Shown here: positions 1-64,000 of the stretch, in pieces
Layout: each line of letters opens with the position of its first letter
How positions within the stretch are numbered: the stretch's first letter is position 1
DNA from: Minisyncoccota bacterium
GTDB lineage: Bacteria > Patescibacteriota > Minisyncoccia > Phycocordibacterales > Phycocordibacteraceae
Direction: 5' to 3'
Assembly (NCBI GenBank): GCA_035627655.1
Contig: DASPLI010000001.1
Span: 195,355 to 259,354 of the forward strand
Length of the DNA stretch: 64,000 bases
Notes under the pieces: model-generated
What the model was told of the DNA's origin: nothing
Seen by the model: the letters and a program-made list of their open reading frames with translations, nothing else
Database searches by the model: none
Translations under genes and position numbers: made by a program

Positions 1-654
1 AACGATCTCGGGCTTGCGGTGATTGCGGTAACCCTACTCGTAAAGATAGTTCTCATGCCGCTCTCCCTCTCCGCGGTAAAGACACAGAAAGCGATGAAAG
101 GGCTTGAACCTGAACTCAAGGCAATCCGGGAGAAATATAAAGAGCAGCCAGAAGTACAGGCGCGAGAGACCTTTGCGCTCTATAAGAAGTACAATGTAAA
201 ACCGTTTGCGAGCATTTTGATGCTCTTTGTGCAGATTCCGATCATTTTCGGGCTCTACTTCGTCTGTCAGGGTGCAGCACTTACCGCGCTTGACCCCTCC
301 CTCCTCTACTCGTTTATTCCAGTGCCGGAATCTATCTCTCCGCTGTTTCTCGGCATCTTTGCGGTGACCACCCCATCAATCGTGCTTGCGCTTGCGGCCG
401 CAGTAACACAGCTGGCACAGGCGTTCTACGCTATTCCTGTGCCGCCGAAGCCGGAGGGAACCCCAACCATGCAGGAAGAGTTCGGGCGCGCACTCGCGGT
501 CCAGGCACGCTTTATCCTCCCAGTCGTTATTGGCATCTTTGCCTATGTTGCTGGCGGCGCTATCGCGCTCTACTTCGTTGCCTCAAACGTCATGATGCTC
601 GCGCAGGAGTTTATCGTGCGCGGTACGCACAAGCCCCAGACGACTAGCGTCTAG
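1..654 (+). CDS. yidC: YidC/Oxa1-family membrane protein insertase, C-terminal part (5' end outside window)
   Basis: Frame is open from nt 1. Conserved YidC segment ...LSAVKTQKAMKGLEPELKAIREKYKEQPEVQARETFALYKKYNVKPF... followed by hydrophobic helices. Confidence 0.7.
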   Translation, partial: NDLGLAVIAVTLLVKIVLMPLSLSAVKTQKAMKGLEPELKAIREKYKEQPEVQARETFALYKKYNVKPFASILMLFVQIPIIFGLYFVCQGAALTALDPSLLYSFIPVPESISPLFLGIFAVTTPSIVLALAAAVTQLAQAFYAIPVPPKPEGTPTMQEEFGRALAVQARFILPVVIGIFAYVAGGAIALYFVASNVMMLAQEFIVRGTHKPQTTSV

Positions 655-1862
655 AGTTCGTACACCCAGAGAGAACCGTCCTTGCGGTTCGTGAACGTAA
701 GCGCAGTAGCATTCGGATCGATCGTGAGGCCGACTGCATCGATATCTACCTGCCCTACCGTCGAAGGATCGACAACCAATAGTGCAAGACGGCTCTCGAG
801 GTCTATCTTCCAAATACGATCAGAATACGAGATAACGCCCTGGTACCAATCATCTGGGGTCGTTCCAGAGAAGGATCGGGGTGCTGCACAGTAGACACTT
901 TGCTCGTTCGGCGCCCAGACGCATTTTTCAGGGAGGGTACCAAGCGGAATGACGGTTGAGATGCGGGTTGAGACATCAAGCATTTCTGTGCGCACGACGC
1001 TTCCAGAAAGGTAGCTGTAAAGAATGTATGAGCCTGACGGGCTTGGGAGCATGGTGAGGCCGCGCAGTGGTCCGAGCACGCGTTCAAAGACGCCGCTCGT
1101 ACCCCCGATAAGGAACCCGTAGCCATTTGCCTGTGCGGAAGCCTTCGTATAGGCAACATATCCTGGTCCTGCTGGCAAAATACGAAGCGACGAAAGGAGT
1201 GAGGTAAAGAGAGTACGTGGAGAGGAGCCATCAGGACGAGTAACGGTAGCGACAGATCCGTTTGCGTTTGGCAGAAGGGTGAGAAGTGTCGAGGTGCCGG
1301 TCACTGCCACATCGGAAAGGTCAGACTCAAGGAAGTAACCATCATCCCCCACGACCGGAAGCGCGAACGTTTCTACGTGAAGCTCTCCAGCATCTCCCTC
1401 GGCAAGAAAGCGTGCGTATGTGCGTGAGCCGTCAGAAAGCCACCGTGCTTCCATAACGCCGGGGAGTGTGCGGTTGGTGAGGCGGGTAAGCGTACGCGCA
1501 CCAAGTCGATACGAGTAAATGTGGCCACTCTGTCGCTCGATGTAGCGAATTTCCGTATCAATTGTGGGCGTGGTACTCCCCACTTCCCGTACCAGGAATA
1601 CTGCGACACCAACGGCTACCGGACCATCGGTAATTTTCGTGAGGTTTGGCGCAATTTGCTCTCCCGCGTTTCCGGAAGCTTCACCAAGCGGCGGAAGCTC
1701 GGCTTCGTTGATGGTCCCTGCTTCGTTAGAAGATCCAAAGAGATTCCCTGGCGTCTCTGTGGTAACCGCTGGTCCCTTGCCTGCAAAGAAGAGGAAATAT
1801 ATCGCAGCTCCGATGAGGAGAAGAGCGACTACGACACCGCCGATGATAAGAATTTTACGCAT
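651..1862 (-). CDS. hypothetical membrane-anchored secreted protein
   Basis: 403-aa ORF with an N-terminal TM anchor (ILIIGGVVVALLLIGAAIYFLFF) and a Ser/Thr/Gly-rich mature part. No recognisable catalytic motif. Confidence 0.45.
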   Translation of the reverse strand: MRKILIIGGVVVALLLIGAAIYFLFFAGKGPAVTTETPGNLFGSSNEAGTINEAELPPLGEASGNAGEQIAPNLTKITDGPVAVGVAVFLVREVGSTTPTIDTEIRYIERQSGHIYSYRLGARTLTRLTNRTLPGVMEARWLSDGSRTYARFLAEGDAGELHVETFALPVVGDDGYFLESDLSDVAVTGTSTLLTLLPNANGSVATVTRPDGSSPRTLFTSLLSSLRILPAGPGYVAYTKASAQANGYGFLIGGTSGVFERVLGPLRGLTMLPSPSGSYILYSYLSGSVVRTEMLDVSTRISTVIPLGTLPEKCVWAPNEQSVYCAAPRSFSGTTPDDWYQGVISYSDRIWKIDLESRLALLVVDPSTVGQVDIDAVGLTIDPNATALTFTNRKDGSLWVYEL

Positions 1863-1864
1863 AC

Positions 1865-2695
1865 CTATGGTGAGTCTATATCAGAGCAATATGGGACACT
1901 AGCAGTAAACGTTGTTATACGGGTACCCTCATTGACGCGACACTGATGTGCGAACTGGTATGAAGGTCGTTCAGTCGTCGTTTCTGTGAAAGCTGCGGAA
2001 CAGGACTCCTGATCATCATACGAGCCAAGCACCAGCTGTATACACTCATCACCTTCGCTAAAGTAATAGAGCAAGAAGCTGTACTCCCCCTGCGTCACTG
2101 GCACATTTCTATAGTGTTGCCCGTTTCCTATAGTTGCCGAATCATCATCATCCATTTGAGCGGCATTCGTACAAACATAGTAGCCATGACGCCCTGGATC
2201 TGCGCGGAATCCGTTATCCGTACAGCAGTAGCGAAGGTCCTCTGGAACCTGTCTTCCCTCCTCTATAACCCCACAACGGTCACGCGCTTCTTCGACCGTG
2301 GTGTCAAAGGACGCTTCCTGGATTTTCAATCCTTCAAGGTTGAGTGAGAGATTCAAGATTCTCGGATCAATGATGCCGAACACGATTGCTGGCGAGAGAA
2401 CCAGCACCAAGCCGAAGATCGCAGAGGTGATCATGTCTCGCACTTCTCCCTGCTGAAGCACTGACCCCTCCTGCATGATCGATTTGAAGCCGGCGCGAAT
2501 GATCTGGAAAATGGCGATGGTCGTTGCTGCGCCGATACATAGGCGGTACAGCATGTTGAAGAAATCTGGCAGCGAGCTGCTTGCTGCTGATTGAATTTCA
2601 TTGAGACCTGGGAGGCCAGTGAGCGGAATAAACTCCTGCGCGCTTACGATAAGCGGGCTTGCGGCAAGGAGCAGAATGGCGAGGTATTTATACAT
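1865..2695 (-). CDS. VirB2/TrbC-like pilin-like protein with C-terminal Cys-rich domain
   Basis: Signal peptide (LLLAASPLIVSA), then two hydrophobic helices separated by a short polar loop, which is the VirB2 pilin architecture. A C-terminal region of about 150 aa carries 12 Cys. Confidence 0.4.
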   Translation of the reverse strand: MYKYLAILLLAASPLIVSAQEFIPLTGLPGLNEIQSAASSSLPDFFNMLYRLCIGAATTIAIFQIIRAGFKSIMQEGSVLQQGEVRDMITSAIFGLVLVLSPAIVFGIIDPRILNLSLNLEGLKIQEASFDTTVEEARDRCGVIEEGRQVPEDLRYCCTDNGFRADPGRHGYYVCTNAAQMDDDDSATIGNGQHYRNVPVTQGEYSFLLYYFSEGDECIQLVLGSYDDQESCSAAFTETTTERPSYQFAHQCRVNEGTRITTFTASVPYCSDIDSP

Positions 2696-2697
2696 AC

Positions 2698-3654
2698 TTA
2701 GCGTCCGAAGATTCCGGTTGATCCGCTGCTAAAGCGGAGCGTCAGGCTGGTTTCCGCTCTCGCTTCCGGTCCAGTTGCCGTTATGCCAAGAAGCGCGGTA
2801 CCGCTTCCGCCAGTTGATCGTACGGTGACGTCAGGGCCCGTACCGCTTCGGTTTCCATTGAGCGTCCACTGCAGCGTCGGCGTGTTCTTGAAGAAGAACG
2901 GAAGTGCGCGGAAGGTTTCCTCTGCTCCCGCCAGGGTAAAGGTACCGGAAAGCGCATGGTCAAAATCAATACCTTCAAGCGGATCGGTTCGGTAGATGCG
3001 CACGATCGGGTCGACCGGAGAAATGTTCACGGTCGTCTGTGCAGAAATACTTTTCGATTGTGTAGTGGCCGTTACGGTAATGGTTGCGTCTCGGTATTGT
3101 GGGGGCGCGGAGGCGCGTAAGACATTTTTTCCAAGTCCGGACTCAGCTTCAAGAATCTGGGTACCAAGCTTCCAGGTGTAGACAATCTGCTCGTTCGGCA
3201 CGCGCGTTCCAGGCGCAGTACGAATATCCGCAAGCGCCACGATGCGCACCGATCCCTCGGACGGGACGAGGCTCGCGCCTTTATAAAGCGGATGATTGGT
3301 CGCTATAGGTTCGACAATGACCGATACGTCTGCAGGAGCGATCGTTGCCTGCTTGGTGAAGGTGCCTTCTGCCCCTTGAGCATTGACAGAAATGGTTGTT
3401 CTCGTGCCAGGCCCACCCATCTTTATTTGGGTGCTGCGAAGCCCCTCCTCTACAACGGAGCCGTTTGCAGAAATGGTAATCGTGCTTGCTGCAAGATCAA
3501 TGGCGTTACTGGAAACGGTGACCGTAACCATCTCATATGGGCGAGGATAGTTTGGGGAAATATTGATCGTTAGCGGGTCAGTGCTTACTTGAGCAGACGC
3601 AAATGATGGCGTCATGACGCCAATGAAGAGGATTCCGACTATGAGACGGAGCAT
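2698..3654 (-). CDS. hypothetical secreted protein (signal peptide; start trimmed to MLRLIVG)
   Basis: The six-frame ORF runs to 4011 but overlaps the upstream gene. The internal Met followed by a hydrophobic signal (ILFIGVMTPSFASAQ) gives a start that does not overlap. Mature part is Thr/Ser-rich and beta-rich. Confidence 0.45.
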   Translation of the reverse strand: MLRLIVGILFIGVMTPSFASAQVSTDPLTINISPNYPRPYEMVTVTVSSNAIDLAASTITISANGSVVEEGLRSTQIKMGGPGTRTTISVNAQGAEGTFTKQATIAPADVSVIVEPIATNHPLYKGASLVPSEGSVRIVALADIRTAPGTRVPNEQIVYTWKLGTQILEAESGLGKNVLRASAPPQYRDATITVTATTQSKSISAQTTVNISPVDPIVRIYRTDPLEGIDFDHALSGTFTLAGAEETFRALPFFFKNTPTLQWTLNGNRSGTGPDVTVRSTGGSGTALLGITATGPEARAETSLTLRFSSGSTGIFGR

Positions 3655-3682
3655 TACTACACAGTATAGCCTGGAGCGAGGC

Positions 3683-4513
3683 TTATTCGTATTCGTCGGG
3701 GATATCTCCACGACCCTGACGCCGCTCAAGCTCCTGTTCGCGCCTGCGCCTGCGAAGCTCAGCCAAATTCTGTCTGGCAGTTGCGTAGCGTCGGTGGAGA
3801 TCTTCCACATGGCTATCAAAGGTACCGCGGGTTGCCGGAGAATCGATGGTTGCACGCGGCGCCTCGGCAGCAATCGCCTGCATTTGGCCGCGAAGAGACC
3901 CAACACCTCCCTTCGCCTCCTCTTTGCTGACCTTCTTACGGCCATAGGCCACCTGTGCCGCCATACGGTTACTCCCTCGCTCGTACGCCCGGCCAAGCAT
4001 GCGGCCGGCAAGTCCGCCGGTTAGGCCACCAACCAGCCGACTATTGGCGACATTTGACCAGAATTTTCGTGCTCGGAGACGTTTTTCGAGCAGTTTGCGC
4101 TTCCCTACCGTGTCCTCGATACGGGTAGCGACAATCATAAGGACGACGCCTGCGGTAATGGCTGGGAGCGAGTTGAGAAACGGCACAAGGTCGATAACCA
4201 GGGCCGCAAAGATTGCCAAGAGCTTCATCGCCGCCTGTTTGCCGGTGAAGTAGTTGACCCGCTTTGTGGCAAACCATACGCCAAAGGTACAGAACGAGAT
4301 GATGCTCATCAAAAGCGGAAAGATAATGCTCGGAATGAGCCCGATGATGGGAATAAACACGAGGAGGCCAAACACGAGCTGGAAGGCGTCAAAGAGAAAC
4401 GCCACCCCTATCATCGTTCCACCCTCGATATTGGAGATGCGGAGCTGCGAGTCGGCATCATCACGGCCAGGATCTTCAAGTCTGGCGCCGGGTGCAAGGA
4501 CGGGTGCTGCCAT
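3683..4513 (-). CDS. hypothetical integral membrane protein (T4SS-associated by position)
   Basis: Three to four TM helices near the N-terminus and a basic C-terminal tail. Lies immediately upstream of VirB4. Confidence 0.45.
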   Translation of the reverse strand: MAAPVLAPGARLEDPGRDDADSQLRISNIEGGTMIGVAFLFDAFQLVFGLLVFIPIIGLIPSIIFPLLMSIISFCTFGVWFATKRVNYFTGKQAAMKLLAIFAALVIDLVPFLNSLPAITAGVVLMIVATRIEDTVGKRKLLEKRLRARKFWSNVANSRLVGGLTGGLAGRMLGRAYERGSNRMAAQVAYGRKKVSKEEAKGGVGSLRGQMQAIAAEAPRATIDSPATRGTFDSHVEDLHRRYATARQNLAELRRRRREQELERRQGRGDIPDEYE

Positions 4514-4516
4514 ACA

Positions 4517-6346
4517 CTACGCCTCCTTCTCCATCTCAAGACGCTGTCGTTCGCGTTTTATGGAAAGTAGCTGAGACGGATCTGAAGTGATGATTTGGTC
4601 CTCCGTGTAGGAAGCAACAATCTTAATCGCCACGTGCTTGAGGCCGGCAAAGAAGAGTCCCTCCCCTACCCCTGACTCAAGCAGAAGGAACTTCTCCTCA
4701 TCCGTGAGGTTGAAGATATCCATCAGGAGGTCGATGGTTGTCGGTGACTGTTTCAGAAGAAGCTGAATGGAGGAGTTCGTGAGAATTGGCTTTCCGTACG
4801 GACTGCGCAAGAAGTCTTCCACGTCCTGGGTAATCGTCGAGACGCCGAGATAGTACTTACGACCACGCTTTGCAAGGCTGTAGAGGAAGGAAGCGGTGTC
4901 TTCCGATTTCATCATCCACCACGCCTCGTCGATCACGAGTAGGCGCTTCTTGAGCTCATGTCGTACCGCGTTCCAAATGAAGTGCGTGACGATGTACATG
5001 GCGACTGGCTTCAACTCGTCTTCCATGTCGCGAACGGAGAACACGACGAACTGCTTCGTAATATCGACGTTCGTTGGCTGGTTGAGGAAGCCAGACCACG
5101 TACCCTTCGTATACTTGGACAAACGCTGAATGAGTGAAGCCGATCCTTCCATGCCGGAAAGCACGTTTTCAAAGTCTGAAAGCAGCGGAGCTTCGATGCC
5201 GGTGAAGTCCGCGTCCCCGGTAATGTCTTTGAGCGCATACGTCTCCGTAATGGCGCGGTCGACAATGGCATCTTCTTCAGGCGTCAGTCCGCCAAGCATG
5301 ATGCGGAAGAGGCCAACGAGGTTGATGATGTTTGAGCGGAGCACGTCGGACGGGTTTTCGTCCTCTTTTACCGGCGGCAAGTCAAACGGATTGATATGGT
5401 GCTCGCTTGAAAGCGAGATGTTGAACATACGGCCGCCTGTTGCTTCAGCAAGATATTCGTATTCACGCTCCGGGTCGATCACGATGACATCCGTCTCAAA
5501 CATCAAGGAGCGGAGAATCTCCAGCTTCACCGCATACGATTTACCGGAACCGGACTTTGCGAAGACGACGGAGTTGTAGTTTTCAAGCGAGAAGCGGTCA
5601 AACAGAATCAGAGATGCGTTGTGGCGGTTGATGCCGTAGAGAATGCCGCGGTCAGACGTGAGGTCGAACGAGACAAACGGGAAGATAGACGACAGCGGCG
5701 ACGAGTTGAGCTTGTTGTGGACTGCAAGCTCATCAAGTGCAAGCGGGAGTGTCGAGCGGAAGCCCTGCTCCTGCTGGAAGATTGCTGGTTTTGTAGAAAT
5801 GAGACGGGAGTCGAGAATGCCGCGCACATCCGCCTCAATCTTATCGAGCTCCTCCTTGGACGAGCCGTACATGGTGAGATAGAGGCCAACTTCAAAGAGC
5901 CGTTCTTGAGCCTGCTGCAGCTGGTCGCGAAGTGCTTCAAGGTCCTGATACGCGGTATCAAGCATGGGGTCGCGCACCAAACCTTTCTCTGTTCGTTCGC
6001 TGATCTGGCTCTGCACCTCGGCGACCTTCTTCTGAAAGTTGCGCAATGCCTCCCCTGTCTCAAGCGGATGAATGAAAATGCCGATATCGAAGACGCGCGC
6101 AAGGTTGATGATTGGCGTAAACCAGCTGTCCGTCAGATAGCGTGGATAGGAGATGGTGTAGAACGTGCGGGAAAGCTTTTCTCCAAGCTCGAGCTCGCGG
6201 GCAGATACCTTGAGAGCTGCTGGCGCGATGGTGTCGGCAAGCGTAAGGGTACCCTGGTTATAAATGTCCTGCGGTAATGCCGGAGCAATGACGGTTGAGG
6301 CCGTCGCCGGAGCTTCTTTCTTCTTGAAAAAGTCGAGTAGAGCCAT
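4517..6346 (-). CDS. virB4: VirB4/TrbE/CagE-family type IV secretion ATPase
   Basis: 609 aa. Walker A VFAKSGSGKSYAVK, Walker B LLVIDEAWWMM. N-terminus (FYTISYPRYLTDSWFTPI...DIGIFIHP) resembles Gram-positive PrgJ/TraE-type VirB4. Confidence 0.85.
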   Translation of the reverse strand: MALLDFFKKKEAPATASTVIAPALPQDIYNQGTLTLADTIAPAALKVSARELELGEKLSRTFYTISYPRYLTDSWFTPIINLARVFDIGIFIHPLETGEALRNFQKKVAEVQSQISERTEKGLVRDPMLDTAYQDLEALRDQLQQAQERLFEVGLYLTMYGSSKEELDKIEADVRGILDSRLISTKPAIFQQEQGFRSTLPLALDELAVHNKLNSSPLSSIFPFVSFDLTSDRGILYGINRHNASLILFDRFSLENYNSVVFAKSGSGKSYAVKLEILRSLMFETDVIVIDPEREYEYLAEATGGRMFNISLSSEHHINPFDLPPVKEDENPSDVLRSNIINLVGLFRIMLGGLTPEEDAIVDRAITETYALKDITGDADFTGIEAPLLSDFENVLSGMEGSASLIQRLSKYTKGTWSGFLNQPTNVDITKQFVVFSVRDMEDELKPVAMYIVTHFIWNAVRHELKKRLLVIDEAWWMMKSEDTASFLYSLAKRGRKYYLGVSTITQDVEDFLRSPYGKPILTNSSIQLLLKQSPTTIDLLMDIFNLTDEEKFLLLESGVGEGLFFAGLKHVAIKIVASYTEDQIITSDPSQLLSIKRERQRLEMEKEA

Positions 6347-6348
6347 AG

Positions 6349-6984
6349 TTAGTTGTTGTTGAGTCGGATTGGCGTCTCAAGCTCGCCGAGGTTAAACGAG
6401 CGATAGAGGAGCTCAATCACTTCTTCAGTGCCTAGTGCCACTGCGCGAACACCAGTCGCTGCGATACTTGCAGCAACAAGCGCCATGCGCTGCTCGAGTT
6501 GCACACGATGCTCGTCAAAGCTCCCTGAAAGTCCCTGCGTTGTTTGTGACTTCTTCCCTCCTCCGATAAATGGCACTGCCTTGGTGACGGCAACTGGTGC
6601 GGGATTGTACGGTACGACGAGATAAAAGATCTTCGTCATAATGTCCGATCCTTCAATAAAGTTTTTAACGAACTGAATGTACTCGCGTACCTGAATGTTC
6701 ATGAGCTCGGTCTTCTGCTTCCCTTCGCGCTCGGCAAGCAGTGCCAGGTAAGGCCGAATATCCATCTTCCGTGAGTGGACGACGATCTCAACCGTGAAAT
6801 CAAGTGTATTCAAAAAGGTCTGAAAGCCGCCGATGATCGCGCGCTGCTCATCTTCCGACTTGAGGGCGAAGTTGATGGACGAGCACATGAGGATGCCACG
6901 ATAACCGCCATCCTTAAGGATCACGATGCCATTTCTGACTTCTTGGACGGGAACAAAGGACTGTGTTGGTTTTGCGTCAGGCAT
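6349..6984 (-). CDS. VirB4 N-terminal-domain-like protein (separate ORF directly upstream of virB4)
   Basis: 211 aa, no TM. The segment VILKDGGYRGILMCSSINFALKSEDEQRAIIGGFQTFLNTL resembles the N-terminal domain of long VirB4/TrbE proteins. Its stop lies 2 nt before the virB4 ATG, in another frame. Confidence 0.45.
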   Translation of the reverse strand: MPDAKPTQSFVPVQEVRNGIVILKDGGYRGILMCSSINFALKSEDEQRAIIGGFQTFLNTLDFTVEIVVHSRKMDIRPYLALLAEREGKQKTELMNIQVREYIQFVKNFIEGSDIMTKIFYLVVPYNPAPVAVTKAVPFIGGGKKSQTTQGLSGSFDEHRVQLEQRMALVAASIAATGVRAVALGTEEVIELLYRSFNLGELETPIRLNNN

Positions 6985-6988
6985 AGGG

Positions 6989-7417
6989 TTATGGCTGCGG
7001 TGGCGCGGTATCTTTCACATCAAGCGACCAGGCAAGCTCCGACAGTTTCCGGCGGGACAGGCCCTCGTGCGGGAGCACTGATTCGGCGGGTGTTGGCGTC
7101 CTTTGAAGCGCTGGTGATGGGTTTGGTGTTACTGGCTTCTCTTCGCGCCTCCAGAGATACAGACGTCGACCGAGATAGTAGCTAAATGCGTATTCAAGGA
7201 TGTTCGGAAACGGTTTTCCGTTTACCTTGTAGAAAGCAAAGGCAGCAGCAAGTCCAGCAACCGGGATTGAAACAATGAGGCCGATCATAAAGGGTAGATT
7301 GAGCATGATCACGACCACCAGTCCCGCTCCGCCAGCGATATAAATGAATTGCTTGAGCGTCAAAGGACCAAAAATCTTGTCCTCTACTTCAATGAACTGT
7401 GGTACCTGATACTCCAT
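6989..7417 (-). CDS. PrgI/VirB3-like small T4SS membrane protein
   Basis: N-terminus MEYQVPQFIEVEDKIFGPLTLKQFIYIAGGAGLVVVIM followed by two TM helices, which is the PrgI-family signature. Confidence 0.6.
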   Translation of the reverse strand: MEYQVPQFIEVEDKIFGPLTLKQFIYIAGGAGLVVVIMLNLPFMIGLIVSIPVAGLAAAFAFYKVNGKPFPNILEYAFSYYLGRRLYLWRREEKPVTPNPSPALQRTPTPAESVLPHEGLSRRKLSELAWSLDVKDTAPPQP

Positions 7418-7447
7418 TAGTATCTAGTATACCAAGCATCTGCCTCC

Positions 7448-8281
7448 CTATTCGATAGGTTCGCGATATGGATCGCTTGCGTATGGCTTTGGAGTGGGCG
7501 GTGTCGGTTTTGGTGGCTGCGGAGTAGGAGGTTTTGGAGCAGAAACAGGCGGTGTTGGCGTTGGGGCCGAAGGAGGAACAGGTTTTGGCACCTCTGGCTT
7601 TTGCGGTGGCGGTACTGGTGGCGTTGGTGGAGTGTCTATGACTGGTTTTGGAGCTGGAGCGGCTTGTGGCTGCTGTTTGGGCGGTATAGGAGCGGTCGGC
7701 TTAGGTGTCTGAGTACTAACAGTAGAAGATGTTTGGGGTTTGGGCACGGGAGAAGCTGGAGGCTTTGCAGAAGAGGTTGCTGACGCAGGTTTTGGAGCCG
7801 CTAGCTTCTGAGGTGTTACCTCATGTTTGGGAAGCAGGTGATCTGGAGGAATAGGTCTAGGAGTCGTAGAAGCAGGCTTCGGTTGTGATTTAGGAGGTTG
7901 CGGAACTGGCGGAGCAGTTTTCGCCGGCGCAGTCTCTACTTCCCGCACCTCTTCTTTGGGAAGGGGAACTTCATACCCGTACACTACGGGTTTTTTGTAC
8001 GCTTCCAAGACATCTTTGGTTATGCGGTCTGCAATAGAAGCGGCCGTTGATTCCGGGAGAAAGGTTTTTAGCTCAGAAAGAACCGTGTTGGGCTGGATAA
8101 GACCAAGCAGGGCTGCGTACGCAACAGCGTTGAGCTGACTTCCGACTTGTGGGGTCAGGGTGTGGTCGAGCTCGATCGCAAGCACCGCATCTGTAAACAG
8201 GCCATCATCTAGAAACCGCTTTACTTCTACGGAAGCATGATCACGAGCTTTCTGGAGCTGTTCATTGGGAATCTGCATCAT
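7448..8281 (-). CDS. hypothetical protein with Pro-rich low-complexity C-terminus
   Basis: Globular N-terminal region of about 110 aa, then about 160 aa of P/T/A/K-rich sequence (PKPxxPxPP repeats). Confidence 0.5.
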   Translation of the reverse strand: MMQIPNEQLQKARDHASVEVKRFLDDGLFTDAVLAIELDHTLTPQVGSQLNAVAYAALLGLIQPNTVLSELKTFLPESTAASIADRITKDVLEAYKKPVVYGYEVPLPKEEVREVETAPAKTAPPVPQPPKSQPKPASTTPRPIPPDHLLPKHEVTPQKLAAPKPASATSSAKPPASPVPKPQTSSTVSTQTPKPTAPIPPKQQPQAAPAPKPVIDTPPTPPVPPPQKPEVPKPVPPSAPTPTPPVSAPKPPTPQPPKPTPPTPKPYASDPYREPIE

Positions 8282-10539
8282 ATGCCGTAGAAGTTACGGA
8301 ACTTTGCCCGCTCACCATTACCAAGGTTACTCAAATGAGTCTCAAGTGCGCGGCGCCGTGGATCGCCCGGAGGCCTATTTGCAATTGATCGAACATGGTT
8401 AACCACTGTCTGTTTCGGTGGTCCCGTAATCTGATCTTGAACCGCAACTTGTACAAAGTCTGCTGGCTTAAGGCTCGGCAAGACATTCTGATGCGCAAGC
8501 GTTGACGCTGGAAGCTTAGCGCGTGAAGTGGGTGACATTTGTGCCAAGGTTGCAGCAGCTGCTTGTGGCGAGCCAAAGCGCCCACCCTGCTCAGTACCAG
8601 TTCGCAGATTCTTAAGTTTTTGTACGGTACCGCCGCCAAAGTCTGGGTGCTTGATGATTTCTGCAAATTGATCATCGCTGACCATATGCATGAGCTGGTT
8701 ACGTGTATCTGGCTTATCGAGCAGGCCAGCGCTGACAAGGTCTTCGACATCTTTCTCACGGATCGCTTTAGCATTACCGTCTCTGACCAGTCTCCTAATG
8801 CCGCCGTAGCGTTCCTTCTTCATGACTTCCTTCGCCGCCCCGTTCAGCTCCTTGTCTTCCATAAGACTCTTGAACTTCGACGACTTCATGAGAGTTGCGG
8901 CCTGCTTGAGATCGGACTCACTTGCCTTGCCGAGCGTTGCGCGCAGTTCGTCAGGCTTCATCTTGCGTAGTGCAACCTCAAGTTTGTCAGAATCACCGTC
9001 TCGAGCATCGCTAAAGGCCTTGCGAAGTTCAAGTCGGTTCTCAACTGACTCCATGCGCTCTCCGTGTTCGGCGCGACTTTCAGCACCCACGTTATCGCGG
9101 ATGTTCTGCCACAGGGTCTTCCCTTCCTGGGCCTTATCAAGGCGACGCATTTCTTCTCGGCGCGACTTGCTTTCCGCTGCACGCTTCGAGTAGCTGTCCA
9201 TGCCCGTACCTGGAACCGTAATATTCTGCGCACCCTGGAGCGTGCCGCGTATCGCGCTATCAACTGCGCTGCCGCCTGCCGCGCCAACCAAGAAGCGAAG
9301 CGGTGCCGGCGTAACTCGACGCCAGAAGCGGGACTGTTGGTTGTACACCTTGCCCATCGCATTTGCGCCAGCACCAAGCGGATAGAGCACCGGACTTGCT
9401 GAAGCGGTGCCGATAAACTTCATCGCGCGGCTTACAACGGCCTGTGAGCCAAAGAGACTTAGATAGTTTGCTGCCTGGAGCGCGGCAAGCATGAAACCGA
9501 CGGTGACGGCGAACATGACGAAGATAGAACCAACATTCGCATTGGTGTTGGTGAGCACCTGGAGAATGTTCTGGTCGCCGACGAAGCTGGCGCGAAGACC
9601 ATCGGAAATCTTGAGACCGATCAATATAAGAAGCACGAATACCGGCGCGAAAGCCGCGTTCTGTATCAGTTTCTTCCACCAGGTTTCAGAAAAGCCCTGA
9701 AGGCCTGGAATCGCCGCTCCGGCAAGGCCAATCGGTGACGTGATCATGAGCAGCATGAGCGCGATAGCGCGCGAGATGAGCATGATGGCGCCTGCGACCA
9801 GTACGCCGATCATGACGATCACGAACACGAGAAGCGCGAACGCAAGCACAATTCCCTTCATTTCTCGTCCTTGCAGCGCTCCGAAGAACTCAGCAACGCT
9901 CTGATCCCCGTTGAGCATTCCTGAAAGGCCGCTCGTTTGGAAAACTGCCGCCGCAATTCCCTGGTCCTGACAGGTCTCGGTGTTCGTTGAGTTTGAACAG
10001 TCGACATTCGTTGCCTGTTCGTAGACGGTTGAGCCGAGTGCGTTTGCAACATCGATAACCGCCTCTGCAGCAAAGAGGCTGAAGTTCAACAGCACCGCAA
10101 AGATGATGAGTGTTGGGAGTGTCCTGCCGGCATCATGCTTGTCGACGCGAAGAATGGTCTGAATGCCGATGTAGATGAAGCCAAAGAGGAGCGCCATGTT
10201 CGCAAGGTCGCGAAGAATGCCCCAGGCAAGCAAGAGGCCGCTTGAGTTGCCGAAGTAATCGGAAAAGCGGAAGACGGTGACATTCACCACCCAGTTGAAG
10301 AACATGCCGATCCAGCCCAAGAGGAAGTTGAATGCTTCGACAAACAACAGCAAAAGTCCCGCAACCAACCCGGCAAGTCCGGCCCCCAGAGCGTTCATGA
10401 TTTCCTGCCCTACGTCGATTGCGTGCGCAGCAGGAGAGAACGCCGTCATGCCGACGATAACAAAAAGAAGCAGCACTCCGCTCTTAAGGAGCGTGCCGCG
10501 CGCAAGGGAACGTTTCGCTATATGCCAAAGGGACTGCAT
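8278..10539 (-). CDS. VirB6/TrbL-like polytopic membrane protein with large hydrophilic C-terminal domain
   Basis: 753 aa. Signal/TM, then at least six TM helices in the first 370 aa, then a charged soluble domain. Size and topology are typical of VirB6-like proteins of Gram-positive and candidate-phyla T4SS. Confidence 0.5.
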   Translation of the reverse strand: MQSLWHIAKRSLARGTLLKSGVLLLFVIVGMTAFSPAAHAIDVGQEIMNALGAGLAGLVAGLLLLFVEAFNFLLGWIGMFFNWVVNVTVFRFSDYFGNSSGLLLAWGILRDLANMALLFGFIYIGIQTILRVDKHDAGRTLPTLIIFAVLLNFSLFAAEAVIDVANALGSTVYEQATNVDCSNSTNTETCQDQGIAAAVFQTSGLSGMLNGDQSVAEFFGALQGREMKGIVLAFALLVFVIVMIGVLVAGAIMLISRAIALMLLMITSPIGLAGAAIPGLQGFSETWWKKLIQNAAFAPVFVLLILIGLKISDGLRASFVGDQNILQVLTNTNANVGSIFVMFAVTVGFMLAALQAANYLSLFGSQAVVSRAMKFIGTASASPVLYPLGAGANAMGKVYNQQSRFWRRVTPAPLRFLVGAAGGSAVDSAIRGTLQGAQNITVPGTGMDSYSKRAAESKSRREEMRRLDKAQEGKTLWQNIRDNVGAESRAEHGERMESVENRLELRKAFSDARDGDSDKLEVALRKMKPDELRATLGKASESDLKQAATLMKSSKFKSLMEDKELNGAAKEVMKKERYGGIRRLVRDGNAKAIREKDVEDLVSAGLLDKPDTRNQLMHMVSDDQFAEIIKHPDFGGGTVQKLKNLRTGTEQGGRFGSPQAAAATLAQMSPTSRAKLPASTLAHQNVLPSLKPADFVQVAVQDQITGPPKQTVVNHVRSIANRPPGDPRRRALETHLSNLGNGERAKFRNFYGI

Positions 10540-11981
10540 TGTCGTTGTAGCTGGTTCATCTCCATGACCAGGCTTGGCGAAGCGCCATCGGTATCAAAGT
10601 CTCGGCTCTCGTTTGCCGCCTCCGCTATCTCCTGTCCTGTTGGGAGGGAGTTCGAAGCGACAAACTGTTCGTATTCCTGGAATCCGATTCGTATCTGTTC
10701 AGTTGCGTTTGGACCGGTCGTGCTCAACTTTGCTTTTATTTCATTCAACCGAGTGATCGCTGCCTGACCCTTTGCAATTCCCGCGTCCGCCCGCGCGATC
10801 GCGTCTGCAATCTTTGCGTCGCGTGCGGCGTCTGCGCTCCTGCGGTCGCACATTTCCTTTGCGGCAAGCGCTGCGGAACGGATGGTCTGCCAGTCGCTCA
10901 CAAACTCTTCCAGGCGATTGATCTGTCCATTGATAATGTTGATGGTATTGCTTGCGACACTGGTACCCTGTCCGGCATTTCCTCCCGTCGCGTCATCAAG
11001 TGGCGAGGTGCCGCTATTACCGGGGCGTGAGGTGCCGGCAAGACCACCGTCTTCAAACATCTGATTCATCAACTGAGTCAGAAGACCGACGAGCACTTCA
11101 TCAAGCTCGTCCGCGCTGATCAAGGATTCAATATCGGCTCCTGTCACCTCGGTAAGTCGGTCAATTGCGATCGAACCGAGCGTCGTTGTCTCACAATCGG
11201 CAGAGCCGCCAGGAGGAGACTGAGTCAACTCCGTCTCCCCTTCTCCTTCTGCAGCGCCGCCAGTAGCCGGCTCTTCTGGTTCCGAGCATGGCGAGAACAA
11301 GCCGCGCGACCAATCAAGCTGTGTGCGGCGCGAGTCCTCTGCCGATCCAACGCGCCTGCCAAGCTCGCTTTCCGTGGTTCGAAATGCACCGAAGAAGTTG
11401 TTTTGACTATCACCCCATGCCGCTACCCAAGCACGCAGTCCGCCGCGATCCTGTCCGAACCCCTGGGTCAGGAACGCTTCAGCATCAATTGCTGTCTCAT
11501 CAAGCGTAAAGCGGTTATTTATGAAGAATGAGTTTTGTGCCGTGCGGCGGCGGTAGCTATCGCGAATACTATCGATCAAACGGTCGCGAAACGGCGAGGT
11601 GATAGCGCCCTCCGCACCAAGTTCCCCGAGAAAGTCGTCAGCAACTTGATCTGCCAGTAGCTGGAGATCGCGTCGGAGGTTGGTCACGAATGCTGGAGAG
11701 CCGTCAAAGCCCGAATTCATCCAGTTGATGGTGGTCTTTGCGACTGATTCGATAGCCCGCTGCGCGGCCATGCGCGCAAGTGGGTCGAGCACGAACTCCT
11801 TTACCGTAATCTGCTCGTCAAAGATCGCAGAAAGCGTGTTTTGAATAGTGTTTGCAAAGTCGGCAACGGCCCACTGCGCCTTCGCTTCGCGCGGAGCAAG
11901 TGCGCTTCCTGAAAGAACGAGCACAGCAAGAACGAGCGTCGCGGCGATTTTTCGCACGATGCTGTTTGGGTTGTTGTGCAT
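10518..11981 (-). CDS. hypothetical secreted protein
   Basis: Signal peptide (LAVLVLSGSALAPREAKA). 487 aa with an acidic, coiled-coil-like C-terminal region. Confidence 0.45.
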   Translation of the reverse strand: MHNNPNSIVRKIAATLVLAVLVLSGSALAPREAKAQWAVADFANTIQNTLSAIFDEQITVKEFVLDPLARMAAQRAIESVAKTTINWMNSGFDGSPAFVTNLRRDLQLLADQVADDFLGELGAEGAITSPFRDRLIDSIRDSYRRRTAQNSFFINNRFTLDETAIDAEAFLTQGFGQDRGGLRAWVAAWGDSQNNFFGAFRTTESELGRRVGSAEDSRRTQLDWSRGLFSPCSEPEEPATGGAAEGEGETELTQSPPGGSADCETTTLGSIAIDRLTEVTGADIESLISADELDEVLVGLLTQLMNQMFEDGGLAGTSRPGNSGTSPLDDATGGNAGQGTSVASNTINIINGQINRLEEFVSDWQTIRSAALAAKEMCDRRSADAARDAKIADAIARADAGIAKGQAAITRLNEIKAKLSTTGPNATEQIRIGFQEYEQFVASNSLPTGQEIAEAANESRDFDTDGASPSLVMEMNQLQRQCSPFGI

Positions 11982-11983
11982 GG

Positions 11984-12979
11984 CTACTCAGGTAGAGCGG
12001 CTGTTCGCTCGATGATCACGTAGAACTGGTAGCCCGGTTCCCCTTCCTGTAGCTGAATGCCCGCAGCCTGCAAGCTCGGGTACAAGCCAGCAAATGCTGC
12101 TGCCATATCGCGGGTAGCTTCCGTATAGGCGTCAAAGCCCACGAAGCCGCGCAGCGGGTCGGTATCAAACGTACCCATGTCACCGATGGTTGCGCCAACC
12201 GTTGCAACGGCGTTTACCATTGCGAGATGTTCTGATGAGATGCTTTGCGGTACTGCAACGCGCGACAATGCAAGCGCAATACGCTCGTATGCCTTCGCGG
12301 ATGCACGCACAGCAGCAAGCGCCGCCGCATCGTCTTTCTGGACCGCATCGGCAAAACTGTAGAGTTCGCTTCGCGCGCCCATCAGCGAGTTGGCGTTGAT
12401 CGCCGCTTCTCCAGCAATCAGGTAAGTCGTGAGCGCCTCAGTGCTATCGGGCACAATCGTCAGTTCCTCGTCGGCATACAAAGCGGCACGGGTCGCCTCA
12501 AGATCGTCGATCGCTTCCTGAATAAAGGCGAGCATAGCCTCTTCGGTCGGCGCCTCCGGACCGCGAGACGTGAGATAGGAACCGAAGAAGTCGCGAGCGA
12601 ATCGACCGGTCATCGTTTCCGGCTTTGCGTCGACTCCCGGAAGATCAAAATCCGTAGAGGGTTCGGGTTTTTCAGATTCAAACCGCGGTTTTATCAACCC
12701 TGCCTCGACCGCTGCCTTGTCGGTCATGCTCGGATCAATAGAGTGCGGATTGCGAGGATCGGAACCGTAGAGGTCTTCCTGCCAGTCAGGGAGCAGGTCG
12801 GCATCGGTGTCTTTGGTTGCGTAGGCGCGAAGCAGCTCTTCCGTTGAGGTTGCACTTGCTGTTGGGAAGCGTGCCGTGCCGGAGAGAAAGAAGGCAGTGA
12901 TGATGCAGAAAGCCGCTATAGCGAGCGAAATAAGGATGCTGACTCTCCGGGTAGAAAACTGCATACTAGTCAAGGACAT
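11984..12979 (-). CDS. hypothetical membrane-anchored surface protein
   Basis: N-terminal TM (ILISLAIAAFCIITAFFL). Contains a motif DTDADLLPDWQEDLYGSDPRNPHSIDP resembling a calcium-binding TSP3/dockerin-like repeat. Confidence 0.45.
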   Translation of the reverse strand: MSLTSMQFSTRRVSILISLAIAAFCIITAFFLSGTARFPTASATSTEELLRAYATKDTDADLLPDWQEDLYGSDPRNPHSIDPSMTDKAAVEAGLIKPRFESEKPEPSTDFDLPGVDAKPETMTGRFARDFFGSYLTSRGPEAPTEEAMLAFIQEAIDDLEATRAALYADEELTIVPDSTEALTTYLIAGEAAINANSLMGARSELYSFADAVQKDDAAALAAVRASAKAYERIALALSRVAVPQSISSEHLAMVNAVATVGATIGDMGTFDTDPLRGFVGFDAYTEATRDMAAAFAGLYPSLQAAGIQLQEGEPGYQFYVIIERTAALPE

Positions 12980-13018
12980 ACTAGCATGTGCTTCACACTC
13001 CTCTCACCTATCTGTGCA

Positions 13019-13798
13019 TTAGTTTTTGAGCATTTGCGCGAGTAATCGCCACGTTTCTATAGAAAGGTCTTCAGCTCGAGCTTTTTCCTTTATTTGTGCG
13101 CGGGCAAACGCAGCAAGGAGCGCGGTTCGGGACGCCACCTCTTCCAAATTCTTCATGAGGAGTTTCCGCTTATGAGCAAATCCAGCTCGTAAAACCTTGA
13201 AAAACCATTCTTCTGCTTCATGATCGGGAAAGGCGTCATCATGAACATCCTGCACCGAAAGTACAGCTGAATCGACCTTTGGTGCCGGTCGAAACGCGCC
13301 CCGGGGAACGGTGAACTGATAGCGGGGCGTTCCATATGCCTTGATGGCAAGTGACAACAGGCTCTCTTTCTTACTTCGTGCGATACGTATCGCCACCTCC
13401 TTTTGGATAAGAAAGGTCAACGAACGGGGTTTGTGCGTTGCCGTGAGGAACTGGCGAAAGAGCTCTCCGGTTATGTAGTACGGAATATTTGCGACGAGAT
13501 GGTACGGCTCCCCGATAGAGGCGGGGTCAAAGGTGCGGACGTCTCCCGCGATCAGTTCGAGACGTCCAGACGTTAGTTCGGGGGCAAAGGCCGCCTGAAG
13601 TACCGGTATAAGATCCTGATCCGCCTCAACGGCAATTACCCGGCGCGCCTTCTGCAACAGCGCGCGTGTCAAAAGCCCGGTACCCGGGCCAATTTCAAGT
13701 ACAGTATCGCGCTCCCCTACGCCGGACGCCGCAACAATCCGTTCGGCGGTAGCGGCATGCATAAGGAAGTTCTGTCCGAGCGATTGCTTTGCACGCAT
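13019..13798 (-). CDS. rsmA: 16S rRNA (adenine1518/1519-N6)-dimethyltransferase RsmA/KsgA
   Basis: MRAKQSLGQNFL...LEIGPGTGLLT SAM-binding motif...NIPY. Start trimmed from the longer six-frame ORF to the Met preceding KQSLGQNF. Confidence 0.8.
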   Translation of the reverse strand: MRAKQSLGQNFLMHAATAERIVAASGVGERDTVLEIGPGTGLLTRALLQKARRVIAVEADQDLIPVLQAAFAPELTSGRLELIAGDVRTFDPASIGEPYHLVANIPYYITGELFRQFLTATHKPRSLTFLIQKEVAIRIARSKKESLLSLAIKAYGTPRYQFTVPRGAFRPAPKVDSAVLSVQDVHDDAFPDHEAEEWFFKVLRAGFAHKRKLLMKNLEEVASRTALLAAFARAQIKEKARAEDLSIETWRLLAQMLKN

Positions 13799-13844
13799 AG
13801 CACAGGTGTAGCATGTTTGTGCCACTCGGTATACTACAAGGATC

Positions 13845-15470
13845 ATGCTTGAAGCCGTACTTGCTGCCATGGAGCGCACGAAGCTCACGGTCGCCAGTAT
13901 TCTCGTCGGCGTCGGTCTCGTCTCCTTCATACGCTCCATGCTTGAAGCGCTCGAAGCGCCGACGACGACCGGCTATTTTCCGCTCGACCCGTTTACGCTC
14001 GTACATTATTTCCTGTTCTATCTAGCAGCGTACCTGCTGCTTGCGCTGGTGCTTACCTCCTTCGTCGAGAAACGTAACGCAGCTGCCGCTGCACTTCTCG
14101 CAGGGTTGCCGCTTCTTTGGCTGCCGCCCATCATTGATTTTGTCGTTTCTGGCGGCTCGGGATTCCGCATGACGTATCTGTTCGTCGAGCCGGCACAGCT
14201 TTTGCTGGCGTTCCTTACCTTTGGCGGACCGCTTTCTGATACCGGAGTAACCATCGGCATACGTGTTGAGTTTGTACTTGCTCTACTTTTTGTCGGCTAC
14301 TACGTGTACCGCGCAACGCGGAGCATTGCCCGAGGCCTCGTGGCAGCGGTAAGCGCATATATCGTTATGTTCGCGCTCGTCGCGCTCCCGAGCATTCTGT
14401 ATGGCGTATATCTGCTTCTGCCTGGCGCAGCAAGCATCGGACCCGTCGCGTTTCTTGCCGAAGCCTTACGGTCATCTGCCGTTGATACAAACGCGCTTCC
14501 AGCCGTGTTTGCGACAACAACAGCGCTTGTGGCCTTTGAACTTGGCTTTAATAAGGTGCTTTCTCTTCTGTGCGCAGTGTTGATTGCTGTTGCCGCTCCC
14601 CTGCTCGCGCTTCGTCTTGCGCCTGGAGCTGTTGGAGCGCATTTCGCGAACTCTCGTCCTACGCGCGTCCTTAACTACGTGGCGCTGCTTGCCATCGGGG
14701 CGCTCGCTGCGCTTAAGGCGGGAGTCCTTCCTGGTTGGCTCGACGTGTTTGCTGGGCTCGTGCTGGTCCTTTCTTGGTATGCAGCATGGATGTTTGCGGT
14801 GTGCGTCAACGACATTGCGGACGAAGACATTGATCGCATCTCAAGTCCGGAACGTCCACTTATTTCAAATACGCTTTCGCGAGCGTCTCTGAACGAGAGC
14901 GGCTATGCGTTTCTTACTTTCTCGCTCCTTGGCGCGTGGAGTGTCGGTTACTACCCCTTTATCTTCTTACTCGCTTTTACCGCTGCGTATTACGTGTACT
15001 CCGCTCCGCCGTTGCGATTGAAGCGCGTTCCCGGGCTCGCTTCTGCATTGATCGCGCTCGCTTCCCTCTTCACTGTGCTTGCTGGCTGGTTCTTGCTTGC
15101 GACCGGACCGCATGACGTACTTTCCCCGCTTGTATTTGCCGGCTTCGTCATTTGCTTTGCGCTTGGAGTAAACGTGCGCGACCTAAAGGATATCGACGGG
15201 GACGCAGCCGCAGGAATCGCGACCTTACCTACCATTATTAGTAAGCGCTTCGGCCGTCAGGCGGCGTTCCATATAACGGGAGCGGTGCTAGCCCTCGCAT
15301 TCTTGCTGACACCGCTCTTCTTTCCGGTACGAAACCTGCTCTTAGCAGCGGTTCCTGTTGCGGTCTTTGCGTATCTCGCCTGTATACGAAAACCCTACCA
15401 AGAACACCTGGTAGCGTTGGTCTGCTTCATTTTCTTCATTAGCTCCCTCTTCTTGTATATCGACGGCTAG
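13845..15470 (+). CDS. UbiA-family prenyltransferase with additional N-terminal polytopic membrane domain
   Basis: First Asp-rich motif NDIADEDIDR and second Asp-rich motif DLKDIDGD lie in the C-terminal half. About 240 extra N-terminal residues contain at least six TM helices. Confidence 0.65.
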   Translation: MLEAVLAAMERTKLTVASILVGVGLVSFIRSMLEALEAPTTTGYFPLDPFTLVHYFLFYLAAYLLLALVLTSFVEKRNAAAAALLAGLPLLWLPPIIDFVVSGGSGFRMTYLFVEPAQLLLAFLTFGGPLSDTGVTIGIRVEFVLALLFVGYYVYRATRSIARGLVAAVSAYIVMFALVALPSILYGVYLLLPGAASIGPVAFLAEALRSSAVDTNALPAVFATTTALVAFELGFNKVLSLLCAVLIAVAAPLLALRLAPGAVGAHFANSRPTRVLNYVALLAIGALAALKAGVLPGWLDVFAGLVLVLSWYAAWMFAVCVNDIADEDIDRISSPERPLISNTLSRASLNESGYAFLTFSLLGAWSVGYYPFIFLLAFTAAYYVYSAPPLRLKRVPGLASALIALASLFTVLAGWFLLATGPHDVLSPLVFAGFVICFALGVNVRDLKDIDGDAAAGIATLPTIISKRFGRQAAFHITGAVLALAFLLTPLFFPVRNLLLAAVPVAVFAYLACIRKPYQEHLVALVCFIFFISSLFLYIDG

Positions 15471-17473
15471 GCCTCAATCACATCCTCTTCCTCGACGGGG
15501 TGTGCGTACGCAATGAGGGAGGCGTCTATATCGCGAAGGAATTGCGATGGTTCCTGCAGGTAGTCAGTGCCGTAGATGCGTCGTATGCGTGCGAAGGTGA
15601 GGTAAAGGCGATCCTTTGCGCGCGTCATGGCGACATAGAAGAGACGGCGCTCTTCTTCCTCGTCGCGCTCCTCTTCGTTCATTCCTTCGTGCGGGAAGAG
15701 TCCTTCTTCAAGGCCGGTAACGAAGACGGCATCAAACTCAAGTCCCTTGGCCGCATGCACGGTCATCAGGGTTACCCCTTTCGTGTCTTTCTTGCGATCA
15801 AGTTCGTCTTGGTCTCCGGCAAGCGCGGCGTCTGCAAGAAATGCCGCGATACCCTCTTGTCCCGGTGTTTCGTCATGTCGGCTTGCAAGCGTGGCAAGTT
15901 CTTTCGCGTTCTCCAGGCGTTCAAGATCGTCGTCGGCACCCTTTTCGTACGCGGCGCGCATGCCACTTGATTCAATGACAAGACGTACAAATTCAGATGG
16001 CGACAACGTCAGGGATGCTTGGTTGAGCGAAGCAACTACGGACTCAAATGCCTCAACCTTAGTGCGTTCGGCAGGCTTCAGCTCGTCGCGCTTCCCTGCC
16101 GTAAGTTTCCCGAGGGTTACTTTTCCAATGCCGCGAGCGGGCGCCTGGACTGCCCGGATGCGGTCTGCTTCGCGTGAGGGGTCCAGAGCAAGCCGCACCC
16201 AGGCGATGACGTCCTTTACTTCTTTGCGGTCGTAGAACTGTGTGCCCAACAGCCGATACGGCACGCGTTCCTGGAGAAACGCCTCTTCAAGCACGCGTGA
16301 CTGGAAGTTCGTTCGGTAGAGGACGGCGATGGATTCTGGCGCAAGGCCGGTGCGGATGAGGCGCGCCGCTTCGGTTGCTACAAAGCGCGCTTCCATTTCG
16401 GCGCTGTCTGCCATGTGGATGCGGATTGGCTCGCCATCATCATTATCCGTAACCGAACGCTTCTCTTTGCGGTTGCGGTTGAGTTCAATTATCTGGTTGG
16501 CCGCACTCACGATATTTTTCGTAGAACGGTAGTTGTGCTCGAGCACGATCGTCTTTGCAGTCGGGTAGGTGCGGTCAAACTCAAGAAGGTTGTCGATCGT
16601 TGCCCCACGCCACGTGTAAATAGTCTGATCGATGTCGCCCACCACGAACAAGTTCTTCCGCGTGCCGGCGAGAAGGTTTGCAAGCCGTCCTTGGAGTTCG
16701 TTGGTGTCTTGGTATTCGTCGATATGGATGTAATGGAATCGGTCCTCAACGTGCTTGCGTACCTCCTCGTTTGTTTCAAGTAGTCGGACGGGCAGTAAGA
16801 TGAGATCGTCAAAGTCGAGCGCCTTCTCTGCTTTGAGCACGGCGTCGTATTTGTCCCATACATCTGCGGCGACGCGCAGGCGGAAGCTTTCTCGAGCATG
16901 CCGTTCGCGAAACTCAACTAGCGTCTGCCCTTCCGATTTTGCTTTTGAAATGCGTGAAAGGATGGCGCGCGGCGGAACTTCTTTCGGATCGATACCGAGT
17001 TCCTTGAGTGCGTTTTTGACCGCCCGTTCCGAATCATCGCGATCGAAGATGGAAAAATGCCGCGGAACACCTATCGCGGTCCCGTAAGACTCGAGCAGTT
17101 CGCGTCCAAGTCCATGGAAGGTCGCCACAAAAGGCGTCGACCCCTTTTTCCAGACGGCGACGGTCTCACCAAGGCGCTTGGAGAGCCGTTCGCGCATCTC
17201 GCGGGCTGCCTTATTTGTAAACGTAACGGCTAAAATCTTCTCCGGCGCTACTCCTTCGCGGATGAGGTGGTAGATCCGGGTCGTGAGGACCCGGGTTTTA
17301 CCAGAACCGGCTCCCGCAAGTACCGAAATCGGGCCCTCTATCGCGAGAACTGCCTCTTTTTGCCGTTCGTTTAGACCTTCAAGGTGAATCACCCCGAAAC
17401 TATAGCGCGAAACCAGGCATATCGCATAAAACGGCTTACCTAAGCCATATTTTAGCGCTATCAACATCTTCAT
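15467..17473 (-). CDS. uvrD: UvrD/PcrA-family ATP-dependent DNA helicase
   Basis: LNERQKEAV...VLAGAGSGKTRVLTTRI (motif I/Walker A), TFTNKAAREM, DEYQDTN. The exact start is uncertain; the six-frame ORF extends to 17542. Confidence 0.85.
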   Translation of the reverse strand: MKMLIALKYGLGKPFYAICLVSRYSFGVIHLEGLNERQKEAVLAIEGPISVLAGAGSGKTRVLTTRIYHLIREGVAPEKILAVTFTNKAAREMRERLSKRLGETVAVWKKGSTPFVATFHGLGRELLESYGTAIGVPRHFSIFDRDDSERAVKNALKELGIDPKEVPPRAILSRISKAKSEGQTLVEFRERHARESFRLRVAADVWDKYDAVLKAEKALDFDDLILLPVRLLETNEEVRKHVEDRFHYIHIDEYQDTNELQGRLANLLAGTRKNLFVVGDIDQTIYTWRGATIDNLLEFDRTYPTAKTIVLEHNYRSTKNIVSAANQIIELNRNRKEKRSVTDNDDGEPIRIHMADSAEMEARFVATEAARLIRTGLAPESIAVLYRTNFQSRVLEEAFLQERVPYRLLGTQFYDRKEVKDVIAWVRLALDPSREADRIRAVQAPARGIGKVTLGKLTAGKRDELKPAERTKVEAFESVVASLNQASLTLSPSEFVRLVIESSGMRAAYEKGADDDLERLENAKELATLASRHDETPGQEGIAAFLADAALAGDQDELDRKKDTKGVTLMTVHAAKGLEFDAVFVTGLEEGLFPHEGMNEEERDEEEERRLFYVAMTRAKDRLYLTFARIRRIYGTDYLQEPSQFLRDIDASLIAYAHPVEEEDVIEA

Positions 17474-17544
17474 AGAACTCCCATTGACCCCACCCGACCC
17501 CACGGTATACTCCCTGGGTCGGAAGAAATGCCAGAAACGCACGG

Positions 17545-18684
17545 GTGGCTCACAGGAGCCACTTTGTACTCGGAAGAAACGCCAGAAACACCCTTCACCT
17601 TCTTATCTTCGATTCCAAACAGACCCCGAAGTCCCGCGCCCATGGCGGATTCCGGGATACATACTGGGCGATTCTCGCGGTAACCATCGCGGGCATTGCT
17701 GTTACGGTCGTCTTCAGCGCCTTCCCCATTCCAGTCGGGGCGTTTTGGCCGTTTACGACGACGCGTGCCGCTGAAGAGGTTGAACCCGTCCTCCACGACA
17801 GCTCCCTCGCCCTCCTTGATCCTGCAACTAACCCTGATCCGAATCCGGCCAAGGGCGGCCTTCGCCTTGCTACGACGGAGAACTCCGCCCTCATTGCAGG
17901 CGCAAGTATCGAGGGCACTCTCCCCTCTTCTGCCTCGGTGGTTGGTGGTGGCGGGGGTGCGATTTCCCTCTACGAGGTTCGCGAAGGCGATTCCCTTTCA
18001 GATATTGCTGAAATGTTCGGCGTATCCGTAAACACCATTCTTTGGGCAAACGACCTTAAGAGTGCTTCCGATATTCACCCGGGCGATAACCTCCTCATCC
18101 TCCCGGTCTCAGGCGTGCAGCATAAGGTTGCGAAGGGTGATACGCTCGCGAAGATCGCAAAGAAGTACGATGCTGATCTTGAGGAAGTCGCGATCTATAA
18201 CGGTCTTGATACCGATGTAGCGCTTGCTGTTGGCGAGACGATTATCGTGCCGGGCGGAGACCACGTTGTTACCACCAAGTCTTCTACCTCTACCAAGAAG
18301 AGCAGTACCACTGCAAAGGCACTTCCGGCAGTCTCTGGCTACTTCGGCAACCCGGTTCCAGGCGGCCGCCTCACGCAGGGCGTGCACGGCAATAACGGTG
18401 TCGATATTGGCGCACCGTCTGGCACTCCTATTTATGCTTCAGCAAGCGGTACGATTATCGTTGCGAAGTCTGGCGGCGGATATAACGGCGGTTACGGAAA
18501 CTACATTGTTATTTCCCACGACAACGGTACGCAGACGCTCTACGCTCACATGTCCGGCCTTGCGGTGTCTGGTGGCGCAGTCGCAAAGGGTGATCTTATC
18601 GGCTACGTCGGCAACACCGGACGCTCGACGGGTAATCACCTCCACTTTGAGGTACGCGGTGCGCGAAACCCATTCGCAAACTAA
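17545..18684 (+). CDS. LysM-domain M23 family peptidase (cell-wall hydrolase)
   Basis: TM anchor, then two LysM repeats (YEVREGDSLSDIAEMFGVS..., HKVAKGDTLAKIAKKYDAD...). C-terminal M23 domain with GVDIGAPSGTPIYA...HLHFE. Confidence 0.75.
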   Translation: MAHRSHFVLGRNARNTLHLLIFDSKQTPKSRAHGGFRDTYWAILAVTIAGIAVTVVFSAFPIPVGAFWPFTTTRAAEEVEPVLHDSSLALLDPATNPDPNPAKGGLRLATTENSALIAGASIEGTLPSSASVVGGGGGAISLYEVREGDSLSDIAEMFGVSVNTILWANDLKSASDIHPGDNLLILPVSGVQHKVAKGDTLAKIAKKYDADLEEVAIYNGLDTDVALAVGETIIVPGGDHVVTTKSSTSTKKSSTTAKALPAVSGYFGNPVPGGRLTQGVHGNNGVDIGAPSGTPIYASASGTIIVAKSGGGYNGGYGNYIVISHDNGTQTLYAHMSGLAVSGGAVAKGDLIGYVGNTGRSTGNHLHFEVRGARNPFAN

Positions 18685-18685
18685 C

Positions 18686-18714
18686 AAAAAGCCCCGCACA
18701 CGCGGGGCTTTTTG
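18686..18714. terminator. bidirectional rho-independent terminator
   Basis: aaaaaGCCCCGCacacGCGGGGCttttt lies between the convergent M23 peptidase gene and the 18715-19629 gene. Confidence 0.7.
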
Positions 18715-19629
18715 TTAGGCTGCCTGCTTTTGCGGACCGCTCTCGCTTCGCCATACCTTCGTCTTTTCAACGATAGCCTGATGAATAGGGTCTTGGCGAT
18801 AGTCGGTGTCGTCTTTTGGATTCTTCCAGCTTTTCTCCGTCATACCAGCAAGCGCCGTCTGATAAATCGGATTGAGGCGTTTGAAGGCAGTTGCATACGC
18901 ATCAGCAAGCACTTCGTTTCCTTGCGATCGGGCAAGTGCTGCAAGCGCCCCGGTCTGCGTAACCAGCTGCTGCAGAATCAGAACGCGGAGTGGATGTTTA
19001 TCCGGCGTTATCGCAAGCTGTTCGCCGCTTTCGGCACGGCGCCAGAGTTGTGCGAGTTCTCGCGCATGATCTACTGACAGGCCGATAATGACGCGCGGTA
19101 CGCCCGTCAGCGCACGCTCTTCTCCGTCTGAGGAAAGGTAGTACTTCACTTTCGCACCCTCTCCGTGGGCAACCTTATCGCCAAGATCGGCAAGCTTTAC
19201 ATGTACCTTGTCGTAGCCGAAGGTTGCATCAATACCCACGCCTACCTGTGAAACCGGTTCATTCTCTTTGAGAATCTCAAGGATAAGGTCGACGCCGTTT
19301 ACAATATCGTCAAAGCGCGATGGCAGGACGGCGCTCGTCTGTTCACCAAGAAGCTTCTTCGTTCGCGTAAGCCACCACAGTCCGACTTCAAACACGCCAG
19401 CGATCGTAGACTCTTCGTTATTGTTCTGCATGGCAAATCGCTGGTCCATGCGCTTTGCGTAATCCGCATCCCGCTTCGCCTCTTCCGGCGGAACGCTTTT
19501 AAACTTTTCCGGATTGACCGCTCGGTGCTGTCGCCAGTAGAGCGCCCGCTGGTGTGCTTCACGGATAAAGCCGGTTGCGGCCCGGTCTGCCTTGTTTTCA
19601 AACTGTCGGAAACCTGGATCGTGTGCCAT
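18715..19629 (-). CDS. hypothetical protein
   Basis: 304-aa ORF with compositional periodicity consistent with coding and no recognised motifs. Flanked by a terminator and a divergent promoter region. Confidence 0.4.
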   Translation of the reverse strand: MAHDPGFRQFENKADRAATGFIREAHQRALYWRQHRAVNPEKFKSVPPEEAKRDADYAKRMDQRFAMQNNNEESTIAGVFEVGLWWLTRTKKLLGEQTSAVLPSRFDDIVNGVDLILEILKENEPVSQVGVGIDATFGYDKVHVKLADLGDKVAHGEGAKVKYYLSSDGEERALTGVPRVIIGLSVDHARELAQLWRRAESGEQLAITPDKHPLRVLILQQLVTQTGALAALARSQGNEVLADAYATAFKRLNPIYQTALAGMTEKSWKNPKDDTDYRQDPIHQAIVEKTKVWRSESGPQKQAA

Positions 19630-19712
19630 GGCACCCAGTATATACCCCGCTGCATCACCTCCCTTTCATAAGAAAAGGAGCTATACTGCCCCTATTCCTA
19701 AAACCGCAAATC

Positions 19713-20306
19713 ATGACCTACACCGCTAAAACCTTTGCACTTCCTGAGCTTAAGGGTCTCTCAAAGAAGCAGATTGACGTGCATCTTGCGCTCTACGAGG
19801 GCTACGTAAAGCACGTAAACCTTATCGTCGATACCATCCAGCGCTTGCGCGAAGAGGACGCTGAAAAGAACGCCTTTACCATCAATGAACTGCGCCGCCG
19901 CATGGGCTTTGAGTTTGATGGCATGCGCATGCATGAGTATTACTTCGAGCAGTTTGAGGGCGGACCATCTATCGCTGACCCGGAAGGATCACTCCGCAAA
20001 GCGGTTACGGAGAAATACGGCGGCTGGGATCAGTTCATCGCGCATATAAAGGAAGTAGCTGGTACGCGCGGCATTGGCTGGGTAGTCGTGTACTTCGACG
20101 TGCGTGGCGCAACGGTACACACGGCGTTCGTAAACGACCATGAGCTTGGACAGCTGTCCGGCCTCCCTATTCTGCTTGCAGTTGATCTGTGGGAGCACGC
20201 CTTTATGGTCGACTACGTTCCTGCCGAAAAGAAAAACTACGTCGAAGCGTTTCTTGAAAACGTGAATTGGACCGTCGTAGACCGCCGCCTCTCGGAAGCC
20301 CTGTAG
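19713..20306 (+). CDS. sodA: Fe/Mn superoxide dismutase
   Basis: N-terminal LPELKGLSKKQIDVHL...YEGYVKH and C-terminal DLWEHAF(Y)xxDY metal-ligand motif. Start trimmed to MTYTAKTF (ATG at 19713). Confidence 0.85.
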   Translation: MTYTAKTFALPELKGLSKKQIDVHLALYEGYVKHVNLIVDTIQRLREEDAEKNAFTINELRRRMGFEFDGMRMHEYYFEQFEGGPSIADPEGSLRKAVTEKYGGWDQFIAHIKEVAGTRGIGWVVVYFDVRGATVHTAFVNDHELGQLSGLPILLAVDLWEHAFMVDYVPAEKKNYVEAFLENVNWTVVDRRLSEAL

Positions 20307-21739
20307 CACCATACGCCAAGCGCTGCATATAGCGCCCCTACCACCCACAGCGGAAACGCCGGTAGTGCAAATACAGCAAGGGGAAGGTTTGCAGCGGTCG
20401 TTGTGACCATAATGATGTAAGAGAGGAGTGCGTAGGCAGGTAAACCAAACACTGGCGCAAGAAGCGGTACGAGCGCTCCTGCGATAAGTGCAAACAGCGA
20501 AAACAGCATCGCAACCGGCACGACTGGCAAGACGAGTATGTTTGCCGGTAGCGCAACGACTGAAAACAGGCCGTTTTGATAGAGCAGCAACGGCAGCACG
20601 GCGATTTGCGCTGCAATCGTTGAGGAAACGATTTCTCGCAAGAACGCACTCTTGATCCTCTGCAGCCGCTCCTCTACAAGTGGCGCGCCGAATATAAGAC
20701 CTAGCGTCGCAATAAAGGAGAGTTGGAATCCGGGATCAAAAGAAAGCGAGAGCGGGTTCCATACAACCATCAAGAAGCCCGCAAACAACAGCGCGCGAAA
20801 CGCGTTATATGTGCGTCCAGTTGCCCGTGCGTAGAGAGCTATGGCTGCCATGATGCCGGCGCGAACGCTTGCAGCTCCGGCGCCCGCGACCAGTACGAAG
20901 CCGACAATGGTGACCGCGGCAAATCGCACGGCCCATCGCTTTGATACGGACTGAAAGAAACGCAGTACGAATTCCGCCACGATCATGACGTTGTAGCCGG
21001 AGAGTACGACGATATGGACCAGGCCCGAACGAATGAAATCATCCAGGAGCTCGTTCCCGAGCCCCTGCTTCCCACCAAGAATGAGTCCTCCCGCAAGAGC
21101 GGCGGTTGGCTCTGGGAGCGCAGCGCTGAGCGAGGAAAGTCCGTAGCGCTTTACGTCTGAAAAGAAACCAAACACGTGTGCCGCTATACCCGAGCGCCCG
21201 CCTGTCACTTCTACATGGCCCTCTTCTATGAGGGCGAATACTCCCTCTTTTGCGAGAAATTGATCGTATCGAAAAGTCCGTCCCGTCTCTGTAGCAAACG
21301 GTTCGGGGCGCATAAGCATGCCGGCAGCCCGTACCTGTTCCCCGTATCGGACTTCGGGAAACAGTGGCGCAACTACCAGTACCCGCACCCCTTCTGTCTC
21401 CAGTATGAGTCGCTGGGATGATTCCCGTAGGTCAGGATCAGTCACAATCTTCCCTTCAAGCACGACATTTGTTCCGATCCGTTCTGTAAGCACATACGGG
21501 AGTTCGTGTGGCGCGAACGACATACGCACACATCCTATGGCAGCGCCAAGAAGACACACGCCAAGAATAAGGGCGGGCACATTGCGTCTAAACGCATACA
21601 GCGCACTCAATACTGCACCAACAATAATCAGGAACAAGACACCGCTCCACCCGAAGGAGTACACAGAATACAGCGCTACACCAAGCGCAAATCCAAGTAG
21701 GCCGGCGCCTACATATACGTCCATGAAACGATTGTACAA
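20237..21739 (-). CDS. comEC: ComEC/Rec2-family DNA internalisation channel (competence domain only, no MBL domain)
   Basis: Polytopic membrane protein with the competence-domain motif GLVHIVVLSGYNVMIVAEFV, compared with the canonical GLSHLLAISGLHVG. Its 3' end overlaps the sodA 3' end by 70 bp. Confidence 0.75.
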   Translation of the reverse strand: MYNRFMDVYVGAGLLGFALGVALYSVYSFGWSGVLFLIIVGAVLSALYAFRRNVPALILGVCLLGAAIGCVRMSFAPHELPYVLTERIGTNVVLEGKIVTDPDLRESSQRLILETEGVRVLVVAPLFPEVRYGEQVRAAGMLMRPEPFATETGRTFRYDQFLAKEGVFALIEEGHVEVTGGRSGIAAHVFGFFSDVKRYGLSSLSAALPEPTAALAGGLILGGKQGLGNELLDDFIRSGLVHIVVLSGYNVMIVAEFVLRFFQSVSKRWAVRFAAVTIVGFVLVAGAGAASVRAGIMAAIALYARATGRTYNAFRALLFAGFLMVVWNPLSLSFDPGFQLSFIATLGLIFGAPLVEERLQRIKSAFLREIVSSTIAAQIAVLPLLLYQNGLFSVVALPANILVLPVVPVAMLFSLFALIAGALVPLLAPVFGLPAYALLSYIIMVTTTAANLPLAVFALPAFPLWVVGALYAALGVWCYRASERRRSTTVQFTFSRNAST

Positions 21740-21751
21740 AGAAGAAGCCGC

Positions 21752-22174
21752 TTAGCGGCCTTTATCCATTGCTCGGTTGGCAAGCTCGTCCGCGTCCGCG
21801 TTTCGTTCGCGCGGTACGTGTTCAAACACAACCTGCGAAAATCCGCGCGCAAGGACATTGCGCACCTCAAGATAGCGAGGAATGAGGTTTGGGTGCTTTA
21901 CCTTGTATGCGCCGCGCAGCTGTTCGATTACGAGTTTTGAATCCATGCGCACCGTTACTTTGGCGTGCTTAAAGTATCCGTCCGGGTATGCAGCAAGAAG
22001 CGCCTTGAGTCCGCGAATCACCGCTTCGTATTCCGCGACGTTATTCGTCGTCTCTCCGAGGTAATCTGCCACCTCGACAACGCGCTTGCCGATGGCATCA
22101 AACACCACTGCTCCGGCGCCCGCTGGGCCGGGGTTCCCGCGGGCTCCCCCGTCGGCATAGAGCGTGAAATCCAT
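21752..22174 (-). CDS. rnhA: ribonuclease HI
   Basis: MDFTLYADGGARGNPGPAGAGAVVF...AEYEAVIRGL...D(134). Start trimmed to MDFTLY. Confidence 0.8.
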   Translation of the reverse strand: MDFTLYADGGARGNPGPAGAGAVVFDAIGKRVVEVADYLGETTNNVAEYEAVIRGLKALLAAYPDGYFKHAKVTVRMDSKLVIEQLRGAYKVKHPNLIPRYLEVRNVLARGFSQVVFEHVPRERNADADELANRAMDKGR

Positions 22175-22241
22175 AGGTCGAGTATAGCAATAAAGAAACA
22201 GCGCCGCGGTACGAACCGCGACGCTGTCATGAAAGAGCGTA

Positions 22242-22694
22242 TTACGCCGACCGACGCGCCTCGTCAATGCGCATCAGAGCTTCGCGCACGTTGCTGACGC
22301 CGATGATTTTGTGTTCGCGCGTCACGAGAAGCTGGCTGTACTTCGAAGGGTCGCCGCCATTCGCGCGAACGTCAATCGCCAGCTGCAGCGTTGAACGCGC
22401 AACCAGGATCTCCGTTAGCGGAAGGATGTTGTCGGCGACGTCCTGCTGGAACGCTTCGTACTGCGACCGCGAATCGGTCGCTTTGACGCGTTCGTGCGCG
22501 TTCAGCACGCATTGGTCCATGGCGGCGATCTGCAGAAGAATTCTGCGGCTCGCCTTGGACAGCGGTGCCAGAACGGCGTCGTCAGGCTTGGTGATCACCA
22601 ATCGATCGTTCGAGATCTCGGTAATCCCTTCTCGTTCCGGTCCTTGTTCGACGAAATCGTCGATGTTGAGACCAACTAACGATGTATAGGACAT
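22242..22694 (-). CDS. CBS-domain pair protein
   Basis: Two CBS-like repeats (…DNILPLTEILVARSTLQLAIDVRANGGD and …LLVTREHKIIGVSNVREALMRI). Confidence 0.4.
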   Translation of the reverse strand: MSYTSLVGLNIDDFVEQGPEREGITEISNDRLVITKPDDAVLAPLSKASRRILLQIAAMDQCVLNAHERVKATDSRSQYEAFQQDVADNILPLTEILVARSTLQLAIDVRANGGDPSKYSQLLVTREHKIIGVSNVREALMRIDEARRSA

Positions 22695-22756
22695 TTCCTA
22701 CTCCCTTGGGAACCTCACAGCGAGGTTACGCGAATATAGCACGAAATGTGGGATGA

Positions 22757-24487
22757 TCAATGAATCGCGACCAGTCGAAGCCGGACCGGGCGGCCGCGGG
22801 TAAATTGGTCTCGTTCAAGATACGCAAGTATGTTCACCAGCTTCCCCGCTGCCAGAGATTTCACTGACGGACCGAGCTCCCGTTTAGCGTAAAACGAAAT
22901 TGCGTCCAAGGAATCAAATCCGTCAGTAGTGAGGGTGAGTTTGATATGCTCCTCCGCTTTCCCAAACCAAGCGACATTAGAAAGTCGCACACCGCGAAGC
23001 GCAAAGACAGGCTTCTCATTTCCCATCCCGAATGGCGCTAGTCGCGAAAGTCGCTTCAAGAGCTCGTTCGTTGCTTCTGTCGTCGAGAGCTCAGCGTCCG
23101 CGCGGGTTTCTTCGATCGGGCTCCTTTCGGGAAGTGATGCATACGCTGCGCAGAGCCGTTCTTCGAGCGTAAATACTGCTTCGTCTATAAGAGTAAATCC
23201 ACCAGACGCTCGATGGCCGCCAAATTGCACGAACGTTTCATTAGCGCGCTCCATAAGCTCGATCACCGACACGTGAGGTACGCCCGCCCGGCAGGATCCT
23301 TTCAACGTCATGCCGCCTTCTCTTCCCCAAAGAAACACCGGACGTTCGAACTCTTCGGCGAGCGTGTTTGCCACGAGTCCCAAGAGTCCAGGACGCCAAT
23401 CAGGATCTCCAAGCGCAATAACGGCAGGCAGTTCACCTCGCTCGGCGATACGTTCGTGTGCTGCTCTCGTGATGGCTGCTGCCGTTGCTCGTCGCGACCG
23501 GTTGGCTTTTTCGAGTTCCTTTGCGAGCGTTTCTGCGCGCGTCTCGCTGTCAGTCGTAAACAGCTCGAATGCGTCTCGCGGATTCCCCATCCTGCTTGCT
23601 GCGTTCACGCGCGGCGCAAGCATAAAGCCAACATCTTCTTCGGTAATGAACCGTTGATTTACGCGCGCAACTTTTGCAAGCATCTGCAGGCCTAGGCGGG
23701 GCGATTTTCGCATGACCAGGAGACCGTATTTTGCGATGACGCGATTCTCTCCGATGAGAGGCACCATGTCGGCGATCGTCGCGAACCCTGCCATATCAAG
23801 CAGCCACTTCTCCCAACCAAGCGGGATATCGTCACGTCCAGCAAAACCGTGGGCGAGTACGCCGCACACCAGCTTCCACGCCAGTCCGGCACCGCAAAAC
23901 TCCTTAAAGGGATAGGTTTCTTCAGTGCGCGCCTTGGGGTCGATGATTGCGTAGGCATTTGGAAGCATCTCCCCTGGCAAGTGATGATCCGTTACGATGA
24001 CATCGATGCCGAGCTCGGTCGCGCGAGCAATTGCCTCATTATCGGTAATGCCGCAGTCGACGGTGATGAGAAGCGTCGTCCCTTCATAGGCAAGTTTCTC
24101 GACACCAGATACGTTCACACCAAACCCCTCCTCATGCCGGTGCGGAATGTAGTTGGTGAAGTTTGCTCCTGTCTTTTGTAGAAAATCGTGAAGAATCACG
24201 CCGCCAGGGATACCGTCACAGTCATAATCGCTCCACACGGTGATTCGCTCGTTTGATTCAATCGCTCGTGCGATACGCGCTGCCGCTTTCGGCATATCAA
24301 GTATCTGCAGTGGGTCACCCACATGGTCGTCGTACGAAGGATCAAGAAATGCCGCAGCCTGTTCCCGCGAGGTAATGCCTCTGCGGGCAAGCAGCGCTGC
24401 CGTCAGGTCGTCAAATTCACGCAACGCTTCGCGCACGTTAGGATCGATCGGTTCATGGAGGAGAAACATGTCTGGCGATTGTAACAA
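22757..24487 (-). CDS. recJ: single-stranded-DNA-specific exonuclease RecJ
   Basis: DHH motifs ITVWSDYDCDGIPGG and DVIVTDHHLPGE, followed by a DHHA1-type C-terminal region. Confidence 0.8.
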   Translation of the reverse strand: MLQSPDMFLLHEPIDPNVREALREFDDLTAALLARRGITSREQAAAFLDPSYDDHVGDPLQILDMPKAAARIARAIESNERITVWSDYDCDGIPGGVILHDFLQKTGANFTNYIPHRHEEGFGVNVSGVEKLAYEGTTLLITVDCGITDNEAIARATELGIDVIVTDHHLPGEMLPNAYAIIDPKARTEETYPFKEFCGAGLAWKLVCGVLAHGFAGRDDIPLGWEKWLLDMAGFATIADMVPLIGENRVIAKYGLLVMRKSPRLGLQMLAKVARVNQRFITEEDVGFMLAPRVNAASRMGNPRDAFELFTTDSETRAETLAKELEKANRSRRATAAAITRAAHERIAERGELPAVIALGDPDWRPGLLGLVANTLAEEFERPVFLWGREGGMTLKGSCRAGVPHVSVIELMERANETFVQFGGHRASGGFTLIDEAVFTLEERLCAAYASLPERSPIEETRADAELSTTEATNELLKRLSRLAPFGMGNEKPVFALRGVRLSNVAWFGKAEEHIKLTLTTDGFDSLDAISFYAKRELGPSVKSLAAGKLVNILAYLERDQFTRGRPVRLRLVAIH

Positions 24488-24507
24488 AAATCGGTATCCT
24501 TGCCTGT

Positions 24508-24897
24508 ATGGTAGACACTATTTTCACGAAAATTATCAAACGTGAGCTTCCCGCGGAGATTCTGTATGAAGATGAAGAGATCATCGCGATACTGAACCGC
24601 TTCCCTAACATGGAGGGAGAAACACTCGTCATAACAAAAGAACAAATCGACTACCTATTTGATTTAGACGACGAGCTGTATGCCAAGCTCATGCTCGTGA
24701 CGAAGAAGGTTGCAAAGGCGCTTGATGCCACGTTCAAGCCGATTCGCACCTGTATTGTGATTGAAGGTCTTGAGGTCCCCCACGTACACGTGCGTCTCTA
24801 TCCGCTGGTCCAGGGTCCGCTCACCATTCACTCAGGCCCTATGAAGACCGACGACGAACTGAAAGCGGTTGCTGACCGCATTCGCCCGAATCTCTAG
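24508..24897 (+). CDS. HIT-family hydrolase
   Basis: FTKIIKRELPAEILYEDEEIIAILNRFPNMEGETLVITK and histidine triad VPHVHVRLYP. Confidence 0.75.
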   Translation: MVDTIFTKIIKRELPAEILYEDEEIIAILNRFPNMEGETLVITKEQIDYLFDLDDELYAKLMLVTKKVAKALDATFKPIRTCIVIEGLEVPHVHVRLYPLVQGPLTIHSGPMKTDDELKAVADRIRPNL

Positions 24898-26027
24898 GAG
24901 AGCACCTCAAGCCCGGGCAGTGTGCCGTAGGAGAGGTAGTCAAGCATGGCACCGCCGCCAGTCGACAAGAACGCGCGTTCACCGGCAAACCCGAAGTCAG
25001 AGAGCGCGGCAACCGTATCTCCTCCGCCAATGACGGAGCGAGCGTTCGATGCAGTAAGCGCGCGTGAAAGGGTGCGTGTTGCGTCAGTAAAACCGTCTTC
25101 GTATTTCCCAAGCGGACCATTCCACAGCACCGTCTTGGCTTTCATAATGAGATCTACCAGTGCCTCGGTTGTGTGCGGTCCAACATCGAGCACCATTTCA
25201 TCCGTCTGAATACCATCCGGCTTTGCTTCGCGGGCCTGGTCACGCTTCTCTCCCCGTTTTGCAACGACTACGTCAACGGGCGTCAGCAGTTTTGGACTTC
25301 TGAGCAGTTCCTTGATTGCCGGGTTTTGATCGTGCGAGGTAAGCGAAGCGCCGACGGCATAGCCTCGTGCTTTGAGAAAATCGTTTGCAAGCGCACCACC
25401 AACAAATACGTGATCGTACAACTCCAATAGACGGCGCAGCACCGGCTCTTTCGTTGAAAACTTCGCGCCGCCGATGATTGCCAGCGAAGGATCTTTCGGG
25501 GAAAGCGCTTGTGAGAGGTGTGCAATCTCTGCCTCGAGCGTTAGGCCGGCATACGATGGCAGCAGTGCCGGCACGCCAACGACGGAGGCATGTTCTCGGT
25601 GGCAGACATCAAACGAGTCCTGAACAAATACATCGGCAAGCATAGCGAGTTCTTTTGCAAATTCGGGATCGTTTGCTTCCTCGCCGCGGTTTCGGCGTAG
25701 GTTTTCAAGCATAAGCACGCCGCCGGGCGGTAGTTCTCGTATTGCGGCACGCGCCTGTGCTCCAACGGAAACAGGACACCAGACAAGGTTTGGGATCCAC
25801 TCGCGCATCGCCTCGTACATGGGCGCAAGCGTTTCCGTACCGGTACCCGTGATGTGGCTTATGAGAATGACGCGCGCGTATCGTTCTTTCAGAAACTGAA
25901 TCGTTGGAAGTGCGCTTTGCAACCGGAAGGTGTCGGACACCTTCCCTGCCTGCACAGGAACATTGAGCGAGGTGCGTACGAGCACCGGAATATTCTCAAG
26001 AATTTCAATGTCGTGAATTCCACGCAT
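24894..26027 (-). CDS. pgk: phosphoglycerate kinase
   Basis: Conserved PGK segments (VILISHITG...ENLRRNRGEEANDPEFAKELAMLADVFVQDSFDVCHREHASVVG...GGGDT). Confidence 0.85.
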   Translation of the reverse strand: MRGIHDIEILENIPVLVRTSLNVPVQAGKVSDTFRLQSALPTIQFLKERYARVILISHITGTGTETLAPMYEAMREWIPNLVWCPVSVGAQARAAIRELPPGGVLMLENLRRNRGEEANDPEFAKELAMLADVFVQDSFDVCHREHASVVGVPALLPSYAGLTLEAEIAHLSQALSPKDPSLAIIGGAKFSTKEPVLRRLLELYDHVFVGGALANDFLKARGYAVGASLTSHDQNPAIKELLRSPKLLTPVDVVVAKRGEKRDQAREAKPDGIQTDEMVLDVGPHTTEALVDLIMKAKTVLWNGPLGKYEDGFTDATRTLSRALTASNARSVIGGGDTVAALSDFGFAGERAFLSTGGGAMLDYLSYGTLPGLEVLS

Positions 26028-26030
26028 GCG

Positions 26031-26783
26031 TTAGGCAAGCGCTTTGACGAGTGCGGGAAACATTCCCGGATCGACGCTTGCATGTCCTACCAAAAACCCG
26101 TCAACACCGCTGCCGCCAGCAAGGCCGCGGATATTTGCTGGCTCTACCGCCGCGCCATAGAGGATCGTTGCCTTGGTTGCAGACTTTCCTGGCAAGTACT
26201 CGCTCAATACTTTTCGTATATAGAGCACCATTTCTGCAAGGTCCTGCGAGCTGATCGCGCTTTCCGCATGCTTGCCGATTGCCCAAACCGGTTCATACGC
26301 GATTACAACACCAAGGCGTTCCTTCGGAGAGAGTGTTGAGAACACGCTCGTGAGCTGCTGCTTGAGTTCCCCAAGATACTGCGCGTCTTCATCCCGCTGT
26401 TTTTCACCAATACACAGAATAGGAATGAGGCCGTTTACGAGTGCACGTTTTATTTTTTCCGCGACAACAGTGTCCGTCTCCCCTTTCGCGCGGCGTTCTG
26501 AGTGACCGACAAGCACATACGTAGCTCCAATATTACGAAGCGCTGCTCCGGTTACTTCGCCGGTTGCGTTTCCAACCGTCGTGTCAGAAATGTCTTGTGC
26601 GGCAAACAGTACGCGGGAGCGGTTTCCTGGCGCAAGCATGCCGAGGTACGGAGCTGGCGGTGCAAGCACGATACGGACGCGTCGTGTAGAGGAGAGGCGT
26701 TTGGCGGTTGCAAGTAACTTCTTCGCTTCTTCTCGACTCTCTACGTACGCTTTCCAGTTAGCAACAATGAGCATAGGCTCCAT
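26031..26783 (-). CDS. tpiA: triosephosphate isomerase
   Basis: IVANWKAY...VGHSERR...AYEPVWAIG...GGSV motifs. Confidence 0.85.
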   Translation of the reverse strand: MEPMLIVANWKAYVESREEAKKLLATAKRLSSTRRVRIVLAPPAPYLGMLAPGNRSRVLFAAQDISDTTVGNATGEVTGAALRNIGATYVLVGHSERRAKGETDTVVAEKIKRALVNGLIPILCIGEKQRDEDAQYLGELKQQLTSVFSTLSPKERLGVVIAYEPVWAIGKHAESAISSQDLAEMVLYIRKVLSEYLPGKSATKATILYGAAVEPANIRGLAGGSGVDGFLVGHASVDPGMFPALVKALA

Positions 26784-26808
26784 GATACCAGGTGCGTGAG
26801 AGTCGCAA

Positions 26809-26837
26809 TTGACATATATATGTAAATATGTTTATAT
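26809..26837 (+). promoter_or_regulatory. sigma70-like promoter (TTGACA, 17 bp spacer, TTATAT) in AT-rich (TA)n palindromic divergent region
   Basis: ttgacaTATATATGTAAATATGTttatat sits upstream of RBS TAAGGAGG (26858-26865) and the ATG at 26870. The same region may carry the divergent tpiA promoter. Confidence 0.4.
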
Positions 26838-26869
26838 ATATGCAGGACCGGCAACAGTAAGGAGGCCCT

Positions 26870-27199
26870 ATGTCGGCTGATACTCGTATCGTGATCATCA
26901 AACAGGTGGCCGGGGGCGCCTTCGCGGGTGTCCTGCAGGCGACGGAATGCCTCGTCGACGACGAGCAGACCGCACGTGCGCACTACGCGCGCCACCACAT
27001 CGATCACGCGTTTGAAACGCTTCCCGATGGACCCGTCATCGGTCTCGTGCGCTACGCCTCGTTTGAGGCGGCGCTCGAAGCCATTCCTCAGATTGAGGAG
27101 TGGTACAACCGTAGCGGGTACATCGAGTACGAGAATCCGCTCGTCGTCGAGTGGAACGGAGAGGATGTGCGCAAGCTATCCCCTACCTCGTACAGCTAA
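26870..27199 (+). CDS. hypothetical protein
   Basis: 109 aa. Strong RBS and a promoter-like element upstream, terminator downstream. Confidence 0.45.
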   Translation: MSADTRIVIIKQVAGGAFAGVLQATECLVDDEQTARAHYARHHIDHAFETLPDGPVIGLVRYASFEAALEAIPQIEEWYNRSGYIEYENPLVVEWNGEDVRKLSPTSYS

Positions 27200-27206
27200 G
27201 TTCTAC

Positions 27207-27238
27207 TGCTGCCGGCGCCTCTTGCGCCGGCAGTTTTA
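27207..27238. terminator. bidirectional rho-independent terminator
   Basis: CTGCCGGCGCctcttGCGCCGGCAGtttta. Confidence 0.6.
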
Positions 27239-27240
27239 CG

Positions 27241-28686
27241 TTACTCCTCCCGCCAATCGACGAATTGGTATTCAGTCGAGACGAGCGGTGTGAACGGCGG
27301 CGGGTCCGTTGCCATTTTTCGATCGTACGAGTCGACGCGGGTTTGGAATCCGGCGTCCTGTCCTCCCCCGCAACCGTTGACCCACTTGGTACCTGTTCGC
27401 TTATTTGAAACAGTGGTGCCGAGAATCGTCAAAGATGTTTTCGGCTCATATGTTGCGTGGCAGTCACTTCGAGAGTTATTGAGATACAGGTTTCGACCAA
27501 AGGCGCCGCCCTGTGCGATGAAGATGCCGTTGACGGTCATGTTGGTTGGCGCATCCGGTACGACAAGGACATTGTTTTCTGCGATCAGCGTCAGGCCGTC
27601 TGTGCCGTCATAAGCGCCGTAGGTAATGTTGTCAGCGAGGTACGCGTTTGGCGCAATGTTGGCGTTTACTACGTTTGCGGCGACTACCGTTACTTTTTGT
27701 GGGATGGTTCCCTCGATCCAAACATTGTCTTCGACGAAGATGAGTCCGCAGGAAGCGGGAATGGTTCGGGTTTCGTAGGTTGATTCGTTGCTAATAAGGG
27801 TGCGGTCGGTAGTTGCATCTGCTGAGTTGATGGGCACTACCTGCAGCTGGGTTGTTGCAGAGACGCGACGTACGGTAACAGTTCCATTTGCGTTGAAAAT
27901 GAGGTGGTAGCCGCGCCAGTATGCCGGGTCTCCCTGTCCGTTTGTTGTGCTGTAGCGAGGGTAGTAGACGCCGTGTGTTTGCGCGGTCGACTTGAGCGTT
28001 CCGAAGTCGGCGGATATCGCAGAGAAGTCCACCTGCGGTACCGGATATGACCAGAGATCTTGGTTTGGTCCGTTCCCCAGCACGCCTGGTGCGTTGTTCT
28101 GTGTCGGGCTGCAGCCGTAACTGCTGGTGCAGCTCCAGGTTGCAAGCGAGCTGGTTACCGGCGAGTTTGCCGTTCCATCCATGCGCACGCCGCCGTTTGA
28201 GTGATACGGGCCGAGGATCACGCGGTCTGCGCCTGCCCATACCGAGTCATTCAAAATATACGAGAAGCTTCCGACGGATGGACGGGCGTACCTTGCGGTC
28301 AGTGTACGCGAGACGGAGGGCGCATCTGCCGGAGAACCCGTTGACTCAATATCAATCGAACTGAACTGACCGCAGGCCATGTTCCCTTCGATGTTGAGTG
28401 TGATGGTTCCTGCAGTGCCCGTTTCTGGGTCGTCATAGGAGATGGTGTACGGACCAGGAGCACCCGTTCCGTGCTGCAAGTCGTTTGGGTAGTGTGCGAG
28501 GAACCAGTGATAGTACTCAAGACCTGCCTCTGCAAGCGAGAATGCCTGCGCAAGCGAGGCATTTCGGGACTGGAGCTTGTTTTCTGAAAGTACAAAAAAC
28601 GAAAGTCCGCCGAGAATGGTCAGAAAGGCCGCTCCGAATACGAGCGCAAGAAGCATGAGGTAGCCGCGGTGTGGATGAGGGTTCAT
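27241..28686 (-). CDS. PilX-like type IV pilus minor pilin-like protein
   Basis: N-terminal hydrophobic helix plus LSENKLQSRNASLAQAFSLAEAGLEYY resembles the PilX N-terminal domain. Large Thr/Ser/Gly-rich beta-rich remainder. Confidence 0.5.
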   Translation of the reverse strand: MNPHPHRGYLMLLALVFGAAFLTILGGLSFFVLSENKLQSRNASLAQAFSLAEAGLEYYHWFLAHYPNDLQHGTGAPGPYTISYDDPETGTAGTITLNIEGNMACGQFSSIDIESTGSPADAPSVSRTLTARYARPSVGSFSYILNDSVWAGADRVILGPYHSNGGVRMDGTANSPVTSSLATWSCTSSYGCSPTQNNAPGVLGNGPNQDLWSYPVPQVDFSAISADFGTLKSTAQTHGVYYPRYSTTNGQGDPAYWRGYHLIFNANGTVTVRRVSATTQLQVVPINSADATTDRTLISNESTYETRTIPASCGLIFVEDNVWIEGTIPQKVTVVAANVVNANIAPNAYLADNITYGAYDGTDGLTLIAENNVLVVPDAPTNMTVNGIFIAQGGAFGRNLYLNNSRSDCHATYEPKTSLTILGTTVSNKRTGTKWVNGCGGGQDAGFQTRVDSYDRKMATDPPPFTPLVSTEYQFVDWREE

Positions 28687-29273
28687 TGGTCGAGAAGGTT
28701 GCGAAGCGTTGCGCTACCGATCATGGTCACGACGTTTGGCGCTCGATTTGGGTTGAGGTCCACCATGAGCGTGACCGCGACGGATGCAATCTCAGAGATG
28801 TCCGGCGAGGTTGTGGCAAGCTGCGTTCCTGTACCGTCATAGTACTTGAAGAGCGGCGTCGTCGACGCGTTACGCACATACGTTGCAATCGTGGTCGTTG
28901 CTGAGGTTTGTCCGCTATACGACGGCGGATTCCCGCCCGCGTTCGTAACCACCTTATAGAAGGTGCCGTTGTAGATCCACAATTTTATCCGCTCGATACC
29001 GCCGTCTTTGTCGGTATCTGAATAGAGTGTAATGCTTGATGTTGCTGCGGTTGCGATCGGATAATTGCCGTCGTCCGCGTATGAGGCTTCGCGTATGTCT
29101 CGCAGTGCAGTTTGCAAACCCCGCTGCGCGCTGTCGACGGATGTCGTGGCTTCAAATACGTAGGCATTTGAACGATAAAAGTCGCGGATGATGAATAGCA
29201 GTGTTCCTGAGACCGCGCCCAAGATGGCGATCACCACCACCATTTCCATCATCGTAAAGCCGCGCATCTTCAT
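28683..29273 (-). CDS. type IV pilin/pseudopilin-like protein (class III prepilin signal)
   Basis: MKMRG|FTMMEMVVVIAILGAV, that is a G-F-T-x-x-E prepilin cleavage/methylation motif. Confidence 0.65.
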   Translation of the reverse strand: MKMRGFTMMEMVVVIAILGAVSGTLLFIIRDFYRSNAYVFEATTSVDSAQRGLQTALRDIREASYADDGNYPIATAATSSITLYSDTDKDGGIERIKLWIYNGTFYKVVTNAGGNPPSYSGQTSATTTIATYVRNASTTPLFKYYDGTGTQLATTSPDISEIASVAVTLMVDLNPNRAPNVVTMIGSATLRNLLDQ

Positions 29274-29277
29274 ATCG

Positions 29278-30738
29278 TTATGGAAGGAGAATCAGTGAGG
29301 CATCAACGGTTGTGCCAGGAAGCAGCTCGTATGGCATGAGTGGATCCGGTGCAACGATAGTGTATCCCGGAGCTGTGAGCGTATAGGAATCCCATTCAAG
29401 CGATAGCGTTGTTGAGGCGGTTGAGCCGCTTGAGGTTGCGACAATCGTTTTATAGATCGGCGCGCCCGCGCCAGTTGAACCGATGGTCTTGCCGCCCGTT
29501 AGCGTAAAGGAAACGTTTGGTAGCGGAACAGGGCCGCGGTCGTAGCCAACTTCCCAAGCAGAAAGCGAGGGTGAAACAAGCGGATTGCCAGTCGTGAGCT
29601 GCGCGTATAGGCGAAGCGAAGGATACGTTGTCGTTGAAACACTCGAAAGATCAATCGTATCGGTAAAGCCAGCGCTGTTGCCAGGAAGAACAGTGTCCGG
29701 GAGCGGCATGCCGCTGCTATCGAGAACCGAGAGCGAAAGAGACGTACTTTCTGGAACCGCTGCAGTACTGCTTGCGCTCGTCCACGACGCAAGATAGGTC
29801 GGCGCCACCAGTATGCTGGTTGCACTTCCCGATCCGACATACCCGCTCTCGTTTGTAGCAAGCCGCAGTTCCCCACCCGAGACCTGGGCGTTGGTACTGC
29901 TGTCTATACTCGACGAATCATCAAGCGGGTCGCTCCAGAGCGCCGAAGCGATAGGCGAAAAAGTGCGGAGAATAAGCGTCGAGAGAGCATCAATCGCAAA
30001 CGTGCTGGAAGTTGTGAGGCCGCCGACGACCGTGAGATAGCCTGGAGTCGGATTTTGGTTGGTTGCGTCTCGAACATACGTCTGTGCAGAGGAATACCCT
30101 TCCTTAGTTACTTCAATACGATAATCGGTGGAGGTAGGCGCACCAGGAAGTGATACGTAACCAAGCGCGTCAGTAAAGGTGGTGAAGTCAATCGTTGGGC
30201 TTGTCGCGGTGTTTTGTATGCGTACGTCAGCGCCTGCAACCGGAGCACCAACCGCGTTTACGGCGCGTATCTGAAGCGTACCGCCACCGGTGGTCGACTC
30301 GATGCCGGGCGGGGCGACGGTCGTTGCGAGCGTGACGTCCCGCGATACCCCGTCCATCACGTAGGTCACCACCACCTTGACCCGCTTATAGTCAGTAGGA
30401 ATCCCGTTCGTATCGGAGACACCGGAACCGTCGTGCGGGTCATCGGCGTAAGCAATATAGGTACGAACCGCGTAAGAAACTCCCGCACTCGTCGTGGTTG
30501 CCTGTTGCGGTATAAGGCCTGCGGGAATACCGCCCACGGTTCCGACCTCGGCATACTCAAGCGAGCGAATGTATTCCATCTGGGAGCTTGCGACATCAGT
30601 CGCAGTCGCTTTCAGTTTCGCGAGCCCTGATACTTCGATCGAAGCCCGAAGGAGAGAAAATAAGCCAGTGAAAATAATAAGTACAAGCGCGGATCCGACG
30701 ACCACGTCTACCATCGACACTCCACGCAAAGGACGCAT
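29278..30738 (-). CDS. large minor-pilin-like protein (PilV-like N-terminus)
   Basis: MRPLRG|VSMVDVVVGSALVLIIFTGLF is prepilin-like, with D at +5 instead of E. 480-aa Thr/Ser-rich extracellular part. Confidence 0.5.
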   Translation of the reverse strand: MRPLRGVSMVDVVVGSALVLIIFTGLFSLLRASIEVSGLAKLKATATDVASSQMEYIRSLEYAEVGTVGGIPAGLIPQQATTTSAGVSYAVRTYIAYADDPHDGSGVSDTNGIPTDYKRVKVVVTYVMDGVSRDVTLATTVAPPGIESTTGGGTLQIRAVNAVGAPVAGADVRIQNTATSPTIDFTTFTDALGYVSLPGAPTSTDYRIEVTKEGYSSAQTYVRDATNQNPTPGYLTVVGGLTTSSTFAIDALSTLILRTFSPIASALWSDPLDDSSSIDSSTNAQVSGGELRLATNESGYVGSGSATSILVAPTYLASWTSASSTAAVPESTSLSLSVLDSSGMPLPDTVLPGNSAGFTDTIDLSSVSTTTYPSLRLYAQLTTGNPLVSPSLSAWEVGYDRGPVPLPNVSFTLTGGKTIGSTGAGAPIYKTIVATSSGSTASTTLSLEWDSYTLTAPGYTIVAPDPLMPYELLPGTTVDASLILLP

Positions 30739-30764
30739 GTGTCTATGATAACGCACGCCGTTGG

Positions 30765-31979
30765 CTAAATGCTTGAAGAGAGGGAGTAGATTGGCGAGAT
30801 CATGGAGATAGCGAACACGCCGACGAATGCGCCGATGATAAGCATGAGCATTGGCTCAATGACTGTTGAAAGATCCTTGGTTCCTTCCTCTACGTCTGTT
30901 TCGTAGTACTCGGCCACCTGTCCGAGCATGCCGGCCACCTGCCCCGTCTCTTCTCCCACGGCGATCATGTCGCCGACGAATACCGGATACAGCTTCGGGT
31001 GTTCGATGAATGCCGTTGATAGCGGCTCGCCTTTTTTCACGCGCACGCCTGCCTCCTGGACTACCTTGCCGAAGCGATTGTCTCCGACCACTTCTTCCGC
31101 AATAGCGATAGCGCTCAGCATTTCAACACCGGAAGACAGGAGCGAAGAAAGTGCGCGTGCAGCGCGTGCGCTGTACGTTTCTCGTACCAGGGTGCCGATG
31201 ACTGGGATGCGAAGCGCAACCGCAAGCACAATATTGCTCCCTACCTTAGAGCGCATAAATGCGATGATTGCGGCGACGGCAAGTATGAGAATCACGAACA
31301 CCAAAATCACATGGGAGGCCATAAAGTCCGAAATGTTTATGATCGTCTGCGTTGCTGTTGGAAGCGGCACCTGCAGATCCTTAAAGGTGGCGGCAAGCGT
31401 CGGAACGACGTAGATCATCATGAGAATGCCGATTACTACGACGGCAAACAGAATGATCGATGGGTAGATCATGGCGCCACGAATCTTCTTCTGCAGCGTA
31501 AAGGAGCGGTCCATCTGACGCGCAACCACGCGAAGCGCTTCGGCGAGCGTGCCGGACTCCTCGCCCGCTTTGGTCATAGCAATAAAGAGGCGCGAAAAGA
31601 CATTCTTATGAGCAGCAAGCGCTTCGCTAAATGCGTCCCCCTTCTTTACACGTGCTTCAAGGTCGGCGGTGACTTTCTTGAGTGCTTTATTAGTCGACTG
31701 TCGCTCGATCACAGAAAGCGCACGCGAGAGCGTGAGGCCTGCAGTGAGCATAGCCGCCAGGTTTTTGGTAAAGGTAATGCGTTCTTCCGTCTTGATGCCT
31801 GACGTAATGCTGATGTTGAGCAGGTTTGCAAACGGCAGTCCTCCCCCACCCTCTTCGATCGCGACCACAGTCGCGCTCTCCTTCTCAATCTCACTGTAGA
31901 TGGCAAAGCGTGAAGGAGCTTCCATCACGCGCTTTTCAACAGAACCGTCCTCTTTCTTGAGGGTGACGCGGAACTTCAT
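30765..31979 (-). CDS. pilC: type IV pilus assembly platform protein PilC (GspF family)
   Basis: Two GspF repeats (…LAAMLTAGLTLSRALSV… and …LSSLLSSGVEMLSAIAI…) and three TM segments. Confidence 0.85.
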   Translation of the reverse strand: MKFRVTLKKEDGSVEKRVMEAPSRFAIYSEIEKESATVVAIEEGGGGLPFANLLNISITSGIKTEERITFTKNLAAMLTAGLTLSRALSVIERQSTNKALKKVTADLEARVKKGDAFSEALAAHKNVFSRLFIAMTKAGEESGTLAEALRVVARQMDRSFTLQKKIRGAMIYPSIILFAVVVIGILMMIYVVPTLAATFKDLQVPLPTATQTIINISDFMASHVILVFVILILAVAAIIAFMRSKVGSNIVLAVALRIPVIGTLVRETYSARAARALSSLLSSGVEMLSAIAIAEEVVGDNRFGKVVQEAGVRVKKGEPLSTAFIEHPKLYPVFVGDMIAVGEETGQVAGMLGQVAEYYETDVEEGTKDLSTVIEPMLMLIIGAFVGVFAISMISPIYSLSSSI

Positions 31980-32036
31980 TTAATAGAAATACTAGCACGT
32001 GCGTGCTAGAGTCCGACGTAGAGAAAGGAGTGATTC

Positions 32037-32324
32037 ATGCTCACTAAGGATCGGTTACGGATTGATGATCCGGCAGCCTATAATCCGCGAAGGACTTGGT
32101 ACCGGTATCTGGTGACGTTTGACTTCACTGGTGATCGGCGCCCCTCGAAGTGGCTCGTTCGACTTCATAGCGGCTCGATTACGCTTGAGCGGTCGGCGAA
32201 AATCTCGCGGCCGGAAGACCTCGAACAGATCGCGCATGCGATAACCGAGCACTTTAAGAAGAAGGGCTTTCGATGGAATAATGCTCATCTCTTCATAAGC
32301 GCCTTCAGCCGCTTCGAAGACTGA
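32037..32324 (+). CDS. hypothetical small protein
   Basis: RBS AAAGGAG 8 nt upstream of the ATG. 95 aa, basic. Confidence 0.4.
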   Translation: MLTKDRLRIDDPAAYNPRRTWYRYLVTFDFTGDRRPSKWLVRLHSGSITLERSAKISRPEDLEQIAHAITEHFKKKGFRWNNAHLFISAFSRFED

Positions 32325-32462
32325 CTACATGCGCGCATCCAACGGGTGCGCGCATTCGTATTGACAAAAATAGCATTATGTGGCAGTCTATCCGATGGAT
32401 TATTGGGGACTCTATATCCCTTATAAGTCCATTTGTACCTCAACAACTGAGAGGAAATAGTA

Positions 32463-33341
32463 ATGGATAGCTCATCGCTTGGTGGCTTGGGCGGAAACCT
32501 TGCGTCGCTGGGAAGTCTCCTGGTGGCACTCGGCCCGTTCCTGCTCATCGCCATCGCCGCGCTTTTGGTTTCCGACGGCCTGCTCTCCCTCCGGGAGCGC
32601 GCGAGCCTGAAGAACGAAGTGCTGAAGGGCAACAACGCGATCGGTCTGCGCCGCCTCGGCCTCTTCTTGGGCCTCATGATCGGCTTCTCCGGTGTCATCA
32701 CCGGCGAAGGCACCGGTCAACTTTCGATCGACCTCGTGAACACGGCCATCTACGCCGCAGTGCTTGTCGCGCTGCTGCAGGTCGCGTTCTGGGTCAACGA
32801 CGTGCTCATCCTGCCCAAGGTGGCCAACTCAGCGGCGGTGCTTCAAGGCAACGCCGCGGTGGCAACCACCGAACTCGGCAGCATGGTCGCGACGGGTCTC
32901 ATCGCCAAGGCGGCGATCGAAGGCGGGAACGGCGGGGTCCTCCCCGTGCTCGTGTTCTTCGCTCTCGGCCAGATCGCGCTCGTCGTCATGACGAAGCTCT
33001 TCTCGGCAATCCATGCGAAAACGCGCTTGGTGTCCGAAATTGAATCGGGCAACCAGGCGGCGGCGATCGTCGTCGGCGCGAAACTGTGGGCCTACGGGCT
33101 CATCATGGCGACCGCGGCGGGCGGTGCGTTCAGCGGCTGGGGGGGCGACCTCCTTGCGTTCGGTCTGACCGCGCTTCTCGGCGTGATCTTCCTGTTCATC
33201 TCAAGCTGGGTGGTGGATTTCCTCCTCATCCGGTGGCACACGTTGCATGAGATCGTGACAGCGAAGAGCACCCCCTCGGCGCTCGTGTTCGCCGGCGGCC
33301 AGATCGGCTTGGCGTACGCCATCGCGACCTTGATCGTCTAA
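32463..33341 (+). CDS. DUF350 (YjfL-like) repeat membrane protein
   Basis: Repeated N-x-A-x-A/G...G-L/M-I-x-x motifs within TM hairpins (GNNAIGLRRLGLFLGLMIG, GNAAVATTELGSMVATGLIA, GNQAAAIVVGAKLWAYGLIM). Confidence 0.5.
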   Translation: MDSSSLGGLGGNLASLGSLLVALGPFLLIAIAALLVSDGLLSLRERASLKNEVLKGNNAIGLRRLGLFLGLMIGFSGVITGEGTGQLSIDLVNTAIYAAVLVALLQVAFWVNDVLILPKVANSAAVLQGNAAVATTELGSMVATGLIAKAAIEGGNGGVLPVLVFFALGQIALVVMTKLFSAIHAKTRLVSEIESGNQAAAIVVGAKLWAYGLIMATAAGGAFSGWGGDLLAFGLTALLGVIFLFISSWVVDFLLIRWHTLHEIVTAKSTPSALVFAGGQIGLAYAIATLIV

Positions 33342-33359
33342 CGGCACTCACCTGCCATC

Positions 33360-33393
33360 AACGCCCCGGGACTTCGGTTCCGGGGCGTTTTGC
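33360..33393 (+). terminator. rho-independent terminator
   Basis: AACGCCCCGGgacttcggttCCGGGGCGTTttgcat. Confidence 0.55.
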
Positions 33394-33493
33394 ATAGTTG
33401 ACTTTTCGACCGATACATGCTATACTGTCCAAAGCCCAGTCTACCGGGCGTTGTGGCAGTTTGTGCTGCTACGCAACAGAAGGAGAAAGCACC

Positions 33494-33898
33494 TTGAAAA
33501 GGGATTTTAGGTTGCAGCTCATGGGAGCTGTCGCTGTCGCGATTCTCGCATCTGCGTGTTCTGAACCGCAGCCTCGCGGCTTCGCAACTGATCAGCCGAC
33601 GCGTATGTGCGTTGATGATCGGGGCATGCGGCAGGATGAAAGTCGGTGCGCGACGCGTGCCGGCTACGTCAATCCCTACTACTGGTACTACGTCGGCCGC
33701 GGCGGCTACGTGCCGCCCGTCGGTTATGCGGTGCGCGGCGGCACACGTCAGCCGCTCGCCGCAACGAACTACCAATCCGCAGCTACGGCTGAACGCGCCG
33801 CGATCGCTCGCGGTGGCTTCGGCGCCAGTGCGTCGCGGAATACCACGGTGAGCCGCGGTGGCTTCGGCGGCTCGTCTCGCGCTTCGGCGGGAGGCTAA
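33494..33898 (+). CDS. lipoprotein, YjfM/DUF1190-like (TTG start)
   Basis: RBS AAGGAG 8 nt upstream of TTG. Lipobox ILASAC. Cys pair (MCVDD…RCATRAG) and Gly-rich C-terminus NTTVSRGGFGGSSRASAGG, which I recall as resembling the E. coli YjfM C-terminus. Confidence 0.45.
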   Translation: MKRDFRLQLMGAVAVAILASACSEPQPRGFATDQPTRMCVDDRGMRQDESRCATRAGYVNPYYWYYVGRGGYVPPVGYAVRGGTRQPLAATNYQSAATAERAAIARGGFGASASRNTTVSRGGFGGSSRASAGG

Positions 33899-33901
33899 CC
33901 A

Positions 33902-35053
33902 ATGGAGCGCCTCTTGATCACACCGCGCGCCAACTGGCAGGAAAAGGTCGAACGACTCGGCCTGATCTGGCACACGGCGCAAGGACAACCCTACTGGAAC
34001 GAATCGGCCTACTATCGCTTCTCAGCGGAGCAGGTCGATGAAATCGAACGGGCGACGGAGGCGCTTTACCAGCTCTTCGTTGCTGCCGGTGATCGGATCG
34101 TCAATGACGACGATCTGCTCACTCGGCGCTTCGGGATCCCGAAGTTCGCTATTCCCCTGATCAAGCGTGCCTGGGATGAGGAGCCTCCGGCTCTGAATTT
34201 CGGCCGCTTCGATCTTGGGTACAACGGACGGAACCCGCCGAAACTGTTCGAATTCAACTGCGACACACCGACGTCTCTGTTTGAGGCGGCGGTGGTCCAG
34301 TGGGATTTCAAAGAGGACCGCTTCCCCGGCGATGACCAATTCACGAGCTTGCACGACAAGCTCGTGGACAAGTGGCGGGACGTCAAACCCCACTTGAAGT
34401 CGAACCTCGTGCACTTTGTGCACGTGGACGACGCCGCCGGCGAAGACACGCTCACGACGACCTACCATCGCGACTTGGCCCAACAAGCCGGGCTCGAGAC
34501 GGAAGGGCTCTTCATTGAGCAAGTCGGGTGGGACAAAAACCGGCGCCGGTTTGTCGACCTCTATGGTCGGCCGATCGATGTCCTGTTCCACCTCTATCCG
34601 TGGGAATGGTTGATTCACGACGACTTCGGCGAACACATCGTCGAATGCTACGACCAGATGCAGTGGATCGAACCGATCTGGAAGATGATGTGGTCGAACA
34701 AGGCCATATTGCCTATCCTGTGGGAAATGAACCCCGGGCATCCGAACCTGCTGCCGTCCTATTTCGACCGACCCGCGTCTGGCGATTACGTTGAAAAACC
34801 CATTCTCGCAAGAGAAGGGGCCAACGTGACTATCGTCAGCAACGGCGTCGAAGTCGCAAAGACCGACGGTGACTACGGCGAGGAAGGCTTCATCTATCAA
34901 CAGCTCTACAACCTGCCGGACTTCGATGGAAACTATCCCATCATCGGCAGCTGGGTGGTTGAAGGATGGGCTGCCGGTATGGGTATCCGCGAAGGCGGAC
35001 TCATCACCGGCAACACCGGACGCTTCGTCCCGCACGTGTTCACCCCTGCATAA
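33902..35053 (+). CDS. glutathionylspermidine-synthase-like ATP-grasp amidoligase (YjfC/YgiC family)
   Basis: Length about 383 aa. KPILAREGANV matches the K-P-x-x-x-R-E-G-x-G-V motif of the GSP-synthetase family. Conserved acidic and aromatic stretches throughout. Confidence 0.65.
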   Translation: MERLLITPRANWQEKVERLGLIWHTAQGQPYWNESAYYRFSAEQVDEIERATEALYQLFVAAGDRIVNDDDLLTRRFGIPKFAIPLIKRAWDEEPPALNFGRFDLGYNGRNPPKLFEFNCDTPTSLFEAAVVQWDFKEDRFPGDDQFTSLHDKLVDKWRDVKPHLKSNLVHFVHVDDAAGEDTLTTTYHRDLAQQAGLETEGLFIEQVGWDKNRRRFVDLYGRPIDVLFHLYPWEWLIHDDFGEHIVECYDQMQWIEPIWKMMWSNKAILPILWEMNPGHPNLLPSYFDRPASGDYVEKPILAREGANVTIVSNGVEVAKTDGDYGEEGFIYQQLYNLPDFDGNYPIIGSWVVEGWAAGMGIREGGLITGNTGRFVPHVFTPA

Positions 35054-35068
35054 CCTAAACGACCTCAA

Positions 35069-35105
35069 CGGCCTGGAGCGCAAGCTCCGGGCCGTTTTGT
35101 ATTTA
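35069..35105 (+). terminator. rho-independent terminator
   Basis: ACGGCCTGGAGCgcaaGCTCCGGGCCGTtttgtattt. Confidence 0.6.
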
Positions 35106-35146
35106 CTCAGGTATTAAAAAGAAAGACCGCGCCCGAAAGCGCGGTC
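35105..35146 (-). terminator. rho-independent terminator for the K+ channel gene
   Basis: On the minus strand GACCGCGCtttcggGCGCGGTC is followed by tttctttttaa. Confidence 0.55.
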
Positions 35147-35167
35147 AGTCATTTGGTTTGAAGTGCG

Positions 35168-36283
35168 TTACGCCGCAACCGCGGCGTGGAGCTCTTGCTC
35201 CTCCTGGGGCGACAGATCATGCTCAGCGATATAGAGCAGACCGTCACCCGCAGATACCAGAGTCGTCGGCGGCGGGTTCAGTTTGGTAACGTCGCCGCGG
35301 CCGTTCTTCTGCGAGATGCCAAGCAAGATTGCCGTCCCGCCGAATCGACGATCGAAACATTGTTTGATGTCTTCGAACGACTTGGCTGGGGCGTTTTCCG
35401 GACGACGAAGCGAGAAGAATGAGTTCCCGCCCGGTTCCAGAAGTTCAACAATCGCCGACGCCGTTCCTGGGTCCGCCATTTCCCGCGTGGCCACCAGGGC
35501 CTGCATGGGAGTGATGATGCTCAGTTCGAGCGCGCAGTCCGGAACGAGCTCCGCACTTTCCTGCTCGCGCAGGAGAAGCACGACGCGCGCTGTTGGCCGG
35601 AACTGGCTCAGCAAGCAGATGATCCCGATTGCTCGGGCGTCTTCTACAGCCGAAACGTAGATTTGGCTGGCGCGGGTCGCGCCGGCGTCCTCGATCGTCT
35701 TGCGGTTGATGCCGCCTTCGGCTGCTTGGACGTACTCCGGGAGCACTCCGTGGTAATCGCTCGCCCGCGTGAACGGGTTGCGATCGCCAGTATTGGAGAA
35801 GCAACCGACAACCGTCGGCAGCGTATCCCAGTGGTCGTCTTGCCGTTCCTTGACCGCGTTTGCAATCAGCGCACGCGTTTGGAACGGATGATAGTCGCCG
35901 AGCACGAGGATGTGCCCGGTTGCATCAGTTGGCATGAGGCCCTTCCTCCGTTTTTCAATGAAATCAGTGACTGCTGCGATGACCTTGCCGAGTATGAGCG
36001 TAATGAGCCCGACACCGGTGGCCATGATGATGGGTGCGATCAGTCGCGCGGCGTCTGACTGCGGGGAGAGATCCCCATAGCCAATCGTCAGCGACGTCGT
36101 CCACCAGTAATACCAGTAGTTAGCTGGTTTGATCAGATTCGAGTCCGGCGCTTCCGTCAGTGCATAGACCCACCACGACAAGGCGTAGTGGAGCACCACC
36201 GCAAGCAGCAAGAATCGCCAATCGATAAGCAGCAGCTTCCTGACTTTTGCCAAACCAAGGAAAAGCCGGGACAAGATAGGCAC
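35168..36283 (-). CDS. Kch-like potassium channel with RCK/TrkA-N domain
   Basis: Selectivity filter TTSLTIGYGD after a pore helix. Rossmann GHILVLGDYHP (RCK), and a second RCK-like half. Confidence 0.8.
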   Translation of the reverse strand: MPILSRLFLGLAKVRKLLLIDWRFLLLAVVLHYALSWWVYALTEAPDSNLIKPANYWYYWWTTSLTIGYGDLSPQSDAARLIAPIIMATGVGLITLILGKVIAAVTDFIEKRRKGLMPTDATGHILVLGDYHPFQTRALIANAVKERQDDHWDTLPTVVGCFSNTGDRNPFTRASDYHGVLPEYVQAAEGGINRKTIEDAGATRASQIYVSAVEDARAIGIICLLSQFRPTARVVLLLREQESAELVPDCALELSIITPMQALVATREMADPGTASAIVELLEPGGNSFFSLRRPENAPAKSFEDIKQCFDRRFGGTAILLGISQKNGRGDVTKLNPPPTTLVSAGDGLLYIAEHDLSPQEEQELHAAVAA

Positions 36284-36352
36284 GCAAACCTCCTTTCAGT
36301 TGGTACGTGAGTCCGGTACTATTATACTATATATGAAGGTATAAGTCAATGC

Positions 36353-38095
36353 TTATTCGCTCACCGCGCGTAGCACTTCTTCAAGCGAGGTCATACCCTT
36401 TGCCGCCTTATAAATACCGTCCTCAAGCATGGTGAGCATGCCCTCGTTTCGTGCCTGCTCTTCGATCTGTTCGGAGGTTGCGTTTTTCATAATGAGATCG
36501 CGCGTTGCTGAAGAGACAGACAAAATTTCGTGGATGCCGATACGGCTCTTGTATCCAGCGTCATTGTCACCGCCCTTGGGGCGATAAAACGGAATGTCAT
36601 CCAACTTTCCTTTGACCACCTTTTCGTCCGTGAGTGCCTTGAATGCAGCTTCAAAGTTTCTTGTCGGAGCAATCTTCTCTCGCTCCGTCTTTGAGAGTGT
36701 GTACGCCTCCTTTCCGTCAGTGAGTCGACGCACCAGGCGTTGTCCGACCACGATGCGAAGCGTAGACACAAGCAGGAATGGTTCGACGCCCATATCAATA
36801 AGACGCGGAATTGCGCCGGCGGCGGAGTTGGTATGGATGGTCGAGAGCACCAAGTGGCCGGTCAGTGCCGCATTGATTGCAAGTGATGCTGTTTCTCCGT
36901 CGCGAATTTCTCCCACCATGATGATGTCCGGGTCCTGACGCACAAGGGAGCGTAGTCCTGACGCGAAGGTAAAGCCGATGGTCGGATTTACCTGCGTCTG
37001 GTTGATGCGCTTCATCTGGTATTCGATCGGATCTTCAACAGTCGAGATGTTGACGTCCGGCGTATTCAAAATATCGAGAATGGTGTAGAGCGTGGTGGTC
37101 TTACCGGAGCCGGTCGGACCAGAGACAAGAATAAGACCAGTGGTTGCCTTCGTTGCTTTGTGGATGCGTTCCAGCCCCTCGCCGTGGAAGCCAAGCGCCT
37201 CGAGGGTGAAGCCTTCTCCGGTCTCGCGAAGCAGGCGCATGACGATCTTCTCGCCGAAATAGGTCGGCAGAAGCGATACGCGGAAAGACACCTTCTCCCC
37301 TTCCGTTTCCATCTTGAAGCGTCCGTCTTGCGGCAGACGCTTCTCGTCGAGCTTAAGGTTTGCGAGCACCTTGAGGCGCGCAGTAATACCCGGAGCTGCA
37401 ACCTTCGGCAAGGTCATTGCGTCATGGAGGATGCCGTCGATGCGGTAGCGCACAAGTACTTCTGCTTCTGCCGGCTCGATGTGAATGTCGGATGCGCCCT
37501 GCGTGATGGCGTGGCGAAGCAGAGTATCGACGATCTTTACGATCGGAAGATCTTCCGCCATCTTCTTGAGGTCTTCGCCGGACGTCTCGTCTCCCGTGTT
37601 TTCTTTTACCAACGACAGCTTCCCCGCTTCGGTACCGATAATGTCGCCGAATTCTTCTTTGAGGGATTTCTGATACTGCAAAAGCGCGTTCTTGATGGAC
37701 TCTTCGTCCGTCAGGCGCGGCATGATCTTGAGCCCGGTCTTCTTTCTGACCGAGTCGATGGATGGTAGGTCCTCCGTATCAAGCATGGCTACCTCAAGGC
37801 AGTCGCTACCGCGTCTGAAGGCAATGATGCTGTGCGTGCGTGCGATTGGTTCGGGAATAAGGGAGAGCACCTCAAGCGGGATCTTCTCGTCTTTGAGGTT
37901 CACAAATGGAATACCAAGCACGTATGCCTTGATGCGGCGGAGCGCATCTGGAGAAATAAGGCCCTGCGCAAGCAGCACGTCTCCGATGGACTGCTTCTTT
38001 TCCTGCGCTTCAACCTCTGCCGCTTCCACATCTTTGCGGGAGACGACGCCCGAGTCGAGGATGAATGCCTTCAAATCTTTCTCTGAGACTTTCAT
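36353..38095 (-). CDS. pilB: type IV pilus assembly ATPase PilB (GspE family)
   Basis: N-terminal GspE_N-like domain. Walker A LVSGPTGSGKTTTLY, Asp box, Walker B and His box. Zn tetracysteine absent. Confidence 0.85.
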   Translation of the reverse strand: MKVSEKDLKAFILDSGVVSRKDVEAAEVEAQEKKQSIGDVLLAQGLISPDALRRIKAYVLGIPFVNLKDEKIPLEVLSLIPEPIARTHSIIAFRRGSDCLEVAMLDTEDLPSIDSVRKKTGLKIMPRLTDEESIKNALLQYQKSLKEEFGDIIGTEAGKLSLVKENTGDETSGEDLKKMAEDLPIVKIVDTLLRHAITQGASDIHIEPAEAEVLVRYRIDGILHDAMTLPKVAAPGITARLKVLANLKLDEKRLPQDGRFKMETEGEKVSFRVSLLPTYFGEKIVMRLLRETGEGFTLEALGFHGEGLERIHKATKATTGLILVSGPTGSGKTTTLYTILDILNTPDVNISTVEDPIEYQMKRINQTQVNPTIGFTFASGLRSLVRQDPDIIMVGEIRDGETASLAINAALTGHLVLSTIHTNSAAGAIPRLIDMGVEPFLLVSTLRIVVGQRLVRRLTDGKEAYTLSKTEREKIAPTRNFEAAFKALTDEKVVKGKLDDIPFYRPKGGDNDAGYKSRIGIHEILSVSSATRDLIMKNATSEQIEEQARNEGMLTMLEDGIYKAAKGMTSLEEVLRAVSE

Positions 38096-38146
38096 GACTT
38101 ACATAAGTATAACGCGCCGACACGAGTGTGTCGGCGCGTTTGGTGG

Positions 38147-38668
38147 CTAGCCAAGACCTATCTTTGCTTTGAGTGCGTCTCGAATAGCAAAGAGCAGTTC
38201 TTCTGGCGGCTCGTACTTCTCGTACGGCGCGTAGTTTTTCCCGAACCGGTAATCCGGGAATGCGCGACCGCCAAATTCAGGCGCGGCTTCGTAGCGCGGG
38301 ATCAGGTGCATATGTCCATGGCCGCGATGAAGGTGAAATTCATTTCCGAGCCAGGCATAGTTCACGAAGTCCGAGCCCCAGAGCGTCTTCACGGCAGCCG
38401 AGTAGCGAGCCATGAGATCTTGCAGTTTCTCTGACTCCTCGGTGTAGAGGTCTTCGAGTCGGTGAAAGTCTTCGTGCCGAGCCGCCAGCCACGCATAGGC
38501 TCGGCCGAGGTACCGTTGGTCAGCGGCAAGATACAGGCGCCAGGGCCCATACTCACAGATGACCAGGTGGCGAAACTTCGATGAGTCGAGCAGTTCTCGA
38601 TGCTCTTCCGGGGTCAGAGGTGCCAGTTTGACCATGTCGGTCCTTTCCTTATATAGCTTCCGCAGCAA
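38147..38668 (-). CDS. HIT-like superfamily protein
   Basis: Histidine-triad-like FHLHRGHGHMHLIPRY near the C-terminus, not otherwise assignable. Confidence 0.4.
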   Translation of the reverse strand: MLRKLYKERTDMVKLAPLTPEEHRELLDSSKFRHLVICEYGPWRLYLAADQRYLGRAYAWLAARHEDFHRLEDLYTEESEKLQDLMARYSAAVKTLWGSDFVNYAWLGNEFHLHRGHGHMHLIPRYEAAPEFGGRAFPDYRFGKNYAPYEKYEPPEELLFAIRDALKAKIGLG

Positions 38669-38777
38669 CCTTACCCTCAGGGCTTCATTGACGCAACAGC
38701 CCTCCTATGGTACATTTTTGGTACCTGAAATGTCCGCACCCGCGGACCTTTCTTTTAGACAGACATACACAATCCAT

Positions 38778-40100
38778 ATGCTAGACCTTAAAACCATTCA
38801 GTCCGTGCTCGGTGAATTCGAGGATCGGGGTATCTCTAAGGAGACCATGATCGACGCTATCGAAAGCGCGATGGCGACTGCGTATAAGAAGGAATACGGC
38901 AAGCGCGGCCAGGTCGTGCGTGCCAAGCTCGACATGAACACGGGCTCTGTCACCTTCGAACAGGTGAAGACCGTCGTCGACGACACCATGGTCCGCTTCC
39001 CGGAAGAAGGAGAAGAGGAGGAAGTCGATACACATCCGTTCCGCGAGCACGAGGAAGTGCCGGAAGGTGAACTTCCTCGCTACGACGCTGAGAAGCACAT
39101 CCTCCTTGAGGATGCTCGCCGCATTTCCCGCTCTGCAGAACTCGGTAGCGAGATTGTCTTCCCGCTCGAGCCGCAGGACGATTTCGGACGCATTGCTGCA
39201 CAGACCGCAAAGCAGGTCGTCATTCAGAAGATCCGCGAAGCGGAGAAGCTCTCCATTCTCGATGAGTTCGCTCACAAGAAGGGCGAGATCGTGTCCGGTA
39301 TTGTGCAGCGCGTTGAGCGCGGTTCCCTCTTCATCGATTTGGGACGCGCAACCGGCATGATTCCGTACGAGGAGCAGATTCCGGGTGAGCGTTTCCGTCC
39401 GGGCGAGCGCATTCGCGCGTACCTCGGCGCAGTCGATGAAGGATTCCGCGGCGTGTATCTCCGTCTCTCCCGCGCCAACCCGAAGTTCGTCGTCAAACTC
39501 TTCGAGCTTGAAGCTCCCGAGCTTGCTTCTGGCGCAATCGAAGTGAAGAACATTGCGCGTGAACCGGGTGCGCGCACCAAGATCGCAATTGCGTCTCTCG
39601 ATCCGCATGTCGATCCAGTCGGCTCGCTTGTTGGTCAGCGCGGCGTGCGCGTCTCAACCGTGATGGGCGAGCTTGGCGGTGAGCGCATCGACATTATTGA
39701 ATGGTCGGAAGATGCGAAGGCATTCATTAAAGAAGCGCTCTCACCAGCAAGCGTGCTTGAAGTAGAGCTTGATGAAGCCGAGCATCGCGCGATGGTAACG
39801 GTCTCTGAAGATCAGCAGTCGCTTGCCATTGGTCGCGGCGGCCAGAATGTTCGCCTCGCGGCAAAGCTCACGGGCTGGAACATCGACATCAAGTCGACCG
39901 GCGGTCCTGCAGTTGAAGCAACTCCAGACGATGCCGAGACTCCGTCTCAGGAAGCACACATCACACCGGAAGAACTTCCCGCTGAAATCGTGGAAGAAGT
40001 GAAGCCGGAAGAAACAACGCTTCCTGCAGAAGAAGAGCTTGCACTTACTGACGATAATGAATCCGTTGCAGACGCAAAAGAAGCGCGCGACGAAGCCTAA
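38778..40100 (+). CDS. nusA: transcription termination/antitermination factor NusA
   Basis: N-terminal MLDLKTIQSVLGEFEDRGISKETMIDAIESA, S1 and tandem KH regions (…IGRGGQNVRLAAKLTGW…), acidic tail. Start trimmed to the ATG at 38778. Confidence 0.85.
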   Translation: MLDLKTIQSVLGEFEDRGISKETMIDAIESAMATAYKKEYGKRGQVVRAKLDMNTGSVTFEQVKTVVDDTMVRFPEEGEEEEVDTHPFREHEEVPEGELPRYDAEKHILLEDARRISRSAELGSEIVFPLEPQDDFGRIAAQTAKQVVIQKIREAEKLSILDEFAHKKGEIVSGIVQRVERGSLFIDLGRATGMIPYEEQIPGERFRPGERIRAYLGAVDEGFRGVYLRLSRANPKFVVKLFELEAPELASGAIEVKNIAREPGARTKIAIASLDPHVDPVGSLVGQRGVRVSTVMGELGGERIDIIEWSEDAKAFIKEALSPASVLEVELDEAEHRAMVTVSEDQQSLAIGRGGQNVRLAAKLTGWNIDIKSTGGPAVEATPDDAETPSQEAHITPEELPAEIVEEVKPEETTLPAEEELALTDDNESVADAKEARDEA

Positions 40101-40112
40101 CGCTCACCAACC

Positions 40113-40640
40113 ATGCATCTCTACGATATCGATCCGGGTACCAAGGAAGAAATGAACGTCATTATCGAAGTGCCGAAAGGTTCTTCGAACAAGTACGAGC
40201 TTGATAAGGATACGGGCCTGATCGCGCTTGATCGCGCAAACTATTCGTCTGCGCCGTATCCCTGCGAGTACGGCTTCGTGCCGCGCACGCTTGCGGATGA
40301 TGGTGACGCGCTTGATGTGCTTGTGCTCGCCACCTATCCCCTGCTCCCGGGTGTCTTGGTAAAAGCTCGTCCGGTTGCATTCATGGATATGGTTGATACG
40401 GGTGAAGCAGATCCGAAAGTGATTGTCGTGCCGGTGCACGATAAGCGCTGGGACGACGTGCAGGACCTTAAGGACATCAACCAACACACGCTTCGCGAAC
40501 TCAAGCACTTCTTCGAAACGTATAAACATCTCAAGGGTGAAGACGCATCGAAGTACAAAGTAGAAATCCCTGGCTTTAAGGGAAAGGCCGAAGCGGAAGC
40601 TGCGTTTGAAAAAGCAGTCGCCGCCTACCAGGCAAAGTAA
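40113..40640 (+). CDS. ppa: inorganic pyrophosphatase (family I)
   Basis: NVIIEVPKGSSNKYE…DGDALDVLVL…VDTGEADPKVIVV signature. Confidence 0.85.
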   Translation: MHLYDIDPGTKEEMNVIIEVPKGSSNKYELDKDTGLIALDRANYSSAPYPCEYGFVPRTLADDGDALDVLVLATYPLLPGVLVKARPVAFMDMVDTGEADPKVIVVPVHDKRWDDVQDLKDINQHTLRELKHFFETYKHLKGEDASKYKVEIPGFKGKAEAEAAFEKAVAAYQAK

Positions 40641-40659
40641 GAACGTGCGTGAAACAACC

Positions 40660-40688
40660 AAGCCCCGGAATGGGGCTTTGTTGTTATA
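40660..40688 (+). terminator. rho-independent terminator
   Basis: AGCCCCggaatGGGGCTttgttgtt. Confidence 0.55.
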
Positions 40689-40701
40689 CTCTCAAGCACG
40701 T

Positions 40702-40974
40702 ATGGATACTGGAACCACAACACCGCCGACGCTTCCGACGGTCGACACTGCTCCTGTAGCGCCGCCGGTATTTGTCCCAAGCATTTCCCAGCCGCCTCCG
40801 GCGCAACCACCGGTTTCCTCAGTACCGCCCGCAAAACAGCATCGATCGTTTGGACCAACCTTCGGTGCGATCGTCATACTCCTTATTATTGTCGTCGGCG
40901 CACTCTATATGTGGGGTGCACACATTGCACAAGAGCAAGGCACTTCCGTGCCTGTGGAACACGAGAGCGAATAA
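40702..40974 (+). CDS. small Pro-rich protein with C-terminal TM anchor
   Basis: MDTGTTTPPTLPT…PPAQPP… then AIVILLIIVVGALYMW. 90 aa from the ATG at 40702. Confidence 0.35.
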   Translation: MDTGTTTPPTLPTVDTAPVAPPVFVPSISQPPPAQPPVSSVPPAKQHRSFGPTFGAIVILLIIVVGALYMWGAHIAQEQGTSVPVEHESE

Positions 40975-41053
40975 GGCAGAAACATAGACACGTTCAAGCA
41001 GAAACATGCATGAGACGAGCGGGAACTTTGTTCAAGCTTCGTTTTCTGATAGG

Positions 41054-41662
41054 ATGCGCCGTATGAAACCTTCTACCAAGTCCATGCTTGTTCCGATGGT
41101 CGTTGAGAAGACGCCGTTTGGCGAGCGCGGGTACGACATTTATTCCCGGCTCCTCAAAGACCGCATTATCTTCCTCGGCGGTCCGATCGAAGACGACATG
41201 GCGAATACCATCATCGCGCAGCTCCTCTTTCTTGAATCGGAGGATCCAAAAAAAGACATTTCGCTCTATGTGAACTCGCCCGGCGGCTCAGTTACCGCAG
41301 GCCTCGCCATCGTTGACGCGATGAATCACATCAAGCCAGCGGTCTCAACCGTTTGTGTCGGTATTGCCGCATCTGCTGCAGCAGTGATTCTTGCGTCTGG
41401 GGAAAAGGGCAAACGCTATGCGCTCCCGAATGCGGAAGTGATGATCCATCAGCCATGGGGTGGCGCGCAGGGACAGGCAACCGATATTGAAATTACCGCC
41501 AAGCACATCCTTGCAACGCGCGATCGTCTGAATAAGATTCTTGCAAAGGCAACCGGACAGCCGCTTGAAAAAATTGAGAAGGACGTCGATCGTGATTACT
41601 TCATGATGGCTGACGAAGCAAAGAAATACGGCCTCGTCGATACGGTATTCAAGAACAAGTAA
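41054..41662 (+). CDS. clpP: ATP-dependent Clp protease proteolytic subunit
   Basis: [24 protein letters not shown]…[18 protein letters not shown]…catalytic Ser in [11 protein letters not shown], His in MIHQP. Confidence 0.85.
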
Positions 41663-41676
41663 GAAAAAAGAGAAGA

Positions 41677-41706
41677 CGGCGCGGATCATGAATCCGCGCC
41701 GTTTCG
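41677..41706. terminator. bidirectional rho-independent terminator
   Basis: GGCGCGGATcatgaATCCGCGCCgtttcg. Confidence 0.55.
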
Positions 41707-41708
41707 CG

Positions 41709-42320
41709 TTAGCGTACAAACGACTTGCGTCGCAGCAGCTGTCGCAGTTTATCCGGCTCGCCCGTCCCCCGCTTCCGCTTGGTCGGCTGGTAGCAGAGAC
41801 GTGCGTGATCCGCGCAGTAAGGACCATGCGTCTGGCCGCGTCCACAAAACGCGAAGTCCTTCTGGTCAGGATCACCGATTGGAAACTTGCACATCGATTC
41901 GTTGATCGTCAGCACGCTTGCCGGCGCCCCGTCTTCAAACCGCACTGGTTCGAGTTCTGGAATCACGGCTGGTGTTGGCGGTCGTTCGATGTAGGTTCGT
42001 GGCTGCACGCGACGCGCGGCGACAGCTGAACGGTTTGCGCGCGGACGCGCTGGCCGTACGATGTTGTTCGCCTTGAACTTCGCGAGCACTTCGGCACCGT
42101 CTGCGTATCGATCTTTGATTACTTTCGATAGGCGCGGACGATGCAGGGCTCCAAGGACCACGCTTCGCGTGATTTCCTTGAAGCGGTCGCTTGAGGGACG
42201 AAACTTTCGGTCGAGCTGTCGTGCGACAGCGCTCGCGGATGAACATGCTTTCGCCGCTTGATAGAAAGCTTCGATGCAGTCATCTCGTTTGGCGTCCCAG
42301 CGAGGTAGCACTGTTTCCAT
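41709..42320 (-). CDS. GcrA-like cell-cycle-regulator-family protein
   Basis: N-terminal W-x-x-x-R…-S-A-S-x-V/I-A segment (WDAKRDDCIEAFYQAAKACSSASAVARQL…GALHR) and C-terminal CKFPIGDPDQKDFAFCGRGQTHGPYCADHARLCYQP, matching the conserved GcrA C-terminal Cys motif. Confidence 0.55.
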   Translation of the reverse strand: METVLPRWDAKRDDCIEAFYQAAKACSSASAVARQLDRKFRPSSDRFKEITRSVVLGALHRPRLSKVIKDRYADGAEVLAKFKANNIVRPARPRANRSAVAARRVQPRTYIERPPTPAVIPELEPVRFEDGAPASVLTINESMCKFPIGDPDQKDFAFCGRGQTHGPYCADHARLCYQPTKRKRGTGEPDKLRQLLRRKSFVR

Positions 42321-42534
42321 ATCTACTCCCCTATGTAATGTGCTCCTACCCATAGATATACTCCTACACCACGCTCTCGTCTATCGGGATAATACTTCGC
42401 TACGCATACAAAATAAGTCAATGTGCTATACTCCGCCCATCGGCAACGACTGCACGTCCTGTAACGACTGAACTGCCGCCGATATTCCTTCGTCATACGT
42501 GCGCTTAATAACCGGTGCGTTGTAGTGAACAAGT

Positions 42535-44064
42535 ATGTCTATAAAGCTTGTACTCACCCTTCTAGCCTTCTCCGGTCTTGCCGGGATCGCGCTTGGCTAC
42601 GTCCTTCGTATGCTGATCGCGCTCTCGCAGCGAGGCTCCCTGGAAATTGAGGTGAAGCAAAAGATGCTTGAGGCCCGCGAGAAGGCGGCGCACATCGAGC
42701 GAGAAGCGGAGGCCCGCGCTGACGCCATTGAGGCGGAGCGCCTCGGCCCCCTGCTTGAACGTGAAGAACGTCTTGAAAAGAACGAAGATCGCCTCGCGAA
42801 ACGAGAAGAATTTCTCGATGAGCGCGAGCGCAATCTTGCCGACGAATCCGAGCGCGTAAAGACGCGTGAAAACGAAGCCGCAAACCTGAAGAAGGAGGCG
42901 GAGAACGTCCTTAAGGAGCGTCGGGCGGAGTTGGTGCGCATCTCAGGGCTTTCAGAGGTAGAAGCGGAGAAGCGTCTTATTAAAGAGGTGGAGCACGCAA
43001 CCGAAGAAGCGGTTCTTGCCCGCATGCAGAAACTGGAGGCGCATGGTACTGCGCAGCTTGAGGAAAAAGCACGCTCCATTCTCCTCTCTATTATTCATCG
43101 CATGGGCAATGCGGTGAACGCAGAGGTGATGACCCTCTCGATCCAGATTCCGTCTGAAGAGATCAAAGGCAAGATCATCGGCAAGGAGGGTCGCAACATC
43201 AAAGCGTTTGAGCGAGCGACCGGCGTCGACGTCATCATCGATGACGCGCCGGACAAGATTACACTTTCGTCGTTTGATCCCTTGCGTCGTCATGTTGCCA
43301 AACTCGCGCTTGAGCGCCTGATCACTGACGGGCGCATCCAGCCTGCAAAGATCGAGGAAGTTGTCGAGAAGGCGCGCGAAGAGATCAATGATCTCGTGAA
43401 GCAAAAGGGCGAGGCAGCCTGTTACGAGGTTGGGCTCGTCGGTCTTGATCCGAAGTTGATCGCACTCCTTGGCCGACTCTACTTCCGCACGAGCTACGGC
43501 CAGAATGTTCTGCAGCACTCCATCGAGATGGCGCATCTTGCCGGCATGCTTGCGGCAGAGCTTGGTGCTGACGTGCAGATAGCAAAAGCAGGCGCCCTCC
43601 TCCATGACATCGGCAAGGCCGTTGATCATGAGGTGACGGGTACGCACGTGGATATTGGCCGACGACTCCTTGAGAAGTTCGGCATCGACAAGCGCGTTAT
43701 CCAAGCTATGCAGTCGCATCATGAGGAGTATCCGTACGAAACACCGGAATCGGTCATCGTGCAGGTGGCAGACGCCATCTCCGGCGGACGACCCGGTGCG
43801 CGTCGCGATACGGTAGAGCGCTACCTCGAACGACTGGGAGATCTTGAGCGTGTCGCCAAGAGCTTTGATGGCGTTGAGAAGGTCTATGCCATTCAAGCCG
43901 GCCGCGAGATTCGCATCTTCGTGAATCCGGGCAAGGTATCGGATCTTGCCATGCATAAACTTGCGCGCGATATAGCTAAGCGCGTGCAGGAAGAGCTGAA
44001 GTATCCAGGAGAAATTAAAGTGAACGTCATACGCGAGAACCGCGTCGTGGAGTTTGCCAGGTAG
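42535..44064 (+). CDS. rny: ribonuclease Y
   Basis: N-terminal TM, long coiled coil, KH domain (IIGKEGRNIKAFE), HD domain (HSIEMAHLAG…LLHDIGK). Confidence 0.85.
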   Translation: MSIKLVLTLLAFSGLAGIALGYVLRMLIALSQRGSLEIEVKQKMLEAREKAAHIEREAEARADAIEAERLGPLLEREERLEKNEDRLAKREEFLDERERNLADESERVKTRENEAANLKKEAENVLKERRAELVRISGLSEVEAEKRLIKEVEHATEEAVLARMQKLEAHGTAQLEEKARSILLSIIHRMGNAVNAEVMTLSIQIPSEEIKGKIIGKEGRNIKAFERATGVDVIIDDAPDKITLSSFDPLRRHVAKLALERLITDGRIQPAKIEEVVEKAREEINDLVKQKGEAACYEVGLVGLDPKLIALLGRLYFRTSYGQNVLQHSIEMAHLAGMLAAELGADVQIAKAGALLHDIGKAVDHEVTGTHVDIGRRLLEKFGIDKRVIQAMQSHHEEYPYETPESVIVQVADAISGGRPGARRDTVERYLERLGDLERVAKSFDGVEKVYAIQAGREIRIFVNPGKVSDLAMHKLARDIAKRVQEELKYPGEIKVNVIRENRVVEFAR

Positions 44065-44066
44065 CG

Positions 44067-44097
44067 AAAAGGCCCGGAACGAATCCCGGGCCTTTTA
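44067..44097 (+). terminator. rho-independent terminator
   Basis: aaaaGGCCCGGaacgaatCCCGGGCCtttt. Confidence 0.7.
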
Positions 44098-44099
44098 CG

Positions 44100-44429
44100 T
44101 CAGCGAATGACGTCAGCGCGCAACCCAATAAAGAAATCCTGCACAAACGTTTGTCCGGTAGAGATGTAAAACGCGATCCACATCGGCACGAGAATGCCGA
44201 CGCTGATCACGAGCGGGAAAATCCCTACCAGTGCAGCAAGTTCAAGGTTTCTGTTACTGAGTATGGCAAGACCCACAACCATGGCGATGCCGCACAGGGC
44301 GGATACGACCAGAATGGCGGGCAGTGTGAGGAACGTTCCTGCGAGGATGCCGAAGAGTGCCGGCACACCCCACATCAGAAGTGGGTACATGTAGTCCTGA
44401 TCTCCTTCTTGAAGCCGTAGCGCATACAA
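44100..44429 (-). CDS. hypothetical small membrane protein
   Basis: Three TM helices in 109 aa. Confidence 0.35.
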   Translation of the reverse strand: MYALRLQEGDQDYMYPLLMWGVPALFGILAGTFLTLPAILVVSALCGIAMVVGLAILSNRNLELAALVGIFPLVISVGILVPMWIAFYISTGQTFVQDFFIGLRADVIR

Positions 44430-44837
44430 ACACAGAAGATGTGTACTAGCAAGTATTCATTGACCCTCATCAATTTTCGTGGTACAGAAAGTCACTTTGC
44501 CAATGGTGGCAGGGTTGTTCTTTGAAAGAGGAACACAGCAATGAGCAGTAAGAGAGCTCAGGCCCCGCGGAATCTCAAGGTCACCGCGTCGGTCGTGGCT
44601 ATCGTGGGTGGGGAGCGTCCTTTCGCTGTCACCTACCCCTCGAAGCGGTCCGTCGGCGGAAAGCTTCGTGAGCATACAAGCATTACCTTCTCGCTCTCCA
44701 GCTGGCGCGGCAAAGACCGTCCCCAGTGCGGACAGATGGTGGTGCTTGAGGACATACTCTTGTTTAAGAGAGGATGGCGCGCCCGCGTGGCGTACCCCAT
44801 CTCCCTCTCGAACACTCAGCAGTAGCAGGAGGACGGT

Positions 44838-45578
44838 ATGAAACCGTTTCAAGGCTCTACGCAAGAATGCTTCGCGCATTTTGCCGAGCAGCTTGCAAGT
44901 GACTACGAATACCATCGGAAACGAAAGGTGTTCGCCGCTACCGTGCACGTTACCGACGGCACCGTCCAGCGTTGGTTTTCCCAAAACGGGTTACCCATGG
45001 GCGAGGCACTCGTGCGTGTCCGGTACTACCTCGACTTCCTCGGCTACGCTGTTGCTGAGGTACAAGAACTGCCAGAGGCGATCCGCACCGTGGGTCACCT
45101 GATTACGTTCGACGTCCTTTCGGTTGCTGATGTGGCCGGTTCTACCGGTTACGAAGGCGTGCCGAAAAACAATGTCGACCAGGTGATCGCCGTTTTGTGC
45201 GGTCGTCGCGGCGTCTCGGAAGAAAAGTTCGCGCTTTACAGCGAGCTTGCTCGCGTCAACCGGAAACGGCTGACGCAACGGCAGCAGGCAGTTGAAAAAG
45301 TCGTGAGCTTCGAACAGGGACACTGCCCTACGGAACCGGAGTCATTTCCGACCGCGAGGCCTGAGAGCGATTCGCACCGCAAGGTGATCATCGAATCGTT
45401 CGTTCACTCGGTGGAAGCAATTCTGCCGCTCGCCGAAGACGTGTTGTCTGATGGCTTCACCGCCGCGGACCGCGCGAAGGTGCGAGATTTGGTTGGGAGC
45501 GGCATTTCCCGTCTCTCCAACCTGCTCACCCAATTGACGAGCGAGGGTGCGAGAAACACCCTCAAGAAACAGCAGTAG
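44838..45578 (+). CDS. hypothetical protein with two XRE-like HTH-like segments
   Basis: Segments ATVHVTDGTVQRWFSQNGLPMGEALVRVRYYL and DVLSVADVAGSTGYEGVPKNNVDQVIAVL fit an HTH_3-like pattern. The next gene starts 11 nt after its stop. Confidence 0.45.
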   Translation: MKPFQGSTQECFAHFAEQLASDYEYHRKRKVFAATVHVTDGTVQRWFSQNGLPMGEALVRVRYYLDFLGYAVAEVQELPEAIRTVGHLITFDVLSVADVAGSTGYEGVPKNNVDQVIAVLCGRRGVSEEKFALYSELARVNRKRLTQRQQAVEKVVSFEQGHCPTEPESFPTARPESDSHRKVIIESFVHSVEAILPLAEDVLSDGFTAADRAKVRDLVGSGISRLSNLLTQLTSEGARNTLKKQQ

Positions 45579-45591
45579 AAAGGTGTCCGCT

Positions 45592-47304
45592 ATGCCTAGC
45601 GCACAATCCGCGGTTCGTACGAGCCGCAGCGAGGTGGGCTTCCATCACGGAAAGACCCTCCTCAAAGTCGCCAACACGTACCCGTCCCTCTTTGAGGCGG
45701 TGCTCGAAGCCGTGCAAAACGCGATCGATTCTGAAGCCACGAAAATTGGCATCATTATCAATCGCAAGACGCGGTCGATCAGCATCATCGACAACGGGAA
45801 CGGTGTGACGCGCGAGCAACTCGACGAAGCGCTCGCCAGCGTCGGCAGTACACTCAAGCAGCGCGACAAGCTTGGCCAATTTGGCTATGGCCTCATTTCC
45901 TCCTTAGGGAAGTGTGAGTCCATGTCGTTCACCTCGTGCCCCGCAGGGGGCGACGAGTACCTTGAGTGGACGTTTGACACCGCGAAGATCGCCAACCAAG
46001 TTCGTGCGATCAAAATTCCGGTTGCGAAACGTAATTTCGTCTACCGCCCGAACCGTGACGGCCCACCCCTTCCACGGGGTTGGCATGCCACGGAATGGCG
46101 GACGCGGGTCTCGATCAACAATTACGTGACGGACCGCAAGATCTCCGAAATCCGGAGCGCCGATGCCCTCAAGGAGGCCATCGTCGAGAAGTTCGGCATC
46201 CCAATGCGGCGGAACGATGTGTCCGTCAGCGTCGACATCACGAACGAGAACGGCTCGCGGGAGACAGCGGTCGGGAAGGCAAAGCTCTTCTCCGGCAAGA
46301 AGCTCCCTGAAGTCGTCATCTCGGATAAGGATGCTGGTAACACCATCTTCCGGCTCTATCTCGCCAAGCCCGGCCGTCAAGGCAAGGTCTTGGTCGGGGT
46401 GGTCGGCGACGACTACCGCTTCGCGTTCGGCGTCTTCGCTAAGGAGGCGTCGGAACTTCTCTCGACGAACATCATCGAACTGTTCGTTAAGGAAGGCATC
46501 TTCGAGGGCGAGATTCTCACGACCAATGGGAAGCTCCACGACTCGAGGAAGAAGCTTGAGCAGAACGACGCCTATGTGGGCTTCTGCGCCACGATTGAGG
46601 AATGGTTCCTCAAGCATGGCAAGAAGCACCTCAAGGAGGTCAAGGACGAACGGCAGGGCCAGCGCATTCAGGACCTGTCGCTCAAGAGCCTTGAGAACGT
46701 GCAGAGCGTGCTCTCGGACGACGCGTTCGACCATCTTCGTAAGGGGACGATCGACACCTTCCGGTACGGCACTGTCGGCGCTGGGCATACCAATCCCGAA
46801 GATCGCAAGATCGTCGGGACACAGGAAAACCCGTCACTGTCGACCGTCGCTAGCGCGCGCAAGCGCGGTGAAGGCGGCGAAAGCCACGGGAACGAGCCTC
46901 CGGAGCGTGAACACGCCGGCCATATTCCCTTCACTGCTGCTGGCCCTCGCGGTCAGCAGCGGCGGGTGGTAAAGGGCGGCTCGCGCGGGCTTCAGTTCGA
47001 TCACACGGCAATGCGGTCCGATGGACCGCTCGCCGTGCTCGATGCTGGTAACGGCATTATCTTCTTCAACGTTGAGCACCCGGCCTGGGTAGCGGCGTCT
47101 GAAGCGGGTGACCGTGAGCTCATGCAGCTGCAGGAAGTCGGCGCCCTCGTTTCCCTCGTGCGTCACACGATGCCCGAGGAATACCATGGGTATCTCGACC
47201 TCTACCTGACCGACCTTCTTGGTCCGCTGTCGTTCCTCTTGCGCAACTCCCCCTCCTTCAGCTCCTCGGCTCGCACGAAGGCGAGCAAGGAAAAGAAGGA
47301 GTAG
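45592..47304 (+). CDS. Hsp90/MORC-like GHKL (HATPase_c_3-type) ATPase
   Basis: Bergerat-fold motifs: N-box LEAVQNAIDS, G1 box IIDNGNGV, G2 box LGQFGYGLISSLG. The roughly 400-aa C-terminal region has no recognisable domain. Confidence 0.6.
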   Translation: MPSAQSAVRTSRSEVGFHHGKTLLKVANTYPSLFEAVLEAVQNAIDSEATKIGIIINRKTRSISIIDNGNGVTREQLDEALASVGSTLKQRDKLGQFGYGLISSLGKCESMSFTSCPAGGDEYLEWTFDTAKIANQVRAIKIPVAKRNFVYRPNRDGPPLPRGWHATEWRTRVSINNYVTDRKISEIRSADALKEAIVEKFGIPMRRNDVSVSVDITNENGSRETAVGKAKLFSGKKLPEVVISDKDAGNTIFRLYLAKPGRQGKVLVGVVGDDYRFAFGVFAKEASELLSTNIIELFVKEGIFEGEILTTNGKLHDSRKKLEQNDAYVGFCATIEEWFLKHGKKHLKEVKDERQGQRIQDLSLKSLENVQSVLSDDAFDHLRKGTIDTFRYGTVGAGHTNPEDRKIVGTQENPSLSTVASARKRGEGGESHGNEPPEREHAGHIPFTAAGPRGQQRRVVKGGSRGLQFDHTAMRSDGPLAVLDAGNGIIFFNVEHPAWVAASEAGDRELMQLQEVGALVSLVRHTMPEEYHGYLDLYLTDLLGPLSFLLRNSPSFSSSARTKASKEKKE

Positions 47305-47313
47305 GTAAACAAA

Positions 47314-47357
47314 GGCCCCCTGCTTCGCCATTTGGCGGAGCAGGGGGTTTGCTTTTA
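47314..47357. terminator. bidirectional rho-independent terminator
   Basis: CCCCCTGCTTCGCCatttGGCGGAGCAGGGGGtttgctttt. Confidence 0.65.
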
Positions 47358-47657
47358 CGTGGAGCGGGCCTCTTGTTGCGCCTCTCCCCGCATGATCGCG
47401 CGGGTTCCGATGAGCGGAATCTTTGGATCGATGTTCTCGAAGAACCGCTCGATCGGCACTTCAAGCGCATGGGCGATCAGGTAGAGGTACGACGCGCTGA
47501 CCGTGCGGCCGCCGCTTTCAAAGGAACGAATGTCCTTAGGCGGAACTTTGATGCGGTCGCCGAGTTCAAACTCGGAGACGCCTTTTTCATGGCGAATGCG
47601 ACGGATCGCTTTCGCAAAGTGCGAGTTGAGCGGATGATTTCCAAGACGTTCTGGCAT
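47355..47657 (-). CDS. XRE-family HTH transcriptional regulator
   Basis: IRRIRHEKGVSEFELGDRIKVPPKDIRSFESGGRTVSASYLYLIAHALEVPIERFF is a typical HTH_3. Confidence 0.7.
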   Translation of the reverse strand: MPERLGNHPLNSHFAKAIRRIRHEKGVSEFELGDRIKVPPKDIRSFESGGRTVSASYLYLIAHALEVPIERFFENIDPKIPLIGTRAIMRGEAQQEARST

Positions 47658-47843
47658 TCTTGTAGGTCCTTTCTCCTACTCCCTGGCGTTGACCCTACCC
47701 CCGTTTGTGTTCAAAAGCAAGGTTTTGACACTATCCACCTTGATTGGCAAGCCCTCTTGCGGCCCAGGGCCCATTTTCTATACTTTTTCTATACCCCGGC
47801 CCCATTGCTGCCGCGGGACATATAAGCCAATTCACCAGAATTC

Positions 47844-48116
47844 ATGAACAAAGCAGATATCGTAGGAAAGGTGCAGGGCGTCCTCGGCGGCACGAAGGCA
47901 GATGCTGAGCGCGCTGTTGAATGCATCATTGACTCCATTACCGCAGCCCTTAAGTCTGGCGACGAGGTTTCGATCGCCGGTCTTGGCATCTTCGTTGCGA
48001 AGGCTCGCCCGGCTCGCACCGGCCGCAACCCGCGCACTGGTGAGACCATTCGCATTGCTGCGACTCGCACCCCGAAATTCCGTCCCGCAAAGGCACTCAA
48101 AGACGCGGTTAAGTAG
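47844..48116 (+). CDS. hup: HU-family nucleoid-associated DNA-binding protein
   Basis: MNKADIVGKV…AGLGIFVAKARPARTGRNPRTGETIRIAATRTPKFRPAKALKDAV. Confidence 0.85.
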   Translation: MNKADIVGKVQGVLGGTKADAERAVECIIDSITAALKSGDEVSIAGLGIFVAKARPARTGRNPRTGETIRIAATRTPKFRPAKALKDAVK

Positions 48117-48136
48117 TTTTTCTCCGCTCTGTCGCG

Positions 48137-48170
48137 AAATGGCCGCCCCTCTGGCGGCCATTTGCGTTTC
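48137..48170 (+). terminator. rho-independent terminator
   Basis: AAATGGCCGCCcctctGGCGGCCATTTgcgtttc. Confidence 0.6.
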
Positions 48171-48250
48171 ATGTATGCTTCAGACGGAGCGGTGTACTGT
48201 CCGCCTCACGCCCTGTGGAGGGCGTGTTCTATTCCCAACGGAGGACGCCC

Positions 48251-48751
48251 ATGACGCGTATCTTCGTCGCGATTTTCCTCTTTCTGTGCTGTATCGCCCT
48301 GCCGGATCAGGTATCTGCCCGCCAGTACGCTGGCTATACGGCAGACGGAACGGTTCGCGTCACAGTACGGGAGGTTGAACCTCGAGGACGAATCCAAGTA
48401 CAGGATGATGCGCCGTTCTTTACGCTGCTCTTCCTGTTTATGTGTCTCGGTCTACTGATTGCACTCATCCTTTCGTTTGACGACGAGGGTGAGAGCGGAG
48501 AAGAAGCAACGGCACAGCCGGCTTCCCCGCCACCACCTCCAGCACCCGCACCGCCGCCGATACCGCCCGCCGATCCTTTGCCACCACTGCCAGTCGTGGT
48601 TGAGGATACGGAAGCGCGTCGTCGCTTGCGTGTTAGTCGGGATGCGCTTCGGCGCGCCGACGAGCGCGCGGAAGAAATACAGCAGGAGGCATATCGAGCC
48701 CTACGAGACCTCGACGAATCACCACCAGTACCTTCAAGACGGCGCACCTAG
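48251..48751 (+). CDS. hypothetical bitopic membrane protein with Pro-rich cytoplasmic tail
   Basis: RBS ACGGAGGA. Signal (IFVAIFLFLCCIALPDQVSA), one TM (LLFLFMCLGLLIALIL), PPPPPAPAPPPIPP stretch, charged helical end. Confidence 0.45.
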   Translation: MTRIFVAIFLFLCCIALPDQVSARQYAGYTADGTVRVTVREVEPRGRIQVQDDAPFFTLLFLFMCLGLLIALILSFDDEGESGEEATAQPASPPPPPAPAPPPIPPADPLPPLPVVVEDTEARRRLRVSRDALRRADERAEEIQQEAYRALRDLDESPPVPSRRRT

Positions 48752-48996
48752 CGCCGTCTCTTTTTTGTGCTAGGATCCCTGACAGGCCGCTTCATCCAGG
48801 CTTCAGGGTCTGGATCGTAGCGTAGGGCTTCCACCGGTCTCCCCCAAGGATCGACCGGTTGATCTTTCGCGAGTTTCGCATTGTCTCCCTCCTGTATACG
48901 TGTGTGCGGCGTCGGATATCGCGCCTGCGCAGAACTGTTATGTGCAGGCGTCATAGCCGCTGTCATGAAGACACGGTTGATTGTAGGAGAAGGACA

Positions 48997-49452
48997 ATGA
49001 ACCTTACCCCGGATCGACGCCCTGAACGGGGCGACGGCCAAGGTGGCTCGCGTTCACCGCAGCCGCCCAACACCAGGCAACCCCAGCGCGCCGACGACGA
49101 CGGCATGTCGTTTGAAGACGCCTGGAACGCCATGAACGAAGCCTGGAAAGGCATGCTGCGCGAAGCTGGCCAGCTTCGCACCGAGGCTCAAGAAGCCAAG
49201 GCGGCGGCCAATCAAGAAAAAGCTCGCGCCGACCGGCTGCAAGAAGAGTTGCGCGTTTCCGACAGCGAAAAGAAGCGGCTCTTTGATGACAACACTCGCC
49301 TGCAAGGTCTCCTTGACCAGGCGCGCAACGTCATCAAGAAGTTTGCTGAAAAGCAAGACGAAGCGCGTGCTCAGATCCGTGATGACTATCGCGCTATCAC
49401 GGAGCCGCCGCCGCCTGAACGGACCGGCCGCGGTGCTGAACGGCACCAGTAA
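48997..49452 (+). CDS. hypothetical coiled-coil protein
   Basis: RBS AGGAGAAGGA. 151 aa with a heptad-like charged central region. Confidence 0.45.
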   Translation: MNLTPDRRPERGDGQGGSRSPQPPNTRQPQRADDDGMSFEDAWNAMNEAWKGMLREAGQLRTEAQEAKAAANQEKARADRLQEELRVSDSEKKRLFDDNTRLQGLLDQARNVIKKFAEKQDEARAQIRDDYRAITEPPPPERTGRGAERHQ

Positions 49453-49468
49453 GATCAGAAGCCCTTTC

Positions 49469-49504
49469 AGAGGCGACGCCCCAGCGTCGCCTCTTTCTTT
49501 TTCC
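49469..49504 (+). terminator. rho-independent terminator
   Basis: AGAGGCGACGCcccaGCGTCGCCTCTttctttttcc. Confidence 0.7.
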
Positions 49505-49525
49505 TGACGGGTGTATCATGGGAGC

Positions 49526-50221
49526 ATGACTTTTGCTGAAATGCCGCCGATTCCGGGCAAGAAGTTTGCCCCAGGAAAGACTGGTCAGCTCGAACGCCTG
49601 GATGCCAAGCGTCGTCTGACAAAGGCAAAGCGATGGGTAAAGTCTGGTTGGGAGAACGTGGTAACGCGCATTCCCAACAAAGCTGATATTTACGCCTACT
49701 CGTTTCGAACGCCCGATGAGGGGTTTCGTGCTCGAGAGATTTACTACATTCATCGCATCTTGAAAGTGCTCTTCCCGTCGCACTTCCCGAGAATTCGCGC
49801 AGCGATGGAGCATCGTAACAATTCAGAGACGCCCGGCGGCACGGTGCGACAGGAAGTAAAAATAAAGGAGGACCCACTTGCGGACAGTCGCAAAGCAAGT
49901 TTCGTGTACTGGTTTATGCAGAACTTTGTTACTAAAACCACAGAGGGAGATTTCCAAGAGGTGCGCCAGGCGCTCCAGGACATGGGCATCAAGAGCGGTA
50001 TTGATTTCAACCCGGCTAATTTTGCGGCTGATGAAGAGGGGCATGAACAATATCTCGATACGGCGCCTGGGCTCGCAGAGCCGTTTATCAATCAGCATCC
50101 GCGGATTATTGAATACATGTGGGCGCGCGGCTATGCAGGGGATGATGTTCGCAAGGTAGAGAAAGCGCTCAAACGCCTTGATACGCTTGTTGCCCGCCGT
50201 AAGAAGCGGCTCACTCGCTAG
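49526..50221 (+). CDS. hypothetical protein
   Basis: 232-aa globular-looking ORF. Start ambiguous between 49511 and 49526. No SD. Confidence 0.4.
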   Translation: MTFAEMPPIPGKKFAPGKTGQLERLDAKRRLTKAKRWVKSGWENVVTRIPNKADIYAYSFRTPDEGFRAREIYYIHRILKVLFPSHFPRIRAAMEHRNNSETPGGTVRQEVKIKEDPLADSRKASFVYWFMQNFVTKTTEGDFQEVRQALQDMGIKSGIDFNPANFAADEEGHEQYLDTAPGLAEPFINQHPRIIEYMWARGYAGDDVRKVEKALKRLDTLVARRKKRLTR

Positions 50222-50248
50222 TTCAAAGTTTGCTCCACAGGCCGTTAG

Positions 50249-50276
50249 TTGACTATATAGACTACTGTTGTATTAT
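50249..50276 (+). promoter_or_regulatory. sigma70-like promoter (TTGACT, 16 bp spacer, TATTAT)
   Basis: ttgactATATAGACTACTGTTGtattat lies 35 nt upstream of RBS GGAGGAGG and the ATG at 50312. Confidence 0.45.
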
Positions 50277-50311
50277 CATAGGCAGACTTGATCTTAGACA
50301 GGAGGAGGATC

Positions 50312-51457
50312 ATGCCTGAGGCGACGCGGGTGGAAACATCTGCAGCGACATGCGAAATTCGGTGTTCTCGTGATCGATTTTCTGGTGCCCGTGGGGAGTT
50401 CGCACGAATAGCTAGTTTCGTGGAAGAACTTCTGACGGAAGCCGGGCTATCCGGGAATTTCCAATGCGTGCCGCATAAGCCAGTTCGCGGCGGACATGCG
50501 AACAAGGGCCAAGGATTCCGTATCACGCGAGTGGACGGGTCTGATGGGCTGATGTGTATCATCCAGCTCGGCTCCAATGATTCTGCATGGGAATGCAAAC
50601 TCTTGCTTCCGGCGACGTTCTTGCCTGAAAAGGTGAAGACGCAGCTGGAAGAGGCGCTTCGGCGCCGAAATGCTCGGCCTGTGAAGGCGGTCCCGCCTCC
50701 TCCCCCGGAGGAGCCCGACCCGCCACCACCAGCGCCGGCCGTATGCGATGTTATTGCGGATCTCGAGCGCGTCGCGCTCCTGATTGCAGGACAGTTCCCC
50801 GAACGGAAGAGTTGCTCTCCGTACGAGGTGATCGCCGATCTGTTCATTGATGAATATCAATGGGCATCGGCGGAAGCGCACCAAGCGATACTGGCTTTGG
50901 TCAACCGGCGGCACTTTAAGCTTGCAGGCAGCACTGCGGATCAGCGTTACATCAGCATTCTGGACGGCGCGCTGTGCGACCACTTGAAGGTCCTCAGCGT
51001 GCTCAAGGAAGCTGAAACGAAGACTCCCGCTCCCGTCGTCACTGCTCCCGTCGTCTCCGACAAGCAGCGATTGCGGACAGAAGCCTCGCAGATGTACGTC
51101 GGCCAGCCTCTGGACGACGAACCTCGCCCCCGACCACGGCTTGTTCGCTCGGAGGCGCCTGCCCCGACGCAACCAGCACCGCCTGCGGCTCCCACCGGAA
51201 TCGCGGCCCAGCTTGCCGATCTTGAGCAGAAGTCACTGGTATTCGAGGAAGCGCAGCACCAGCTGCGCCAAGCCGAACCCGCGACCGCTGCGCTTGAGGA
51301 GCGCTGGGAACGTGCTCAGGAAGAGATCGCTGCGATTACGCGCGAGCGCGAACGTTTGAGCGCGGAGTGTGCCGATGCGAACCGCATCGTTGCAGATCCG
51401 AACTACGCTCAGGCGGCCGAAAAGCTTGCTCGCATTCGCGAGATCATTTCATCCTGA
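50312..51457 (+). CDS. hypothetical multidomain protein (Cys-containing N-domain, poly-Pro linkers, C-terminal coiled coil)
   Basis: Strong RBS GGAGGAGG. 381 aa. PPPPPEEPDPPPPAP and PAPTQPAPPAAP linkers. Confidence 0.5.
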   Translation: MPEATRVETSAATCEIRCSRDRFSGARGEFARIASFVEELLTEAGLSGNFQCVPHKPVRGGHANKGQGFRITRVDGSDGLMCIIQLGSNDSAWECKLLLPATFLPEKVKTQLEEALRRRNARPVKAVPPPPPEEPDPPPPAPAVCDVIADLERVALLIAGQFPERKSCSPYEVIADLFIDEYQWASAEAHQAILALVNRRHFKLAGSTADQRYISILDGALCDHLKVLSVLKEAETKTPAPVVTAPVVSDKQRLRTEASQMYVGQPLDDEPRPRPRLVRSEAPAPTQPAPPAAPTGIAAQLADLEQKSLVFEEAQHQLRQAEPATAALEERWERAQEEIAAITRERERLSAECADANRIVADPNYAQAAEKLARIREIISS

Positions 51458-51463
51458 ACGCGA

Positions 51464-51494
51464 GCGGCCCCCGGTACGGGGGCCGCTTTGTTTT
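51464..51494 (+). terminator. rho-independent terminator
   Basis: GCGGCCCCCggtacGGGGGCCGCtttgtttt. Confidence 0.7.
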
Positions 51495-52647
51495 AAGTCT
51501 TCTTTCTAAAGTAGGTTTTTTTCTTGAGCTTTTCCGGCATATAGCTCTCGGTGTCGTAGCGCTTGTATCCCTTTCCGTAGCCGAGTTCTTTCATGAGCTT
51601 GGTCGGTGCGTTTCGAATATTTTTCGGGATCGGCAGATTTCCCAAGCGAGCAACGTCTGCCTGCGCTTCTCGGAGCGCTTCGTATGCTGACTTATCTTTC
51701 TTGCAATTGGCGAGATACGCGGTGCCGTGCGCGAGGTTGATGGCGCATTCCGGATAGCCGATCGTTTCGCACGCACGGAATACCTCGTTTGCAACGACAA
51801 GCGCGGTTGGCTGGGCAAGGCCAATGTCTTCGGACGCGAAGATCACCATGCGCCGCGCAATAAAGAGCGGATCCTCCCCTGCTTCTACCATGCGAGCAAG
51901 ATAGTAGATGGCAGCGTCCGGCTGATTTGCACGCATGCTTTTTATATAGGCGGAAATAGTATCGTAGTGTTCTTCACCTTTCTTGTCGTAGCGAAGATGC
52001 GGAGACTCAAGTGCTTTGGTAAGCGTTTCCGTCGTAACCGCTCCGTACAAACGTTCTGCGCCTTCAAGCATGGTGAGCGCTCGTCGCGCGTCCCCGTTTG
52101 CGTAACCCATGAGCCATTCAAACGCGTCCTTCCCGACTTTAAGTTTTGACCGCTTCACAATCTTCTTGAGCGCTTCTTCCGATAGCGGCTCGAGTACGAA
52201 TACCCTGCAGCGAGATAGGAGCGCCGGGATGACCTCAAATGATGGGTTTTCAGTCGTTGCACCGATCAGCGTGAGGTCTCCGCTTTCAACGTATGGCAGG
52301 AGAAAATCCTGCTGGCTTTTGTTGAAACGATGGATTTCATCGAGAAACAGTACCTTGGGCTTCCCAATCGCGAGCTTCCCGTTGCGGCTTGTGTCGTCGA
52401 CGATCCGACGAATGTCGTCCTTGCCCGCAGAGACGGCAGACAGCTCATACAGTTCTGCATCAAGCGCCTTGGCATAAATGCGTGCGATGGTGGTCTTTCC
52501 TGTGCCTGGCGGCCCCCAGAGAATAAACGAGAATCGATGTTTTTTCTCTATAGCAACACGGATTGGCTTGCCTTCTCCAACCAGATGCTCTTGCCCCACC
52601 ACCTCTTCAAGGCGTTCAGGACGAAGGCGGGAGGCTAGGGGTTCCAT
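51493..52647 (-). CDS. rarA: replication-associated recombination protein RarA/MgsA (AAA+ ATPase)
   Basis: LWGPPGTGKTTIARI Walker A, LFLDEIHRFNK Walker B, C-terminal MgsA helical region. Confidence 0.85.
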   Translation of the reverse strand: MEPLASRLRPERLEEVVGQEHLVGEGKPIRVAIEKKHRFSFILWGPPGTGKTTIARIYAKALDAELYELSAVSAGKDDIRRIVDDTSRNGKLAIGKPKVLFLDEIHRFNKSQQDFLLPYVESGDLTLIGATTENPSFEVIPALLSRCRVFVLEPLSEEALKKIVKRSKLKVGKDAFEWLMGYANGDARRALTMLEGAERLYGAVTTETLTKALESPHLRYDKKGEEHYDTISAYIKSMRANQPDAAIYYLARMVEAGEDPLFIARRMVIFASEDIGLAQPTALVVANEVFRACETIGYPECAINLAHGTAYLANCKKDKSAYEALREAQADVARLGNLPIPKNIRNAPTKLMKELGYGKGYKRYDTESYMPEKLKKKTYFRKKT

Positions 52648-52685
52648 GCTCCTATCCTACTCCTTTCGGAAAATATGGCATGAAG

Positions 52686-52713
52686 AAACGGCCGCCTCGT
52701 GTGGCGGCCGTTT
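52686..52713 (-). terminator. hairpin terminator downstream of acidic-repeat gene
   Basis: AAACGGCCGCCtcgtgtGGCGGCCGTTT. Confidence 0.45.
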
Positions 52714-52733
52714 CTTTGCTGGCGAGCTACGGA

Positions 52734-53858
52734 CTAGTCAACTTCGTTGAGCGCATCTTCTGCGAGCTCTTCCGCTTCTTCAGCGTACTCGATTGCTTCG
52801 TCGTAGTCTTCGTCATCGAAGGCATCTTCTGCATCATTGAGTGCGTCGAGCGCGTCATTCAAGAGGTCTTCCGCGTCTTCCGTGTCGTCATTAGAGTCGC
52901 TGATCGCTTCCTGCGCTTCATCGATGGCGTCTTCAGCGTCTTCAATTGCTGCTGCCGCTTCGCTCTCGTCCTCGTCGAAGTCAATCTCATCCAACGCTTC
53001 GCTGATAAGGTCGCGCGCCTCGTCAATCAGATCCATTGCGTCCTCGTAATCTTCGTCGTCGATGTCGTCCTCTGCCTCGTTGAGGAGTTCTTCTGCCTCA
53101 TCAAGCGCTTCCTGTGCATCTTCAACGTCCTCACCGTCGTCTTCTGCTTCCTCGACGTTCTCGCGCGCCTCATCAAGCTCATCTTGAGCTTCCTCGAGCG
53201 CCTCTTCCGCGCTGTCTTCGTCGGCGTCTTCGTTGTCATCATCCTCGTCGTCGCTTGAATCGTCGATGGCGTTGTCTGCCTGGGACTCGGCAGTGCGCGC
53301 AAGCGAGGTGGCGCTTGCAATGTTTGCGTTGAGGAATGCGCGGAACGCTGCAAAGAGGTTTGAAAGCGAGTCTTCAAGGTCGCTATCATCTGCCTCATCC
53401 CGTGCGTCTTCGTAGGCGCTAATGGCGTTGAGGAGCGCCGTGCGCGCCTCAGCTGCTCCACCAATATTCGGGTTGCTTGGGGTTGTTGGGCTGCCCGGAG
53501 TAGTTGGGATGGTTGGCGTGCCGCCAATGAGCGTCTTGTATTTTGCACGCGAGAGCGGGCCGAAGGTTCCAGTTGCGGAAATGCCGTTTGCCGTCTGCCA
53601 GCGAGAGACTGCGTCAGCGGTCTTCTCGCGGAAGAGGGTGGTTTCCTGGCCCGGAGCGCCTACGCCGCTCGTTGCGACAATGTAGCCAGCTCCGTTGAGG
53701 TACTGCTGCAAGCAGCGGACATCTTCGCCGGTTACGCCCAGGGTAAGGTCACGAGTAAAATTACAGTCAGTGGCTGCAAAGACACCTGCCGGAAGTGCGA
53801 GCGTTCCGACAAGCGCAAGCGAGAGAACTGACGATATGAAAATCTTTCGCATAGGCAT
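52734..53858 (-). CDS. secreted peptidoglycan-binding-domain protein with hyper-acidic repetitive C-terminal region
   Basis: Signal peptide (ALVGTLALPAGVFAA). PG_binding_1-like segment (LTLGVTGEDVRCLQQYLNGAGYIVATSGVGAPGQETTLFREKTADAVSRWQTANGISATG). Roughly 230 aa of E/D/A/L repeats (EAxDxLDEAxE…). Confidence 0.6.
   Translation of the reverse strand: MPMRKIFISSVLSLALVGTLALPAGVFAATDCNFTRDLTLGVTGEDVRCLQQYLNGAGYIVATSGVGAPGQETTLFREKTADAVSRWQTANGISATGTFGPLSRAKYKTLIGGTPTIPTTPGSPTTPSNPNIGGAAEARTALLNAISAYEDARDEADDSDLEDSLSNLFAAFRAFLNANIASATSLARTAESQADNAIDDSSDDEDDDNEDADEDSAEEALEEAQDELDEARENVEEAEDDGEDVEDAQEALDEAEELLNEAEDDIDDEDYEDAMDLIDEARDLISEALDEIDFDEDESEAAAAIEDAEDAIDEAQEAISDSNDDTEDAEDLLNDALDALNDAEDAFDDEDYDEAIEYAEEAEELAEDALNEVD
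52740..53400. repeat. imperfect tandem coding repeats encoding the D/E-rich helical units
   Basis: Recurrent gcgtcttc/gcctcttc…gag units are visible by eye across the region. Confidence 0.5.
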
Positions 53859-53961
53859 AGCGCGTTTAATGTGTATGTCTGTACGATAGCACGGCTGCAT
53901 GAAGCGATCGTGTGAAAAAAAGACCGCCGAGCCCCCTTGCGGGAACTCGACGGCCACTCGC

Positions 53962-54336
53962 CTACTTCTTACCGAGGCTTTGCAGGAGCTCCAGCAGTCT
54001 CTTCACGCTTACGCGTGACAACTTGCGCGAGAGCACCAGGAGTTCGATCTCTTCGGCAGTTTCAGGCACGACTTCATCAGTCGCACCCGTCTTTCCTTGG
54101 TTACCCAGTCCTTCGTAGAACGAGGCAACGGACTTATCAAGCGCATTGGCTATGTCGAGGAGTCGACTGGCCGCGATGCGATTGATGCCCTTCTCGTACT
54201 TCTGTACCTGCTGAAACGTCACGCCGAGTAGCTCGGCGAGCCGTTCCTGAGACATACCGATTTCAAGCCGCCGAGTTCGGACACGCTGCCCGATCTTGCG
54301 GTCTACTATGGTTGCCCCACGTTCGTCTTTTGACAA
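53962..54336 (-). CDS. XRE-family HTH transcriptional regulator
   Basis: IGQRVRTRRLEIGMSQERLAELLGVTFQQVQKYEKGINRIAASRLLDIANAL. Confidence 0.7.
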   Translation of the reverse strand: MSKDERGATIVDRKIGQRVRTRRLEIGMSQERLAELLGVTFQQVQKYEKGINRIAASRLLDIANALDKSVASFYEGLGNQGKTGATDEVVPETAEEIELLVLSRKLSRVSVKRLLELLQSLGKK

Positions 54337-54412
54337 ACAACACCTCCTTTCGTTGTAGTGAGCATTGAGAGTATACTATAAATATATAGAATAGTCAATA
54401 GTTGGTGCGGGA

Positions 54413-54486
54413 TAGGAGAATCGAACTCCTGCCAGCAGTTTGGAAAACTGCGGTTCTACCATTAAACTAATCCCGCTTCGAAGCCG
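54413..54486 (-). tRNA. tRNA-Gly (anticodon UCC), CCA encoded
   Basis: Cloverleaf folded by hand: acceptor GCGGGAU/AUCCCGC, D-stem GUUU/GAAC, anticodon stem GCAGU/ACUGC with loop UUUCCAA, T-stem AGGAG/CUCCU with loop UUCGAUU, 3' ACCA. Confidence 0.8.
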
Positions 54487-54541
54487 AGGATACCATGTTT
54501 TGCTCTGTATTTCAGCGCCGTTGTGCCGTAGCATACAGGTA

Positions 54542-55756
54542 ATGCTCCAGCACTTCCTTTCCATAGCCGGTGCCCTCCTTGTTACCTTTATCGCTACGGT
54601 CTCAAACCATGCAGGAGATTTCCGCACCCCACCTAATCTCTCGGACATGGACGCCGTTGAGGAGGTGGTTCTAGCTCAGCCAACAGTCCCTACTCCCTTT
54701 GAACAAGTAATAGAGGATATCGTCAAAAACGCTTCCAGTACGCCGGCTGTTCCCGGTACCACTACCCCACCCCTTTCTCCGGCAAAGCCCGCTGGCCCTA
54801 TTACGCCTACGACCCCCACCCCGCTGCCGCCGCTCACGCTCCCAGTTACCCCACCGCCACCGCCAACAACGCCGGTTGTTCCGCAGGTGGACGCCACCCT
54901 CTCGGACGAGGCGCTGCTGCGGGCAGCGATCGTCAATATCATCTGTTTCAGCACCGACGGTACCTCCGGCGTCTCAGGCTCTGGCGTAATCGTAGACCCG
55001 CGCGGCATTGTCGTTACGGTATCCCATATCGCCCAGCACTTCCTGCTCCGTGATTACCCATCGGAAGATGCAGGTGTCTGCTATATCCGCACGGGAAGTC
55101 CGGCCAAGAATGCCTATACGGCAGAACCGATCTTTATTTCCCCGACCTGGATTGAGGAAAACAGCACCGCCTTCCTCACGAGTCGCCCACGGGGCACAGG
55201 CGAGCACGACTTCGCCTTCCTTGCGATTACCGGTTCTCTCACCAAGACTCCGCTTCCAGCTCGCTTTGACCATATTCCGCTTGCGCCAGCCAATACCGAG
55301 GTAGAGGAAGGTGAACGGGTCGGCACTGGCTCATACGCAGCTGAATTCCTTACCAGCTCCCAAGTACGCTCTTCCCTCTACCCCACGATCAAGTTTGCAG
55401 ACGTCAAAGACGTGCTTACCTTCGATCACCAGACCCCAGGCCTTATCTCTGTTGCTGCCGGATCAGCAGCGCAGGAGGGCTCTTCTGGTGGTGCCGTTAT
55501 GAATAGCGACGACCGTCTGGTCGGTGTCATCACCACAAGGACCGTAAAGCCAGATCTGTCCTTGAGGACGCTCCAGGCGCTCACGATGGACCACATCCGT
55601 TCAAGCTTCCGAGCAGATATGGGCGAGAATCTTGATGCTTACCTCAAGAGCGATCTCTCAACGCTCATCGTAAAGTTCCGCGGCAAGGCAGTCGGGCTCT
55701 TCGATATCCTCATGGAGGCAGTGGAAGAGTGCGAGGAAGACCGTGCGGGTTGTTAG
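54542..55756 (+). CDS. secreted trypsin-like (S1 family) serine protease
   Basis: TM/signal (IAGALLVTFIATV), Pro/Thr-rich linker, His region GIVVTVSHIAQH, catalytic Ser GSSGGAV. Start trimmed to the ATG at 54542 so as not to overlap the tRNA. Confidence 0.6.
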   Translation: MLQHFLSIAGALLVTFIATVSNHAGDFRTPPNLSDMDAVEEVVLAQPTVPTPFEQVIEDIVKNASSTPAVPGTTTPPLSPAKPAGPITPTTPTPLPPLTLPVTPPPPPTTPVVPQVDATLSDEALLRAAIVNIICFSTDGTSGVSGSGVIVDPRGIVVTVSHIAQHFLLRDYPSEDAGVCYIRTGSPAKNAYTAEPIFISPTWIEENSTAFLTSRPRGTGEHDFAFLAITGSLTKTPLPARFDHIPLAPANTEVEEGERVGTGSYAAEFLTSSQVRSSLYPTIKFADVKDVLTFDHQTPGLISVAAGSAAQEGSSGGAVMNSDDRLVGVITTRTVKPDLSLRTLQALTMDHIRSSFRADMGENLDAYLKSDLSTLIVKFRGKAVGLFDILMEAVEECEEDRAGC

Positions 55757-55827
55757 TCGGGCCGCTGGGAATCGAACCCAGTCTGTCTGCTCCCAAAGCA
55801 GATGTACTACCGGTATACTACGGCCCG
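55757..55827 (-). tRNA. tRNA-Pro (anticodon UGG), CCA not encoded
   Basis: Acceptor CGGGCCG/CGGCCCG, anticodon stem UCUGC/GCAGA with loop UUUGGGA, T-arm CUGGG-UUCGAUU-CCCAG. Followed by CTA rather than CCA. Confidence 0.7.
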
Positions 55828-55990
55828 TCTCGGGCATCCTAGCACGACTTTGAGAAAAACCGTTAGTTTCCAGGCTCTTTTCCCTGTCTGACCGCGGTCA
55901 CAAGGACTGTCCTTTGTCCTTTATCCCCAGTATGCACAGGGTTTTACACAGGTAAGAGAAAACGGCCTATACAGGCCGTTTTCTCTCTTT

Positions 55991-56064
55991 TGGTGCGGTC
56001 AGGGAGAATCGAACTCCCGACTAGTCCTTGGCAAGGACTCGTTTTACCACTAAACCATGACCGC
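55991..56064 (-). tRNA. tRNA-Gly (anticodon GCC), CCA encoded
   Basis: Acceptor GCGGUCA/UGACCGC, D-stem GUUU/AAAC, anticodon stem AGUCC/GGACU with loop UUGCCAA, T-arm GGGAG-UUCGAUU-CUCCC, ACCA. Confidence 0.8.
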
Positions 56065-56071
56065 GTGCGAC

Positions 56072-56755
56072 TCACGAGATATTCTCATAATATTGCCCAT
56101 TCATCAATTCCTTGGGGAGTAAATTGAGCCATTCCCCGAGCTTTTGGCGCAAATATCCGCTTGAAACGATGACTGTGCACACCCCGCCAGCAAATCGTTT
56201 CACCTTGGGAACCTTCTGCACGATAACGGTCGTTTGAAACTGGGAAAGTGGGATTCCAGAAGCGAAGGACCAGAAGCGCCGTATCGATGGATCATCCGCA
56301 TCTGGATAGGATAGAAGCGCCACTTTGACCTGGTTCTGGGGCACGTTGCAGACCCGGGTAAGAAAGGTGATGAAGATCTTTATTGTTTCCGGGTTTGCTC
56401 CCGAAAACCGAACCTGGTTCCTGGCCGCCTTCGTTCCGGCACTCCAATATAGTGTCATCCCGGCAATAAATAGCGGATGGTACTTGAGCGTCTCGAACTC
56501 TGTTCGCGCCTCCACCCGCGCCTGCTCGTATGCTTCCCGAAGCCGCCGGCCGCGAACCTTGGCAAGTCCGGCAACCCGGACCCTGCTCTTCTCCCTGGCA
56601 GCAGCCTGGAGTTTTTCCCGCAAATCGGCAGACCAGGCTTCGCCGGAGAACCAGGCGGAGAGGGTCGCCCGCGGTATACCAAGCTCTTTCTCAATCTCCT
56701 TATAGCTTTTTCCAGACTTTCTGAGTTCCTCAGCCTTATTGCGATCAGTACGCAT
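56072..56755 (-). CDS. hypothetical HTH-domain protein embedded in tRNA cluster
   Basis: N-terminal HTH (KSGKSYKEIEKELGIPRATLSAWF). 227 aa, no further recognisable motifs. Confidence 0.4.
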   Translation of the reverse strand: MRTDRNKAEELRKSGKSYKEIEKELGIPRATLSAWFSGEAWSADLREKLQAAAREKSRVRVAGLAKVRGRRLREAYEQARVEARTEFETLKYHPLFIAGMTLYWSAGTKAARNQVRFSGANPETIKIFITFLTRVCNVPQNQVKVALLSYPDADDPSIRRFWSFASGIPLSQFQTTVIVQKVPKVKRFAGGVCTVIVSSGYLRQKLGEWLNLLPKELMNGQYYENIS

Positions 56756-56818
56756 ACTTACAGCATATAGTACACAGGTTCAGTTCCCTGTCATATAGGT
56801 GAATAGCCTCACTCGTTG

Positions 56819-56890
56819 TGCTCCCGCCAGGACTCGAACCTGGAACAACAGTTCCGAAGACTGTTGTGATATCCATTTCACCACAGGAGC
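56819..56890 (-). tRNA. tRNA-Arg (anticodon UCG), CCA not encoded
   Basis: Acceptor GCUCCUG/CGGGAGC, D-stem GUGA/UCAC, anticodon stem ACAGU/ACUGU with loop CUUCGGA, T-arm CCAGG-UUCGAGU-CCUGG. Confidence 0.7.
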
Positions 56891-56947
56891 GTTATAGAAA
56901 TACTACGCGAGAGCTAGGAGAATAGCCACCGAGGTACTAGTATTTTT

Positions 56948-58414
56948 GTGATGCGCTTCCCTGTTCCGTCTGCAGTTTCGGATATCGCCGAAGGCCTCCG
57001 GAAGGCTGGATTCGAGGCCTACCTCGTTGGCGGCTGCGTACGGGATCTCCTCCTCAACCGAAAGCCGAAAGACTGGGATATCACCACCAATGCCAAGCCT
57101 GAGGATATCCAGCGGATCTTCCCGGACTCTTTCTATGAAAACGACTTCGGCACGGTCGGGGTCAAGACAGGTTCTGCAGACCCTTCCCTCGCGATCATTG
57201 AAGTAACGCCATATCGCACCGAATCGGAGTATTCGGATAAGCGTCGGCCGGATTCGGTTCAGTTTGGGGATAGTCTTGAAGAGGATCTTGCCCGTCGTGA
57301 CTTTACGATAAACGCTATAGCCTACGATGAGTCTAAAGGACATATCGTAGACCCTTATAAAGGACAAAAGGACATTGAGAATAGGGTCTTACGGACAGTA
57401 CGAGACCCAGAAGACCGCTTTGAGGAGGATGGACTGCGTCTTATGCGGGCGGTACGGCTTGTTGCGGAGCTGGAATTTGCCCTTGATGCCGATACTGCAG
57501 CGGGAATACAGAAAAAAGCCAAGAATCTAAGCCATATTTCGAAGGAACGTATACGGGATGAATTCGTACGAATTCTTGCGTCAAAGCAGCCAATGCTTGG
57601 CCTTGTGCTTGCCCAGCAGCTCGGACTTCTCGAGCTTATTGCTCCGGATTTGGTTCGCGGTATTGGTGTAGAACAGAATCAGGCCCATAGTTACGACGTA
57701 TTCGGCCATTTGATGCGTTCCCTGCAGCACGCGGCTGATAAAGACTGGAATATGGATATACGGCTTGCTGCCGTGTTCCATGACGTCTCAAAGCCGGAGA
57801 CCCGTCGCTGGTCTAAGGAGAAACGGGACTGGACCTTCCATGGACACGAGGTAGTAGGGGCCAGGGTTACAGAAAAGGCACTCCATGACCTACGGTTTCC
57901 ACGTGAAACCATCGAGAAAGTCGTGAAATTGGTCCGTTGGCACATGTTCTTCTCTGATCCGGATCAAATTACCCTCTCGGCAGTTCGCCGGATTATCCGG
58001 AACGTGGGCCCCGATCATATATGGGACCTCCTCAACCTCCGCATCTGCGACCGTATCGGCACCGGTCGCCCGAAGGAGCAGCCCTTCCGTTTCCGTAAGT
58101 ACAAGGCCATGGTGGAGGAGGCGCTCCGCGACCCGATCTCTGTCGGGATGCTCAAGATAGACGGCAACATCATCATGACTCGGTTCCATGTGAAACCAGG
58201 CCCGGCCATAGGACATATCCTCAATGCACTCCTCGAAGAGGTGCTGGAAGATCCGAAGCGCAATACAGAAGACTACCTGTACCAAAGGACGGCCCAGTTG
58301 CTAGATCTCTCGGAAGAGGAGCTCAAAAAACTGGGGGAGTCTGGCAGGGAGAAGCGTGAAAAGGCAGAGGAAGCAGAACTTCAGAAGATTCTCGATAAAC
58401 ATCACGTTTGCTAA
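56948..58414 (+). CDS. cca: CCA-adding tRNA nucleotidyltransferase (PolyA_pol head plus HD domain)
   Basis: GGCVRDLLLNRKPKDWDITT nucleotidyltransferase motif, RDFTINA, HD domain (HSYDVFGHL…FHDVSKP). Confidence 0.8.
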   Translation: MMRFPVPSAVSDIAEGLRKAGFEAYLVGGCVRDLLLNRKPKDWDITTNAKPEDIQRIFPDSFYENDFGTVGVKTGSADPSLAIIEVTPYRTESEYSDKRRPDSVQFGDSLEEDLARRDFTINAIAYDESKGHIVDPYKGQKDIENRVLRTVRDPEDRFEEDGLRLMRAVRLVAELEFALDADTAAGIQKKAKNLSHISKERIRDEFVRILASKQPMLGLVLAQQLGLLELIAPDLVRGIGVEQNQAHSYDVFGHLMRSLQHAADKDWNMDIRLAAVFHDVSKPETRRWSKEKRDWTFHGHEVVGARVTEKALHDLRFPRETIEKVVKLVRWHMFFSDPDQITLSAVRRIIRNVGPDHIWDLLNLRICDRIGTGRPKEQPFRFRKYKAMVEEALRDPISVGMLKIDGNIIMTRFHVKPGPAIGHILNALLEEVLEDPKRNTEDYLYQRTAQLLDLSEEELKKLGESGREKREKAEEAELQKILDKHHVC

Positions 58415-58801
58415 GGGTTCCATGTGAAACCCCGAATAAAGCAAAAGCCACCCGGTATGTGGCCTGCTCTGGTACCTGAATTAGGAGGCGGGCAAAATGA
58501 TGGTGGTACCAGATAGGGATTAGGCCCTAAGGGGGTGGCTTTGCAATAAGTGGCTTTTCACGTGGAACGACTTCCCAATGGTAGGTGAGGGGATACGCCC
58601 CGAATCGTTGGAGGGTCTTCCGGTGTGAAAGCGCTGATAGAAAGAACGCGCAAAGAACAGTCCGCAATCCAAGGCGGACTCTTCGCTTACGCGTCCGCCC
58701 GCCCTGGCCTGTAATGTATTCTATGTCCTATAGGACATTCGTAAAGGACATTTGTGTGGATAAATGTCCTTTATCTTCTAGACGGAATAAAGGGGTGAAG
58801 A

Positions 58802-59596
58802 TCAGCCGAGCGTAATGGAAACGGGGCAGTGGTCTGAGCCGAAGACCTCAGGATGTATTTCTGCTTTCTTTACTTTGGACGCAAGTTTCTTTGAGACGAA
58901 AACGTAGTCAATTCTCCATCCTACATTACGCTCTCGAGCGTGATTGAAGTGGCTCCACCAGGAGTAATGGCCGTTGCCCTTGGTAAAGAGGCGGAAGGTA
59001 TCCATAAATCCTGCATCAACAAGGCGCTGAATTCCTTCGCGTTCCTCGTCGGTAAAGCCTTTCACGCCTCGGTTTTCCTTTGGGCGCGCAAGATCGTCTT
59101 CTGTGTGGGCAACATTGAGGTCGCCGCAAAAGATAACCGGCTTTTCCTCCTCGAGACGCTTCATGTACTCAAGAAACGCCGGATCCCATTGGTTATGGCG
59201 GAGGGAGAGGCGAGAGAGGTCGTCTTTTGCGTTCGGGGTGTAGACGGATACGACGAAAAAGGTGTGCATGTCTGCGGCGATAATGCGCCCTTCTTTATTG
59301 GGGTCTCCGTAGCCGTCAGTATGGAGGCCATACTTCTCAGCGATATCGTCGGGAAGTCCAAAGCGGACATCCGACGGAGTTTCTTTCGTGAAAATAGCAA
59401 CGCCGCTGTAGCCCTTCTTCTCTGCGGAGCACCAGTACTCCTCGTACTCGGGCAGGTCGATTTCTGCCTGGCCCTCCATAGCCTTGGTTTCCTGGAGGCA
59501 GAGAATATCGGGTTTGTATTTCTTTACGAAGGGAACAAAGACCCCTTTTTTATGGACGGCCCGTAACCCGTTGACGTTCCAGGAGATGATGCGCAT
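58802..59596 (-). CDS. xth: exodeoxyribonuclease III
   Basis: MRIISWNVNGLRA…CLQETK…SDHCPV, the EEP-family AP endonuclease signature. Confidence 0.85.
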   Translation of the reverse strand: MRIISWNVNGLRAVHKKGVFVPFVKKYKPDILCLQETKAMEGQAEIDLPEYEEYWCSAEKKGYSGVAIFTKETPSDVRFGLPDDIAEKYGLHTDGYGDPNKEGRIIAADMHTFFVVSVYTPNAKDDLSRLSLRHNQWDPAFLEYMKRLEEEKPVIFCGDLNVAHTEDDLARPKENRGVKGFTDEEREGIQRLVDAGFMDTFRLFTKGNGHYSWWSHFNHARERNVGWRIDYVFVSKKLASKVKKAEIHPEVFGSDHCPVSITLG

Positions 59597-59640
59597 GCAG
59601 GAATTCTAGCAGGCGCATGAATGGGTAATGGAGAACATAG

Positions 59641-60003
59641 TTGTTCGTCCGTGCGAGAGGGGGTAGGGTAGGGACCAGAAAGGGAACTCTCGTGACACAA
59701 ACACCAGACGATCAGCGTTTTTCTGAACTCTTTGGCTTCTCTCTGATTCGACCTTCGCCAGAGATCATTGCACGGGCAAATGAGGTGAATTCCCTCTTTG
59801 ATGCCCTTGCAGACGAAGTCGAAATACAGAGTCTTGCGGTCTTCCGCAAGGCAGGGAAGGAGGAGGAACACCGGTTCTTTCTCTCCAATGTCGCCAATTG
59901 CCCTTCCGAAGTTCTTGAAACTGCCCGAAAAATCCTCGCTCCGGATTCGGCGGAGCGATGCGAAAAACAAAAGCGAGATCAAGAGAAGGACCGCCGGCAC
60001 TAG
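59641..60003 (+). CDS. hypothetical protein (weak)
   Basis: 120-aa ORF without RBS. Coding status uncertain. Confidence 0.25.
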   Translation: MFVRARGGRVGTRKGTLVTQTPDDQRFSELFGFSLIRPSPEIIARANEVNSLFDALADEVEIQSLAVFRKAGKEEEHRFFLSNVANCPSEVLETARKILAPDSAERCEKQKRDQEKDRRH

Positions 60004-60012
60004 CCGGCGGCC

Positions 60013-60918
60013 TTATTTTCCTCGGCTATGAAACTTCCGATGCACTTCTCGCAGATGTGCATCCGTCACATGCGTGTAAATTTGCGTCGTGTTGATGGAT
60101 GCATGACCAAGAAGTGCCTGCACGCTTCTAATATCAGCGCCGTTTGAGAGAAGATCGGTTGCAAAGGAGTGGCGAAGTACATGCGGCGTGACTTTCTTGG
60201 TAATTCCCGCTTTCGCCGCATACTTTTTCATAATGTTCTGCACCGAGCGGGGCGTGAGACGGGCTGCGTTCTTGCGGGACATCTTTTCGTCCGCCACCAC
60301 GTTTACAAACAGTGCCTCCTCCATGTCTTTGCGCTCCTTCAGGTACGTGCGCACCGCTTCCTTTGCGGAAGGGGAGAGGAAGACGACGCGCACCTTGTCT
60401 CCCTTACCGCGCACTGACAATTCGTCTCGCGAGAGGTCGATATCCGAGTTGAGGGAGCAGAGTTCCGAAACACGAAGACCAGTTGAGAAGAGAAGTTCGA
60501 GAATTGCACGGTCACGCAGTGCCCGTTGACTGGTGCCTTTTGTTGCGTCGAGAAGACGCTCGAGCTCAGTTGAAGAAATAAGGTCGAGGGAGCGTTCAGG
60601 GAGCTTCGCAAGTTCGATGCGCTCCGGGGAAACGCACGGAATCTCGCGCTTGCGGAGAAACTTGAGAAACGCACGAAGCGCGATGAGGTAATAATTCTGT
60701 GTTCGGCGCTTCATGGCGCCTGAGGTGCCTGGCTGGCGGTTCAGCCAGAGGCGGAATTCGCGAATTTTGTCTTCCGTGATATCGCTCACATTCTTGATCT
60801 GTCCCCAAGCAAAGAATCGATCAAGATAGTGGTCGTAGTTTTCAACTGTCTTTACCGCGCGACCGCGCTCAATCTCGATGTATTCAAGAAATTGGCGTTT
60901 CATTGCGGCAGCATCCAT
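60013..60918 (-). CDS. xerC: tyrosine recombinase XerC/XerD family
   Basis: N-terminal core-binding domain. C-terminal R…HVLRHSFATDLLSNGADIRSVQALLGHASINTTQIYTHV with catalytic Y. Confidence 0.8.
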   Translation of the reverse strand: MDAAAMKRQFLEYIEIERGRAVKTVENYDHYLDRFFAWGQIKNVSDITEDKIREFRLWLNRQPGTSGAMKRRTQNYYLIALRAFLKFLRKREIPCVSPERIELAKLPERSLDLISSTELERLLDATKGTSQRALRDRAILELLFSTGLRVSELCSLNSDIDLSRDELSVRGKGDKVRVVFLSPSAKEAVRTYLKERKDMEEALFVNVVADEKMSRKNAARLTPRSVQNIMKKYAAKAGITKKVTPHVLRHSFATDLLSNGADIRSVQALLGHASINTTQIYTHVTDAHLREVHRKFHSRGK

Positions 60919-60949
60919 AAAAAAAGTATACCGTACGACTTCGCACAAT

Positions 60950-60996
60950 ATTTTGTCGGGAAAAACAAAAAGGCCGCGCACGTGAGCGCGGCCTTT
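60950..60996 (-). terminator. rho-independent terminator (serves the 61018-62841 gene)
   Basis: On the minus strand AAAGGCCGCGCtcacgtGCGCGGCCTTT is followed by ttgtttttcc. Confidence 0.65.
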
Positions 60997-61017
60997 CCAG
61001 TTAGCGCAATGAAGCGA

Positions 61018-62841
61018 CTACTGTTGCTGCTGGCGTACCAGATCCAGGTCGAGGTTATCGAATGCCAGGATCGGCGCGGACAGCGCTTGGCCCGATTGGG
61101 CCGTGAACACGACGCGGTTGCCCGCTTCCGTCCACTTCAGTTCCGGAGAAAGTGCCGAGGCGGCGAAGAATTCACGACCGGCCTGCCCGTCGATGAGCAG
61201 GAAGATCGTGTCGCCGTTGCTATCGCGCACAGTGAGTGCACGACGCACGACGCCTTCGATCCGTTCGTTTTGGACCGTTGCGTCCGCGCCAAGTCGCGCT
61301 CCACGTTGCGTGAGAGCGGACTGGTAGGCGCGGTGCGCTTGGTCCAGAGACGAGCCGACGCCGACGATTTGGTAGTCCTGCACGTTCACGAACGCGTACA
61401 TCTTCACCAGCCCGTCCGTGCCTTTGAGCGGCACGAAGTAGGTGGGGATGCCATCCACGTTGTAGAGGATGGGAGTAGAAGCGACATAGCCGCTGTTCTC
61501 CACGCCTTGTGTCGAGAGGGTGCCAAGTGCCGTCGATGCCGCAGACGCCTGGTCGGCGCCCGGGATCATGTAGCGCCGGACGAGGCGCGTCCTCGTATCA
61601 ACGAGGGCGAAGCCGTTCATGCCTTGGCTCGAGCCTGCAGCTTGCAGGCTGACGAACCAGTACGAGCGGCCGTCTTCTCCATGAACCATCGTGGTGTAGT
61701 CGCCGGGACGGATGATGTTCCGCCGAGCGCCCCACGTGTTCCAGTAGCCTTCGACCCATTTCCCCCAGTGGAAGAGGAGGTCATGGACCATAGTTGCCGG
61801 TTGGATCTGGTCGACCCAGGCCGGCGCTTCCGTGGGCGCATAGCGCTCGATCTCGCCGGTTTGAGCGTCGATCACGAGCACGTCACTTGGAACGTCGCCA
61901 GAGAACCCGATGGTCCGCTGGAACGTCGACACAACCCAGTAGGGTCGGCCGCGGTCGTCGATCTCGAATTTGTAGTCAGCGAGACCTTCCGACAGGTAGC
62001 CGTGTTCGCGCAGATACCGCGGGAGATAGTCCCCGAGGTGCCCGCCGTCGTTGAGGAGTCGGATCGCAAAGTCAGTGCTTTCCGTCTGATCGATCGTCCA
62101 CAAGCCGGTCACGAGGAATACCCGCGACTGGTCTTCAGCCGACACGATGACGTATCCGGGCGTGGAGTGGTAGCTCCAATACCGGAAGATGCTGTCGTGG
62201 GTGAGCGGACCCACCCAGACCAGTTCGTTGTCGAAGCAGATGCGATTCTGCTCGCCGCTATGCTGCGCGATGTTCAGACAGCCGTTGAGGAGCTGAATGT
62301 CCATCGCACCGAGGTGCGTGCGGGAGCCGAGACTCGGCACCTGTTCGACGACGCGGTTGCCAAGCCGATAGGCGAGGTCCGCATCCACTTGGCGCATGTG
62401 CCGGATATCAACCGGCGAAACGTCTTCTGTGAACGTACTGGTCACGGGGTCGTTGCCGAGCAGGGCTCGGTAGCGGCCGCTGTTGAACAGCGGGTCGCTT
62501 GCAAAGAAACCGACCACGATGAGCATGAAGAGACTGAAGCCGACGGCGCCGATCGGGACGATCGCGCCAAAGGATGGCTTTGCTTCGTCGTCGCTGTAGC
62601 TGTAGCTGTCGTGCATGAGCCAAAGCGCAAAGGCACAGTAAATGCCAAACGCCAGGAGCATGAGCCAGTTCGTGTGGAAGTTCCACGCAAACGTCGGCAG
62701 AGCGATCCAGCCCCAGAAGCCGAAGAGGACGAACGCAAGGATGGTGTAGGACACGGTCCGCACCAAACCTCGGCCCGAGAGGCTGAGCGAAAGTGCGGTG
62801 AGCACAGCCGCGATGCCTCCGTAGACCAGGAAAAACGTCAT
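61018..62841 (-). CDS. hypothetical membrane protein with large extracytoplasmic domain
   Basis: Four N-terminal TM helices, then about 450 aa of soluble W/Y-rich domain. Noticeably GC-rich. Confidence 0.5.
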   Translation of the reverse strand: MTFFLVYGGIAAVLTALSLSLSGRGLVRTVSYTILAFVLFGFWGWIALPTFAWNFHTNWLMLLAFGIYCAFALWLMHDSYSYSDDEAKPSFGAIVPIGAVGFSLFMLIVVGFFASDPLFNSGRYRALLGNDPVTSTFTEDVSPVDIRHMRQVDADLAYRLGNRVVEQVPSLGSRTHLGAMDIQLLNGCLNIAQHSGEQNRICFDNELVWVGPLTHDSIFRYWSYHSTPGYVIVSAEDQSRVFLVTGLWTIDQTESTDFAIRLLNDGGHLGDYLPRYLREHGYLSEGLADYKFEIDDRGRPYWVVSTFQRTIGFSGDVPSDVLVIDAQTGEIERYAPTEAPAWVDQIQPATMVHDLLFHWGKWVEGYWNTWGARRNIIRPGDYTTMVHGEDGRSYWFVSLQAAGSSQGMNGFALVDTRTRLVRRYMIPGADQASAASTALGTLSTQGVENSGYVASTPILYNVDGIPTYFVPLKGTDGLVKMYAFVNVQDYQIVGVGSSLDQAHRAYQSALTQRGARLGADATVQNERIEGVVRRALTVRDSNGDTIFLLIDGQAGREFFAASALSPELKWTEAGNRVVFTAQSGQALSAPILAFDNLDLDLVRQQQQ

Positions 62842-62984
62842 TCCTGTTGCCTTTCTCTGTTGTAGGGAACAATTCCCGTCTATAATTATAGTCTAAATTA
62901 CACCTTTTGTCAATTTATAGCCTGGAGGATCCGCATACCACACAACGCTTGCGCTTTTTAGCAAGGTGTGGTACTATCCACGCC

Positions 62985-63251
62985 ATGCTTACCAAGCGCG
63001 TAAAGACGGCCGTTATCAAAGACACGGCTCGCCATGACACAGACACTGGCTCTCCGGAGGTCCAGGTTGCTGTGCTTACACGCCGCATTTCTGAACTGAC
63101 GAAGCACCTTAAGAAGAACGCGAAGGATAACCACTCCCGCCGCGGCCTTCTTCAGATGGTTGCCGATCGTCGTGCTCACCTGCGGTACCTCGAGAAGAAC
63201 GACAAGCGCCGCTACAACGCGCTTGTAAAGAAGCTCGGACTTAAGAAGTAA
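62985..63251 (+). CDS. rpsO: 30S ribosomal protein S15
   Basis: [69 protein letters not shown]. Confidence 0.9.
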
Positions 63252-63256
63252 GGAAA

Positions 63257-63285
63257 ACGCCGGGGATACCCGGCCTTTCCGTTTC
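63257..63285 (+). terminator. rho-independent terminator after rpsO
   Basis: GCCGGGgatacCCGGCctttccgtttc. Confidence 0.55.
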
Positions 63286-63346
63286 TGGCGGTGGTAAGCT
63301 AGCAGTGTGCGCATTTAATAAGCTTTTTCATACTTTTTTCTAACGT

Positions 63347-63862
63347 ATGCCAGTTATCAAACATTCGGCGCAACGAGTCGGCGTCTTTATCGATACCCAG
63401 AACCTCTACCATAGCGCTAAACACCTGTATAAGAGCCGTGTAAACTTCGCCAACGTGCTTGCAGAGGCAGTGGGCGGCCGTACCCTGGTGCGCGCCATCG
63501 CCTACGTGATCTCAACAGAGAGCGGTGACGAGACCAACTTCTTCGAAGCCCTCACGAAGATCGGCATTGAAACGAAGGTCAAAGACCTACAGATCTTCTC
63601 CGATGGAGCAAAGAAAGCCGACTGGGACGTCGGGCTTGCCATTGATGCGGTAAAGCTCGCGCCAAAACTCGACACCGTTATTCTTGCGACCGGCGACGGC
63701 GACTTCGTGCCGCTCATCGAATACCTTGATATGAACGAGGGCTGCCAGGTGGAAGTTATTTCATTCGGAAAGTCTTCTTCTGCAAAACTCAAGGAAGCGG
63801 CGCATGCCTTCACTGACATGTGCGAAGATCCGAAGCGTTTCTTGATCGGCGGCCGCGGATAA
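63347..63862 (+). CDS. NYN/LabA-like (PIN-like) domain protein
   Basis: GVFIDTQNLYHSAK…AIAY…DVGLAIDA…ILATGDGDF, the NYN-domain acidic residues. Confidence 0.65.
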   Translation: MPVIKHSAQRVGVFIDTQNLYHSAKHLYKSRVNFANVLAEAVGGRTLVRAIAYVISTESGDETNFFEALTKIGIETKVKDLQIFSDGAKKADWDVGLAIDAVKLAPKLDTVILATGDGDFVPLIEYLDMNEGCQVEVISFGKSSSAKLKEAAHAFTDMCEDPKRFLIGGRG

Positions 63863-64000
63863 ATAAGAACGCCCGCTTGGTATACTTGATACCAAGTTAT
63901 GGCGGACCAGCAGCCTTCACAACAGTCTTCGCATGTTCGAACCTACGCGCGCGACGTTGCGACGCTGACGGGTAAACCGCTGCCAAAAAATGTACAGAAC

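Follow-up and report, generated by a model that had tools for sequence, protein, structure and literature searches.

The described systems closest to the locus analyzed here are flexible genomic islets, which to our knowledge have been little described in CPR genomes, and, for one of its genes, the minimal atypical kinases of the protein-kinase-like (PKL) superfamily. The latter, Bud32/PRPK and the RIO kinases, are proteins of about 230 aa that lack an activation segment. Orphan envelope and scaffold proteins are common in episymbiotic CPR genomes. We analyzed a window of 64,000 nucleotides (the whole stretch of DNA under study) from a 742-kb contig in a MAG of Candidatus Paceibacterota (CPR), a soil bacterium with a tiny genome, and focused on a block of four ORFs between hup and rarA. 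As in flexible genomic islets, the flanks are conserved, and among 20 relatives the gap between them is empty in some and holds unrelated cargo in the others. The locus differs from such islets in that no tRNA, integrase or repeat was found at the junctions, and in that it belongs to a CPR bacterium with a genome of 0.7 Mb. We conclude that the block is probably no functional machine but cargo that a flexible genomic islet carries at present, with a kinase-like gene (ORF3) and three orphans. The content of the islet would be ordinary, with the unannotated kinase-like ORF3 family as a modestly interesting addition. The features of the locus are the following:

47844 to 48116, plus strand: hup (HU DNA-binding protein; PF00216, E 5e-30), left border of the gap
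48133 to 48166, plus strand: hup terminator hairpin (folding energy -24 kcal/mol, z -4.96)
48251 to 48751, plus strand: ORF1, 166 aa, membrane protein with a Pro-rich tail, lineage-specific orphan; SD GGAGGA
48737 to 48759, plus strand: ORF1 terminator, 9-bp stem followed by CTTTTTTGTG (-17.6 kcal/mol, z -4.5)
48997 to 49452, plus strand: ORF2, 151 aa, coiled-coil orphan; SD AGGAGAAGGA
49469 to 49494, plus strand: ORF2 terminator, 11-bp stem followed by a T-tract (-21.6 kcal/mol, z -6.9)
49526 to 50221, plus strand: ORF3, 231 aa, unannotated family with a predicted minimal protein-kinase-like fold; SD GGGAG, weak
50249 to 50276, plus strand: sigma-70-like promoter TTGACT-16-TATTAT (10/12 consensus positions), 36 nt ahead of the start codon of ORF4
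50312 to 51457, plus strand: ORF4, 381 aa, two-domain orphan with Pro linkers and a coiled coil; SD AGGAGGAGGA
51462 to 51488, plus strand: ORF4/rarA terminator, 12-bp stem with 10 G-C pairs (-28.6 kcal/mol, z -4.8)
51493 to 52647, minus strand: rarA/mgsA (recombination-associated AAA+ ATPase; PF12002, MgsA_C, E 1.6e-50, plus AAA), right border of the gap

The four ORFs lie where the initial annotation had placed them, and an independent gene caller, applied to the source contig, arrived at these four as well. Pfam matches verified both flanks, hup and rarA, as borders of the block, and the SD sites, the promoter and the three terminators proposed earlier were recovered at their places. The stem of the ORF1 terminator overlaps the ORF1 stop codon, while the hairpins behind ORF2 and ORF4 start 17 nt and 5 nt past the respective stop codons; the latter is common to the convergent genes ORF4 and rarA. 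Terminator-like sites as such are not in excess in the region (5 against 5.1 expected by shuffling), but those of ORF1, ORF2 and ORF4 are still distinctive: their stems of 9-12 bp are GC-rich, and the z-scores of their folding lie between -4.5 and -6.9. With terminators after these three genes and a promoter before ORF4, the proposal of separate transcription units is supported. Codon usage scores the annotated frame best of six in all four ORFs. The codon LLR of ORF2 (0.26) falls inside the range of core genes (0.17-0.48), whereas ORF1 (0.11), ORF4 (0.14) and the N-domain of ORF4 (0.04) fall below it; a TTG-start extension upstream of ORF2 (48859-48996) scores non-coding. Since ORF1 and the ORF4 N-domain score below every training core gene, only signals and frame preference argue for their reality. 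The GC content of the block is slightly raised (0.59-0.62 against about 0.52-0.57), which is due to first codon positions, i.e., to amino-acid composition, and GC3 is typical of the host. SD sites, promoter, terminators, frame preference and host-like GC3 together speak for real genes rather than noise, as had been claimed.

We compared the locus with 80 related rarA loci and took the anatomy of the gap from 20 relatives. All 20 retain the RNase Y–hup–rarA backbone, with identities of 82-89% for HU and 71-85% for RarA. The genes hup and rarA are convergent, and the spacer between them varies in length: it is empty in 8 relatives, with 57-165 bp, and measures 0.4-7.5 kb in the remaining 12. Its cargo is unrelated between relatives and includes TrmB, a DNA methylase, an OmpR-type regulator, a cupin and unknowns (by Pfam), as well as a prephenate-dehydratase (PDT) domain that was recognized because it is homologous to the PDT gene annotated by Pfam on contig L005. 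On this contig an ORF3 homologue adjoins a PDT–TrmB–barrel module, and the same module fills the hup–rarA gap of two relatives (L006 and L007) at 60-81% amino-acid identity. ORF3-type genes thus belong to the gene pool of the hotspot. Apart from ORF3, nothing in the block resembles the DNA or the proteins of the relatives examined. Kept core flanks, variable cargo and some empty sites are what characterizes a flexible islet, and we propose that the convergent hup–rarA pair is conserved in the Paceibacteria (Kaiserbacteria-like CPR) lineage, that its spacer would act as a hotspot in which unrelated accessory genes come and go, and that in the present species it would hold four separately transcribed genes. 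An XRE regulator and a GHKL ATPase are located in the neighboring gap.

ORF1, ORF2 and ORF4 are missing from all 80 related rarA loci, even where RarA is 85% identical, and would be species-specific orphan proteins of the islet. ORF1 was described earlier as a membrane protein with a poly-Pro tail. Indeed, it starts with a signal peptide or TM segment (hydrophobic residues 1-24), followed by a short ectodomain, a TM helix (hydrophobic residues 52-80), an acidic and poly-Pro segment (85-117) and, at the C-terminus, a charged helix, and the protein is free of lysine. No family match was obtained for it in Pfam, PHROGs, NCBIfam or PADLOC, nor a tblastn match in the 80 relatives or in viral contigs, and its 90% cluster has one member. 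ORF2 consists of a disordered, basic, Pro-/Gly-rich N-terminus and a coiled coil of about 90 residues, for which Pfam returned weak coiled-coil noise only. In a strain variant (99.3% identity), two nonsynonymous changes fall in the N-terminal tail, and the coiled coil has a single change, which is synonymous. In ORF4, a poly-Pro linker (121-146) joins a Cys-containing N-domain (1-128) to a helical middle domain (146-236), and a Pro/Ala-rich linker leads on to the coiled coil at the C-terminus (about 290-381); the NCBI version of the protein starts at M81 and has 301 aa. A search against 5.8 billion proteins returned only ORF4 itself, and the 80 relatives, viral contigs and PDB sequences contained nothing similar. 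That ORF1 and ORF2 are orphans is less certain than it is for ORF4, since for these two the searches covered the 80 loci, the IMG/VR contigs, libraries of profiles and 90% clusters. Among the PADLOC defence models, ORF2 and ORF4 matched coiled-coil noise only (JetC, LmuB; E > 0.004), and ORF1 and ORF3 matched none. The three are probably envelope or scaffold proteins of the type often found in episymbiotic CPR genomes, and either young or evolving very fast.

The initial annotation had found no recognizable family for any of the four genes. With Pfam, PHROGs, NCBIfam, PADLOC and PDB sequences this is also the outcome at the sequence level, but structure prediction revealed a known fold for ORF3. 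Assignment to known families, which had been named as evidence against the view taken there, is seen in part: the structure-based search places ORF3 in the protein-kinase-like superfamily. ORF1, ORF2 and ORF4 are without detectable relatives. ORF3 has six close homologues (43-77% identity), and its family comprises about 246 clusters at 50% identity (E<=1e-3), with proteins of 210-260 aa. Its homologues occur in at least seven differing genomic contexts, none with ORF1, ORF2 or ORF4; in other genomes some sit among ribosomal-protein, FtsW and guanylate-kinase genes. All three SNPs of ORF3 in the strain variant are synonymous, hence the gene is under purifying selection. Searches of ORF3 against curated families (Pfam Pkinase, RIO1, APH, Kdo, YrbL-PhoP_reg; NCBIfam) gave nothing above the gathering threshold, Pfam kinase families did not match the 96 aligned family members consistently, and the ORF3 profile hit PDB sequences only in chance nanobody matches.

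The alignment of these 96 sequences was used for the conservation figures and as input for AlphaFold. The family shares the motifs GxGxExxV, V-x-A57, K/R70, LFPxxFP (82-88), GT-x-R108, D160-x4-N165 and Y-x-D178. The Gly-rich loop has the consensus G39-x-G41-x-E43-x-x-V46 with G41 in 95/96 members, and ORF3 itself (KSGWENVV) keeps only G41. The Asp-x4-Asn of the catalytic loop is present (D160 in 95/96, N165 in 96/96), as is the metal-binding Asp equivalent to that of DFG, which follows β8 within Y-[VL]-D (D178, 95/96). Some members even have a catalytic loop like that of ePKs, e.g., D-V-K-P-D-N-F in P0017. The β3 lysine and the αC glutamate are not conserved. Position 59 is K/R in 14/96 members and mostly Ser, Asn or Thr, so that the lysine is missing in 82/96, with A57 conserved two residues before it; helix C has no conserved Glu among the 96 members and instead carries K/R at position 70 in 92/96. 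Arg108 in β5 is invariant. The AF2 model (pLDDT 89.5, pTM 0.87) shows a bilobal PKL fold, in which the N-lobe has a sheet of five strands together with helix C and the helical C-lobe bears the catalytic loop, and the order of its elements is canonical (β1-β2-β3-αC-β4-β5, then αE, catalytic loop, β7-β8 and Asp). In Foldseek searches, the best 50 PDB matches are all PKL folds, including PRPK/Bud32, CK2, APH and choline kinase, and kinases make up most of the best 50 BFVD matches, led by phage protein kinases (E 1.8e-5); the TM-scores, at 0.25-0.44, are low and the PDB E-values borderline (>=1e-3). By its modeled fold, ORF3 falls into a minimal protein-kinase-like family of about 210-260 aa that is widespread and has so far gone unannotated. 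With D160 and N165 in the putative catalytic loop and D178 as the predicted metal-binding residue, ORF3 would most likely bind ATP/Mg and phosphorylate some protein or small molecule. Its N-lobe is non-canonical, and the candidate phosphate binders there are Arg108 and, where helix C starts, Lys/Arg70.

Whether the family is active has to be weighed against its missing N-lobe residues. Since the β3 lysine is absent from 82 of the 96 members, its proteins could be pseudokinases or nucleotide-binding proteins and not enzymes; ORF3 would then be a pseudokinase, a nucleotide-binding scaffold or an over-interpretation of the AlphaFold model. The unconserved αC Glu, the degenerate Gly-loop of ORF3 itself, TM-scores of at most 0.44 and the lack of a profile link to known kinase families all fit this reading, which we consider unlikely. 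Pseudokinases usually lose at least one of the catalytic Asp, the Asn and the metal-binding Asp, but across the 96 diverse members these three show little or no variation. The ePK-like loops of some members, the high confidence of the model and the uniform PKL folds among the best 50 PDB matches likewise argue against an inactive protein. A more far-reaching proposal, tentative and unlikely, holds that the family is an active minimal CPR-type kinase, apparently restricted to small CPR-type genomes, in which Arg108 and Lys/Arg70 replace the otherwise universal pair of β3-Lys and αC-Glu that anchors ATP, and that ORF1, ORF2 and ORF4 are very young genes, possibly of de novo origin, in a spacer that serves as a "gene nursery." If true, the arrangement of Arg108 and Lys/Arg70 would be a new way to build a kinase active site, and the hup–rarA spacer would be a gene nursery in reduced genomes.

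For the block as a whole, three explanations compete with islet cargo. ORF1 or ORF4, or both, might be chance ORFs of a GC-rich spacer, in the case of ORF4 at least over the N-terminal 80 residues, with only ORF3 and perhaps ORF2 genuine. Their codon scores under the core range, the many long overlapping ORFs on both strands of the region, the lack of homologues, the absence of lysine from ORF1 and the M81 start of the NCBI version of ORF4 point in this direction. We nevertheless regard it as improbable: the annotated frame is best of six in every segment, both genes were predicted by two independent callers and have well-spaced, strong SD sites as well as strong terminators at or a few nt past their stops, ORF4 is preceded by a 10/12 promoter, and ORF1 has a textbook signal peptide and TM architecture. 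The initial annotation had considered a prophage remnant, and a remnant of a prophage or another mobile element integrated between hup and rarA would agree with the insertion-like presence and absence among close relatives, the slightly raised GC, the strong SD sites of the orphan genes, the phage protein kinases among the viral Foldseek matches of ORF3, and the XRE regulator and GHKL ATPase of the adjacent gap. Yet no PHROG match of substance was found, 2.9 million IMG/VR contigs hold no relatives of the four genes or of the ORF3 family profile, and blastn against phage and plasmid records was negative. The suggested look for attachment sites and an integrase yielded no att-like direct repeats flanking the block; the only recombinase of the window lies about 9 kb away, past a tRNA cluster, and looks Xer-like. 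With the host's GC3, a GC excess that stems from first codon positions and cellular housekeeping neighbors of ORF3-family genes elsewhere, a mobile-element origin is decidedly doubtful. The other idea put forward earlier, a divisome- or cytoskeleton-like assembly, would make the four genes one membrane-anchored machine of Pro linkers and coiled coils with ORF3 as regulator. The ORFs are indeed adjacent on the same strand, ORF1 supplies a membrane anchor, Pro-rich stretches occur in ORF1 and ORF4, weak ATG16 and SMC-type matches mark ORF2 and ORF4 as coiled-coil-like, and the kinase-like ORF3 sits amid the other three. However, the phylogenetic profile goes the other way: ORF1, ORF2 and ORF4 are absent from each of the 80 related loci, the gap is empty in 8 relatives, and ORF3 occurs elsewhere without them in unrelated neighborhoods, so there is no conserved module and nothing core to division. 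Co-occurrence and order across genomes are thus not seen, strong terminators separate ORF1, ORF2 and ORF3, and a core cell-biological machine is not expected to be species-specific. Searches for divisome or cytoskeleton homology (FtsZ/A, ZapA/B, DivIVA, SepF, FtsB/L/Q, MreB/C/D, bactofilin) returned only sub-threshold coiled-coil noise from Pfam and NCBIfam. We hold a joint machine for very improbable, as the absent synteny already largely refutes it.

Within the islet cargo, it is ORF3 that can be compared with named systems. E. coli YrbL (PF10707), a 210-aa PKL protein of the PhoP regulon, is of similar size, and one ORF3-family member matches PF10707 weakly (E 0.005); hhalign against the ORF3 family profile was negative (probability 0.6%, E 0.09, with an irrelevant aligned stretch). 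With APH, choline kinase (LicA) and FN3K, ORF3 shares the PKL fold (Foldseek probability 0.8-0.93) and the Asp/Asn/Asp triad, but the His of the Brenner motif (HxDxxxxN) is not conserved, the full-length RMSD is very high at 15-17 Å and Pfam APH or Choline_kinase do not match. The best structural matches overall are phage Ser/Thr kinases (T7 gp0.7-like, with the annotation "protein kinase" in phages of Pantoea, Klebsiella and Pectobacterium; probability 1.0, TMq 0.44), from which ORF3 differs in an identity of 10-16%, in the absence of its family from IMG/VR viral contigs and in its cellular housekeeping neighborhoods. Compared to Bud32/PRPK and RIO, the ORF3 family has no sequence-level relation, no β3 Lys or αC Glu, motifs of its own (LFPxNFP and GT-x-R with the invariant Arg) and, in the contexts seen, no KEOPS or ribosome-biogenesis genes beside it. 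Nevertheless, ORF3 resembles these minimal atypical kinases in its size of about 230 aa, its bilobal topology, its truncated C-lobe and its D-x4-N loop followed by a metal-binding Asp, and human PRPK (7szb_A, 6wqx_D) is its leading Foldseek match in the PDB.

The four genes ORF1 to ORF4 occupy the interval between hup and rarA on a 742 kb contig from a soil MAG annotated as ‘Candidatus Paceibacterota bacterium’ (ENA ERZ27252484, k141_498263; NCBI locus tags VEB18_01280–01295). Our analysis revealed that in this CPR genome the block amounts to ordinary content of a flexible islet, together with one member of a sizeable, unannotated family that is kinase-like in predicted structure. ORF calls and Pfam searches confirmed the four ORFs and their flanking genes, and the SD, promoter and terminator signals were found where the initial annotation had placed them.

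Features of the hup–rarA interval
47844–48116, plus strand: hup, left border (PF00216, E = 5e-30)
48251–48751, plus strand: ORF1, 166 aa, SD GGAGGA
48737–48759: terminator-like hairpin
48997–49452, plus strand: ORF2, 151 aa, SD AGGAGAAGGA
49469–49494: terminator-like hairpin
49526–50221, plus strand: ORF3, 231 aa, weak SD (GGGAG)
50249–50276: promoter TTGACT-16-TATTAT, 10/12 match, 36 nt 5' of the ORF4 start codon
50312–51457, plus strand: ORF4, 381 aa, SD AGGAGGAGGA
51462–51488: terminator-like hairpin
51493–52647, minus strand: rarA/mgsA, convergent right border (PF12002, E = 1.6e-50)

A log-likelihood score of codon usage, with 24 core genes from the window as training set, ranked the annotated frame above the other five for each of the four ORFs. 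ORF2 (0.26) and ORF3 (0.27) scored within the core range of 0.17–0.48, and ORF1 (0.11) and ORF4 (0.14; N-domain 0.04) were found under it. NCBI annotates ORF4 as a protein of 301 aa starting at M81. The start that yields 381 aa has the AGGAGGAGGA SD and the promoter, and the additional 80 codons (50312–50551) have the lowest codon score in the block, 0.04. The four genes are probably real, although some doubt attaches to ORF1 and to the first 80 codons of ORF4. A spurious origin of ORF1 and of the N-terminus of ORF4 is disfavoured by SD, promoter and terminator signals in suitable positions. Terminator-like sites are not in excess in the region (5 versus 5.1 ± 2.4 expected from shuffling). The three listed hairpins nevertheless lie well beyond the scan threshold: their stems measure 9–12 bp, their energies range from -17.6 to -28.6 kcal/mol, and their z-scores lie between -4.5 and -6.9. 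One stem overlaps the ORF1 stop codon, and the other two hairpins start 5 nt past the ORF4 stop codon and 17 nt past that of ORF2.

GC3 of the block genes is host-like, and the raised GC content of ORF1, ORF2 and ORF4 stems from first codon positions, reflecting an Ala/Pro/Arg/Glu-rich composition. A composition-based test for foreign origin found both GC3 and Arg/Lys ratio within the host range, except for ORF1, whose complete lack of lysine is extreme (Arg 11%; R/(R+K) = 1.0 versus 0.23–0.86 for most other window genes). We claim no signature of horizontal transfer. The only other lysine-free gene in the window encodes 96 aa (44100–44390). A strong SD was rejected as a marker of foreignness, since core genes such as rarA likewise have one. 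The islet genes with a strong SD differ in this respect from several core genes whose predicted starts (e.g., 38095, 31979, 56948) lack an SD and show a -10-like box (TATACT, TAGTAT) 5–15 nt upstream, which suggests leaderless or very-short-leader mRNAs at several core genes of this organism. The 246-bp spacer between ORF1 and ORF2 (48752–48996) contains no recognizable promoter and no Rfam match, and is overlapped by an antisense ORF of 97 aa (48748–49041).

We scanned GTDB species representatives with RarA, which yielded 80 related loci, and searched these with all window proteins by tblastn. The RNase Y–hup–rarA backbone is kept in 20 relatives with RarA 72–85% identical. The distance between hup and rarA is only 57–165 bp in eight of them and ranges from 441 bp to 7.5 kb in the other 12; in the window it is 3.4 kb. 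The cargo in the filled gaps of relatives is unrelated and comprises a TrmB-family regulator, a prephenate-dehydratase (PDT) domain protein, a β-barrel-like uncharacterized protein, an N6/N4 DNA methylase, an OmpR-type regulator, a cupin and several uncharacterized proteins. Homologues of ORF1, ORF2 and ORF4 were found in none of the 80 rarA loci, and ORF3 was absent near rarA in all 80 even when the family HMM was included. A blastn search with the whole 3.4-kb spacer against all loci matched ORF3 homologues only. The hup–rarA spacer is thus a flexible islet, with cargo that changes even from one close relative to the next. A literature search returned nothing relevant on hypervariable islets in Patescibacteria or on a CPR kinase-like family. 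The spacer is a defined and easily recognized hotspot for tracing gene gain, loss and possible birth across Paceibacteria MAGs.

The initial annotation had considered two other explanations for the block. According to the first, the four products form one functional assembly, possibly divisome- or cytoskeleton-like. This is not supported: the genes co-occur nowhere and terminators separate them, both of which contradict it, and the phylogenetic profile reveals no conserved unit, with ORF3 homologues located elsewhere. The alternative of a prophage or mobile-element remnant likewise found no support. PHROGs contained no phage-family matches, no similarity to IMG/VR, phage or plasmid sequences was detected, a search for att-like repeats returned none, and GC3 is host-like. 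The sole recombinase in the window is an Xer-like gene about 9 kb away, past four tRNA genes. We retain the flexible islet as the description of the block.

Further observations concern the surroundings of the islet. A second variable gap separates RNase Y from hup, spanning 120–170 bp in most relatives versus 3.8 kb in the window. Its content (44100–47657) comprises two small uncharacterized genes, a 246-aa uncharacterized protein, a GHKL ATPase and a divergent XRE regulator. The ATPase (570 aa, HATPase_c_3) shows N-terminal matches to MutL, MzaB, TmtA and BbrUII-like proteins, all of them weak. One relative, L023, also has the 246-aa/GHKL pair in this position (27% and 34% identity), and the pair may constitute a two-gene defence-like system. 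On the other side, the neighbour of rarA (52734–53957, minus strand) encodes a secreted protein whose PG_binding_1 domain precedes an extremely acidic (Asp/Glu/Ala) region of DUF4398-like helical repeats. This protein is only 34–46% identical in relatives and so changes at a far higher rate than the core genes beside it. The genome also encodes a GcrA-family protein (PF07750; 41709–42353, minus strand); GcrA is known chiefly for regulating the cell cycle in Alphaproteobacteria. A trypsin-like protease gene and an uncharacterized gene lie interspersed among the genes for tRNA Gly-TCC, Pro-TGG, Gly-GCC and Arg-TCG (54403–56890), and the Xer-type tyrosine recombinase (60013–60981) follows about 3 kb beyond this cluster. 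Within the window, no tie between the tRNA cluster or the recombinase and the hup–rarA islet was found.

ORF1 contains a signal-peptide-like segment (residues 1–24, …PDQVSA|RQ), a second hydrophobic helix (52–80), an acidic and poly-Pro stretch (85–117) and then a charged helix. ORF2 consists of a basic disordered tail and a coiled coil of about 90 residues, and its matches in Pfam and NCBIfam were to coiled coils only, all sub-threshold. In ORF4, a poly-Pro linker (121–146) joins the Cys-containing N-domain to a helical middle domain, from which a Pro/Ala-rich linker leads to the coiled coil at the C-terminus. A search of 5.8 billion proteins with ORF4 returned only ORF4 itself among the matches listed, and residues 1–236 have no sequence relatives in the PDB. 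Apart from a strain variant of ORF2, relatives of ORF1 and ORF2 were likewise missing from IMG/VR and from the 90% clusters; the apparent orphan status of these two genes is less secure than that of ORF4, and negative word-indexed searches with Pro-rich or coiled-coil proteins call for caution, since low-complexity candidates can crowd out true matches. The best reading is that ORF1, ORF2 and ORF4 are lineage-specific, fast-evolving or young proteins with a putative role in the envelope or as scaffolds.

The strain variant (L086, L087), which shares 99.3% identity with the window organism, differs from it by 8 SNPs over 1.1 kb. All three SNPs in ORF3 are synonymous. ORF2 has five SNPs; the amino-acid changes, P24S and Q28P, both fall in the disordered N-terminus, and the single change in the coiled coil is synonymous. 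No SNP was found in the ORF1–ORF2 spacer, compared with the five inside ORF2.

ORF3 is the member of the block with relatives. A word-indexed protein search found only five other clusters (43–77% identity), alignable over their full length and sharing many invariant positions. A HMMER profile search of 1.84 billion representatives recovered 246 family proteins at E≤1e-3 (91 at E≤1e-10), nearly all of 200–290 aa. A metagenome scan with a narrower family alignment added one short locus only, and no members were found in IMG/VR. Family genes occur after an RND efflux pump (contig L003), near a TrmB regulator and glutaredoxin (L004), adjoining FtsW and glycosyltransferases (L088), adjoining guanylate kinase and a two-component system (L094), and between the L9 and L27 ribosomal protein genes (L096). 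No recurrent neighbour was seen across the contexts examined. One context is informative: on contig L005 (1-2617) a PDT–TrmB–β-barrel-like module lies directly beside the ORF3 homologue (43% identity), and the proteins of this module are 60–81% identical to the hup–rarA gap cargo of two relatives (L006, L007). This shared cargo marks ORF3-type genes as present-or-absent elements of the same hotspot.

The claim that none of the four proteins matches a recognized family held for Pfam, PHROGs, NCBIfam and PADLOC, where nothing rose above noise, but not for predicted structure, which assigns ORF3 to the protein-kinase-like (PKL) fold. AlphaFold2 reached a pLDDT of 89.5 and a pTM of 0.87 with 96 sequences, compared with a pLDDT of 57 with six. 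The model runs αN, β1-β2-β3, helix C, β4-β5 and helices, followed by a D160…N165 loop, two short strands, D178 and C-terminal helices, which is the PKL-fold order. The best 50 Foldseek matches in the PDB are all PKL-fold, including human PRPK/Bud32, Cdc7, CK2, GCN2, CDKs, choline kinase LicA, APH(2''), FN3K, MTR kinase and a lanthipeptide synthetase kinase domain. Their probabilities are mostly 0.8–1.0, with E-values of only ≥1e-3 and TM-scores of 0.25–0.38. Against BFVD, phage ‘protein kinase’ entries rank best, with E = 1.8e-5 and TMq reaching 0.44. Pfam, NCBIfam and PDB profile searches gave no sequence-level link to curated families or solved structures. The PDB search returned chance nanobody matches only, and kinship with E. 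coli YrbL was negative in hhalign. Given a PKL-type model and Foldseek matches with no link at sequence level, we file ORF3 under the predicted PKL fold, as a separate family of its own. CPR/Patescibacteria have tiny genomes with a large share of unannotated genes, and a predicted fold and probable chemistry for about 250 clusters removes one block of these. For biochemists, the family also offers a concrete target in the form of a kinase-like protein of 230 aa whose N-lobe is unusual.

In the 96-sequence alignment R108 and N165 are invariant, and G41, A57, L82-F-P-x-x-F-P88, D160, D178, M198 and R217 are at least 90% conserved. The kinase-like motifs map as follows.

Motifs of the ORF3 family (ORF3 numbering)
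Gly-rich loop: G39-x-G41-x-E43-x-x-V46, degenerate in ORF3 itself (KSGWENVV)
β3 motif: V55-x-A57
Catalytic loop: D160-x4-N165
DFG equivalent: Y-x-D178

We infer that ORF3 probably carries out ATP-dependent phosphotransfer through a non-canonical phosphate-binding arrangement, and consider it less likely that ORF3 is instead a pseudokinase. Invariant Arg108 sits on β5, and 92 of the 96 members have K/R at position 70, where helix C starts. Canonical kinases carry a lysine on β3 and a Glu in helix C, whereas the ORF3 family has K/R at the former position in only 14/96 and no conserved Glu in helix C. The catalytic loop of some members, D-V-K-P-D-N-F, is very similar to that of eukaryotic kinases.

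Follow-up and report, generated by a model that had tools for sequence, protein, structure and literature searches.

A PG_binding_1 protein of Patescibacteria with a hyper-acidic tail of predicted DUF4398-type helical bundles

A minus-strand open reading frame at positions 52734..53858 of the window (i.e., the whole 64,000-nt stretch of DNA that was analyzed) translates into a 374-aa protein in which a Sec-type signal peptide is followed by a PG_binding_1 domain, a 20-aa Pro/Thr linker and a 243-aa all-helical tail. Overall, the protein has a net charge of −96, with about 100 carboxylates. By analogy with known wall polymers, we tentatively favor the view that it is a non-enzymatic envelope protein that would dock on peptidoglycan and act there as a fixed polyanion, setting the charge of the wall and holding counter-ions, although we would put this at somewhat less than an even chance.

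The protein belongs to a family with 272 homologues at E ≤ 1e-3, in which the architecture is conserved. The original prediction described such a protein as unusual. The family is instead conserved in at least 198 species genomes, all of Patescibacteria and mostly of Paceibacteria/Parcubacteria. Its members are 266-532 aa long and contain 2, 3 or 4 repeat units, and one genome carries two paralogues. The family has already been auto-annotated as "peptidoglycan-binding protein", some sources giving "peptidoglycan hydrolase-like protein", and a literature search found no paper on it.

Gene structure and the peptidoglycan-binding module

The coding sequence (52734..53858, minus strand) is complete, comprising 374 codons and a TAG stop at 52734-52736, and in an alignment with 48 homologues the chosen start Met lines up with their starts. 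A longer open reading frame with a GTG start at 53957 was rejected as not credible: into its additional 5′ portion falls the 15-bp terminator hairpin (53955-53922) of the upstream gene, which encodes an XRE-type HTH protein (53962-54336). This terminator (53912..53955, minus strand) has a 15-bp stem with 10 G-C pairs followed by TTTTTTT, and sets the gene for the 374-aa protein apart as its own transcription unit. On the other side, a hairpin at 52678..52719 (minus strand), which begins 15 nt past the stop and in which the core is G+C-rich and the 3′ side U-rich, is its probable intrinsic terminator. The 89-nt region 52648-52736 had a folding energy of −35.9 kcal/mol (z = −4.9), none of 200 shuffles folding equally well; the hairpin at 52678..52719 was not called as a terminator in a scan for the consensus. 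With hairpins on both sides, the gene stands alone as a transcription unit. No conserved operon partner was found in three homologue look-ups or by clustering all of the neighbors at 80 genome loci. The best-conserved neighbor, RarA, was adjacent in only 13/80 loci, and synteny with RarA, a trypsin-like protease and the CCA-adding enzyme was restricted to close relatives.

The signal peptide, read by inspection, occupies residues 1-28 (MPMRKIFISSVLSLALVGTLALPAGVFA-A; 53775..53858, minus strand) and has a basic n-region, a hydrophobic core and a VFA↓A site. All 49 aligned homologues have an AxA-type site, located 2-4 residues upstream of an invariant Cys, and from this signal-peptide-like N-terminus the protein is predicted to be extracytoplasmic. 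It is followed at residues 29-110 (53529..53774, minus strand) by an N-terminal strand, carrying the invariant Cys32, and the three-helix PG_binding_1 domain, as assigned by Pfam, AlphaFold and Foldseek. The Pfam match to PG_binding_1 (PF01471) covers residues 43-101 (E 3.3e-12; 46.9 bits against a cut-off of 23), and the same family was precomputed in 120/120 of the homologues listed. AlphaFold gave pLDDT values of 92-98 over the strand and the domain. With Foldseek, the probability of a match was 1.00 to the solved peptidoglycan-binding domains of CtpB (4c2e), a C. difficile protein (5tv7), EpsAB (4g54) and SleC (9h68), with rmsd values of 2.3-3.0 Å across 77-85 columns when superimposed on 4c2e, 5tv7 and 4g54; the E-values were modest (0.03-0.16) because the query was the full-length model. 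When solved structures were searched with the single sequence nothing significant was found, and the direct sequence match of the N-terminal module to 1lbu, the Zn D-Ala-D-Ala carboxypeptidase of Streptomyces, was weak. The original prediction of a secreted protein with a PG_binding_1-like segment was thus borne out by the signal peptide and by the Pfam and Foldseek matches.

The N-terminal module shares family and three-helix fold with the PG_binding_1 domains of Bacillus CtpB (4c2e), C. difficile 5tv7, SleC (9h68) and Streptomyces 1lbu, but the present family adds the N-terminal strand with its invariant Cys pair (C32, C49). Across the aligned family Cys32, Cys49, W87 and Q88 are invariant in the N-terminal part, and Cys32 and Cys49 may form a disulfide. 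In the known examples PG_binding_1 escorts an enzyme (a protease, transglycosylase or carboxypeptidase), whereas here it is accompanied only by acidic helical bundles. No catalytic domain (amidase, muramidase, peptidase or transglycosylase) was detected in the 374-aa protein using Pfam and NCBIfam, the one relevant match, to SleB (E 0.0075), spanned the peptidoglycan-binding part only, and the signal peptide, peptidoglycan-binding domain, linker and helices together cover every residue.

The linker (residues 111-131; 53466..53528, minus strand) is rich in Pro, Thr, Ser and Gly and appears flexible, with pLDDT values of <50 at residues 114-130, and both its length and its sequence differ among family members. 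There is neither a lipobox before Cys32 nor an LPXTG-type sorting signal at the C-terminus (which ends ...ALNEVD), and no transmembrane segment or second anchor was found. Attachment to the wall would consequently be non-covalent, judging from the sequence.

A helical tail of DUF4398-type units

The helical tail extends from residue 132 to residue 374, and its hyper-acidic portion is the last 180 aa. Of the originally predicted hyper-acidic helical tail of about 230 residues, the helical part therefore stands, at 243 aa, while the hyper-acidic stretch is shorter. AlphaFold predicted nine confident helices, with pLDDT values >90 for most of residues 132-374; the program does not include effects of charge repulsion, so that the folded state of the tail in dilute water is an assumption. 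Heptad core positions are Ala, Leu or Ile, and exposed positions are nearly all Asp or Glu. In the alignment of 49 homologues, 54/165 tail columns are ≥70% hydrophobic, with a spacing of 3-4 residues; disorder, a check proposed with the original prediction, is thus not what is predicted, since the conserved hydrophobic core and the pLDDT values indicate a folded tail.

Profile comparisons and the structural model agree in describing the tail as a tandem series of three units, each with three helices and about 80 aa long, of the type defined by DUF4398 (PF14346). The first, R0 (residues 132-203; 53250..53465, minus strand; helices 132-155, 158-176 and 180-203), is weakly acidic and appears to be a degenerate version: alone it gave no Pfam match, although it paired with the first DUF4398 repeat of protein P0189 in hhalign. 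A short connector (residues 204-209; 53232..53249, minus strand), with pLDDT values <50 at 206-208, lies within a run rich in Asp, Glu and Ser (DDSSDDEDDDNEDADED, residues 198-214) and leads to R1 (residues 210-295; 52974..53231, minus strand), which is hyper-acidic, with helices at 210-240, 246-267 and 271-293 (pLDDT 93-98). R1 alone matched DUF4398 with an E-value of 5e-8 (33.7 bits; cut-off 27.9) and the whole protein with 33.1 bits against the same cut-off. R2 (residues 296-374; 52737..52973, minus strand; helices 296-321, 327-348 and 352-373) is also hyper-acidic and is an internal duplicate of R1; by itself it scored slightly under the cut-off of 27.9 (25.0 bits, E 2.7e-5). R1 and R2, the best two units, are 47% identical as protein and 59% identical as DNA, and their alignment had a z of 11 against composition-preserving shuffles. 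Autocorrelation of the tail peaked at lags of 3, 4 and 7 residues and at about 81-84 residues. With hhalign, the tail profile matched P0189, which has undisputed DUF4398 repeats (E 6e-29, 3 stretches), with a probability of 96% and an E-value of 4.3e-9 over 209 columns covering R0 to R2.

These results support the original description of the tail as long, helical, repetitive and polyanionic, and revise it in other respects. The recurring unit EAxDxxDEAxE simply reflects the heptad pattern of amphipathic helices; what actually repeats are the modules of about 80 aa. Matching imperfect tandem repeats had also been claimed for the DNA, but TRF (minimum score 30) reported only trivial arrays, i.e., two 9-bp arrays of 2 copies, a period-3 codon bias (53214-53253) and a 10-bp array of 2 copies in the linker. 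A wall-anchored filament had been proposed; as sortase and lipobox signals are lacking, "non-covalently wall-bound" is the better term, and instead of a filament the model depicts several folded bundles in series, tethered by a flexible linker, with the arrangement between domains uncertain (pTM 0.38-0.44).

Could the tail be a meaningless or disordered low-complexity extension, a mis-called reading frame, an acidic appendix of a wall hydrolase or a product of compositionally biased DNA? The name "peptidoglycan hydrolase-like protein" given to some homologues, the strongly biased composition and the long open reading frames on the opposite strand would fit. Against this stand the lack of any hydrolase domain, the 272 homologues with the same architecture, the conserved heptad core, the predicted fold, the internal duplication and the homology to DUF4398, which together rule it out; we would assign it a negligible chance. 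The outcome named with the original prediction as refuting it was not obtained: the N-terminus does align to peptidoglycan-binding profiles, and no enzyme is present to which the tail could be a generic low-complexity appendage.

In fold, the tail comes closest, albeit weakly, to a set of rod proteins that includes S. aureus EbhA (2dgj) and EzrA (4uy3) as well as spectrin, talin and vinculin. Like the spectrin repeats, EbhA, EzrA and designed helical repeats, the tail is predicted to have tandem antiparallel helical bundles with short connectors (2-6 residues in the AlphaFold model), and this raises the alternative that the protein is a structural spacer or strut. A rod of bundles tethered to peptidoglycan would then set the distance from the wall to the S-layer or membrane, with charge repulsion keeping the rods extended and apart, as in spectrin-like or Ebh-type rods. 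The repeat found in the tail does build giant multi-repeat proteins, which reach 3904 aa and 25 matched stretches, and in P0122 this same scaffold carries a GDSL hydrolase. However, the giant proteins are of ordinary charge, about 100 carboxylates would be superfluous for spacing, and the C-terminus has no second attachment point. None of the spectrin-type or designed rod proteins is hyper-acidic, and their matches are not significant as homology: Foldseek searches with the full and tail-only models yielded no natural match to the tail with E <0.02. The matches to spectrin, EzrA and EbhA had E-values of 0.85-7 and low TM-scores (0.15-0.31), and 4fzo matched one three-helix bundle locally (TM 0.70 on the target, E 6.8). 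We regard a spacer role as unlikely.

Among family profiles, SbsC_spectrin-like gave a faint Pfam match (E 0.03). When solved structures were searched with the family profile, the only matches were to computer-designed helical repeat proteins; these were read as convergence on an idealized Ala/Leu/Glu helix, not as homology, and faint matches to SMBP, HEPN, PMEI, TPR and FliS, all below cut-offs, were set aside as generic helical-bundle noise.

Conservation of charge

Residues 195-374 contain 52% Asp plus Glu, 18% Ala, 8% Leu and just 1% Lys plus Arg. The other open reading frames in the window (about 60) average 12.1% Asp plus Glu and 11.4% Lys plus Arg, and none has a 60-aa segment with >37% Asp plus Glu, compared with 60% for the richest segment of the 374-aa protein. 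The acidity is therefore not a genome-wide bias, and a halophile-type acidity was rejected because the proteome of the window is charge-balanced.

Net charge has a median of −87 in the family (82 members from 80 genome loci), with only 4 members less negative than −40, and a median of −82 among the 120 homologues listed; a few members are mildly acidic, at −5 to −21. In the 49 aligned homologues, 67/165 tail columns are ≥70% Asp or Glu and basic residues average 5%. The invariant residues of the tail are Ala and Leu in the core and a few Asp in turns or caps. What is conserved across the family is the charge, not the exact residues. In other proteins the same repeat has ordinary charge (14-21% Asp plus Glu, 10-17% Lys plus Arg), and the DUF4398 repeats of P0189 are charge-balanced, which indicates that the acidity is a selected, lineage-specific trait.

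EF-hands and other canonical metal sites were rejected by inspection and from the Pfam output, which contained no EF-hand family. The turns of the tail do not conform to the canonical 12-residue loop D-x-[DNS]-x-[DNS]-G-x-[ILV]-x-x-x-E, and the turn between helix 1 and helix 2, EDDGEDVEDA, does not fit the DxDxDG...E pattern. In the turn EAEDDGEDVEDA, inspection shows position 8 to be Asp and position 12 to be Ala, and the Gly is missing from a second turn, SDSNDDTEDAED.

An extreme, conserved negative charge at the wall, with no specific binding site conserved, would also suit an electrostatic shield or decoy, i.e., an anionic layer that absorbs cationic antimicrobial peptides, lysozyme-type hydrolases or phage endolysins, or repels negatively charged particles or mineral surfaces. 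We consider this improbable as a separate mechanism. It is argued from charge alone, the neighbors at the 80 loci give no hint of a connection with genes for defence or resistance, and it largely overlaps the wall-polyanion reading, of which it would be a consequence.

Possible roles at the cell wall

Teichoic acids and poly-γ-glutamate are wall polyanions in other monoderm bacteria, where they are expected to bind divalent cations and to set the charge of the wall. Under the reading that we favor, the 374-aa protein would be exported by a single-membrane, Paceibacteria-type cell, and its PG_binding_1 domain would bind non-covalently to the peptidoglycan of that cell, with the linker letting the acidic bundles lie in or above the wall. 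The bundles would condense Mg2+ and Ca2+ (or protons or polyamines), setting wall charge and surface potential. Being poor in positive charge, they should need bound counter-ions for their folded state, so that folding and extension may respond to the supply of cations.

The likeness to wall teichoic acids and peptidoglycan-linked poly-γ-glutamate of Gram-positive bacteria would lie in a dense polyanion on the peptidoglycan of a single-membrane cell. Those polymers, however, are non-ribosomal, based on phosphate or γ-glutamyl groups and covalently attached, whereas here a ribosomally made, folded protein would be held by a non-covalent domain. Calsequestrin-type buffers, which have thioredoxin-like domains, bind cations with high capacity and low affinity. 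The tail may resemble them in its large excess of surface carboxylates and its lack of a canonical EF-hand, but fold (thioredoxin-like rather than three-helix bundles) and compartment differ, and there is no homology.

A monoderm envelope containing peptidoglycan and an S-layer has been ascribed to cells of the CPR (PMC6146748), and one genus of Patescibacteria was inferred to use a rhamnose polysaccharide "instead of teichoic acids" (PMC11809585). A bolder version of the favored reading, which we offer as speculation and think rather doubtful, is that in Paceibacteria the classical wall polyanions have been replaced by an abundant gene-encoded protein "teichoic acid". This would be a chain of helical bundles docked on peptidoglycan and covered entirely with carboxylates, a reservoir of Mg2+, Ca2+ and protons that would fold or unfold with cation supply in cells that are ultra-small and biosynthetically poor.

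The target of PG_binding_1 could instead be the wall of a host cell. The protein might then be a host-attachment factor, its domain gripping the wall of a bacterial host, or its bundles adhering to the surface of the host by way of divalent-cation bridges, with the remainder of the molecule staying on the episymbiont. Paceibacteria are host-dependent, and in metatranscriptomes of three Paceibacteria secreted proteins with peptidoglycan-binding domains were among the top-expressed unknown genes, an attachment role being proposed (PMC10936435). The variable number of repeats and the paralogues in one genome would also be in keeping with such a role. On the other hand, the one traceable gene of that study, PMX_810_sub_00350, is 2079 nt, which is not the size expected of this family, so that the link to those proteins is unproven, and the hosts there were archaea without murein. 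If the domain were occupied by the host, the producer would have no second anchor (a transmembrane segment, lipobox or sortase signal), and the surface positions of the bundles keep only their charge, with no defined site. We think attachment to a host an unlikely function.

Outside this family, DUF4398 is an uncharacterized helical domain, found, e.g., in LipL71/LruA and in Pseudomonas aeruginosa PA2901, and the units of the tail are of the same type. In Leptospira LipL71/LruA it is fused to the wall-binding module LysM (PMC5406399; PMC8951592), so that in both cases DUF4398 is joined to a peptidoglycan-binding module in an envelope protein. Unlike LipL71, the 374-aa protein has PG_binding_1 rather than LysM as its wall-binding partner and is not a lipoprotein. 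The DUF4398 examples examined are of ordinary charge, whereas here there are three tandem copies with nearly all of the exposed residues Asp or Glu.

Should the protein turn out to be merely another wall-associated helical protein, the result would be a useful annotation rather than a discovery. The wall-polyanion reading would also be a first pointer to what DUF4398 does, a widespread uncharacterized domain that is combined time and again with wall-binding modules. Much of bacterial diversity belongs to the Patescibacteria, of which very few have been cultured and whose envelopes are barely known. By analogy, the 374-aa protein may serve them as a protein counterpart to the acidic polymers in the walls of other single-membrane bacteria. 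One small gene, present in hundreds of species and placing about 100 negative charges on the wall, would then offer a cheaply testable handle on cation management, surface charge and possibly host contact.

Gene, export signal and wall-binding domain

The hyper-acidic protein, which has 374 residues according to the ORF list and its translation, is encoded on the minus strand at 52734..53858. The ORF list also offered an alternative GTG start at 53957. We rejected this start because the homologues all begin at the aligned Met, and because the extension would cross the terminator of the XRE-type HTH gene that lies upstream (53962-54336); this terminator, at 53955-53922, is a G+C-rich hairpin of 15 bp with a run of seven T's behind it. 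A long hairpin lies 15 nt past the stop codon (folding energy of the region -35.9 kcal/mol, z = -4.9), and is followed by rarA/mgsA (51493-52647), which has its own ribosome-binding site. Because of the upstream terminator, the 3' hairpin and this separate ribosome-binding site, the gene looks like a stand-alone transcription unit. A consensus scan of the 60-nt gap upstream yielded no sigma-70 promoter; TGCTATCGT at 53891-53883, read by eye, is a possible extended -10 element.

With its n, h and c regions, the N-terminus (MPMRKIFISSVLSLALVGTLALPAGVFA/ATDC) is laid out like a Sec signal peptide. An AxA-type site occurs 2-4 residues ahead of an invariant Cys in every one of the 49 family members aligned, which bears out the predicted secretion. 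The predicted peptidoglycan-binding segment was also confirmed: residues 43-101 match PG_binding_1 in Pfam (E = 3.3e-12; 46.9 bits versus a cut-off of 23), are modeled by AlphaFold with pLDDT 92-98, and superpose on solved domains from CtpB, a C. difficile PG-binding protein, EpsAB and SleC (Foldseek probability 1.00). Within this part, C32, C49, W87 and Q88 are invariant in the family alignment. A C32-C49 disulfide is plausible, since MdbA/VKOR-type disulfide machinery is widely encoded in CPR (PMC6744442).

A tail of folded, acidic repeats

Given alignments of 49 or 15 sequences, AlphaFold predicted nine tail helices, mostly with pLDDT >90, arranged in threes (132-203, 210-293 and 296-373) with connectors of 2-6 residues, although a pTM of 0.38-0.44 makes the geometry between units uncertain. 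We refer to these units, from N to C terminus, as R0, R1 and R2. R1 and R2 share 47% protein identity (z = 11 against composition-preserving shuffles) and, by this comparison, are true duplicates. Against the Pfam cut-off of 27.9 bits for DUF4398, R1 passes with 33.7 bits and R2 falls just short with 25.0 bits, while R0 alone gives no match. When the tail profile was aligned with the three repeats of P0189, an undisputed DUF4398 repeat protein (E = 6e-29), R0, R1 and R2 were all covered (hhalign probability 96%, E = 4.3e-9, 209 columns). Acidic and hydrophobic residues alike gave autocorrelation peaks at short lags (3, 4 and 7) and at long ones of 81-84 residues. As modeled, the tail is ordered and is not built from short motifs; the EAxDxxDEAxE pattern, originally predicted to be the repeat unit, is the heptad signature seen in the short lags. 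Nor did the proposed DNA tandem repeats survive: the DNA of R1 and that of R2 agree at only 59% of positions, and all that TRF found on the gene was a period-3 bias and arrays of 9-10 bp present in two copies.

Residues 195-374 comprise 52% Asp+Glu, 18% Ala, 8% Leu and 1% Lys+Arg, and the whole protein has a net charge of -96, so that the tail is as hyper-acidic as predicted. The Asp+Glu content of a 60-residue segment peaks at 60%, with no other ORF in the window exceeding 37%. Because the remainder of the window is charge-balanced (D+E 12.1%, K+R 11.4%), the acidity is a property of this protein, not of the genome.

At E <= 1e-3, a word-index search returned 272 homologues, none with more than 54% identity; where a name is given, it is 'peptidoglycan-binding protein', and the source is Patescibacteria, Paceibacterota, Kaiserbacteria or Nomurabacteria. 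When each species was represented by a single genome, the scan yielded 198 relatives with the motif G[ED]DVRCLQx[YF], every one from a Patescibacteria-type MAG (Paceibacteria/Parcubacteria, Minisyncoccia, Kaiser-, Nomura-, Vogel- and Wolfebacteria). Two copies are present in one scanned genome, paralogues about 38 kb apart (loci L061 and L083; JAKLEX010000001.1, 229573-240619 and 267800-278870). Across the family, 67 of the 165 aligned tail columns are at least 70% Asp/Glu, and another 54 are at least 70% hydrophobic with a spacing of 3-4; basic residues average 5%, and the invariant positions are core Ala, core Leu and a few turn Asp. Median net charge was -87 for 82 members from the genome scan, only four being less negative than -40, and -82 among the 120 matches listed. 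Therefore, selection keeps the bundle core and bulk negative charge, and no defined surface site.

The repeat in other proteins and the genomic setting

When the tail profile was searched exhaustively, it matched 1607 representatives at E <= 1e-3, 87 of them at E <= 1e-30. In the family member P0122 (977 aa), a GDSL/SGNH hydrolase interrupts the tail, after the first DUF4398 unit and ahead of more acidic repeats; it is possibly a wall esterase on the family's scaffold. Other matches join a DUF4398-type scaffold to two PG_binding_1 domains (P0124), a beta-propeller (P0179), or Ig-like and glucodextranase-B domains (P0189). The repeat also builds giant proteins, where it is matched up to 25 times: P0150, P0161, P0173, P0181 and P0185 (1888-3904 aa) have 17-25 such stretches and ordinary charge, and the sequence style of several of them suggests an archaeal or non-Patescibacteria source. 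The proteins just listed have ordinary composition (D+E 14-21%, K+R 10-17%). Judged from these matches, the DUF4398-type fold is widespread and portable, and its coat of carboxylates is confined to the PG_binding_1 family of Patescibacteria.

Near relatives have RarA, a trypsin-like protease and a CCA-adding enzyme close by, whereas distant members do not; RarA adjoins the family gene in only 13 of 80 loci, and clustering of all neighbors at these loci revealed no conserved partner gene. In the window, four tRNA genes (Gly-tcc, Pro-tgg, Gly-gcc and Arg-tcg; 54403-56890) are interleaved with the secreted trypsin-like protease (54440-55756, plus strand) and an HTH gene (56072-56755); because the TTG listed as the protease's start overlaps tRNA-Gly, its real start must lie further downstream. 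At 50288-51457 (plus strand) is a putative 389-aa ORF with Pro-rich segments, a C-terminal coiled-coil-like region and no Pfam family, whose coding status is uncertain because several antisense ORFs overlap it.

The content of the window is typical of a Patescibacteria genome, with the DNA-uptake and pilus toolkit usual there: LysM + M23 peptidase (17545-18684), ComEC (20237-21739), and type IV pilus genes of PilC-like (T2SSF, 30765-31979) and PilB-like (T2SSE, 36353-38095) type. About ten co-oriented ORFs at 651-12979 (minus strand), nearly all lacking a Pfam match, surround a TraG/VirB4-like P-loop ATPase (4517-6346; PF19044, E = 8e-25); the group resembles a divergent type IV secretion cluster or a conjugation-like one. 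In the most G+C-rich stretch of the window (0.59-0.60 versus ~0.55) lie genes for a DUF350 membrane protein and then a glutathionylspermidine-synthase-like preATP-grasp protein (E = 1e-142), together at 32463-35053 on the plus strand; they are a polyamine-related pair, possibly acquired. A tyrosine recombinase of Xer or phage-integrase type (60013-60981; E = 3e-45) adjoins an exonuclease III-type Exo_endo_phos gene (58802-59596), both on the minus strand; the recombinase could be housekeeping XerC/D or mark a mobile-element edge.

A possible wall-bound polyanion

The protein has an export signal, a wall-binding domain, a flexible linker, folded bundles and a conserved polyanionic surface, and no enzyme. 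It is a real, well-defined feature: profile and fold tests place it in both PG_binding_1 and DUF4398, and its domain content, the R1/R2 duplication, pLDDT and family conservation exclude an artefact, a disordered tail or a hydrolase, the last for want of any enzyme domain in Pfam or NCBIfam. It was likewise ruled out as an EF-hand protein and as a covalently anchored wall polymer. The family combines known elements, a wall-binding module and DUF4398 repeats, and its nearest described relative, Leptospira LipL71/LruA, resembles it in architecture (DUF4398 + LysM; PMC5406399; PMC8951592). DUF4398 is mentioned only rarely in the literature searched. The original prediction that the feature is unusual holds in part: the hyper-acidic folded repeats and their restriction to Patescibacteria appear undescribed, but the family is not rare, and databases already hold it under a generic name.

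In other monoderm bacteria, teichoic acids or poly-gamma-glutamate provide fixed wall charge and concentrate Mg2+/Ca2+. We infer that the present protein may be held non-covalently on the cell's own peptidoglycan, where its acidic bundles would create a fixed negative charge, concentrating Mg2+/Ca2+, protons or polyamines. With ~100 uncompensated carboxylates per bundle chain, folding would need counter-ions, by analogy with halophilic and calsequestrin-type proteins, and a cation-dependent conformational change is therefore a testable prediction. Taken as a whole, this wall-polyanion reading is tentative, and we rate it somewhat below an even chance. The published envelope picture leaves room for it and is compatible with, but no proof of, such a role: CPR cells are described as monoderm, with peptidoglycan and an S-layer (PMC6146748), and one genus was inferred to have, 'instead of teichoic acids', a polysaccharide of rhamnose (PMC11809585).

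The lifestyle of these bacteria would suit a host adhesin, as would the highly expressed secreted PG-binding proteins reported from Paceibacteria (PMC10936435), if they belong to the present family; we consider this role unlikely. An envelope spacer or strut, to which weak structural matches with rod proteins point, seems equally unlikely, and a shield or decoy against cationic molecules more improbable still. If the protein proves to be a gene-encoded substitute for wall polyanions, the finding would gain in interest.
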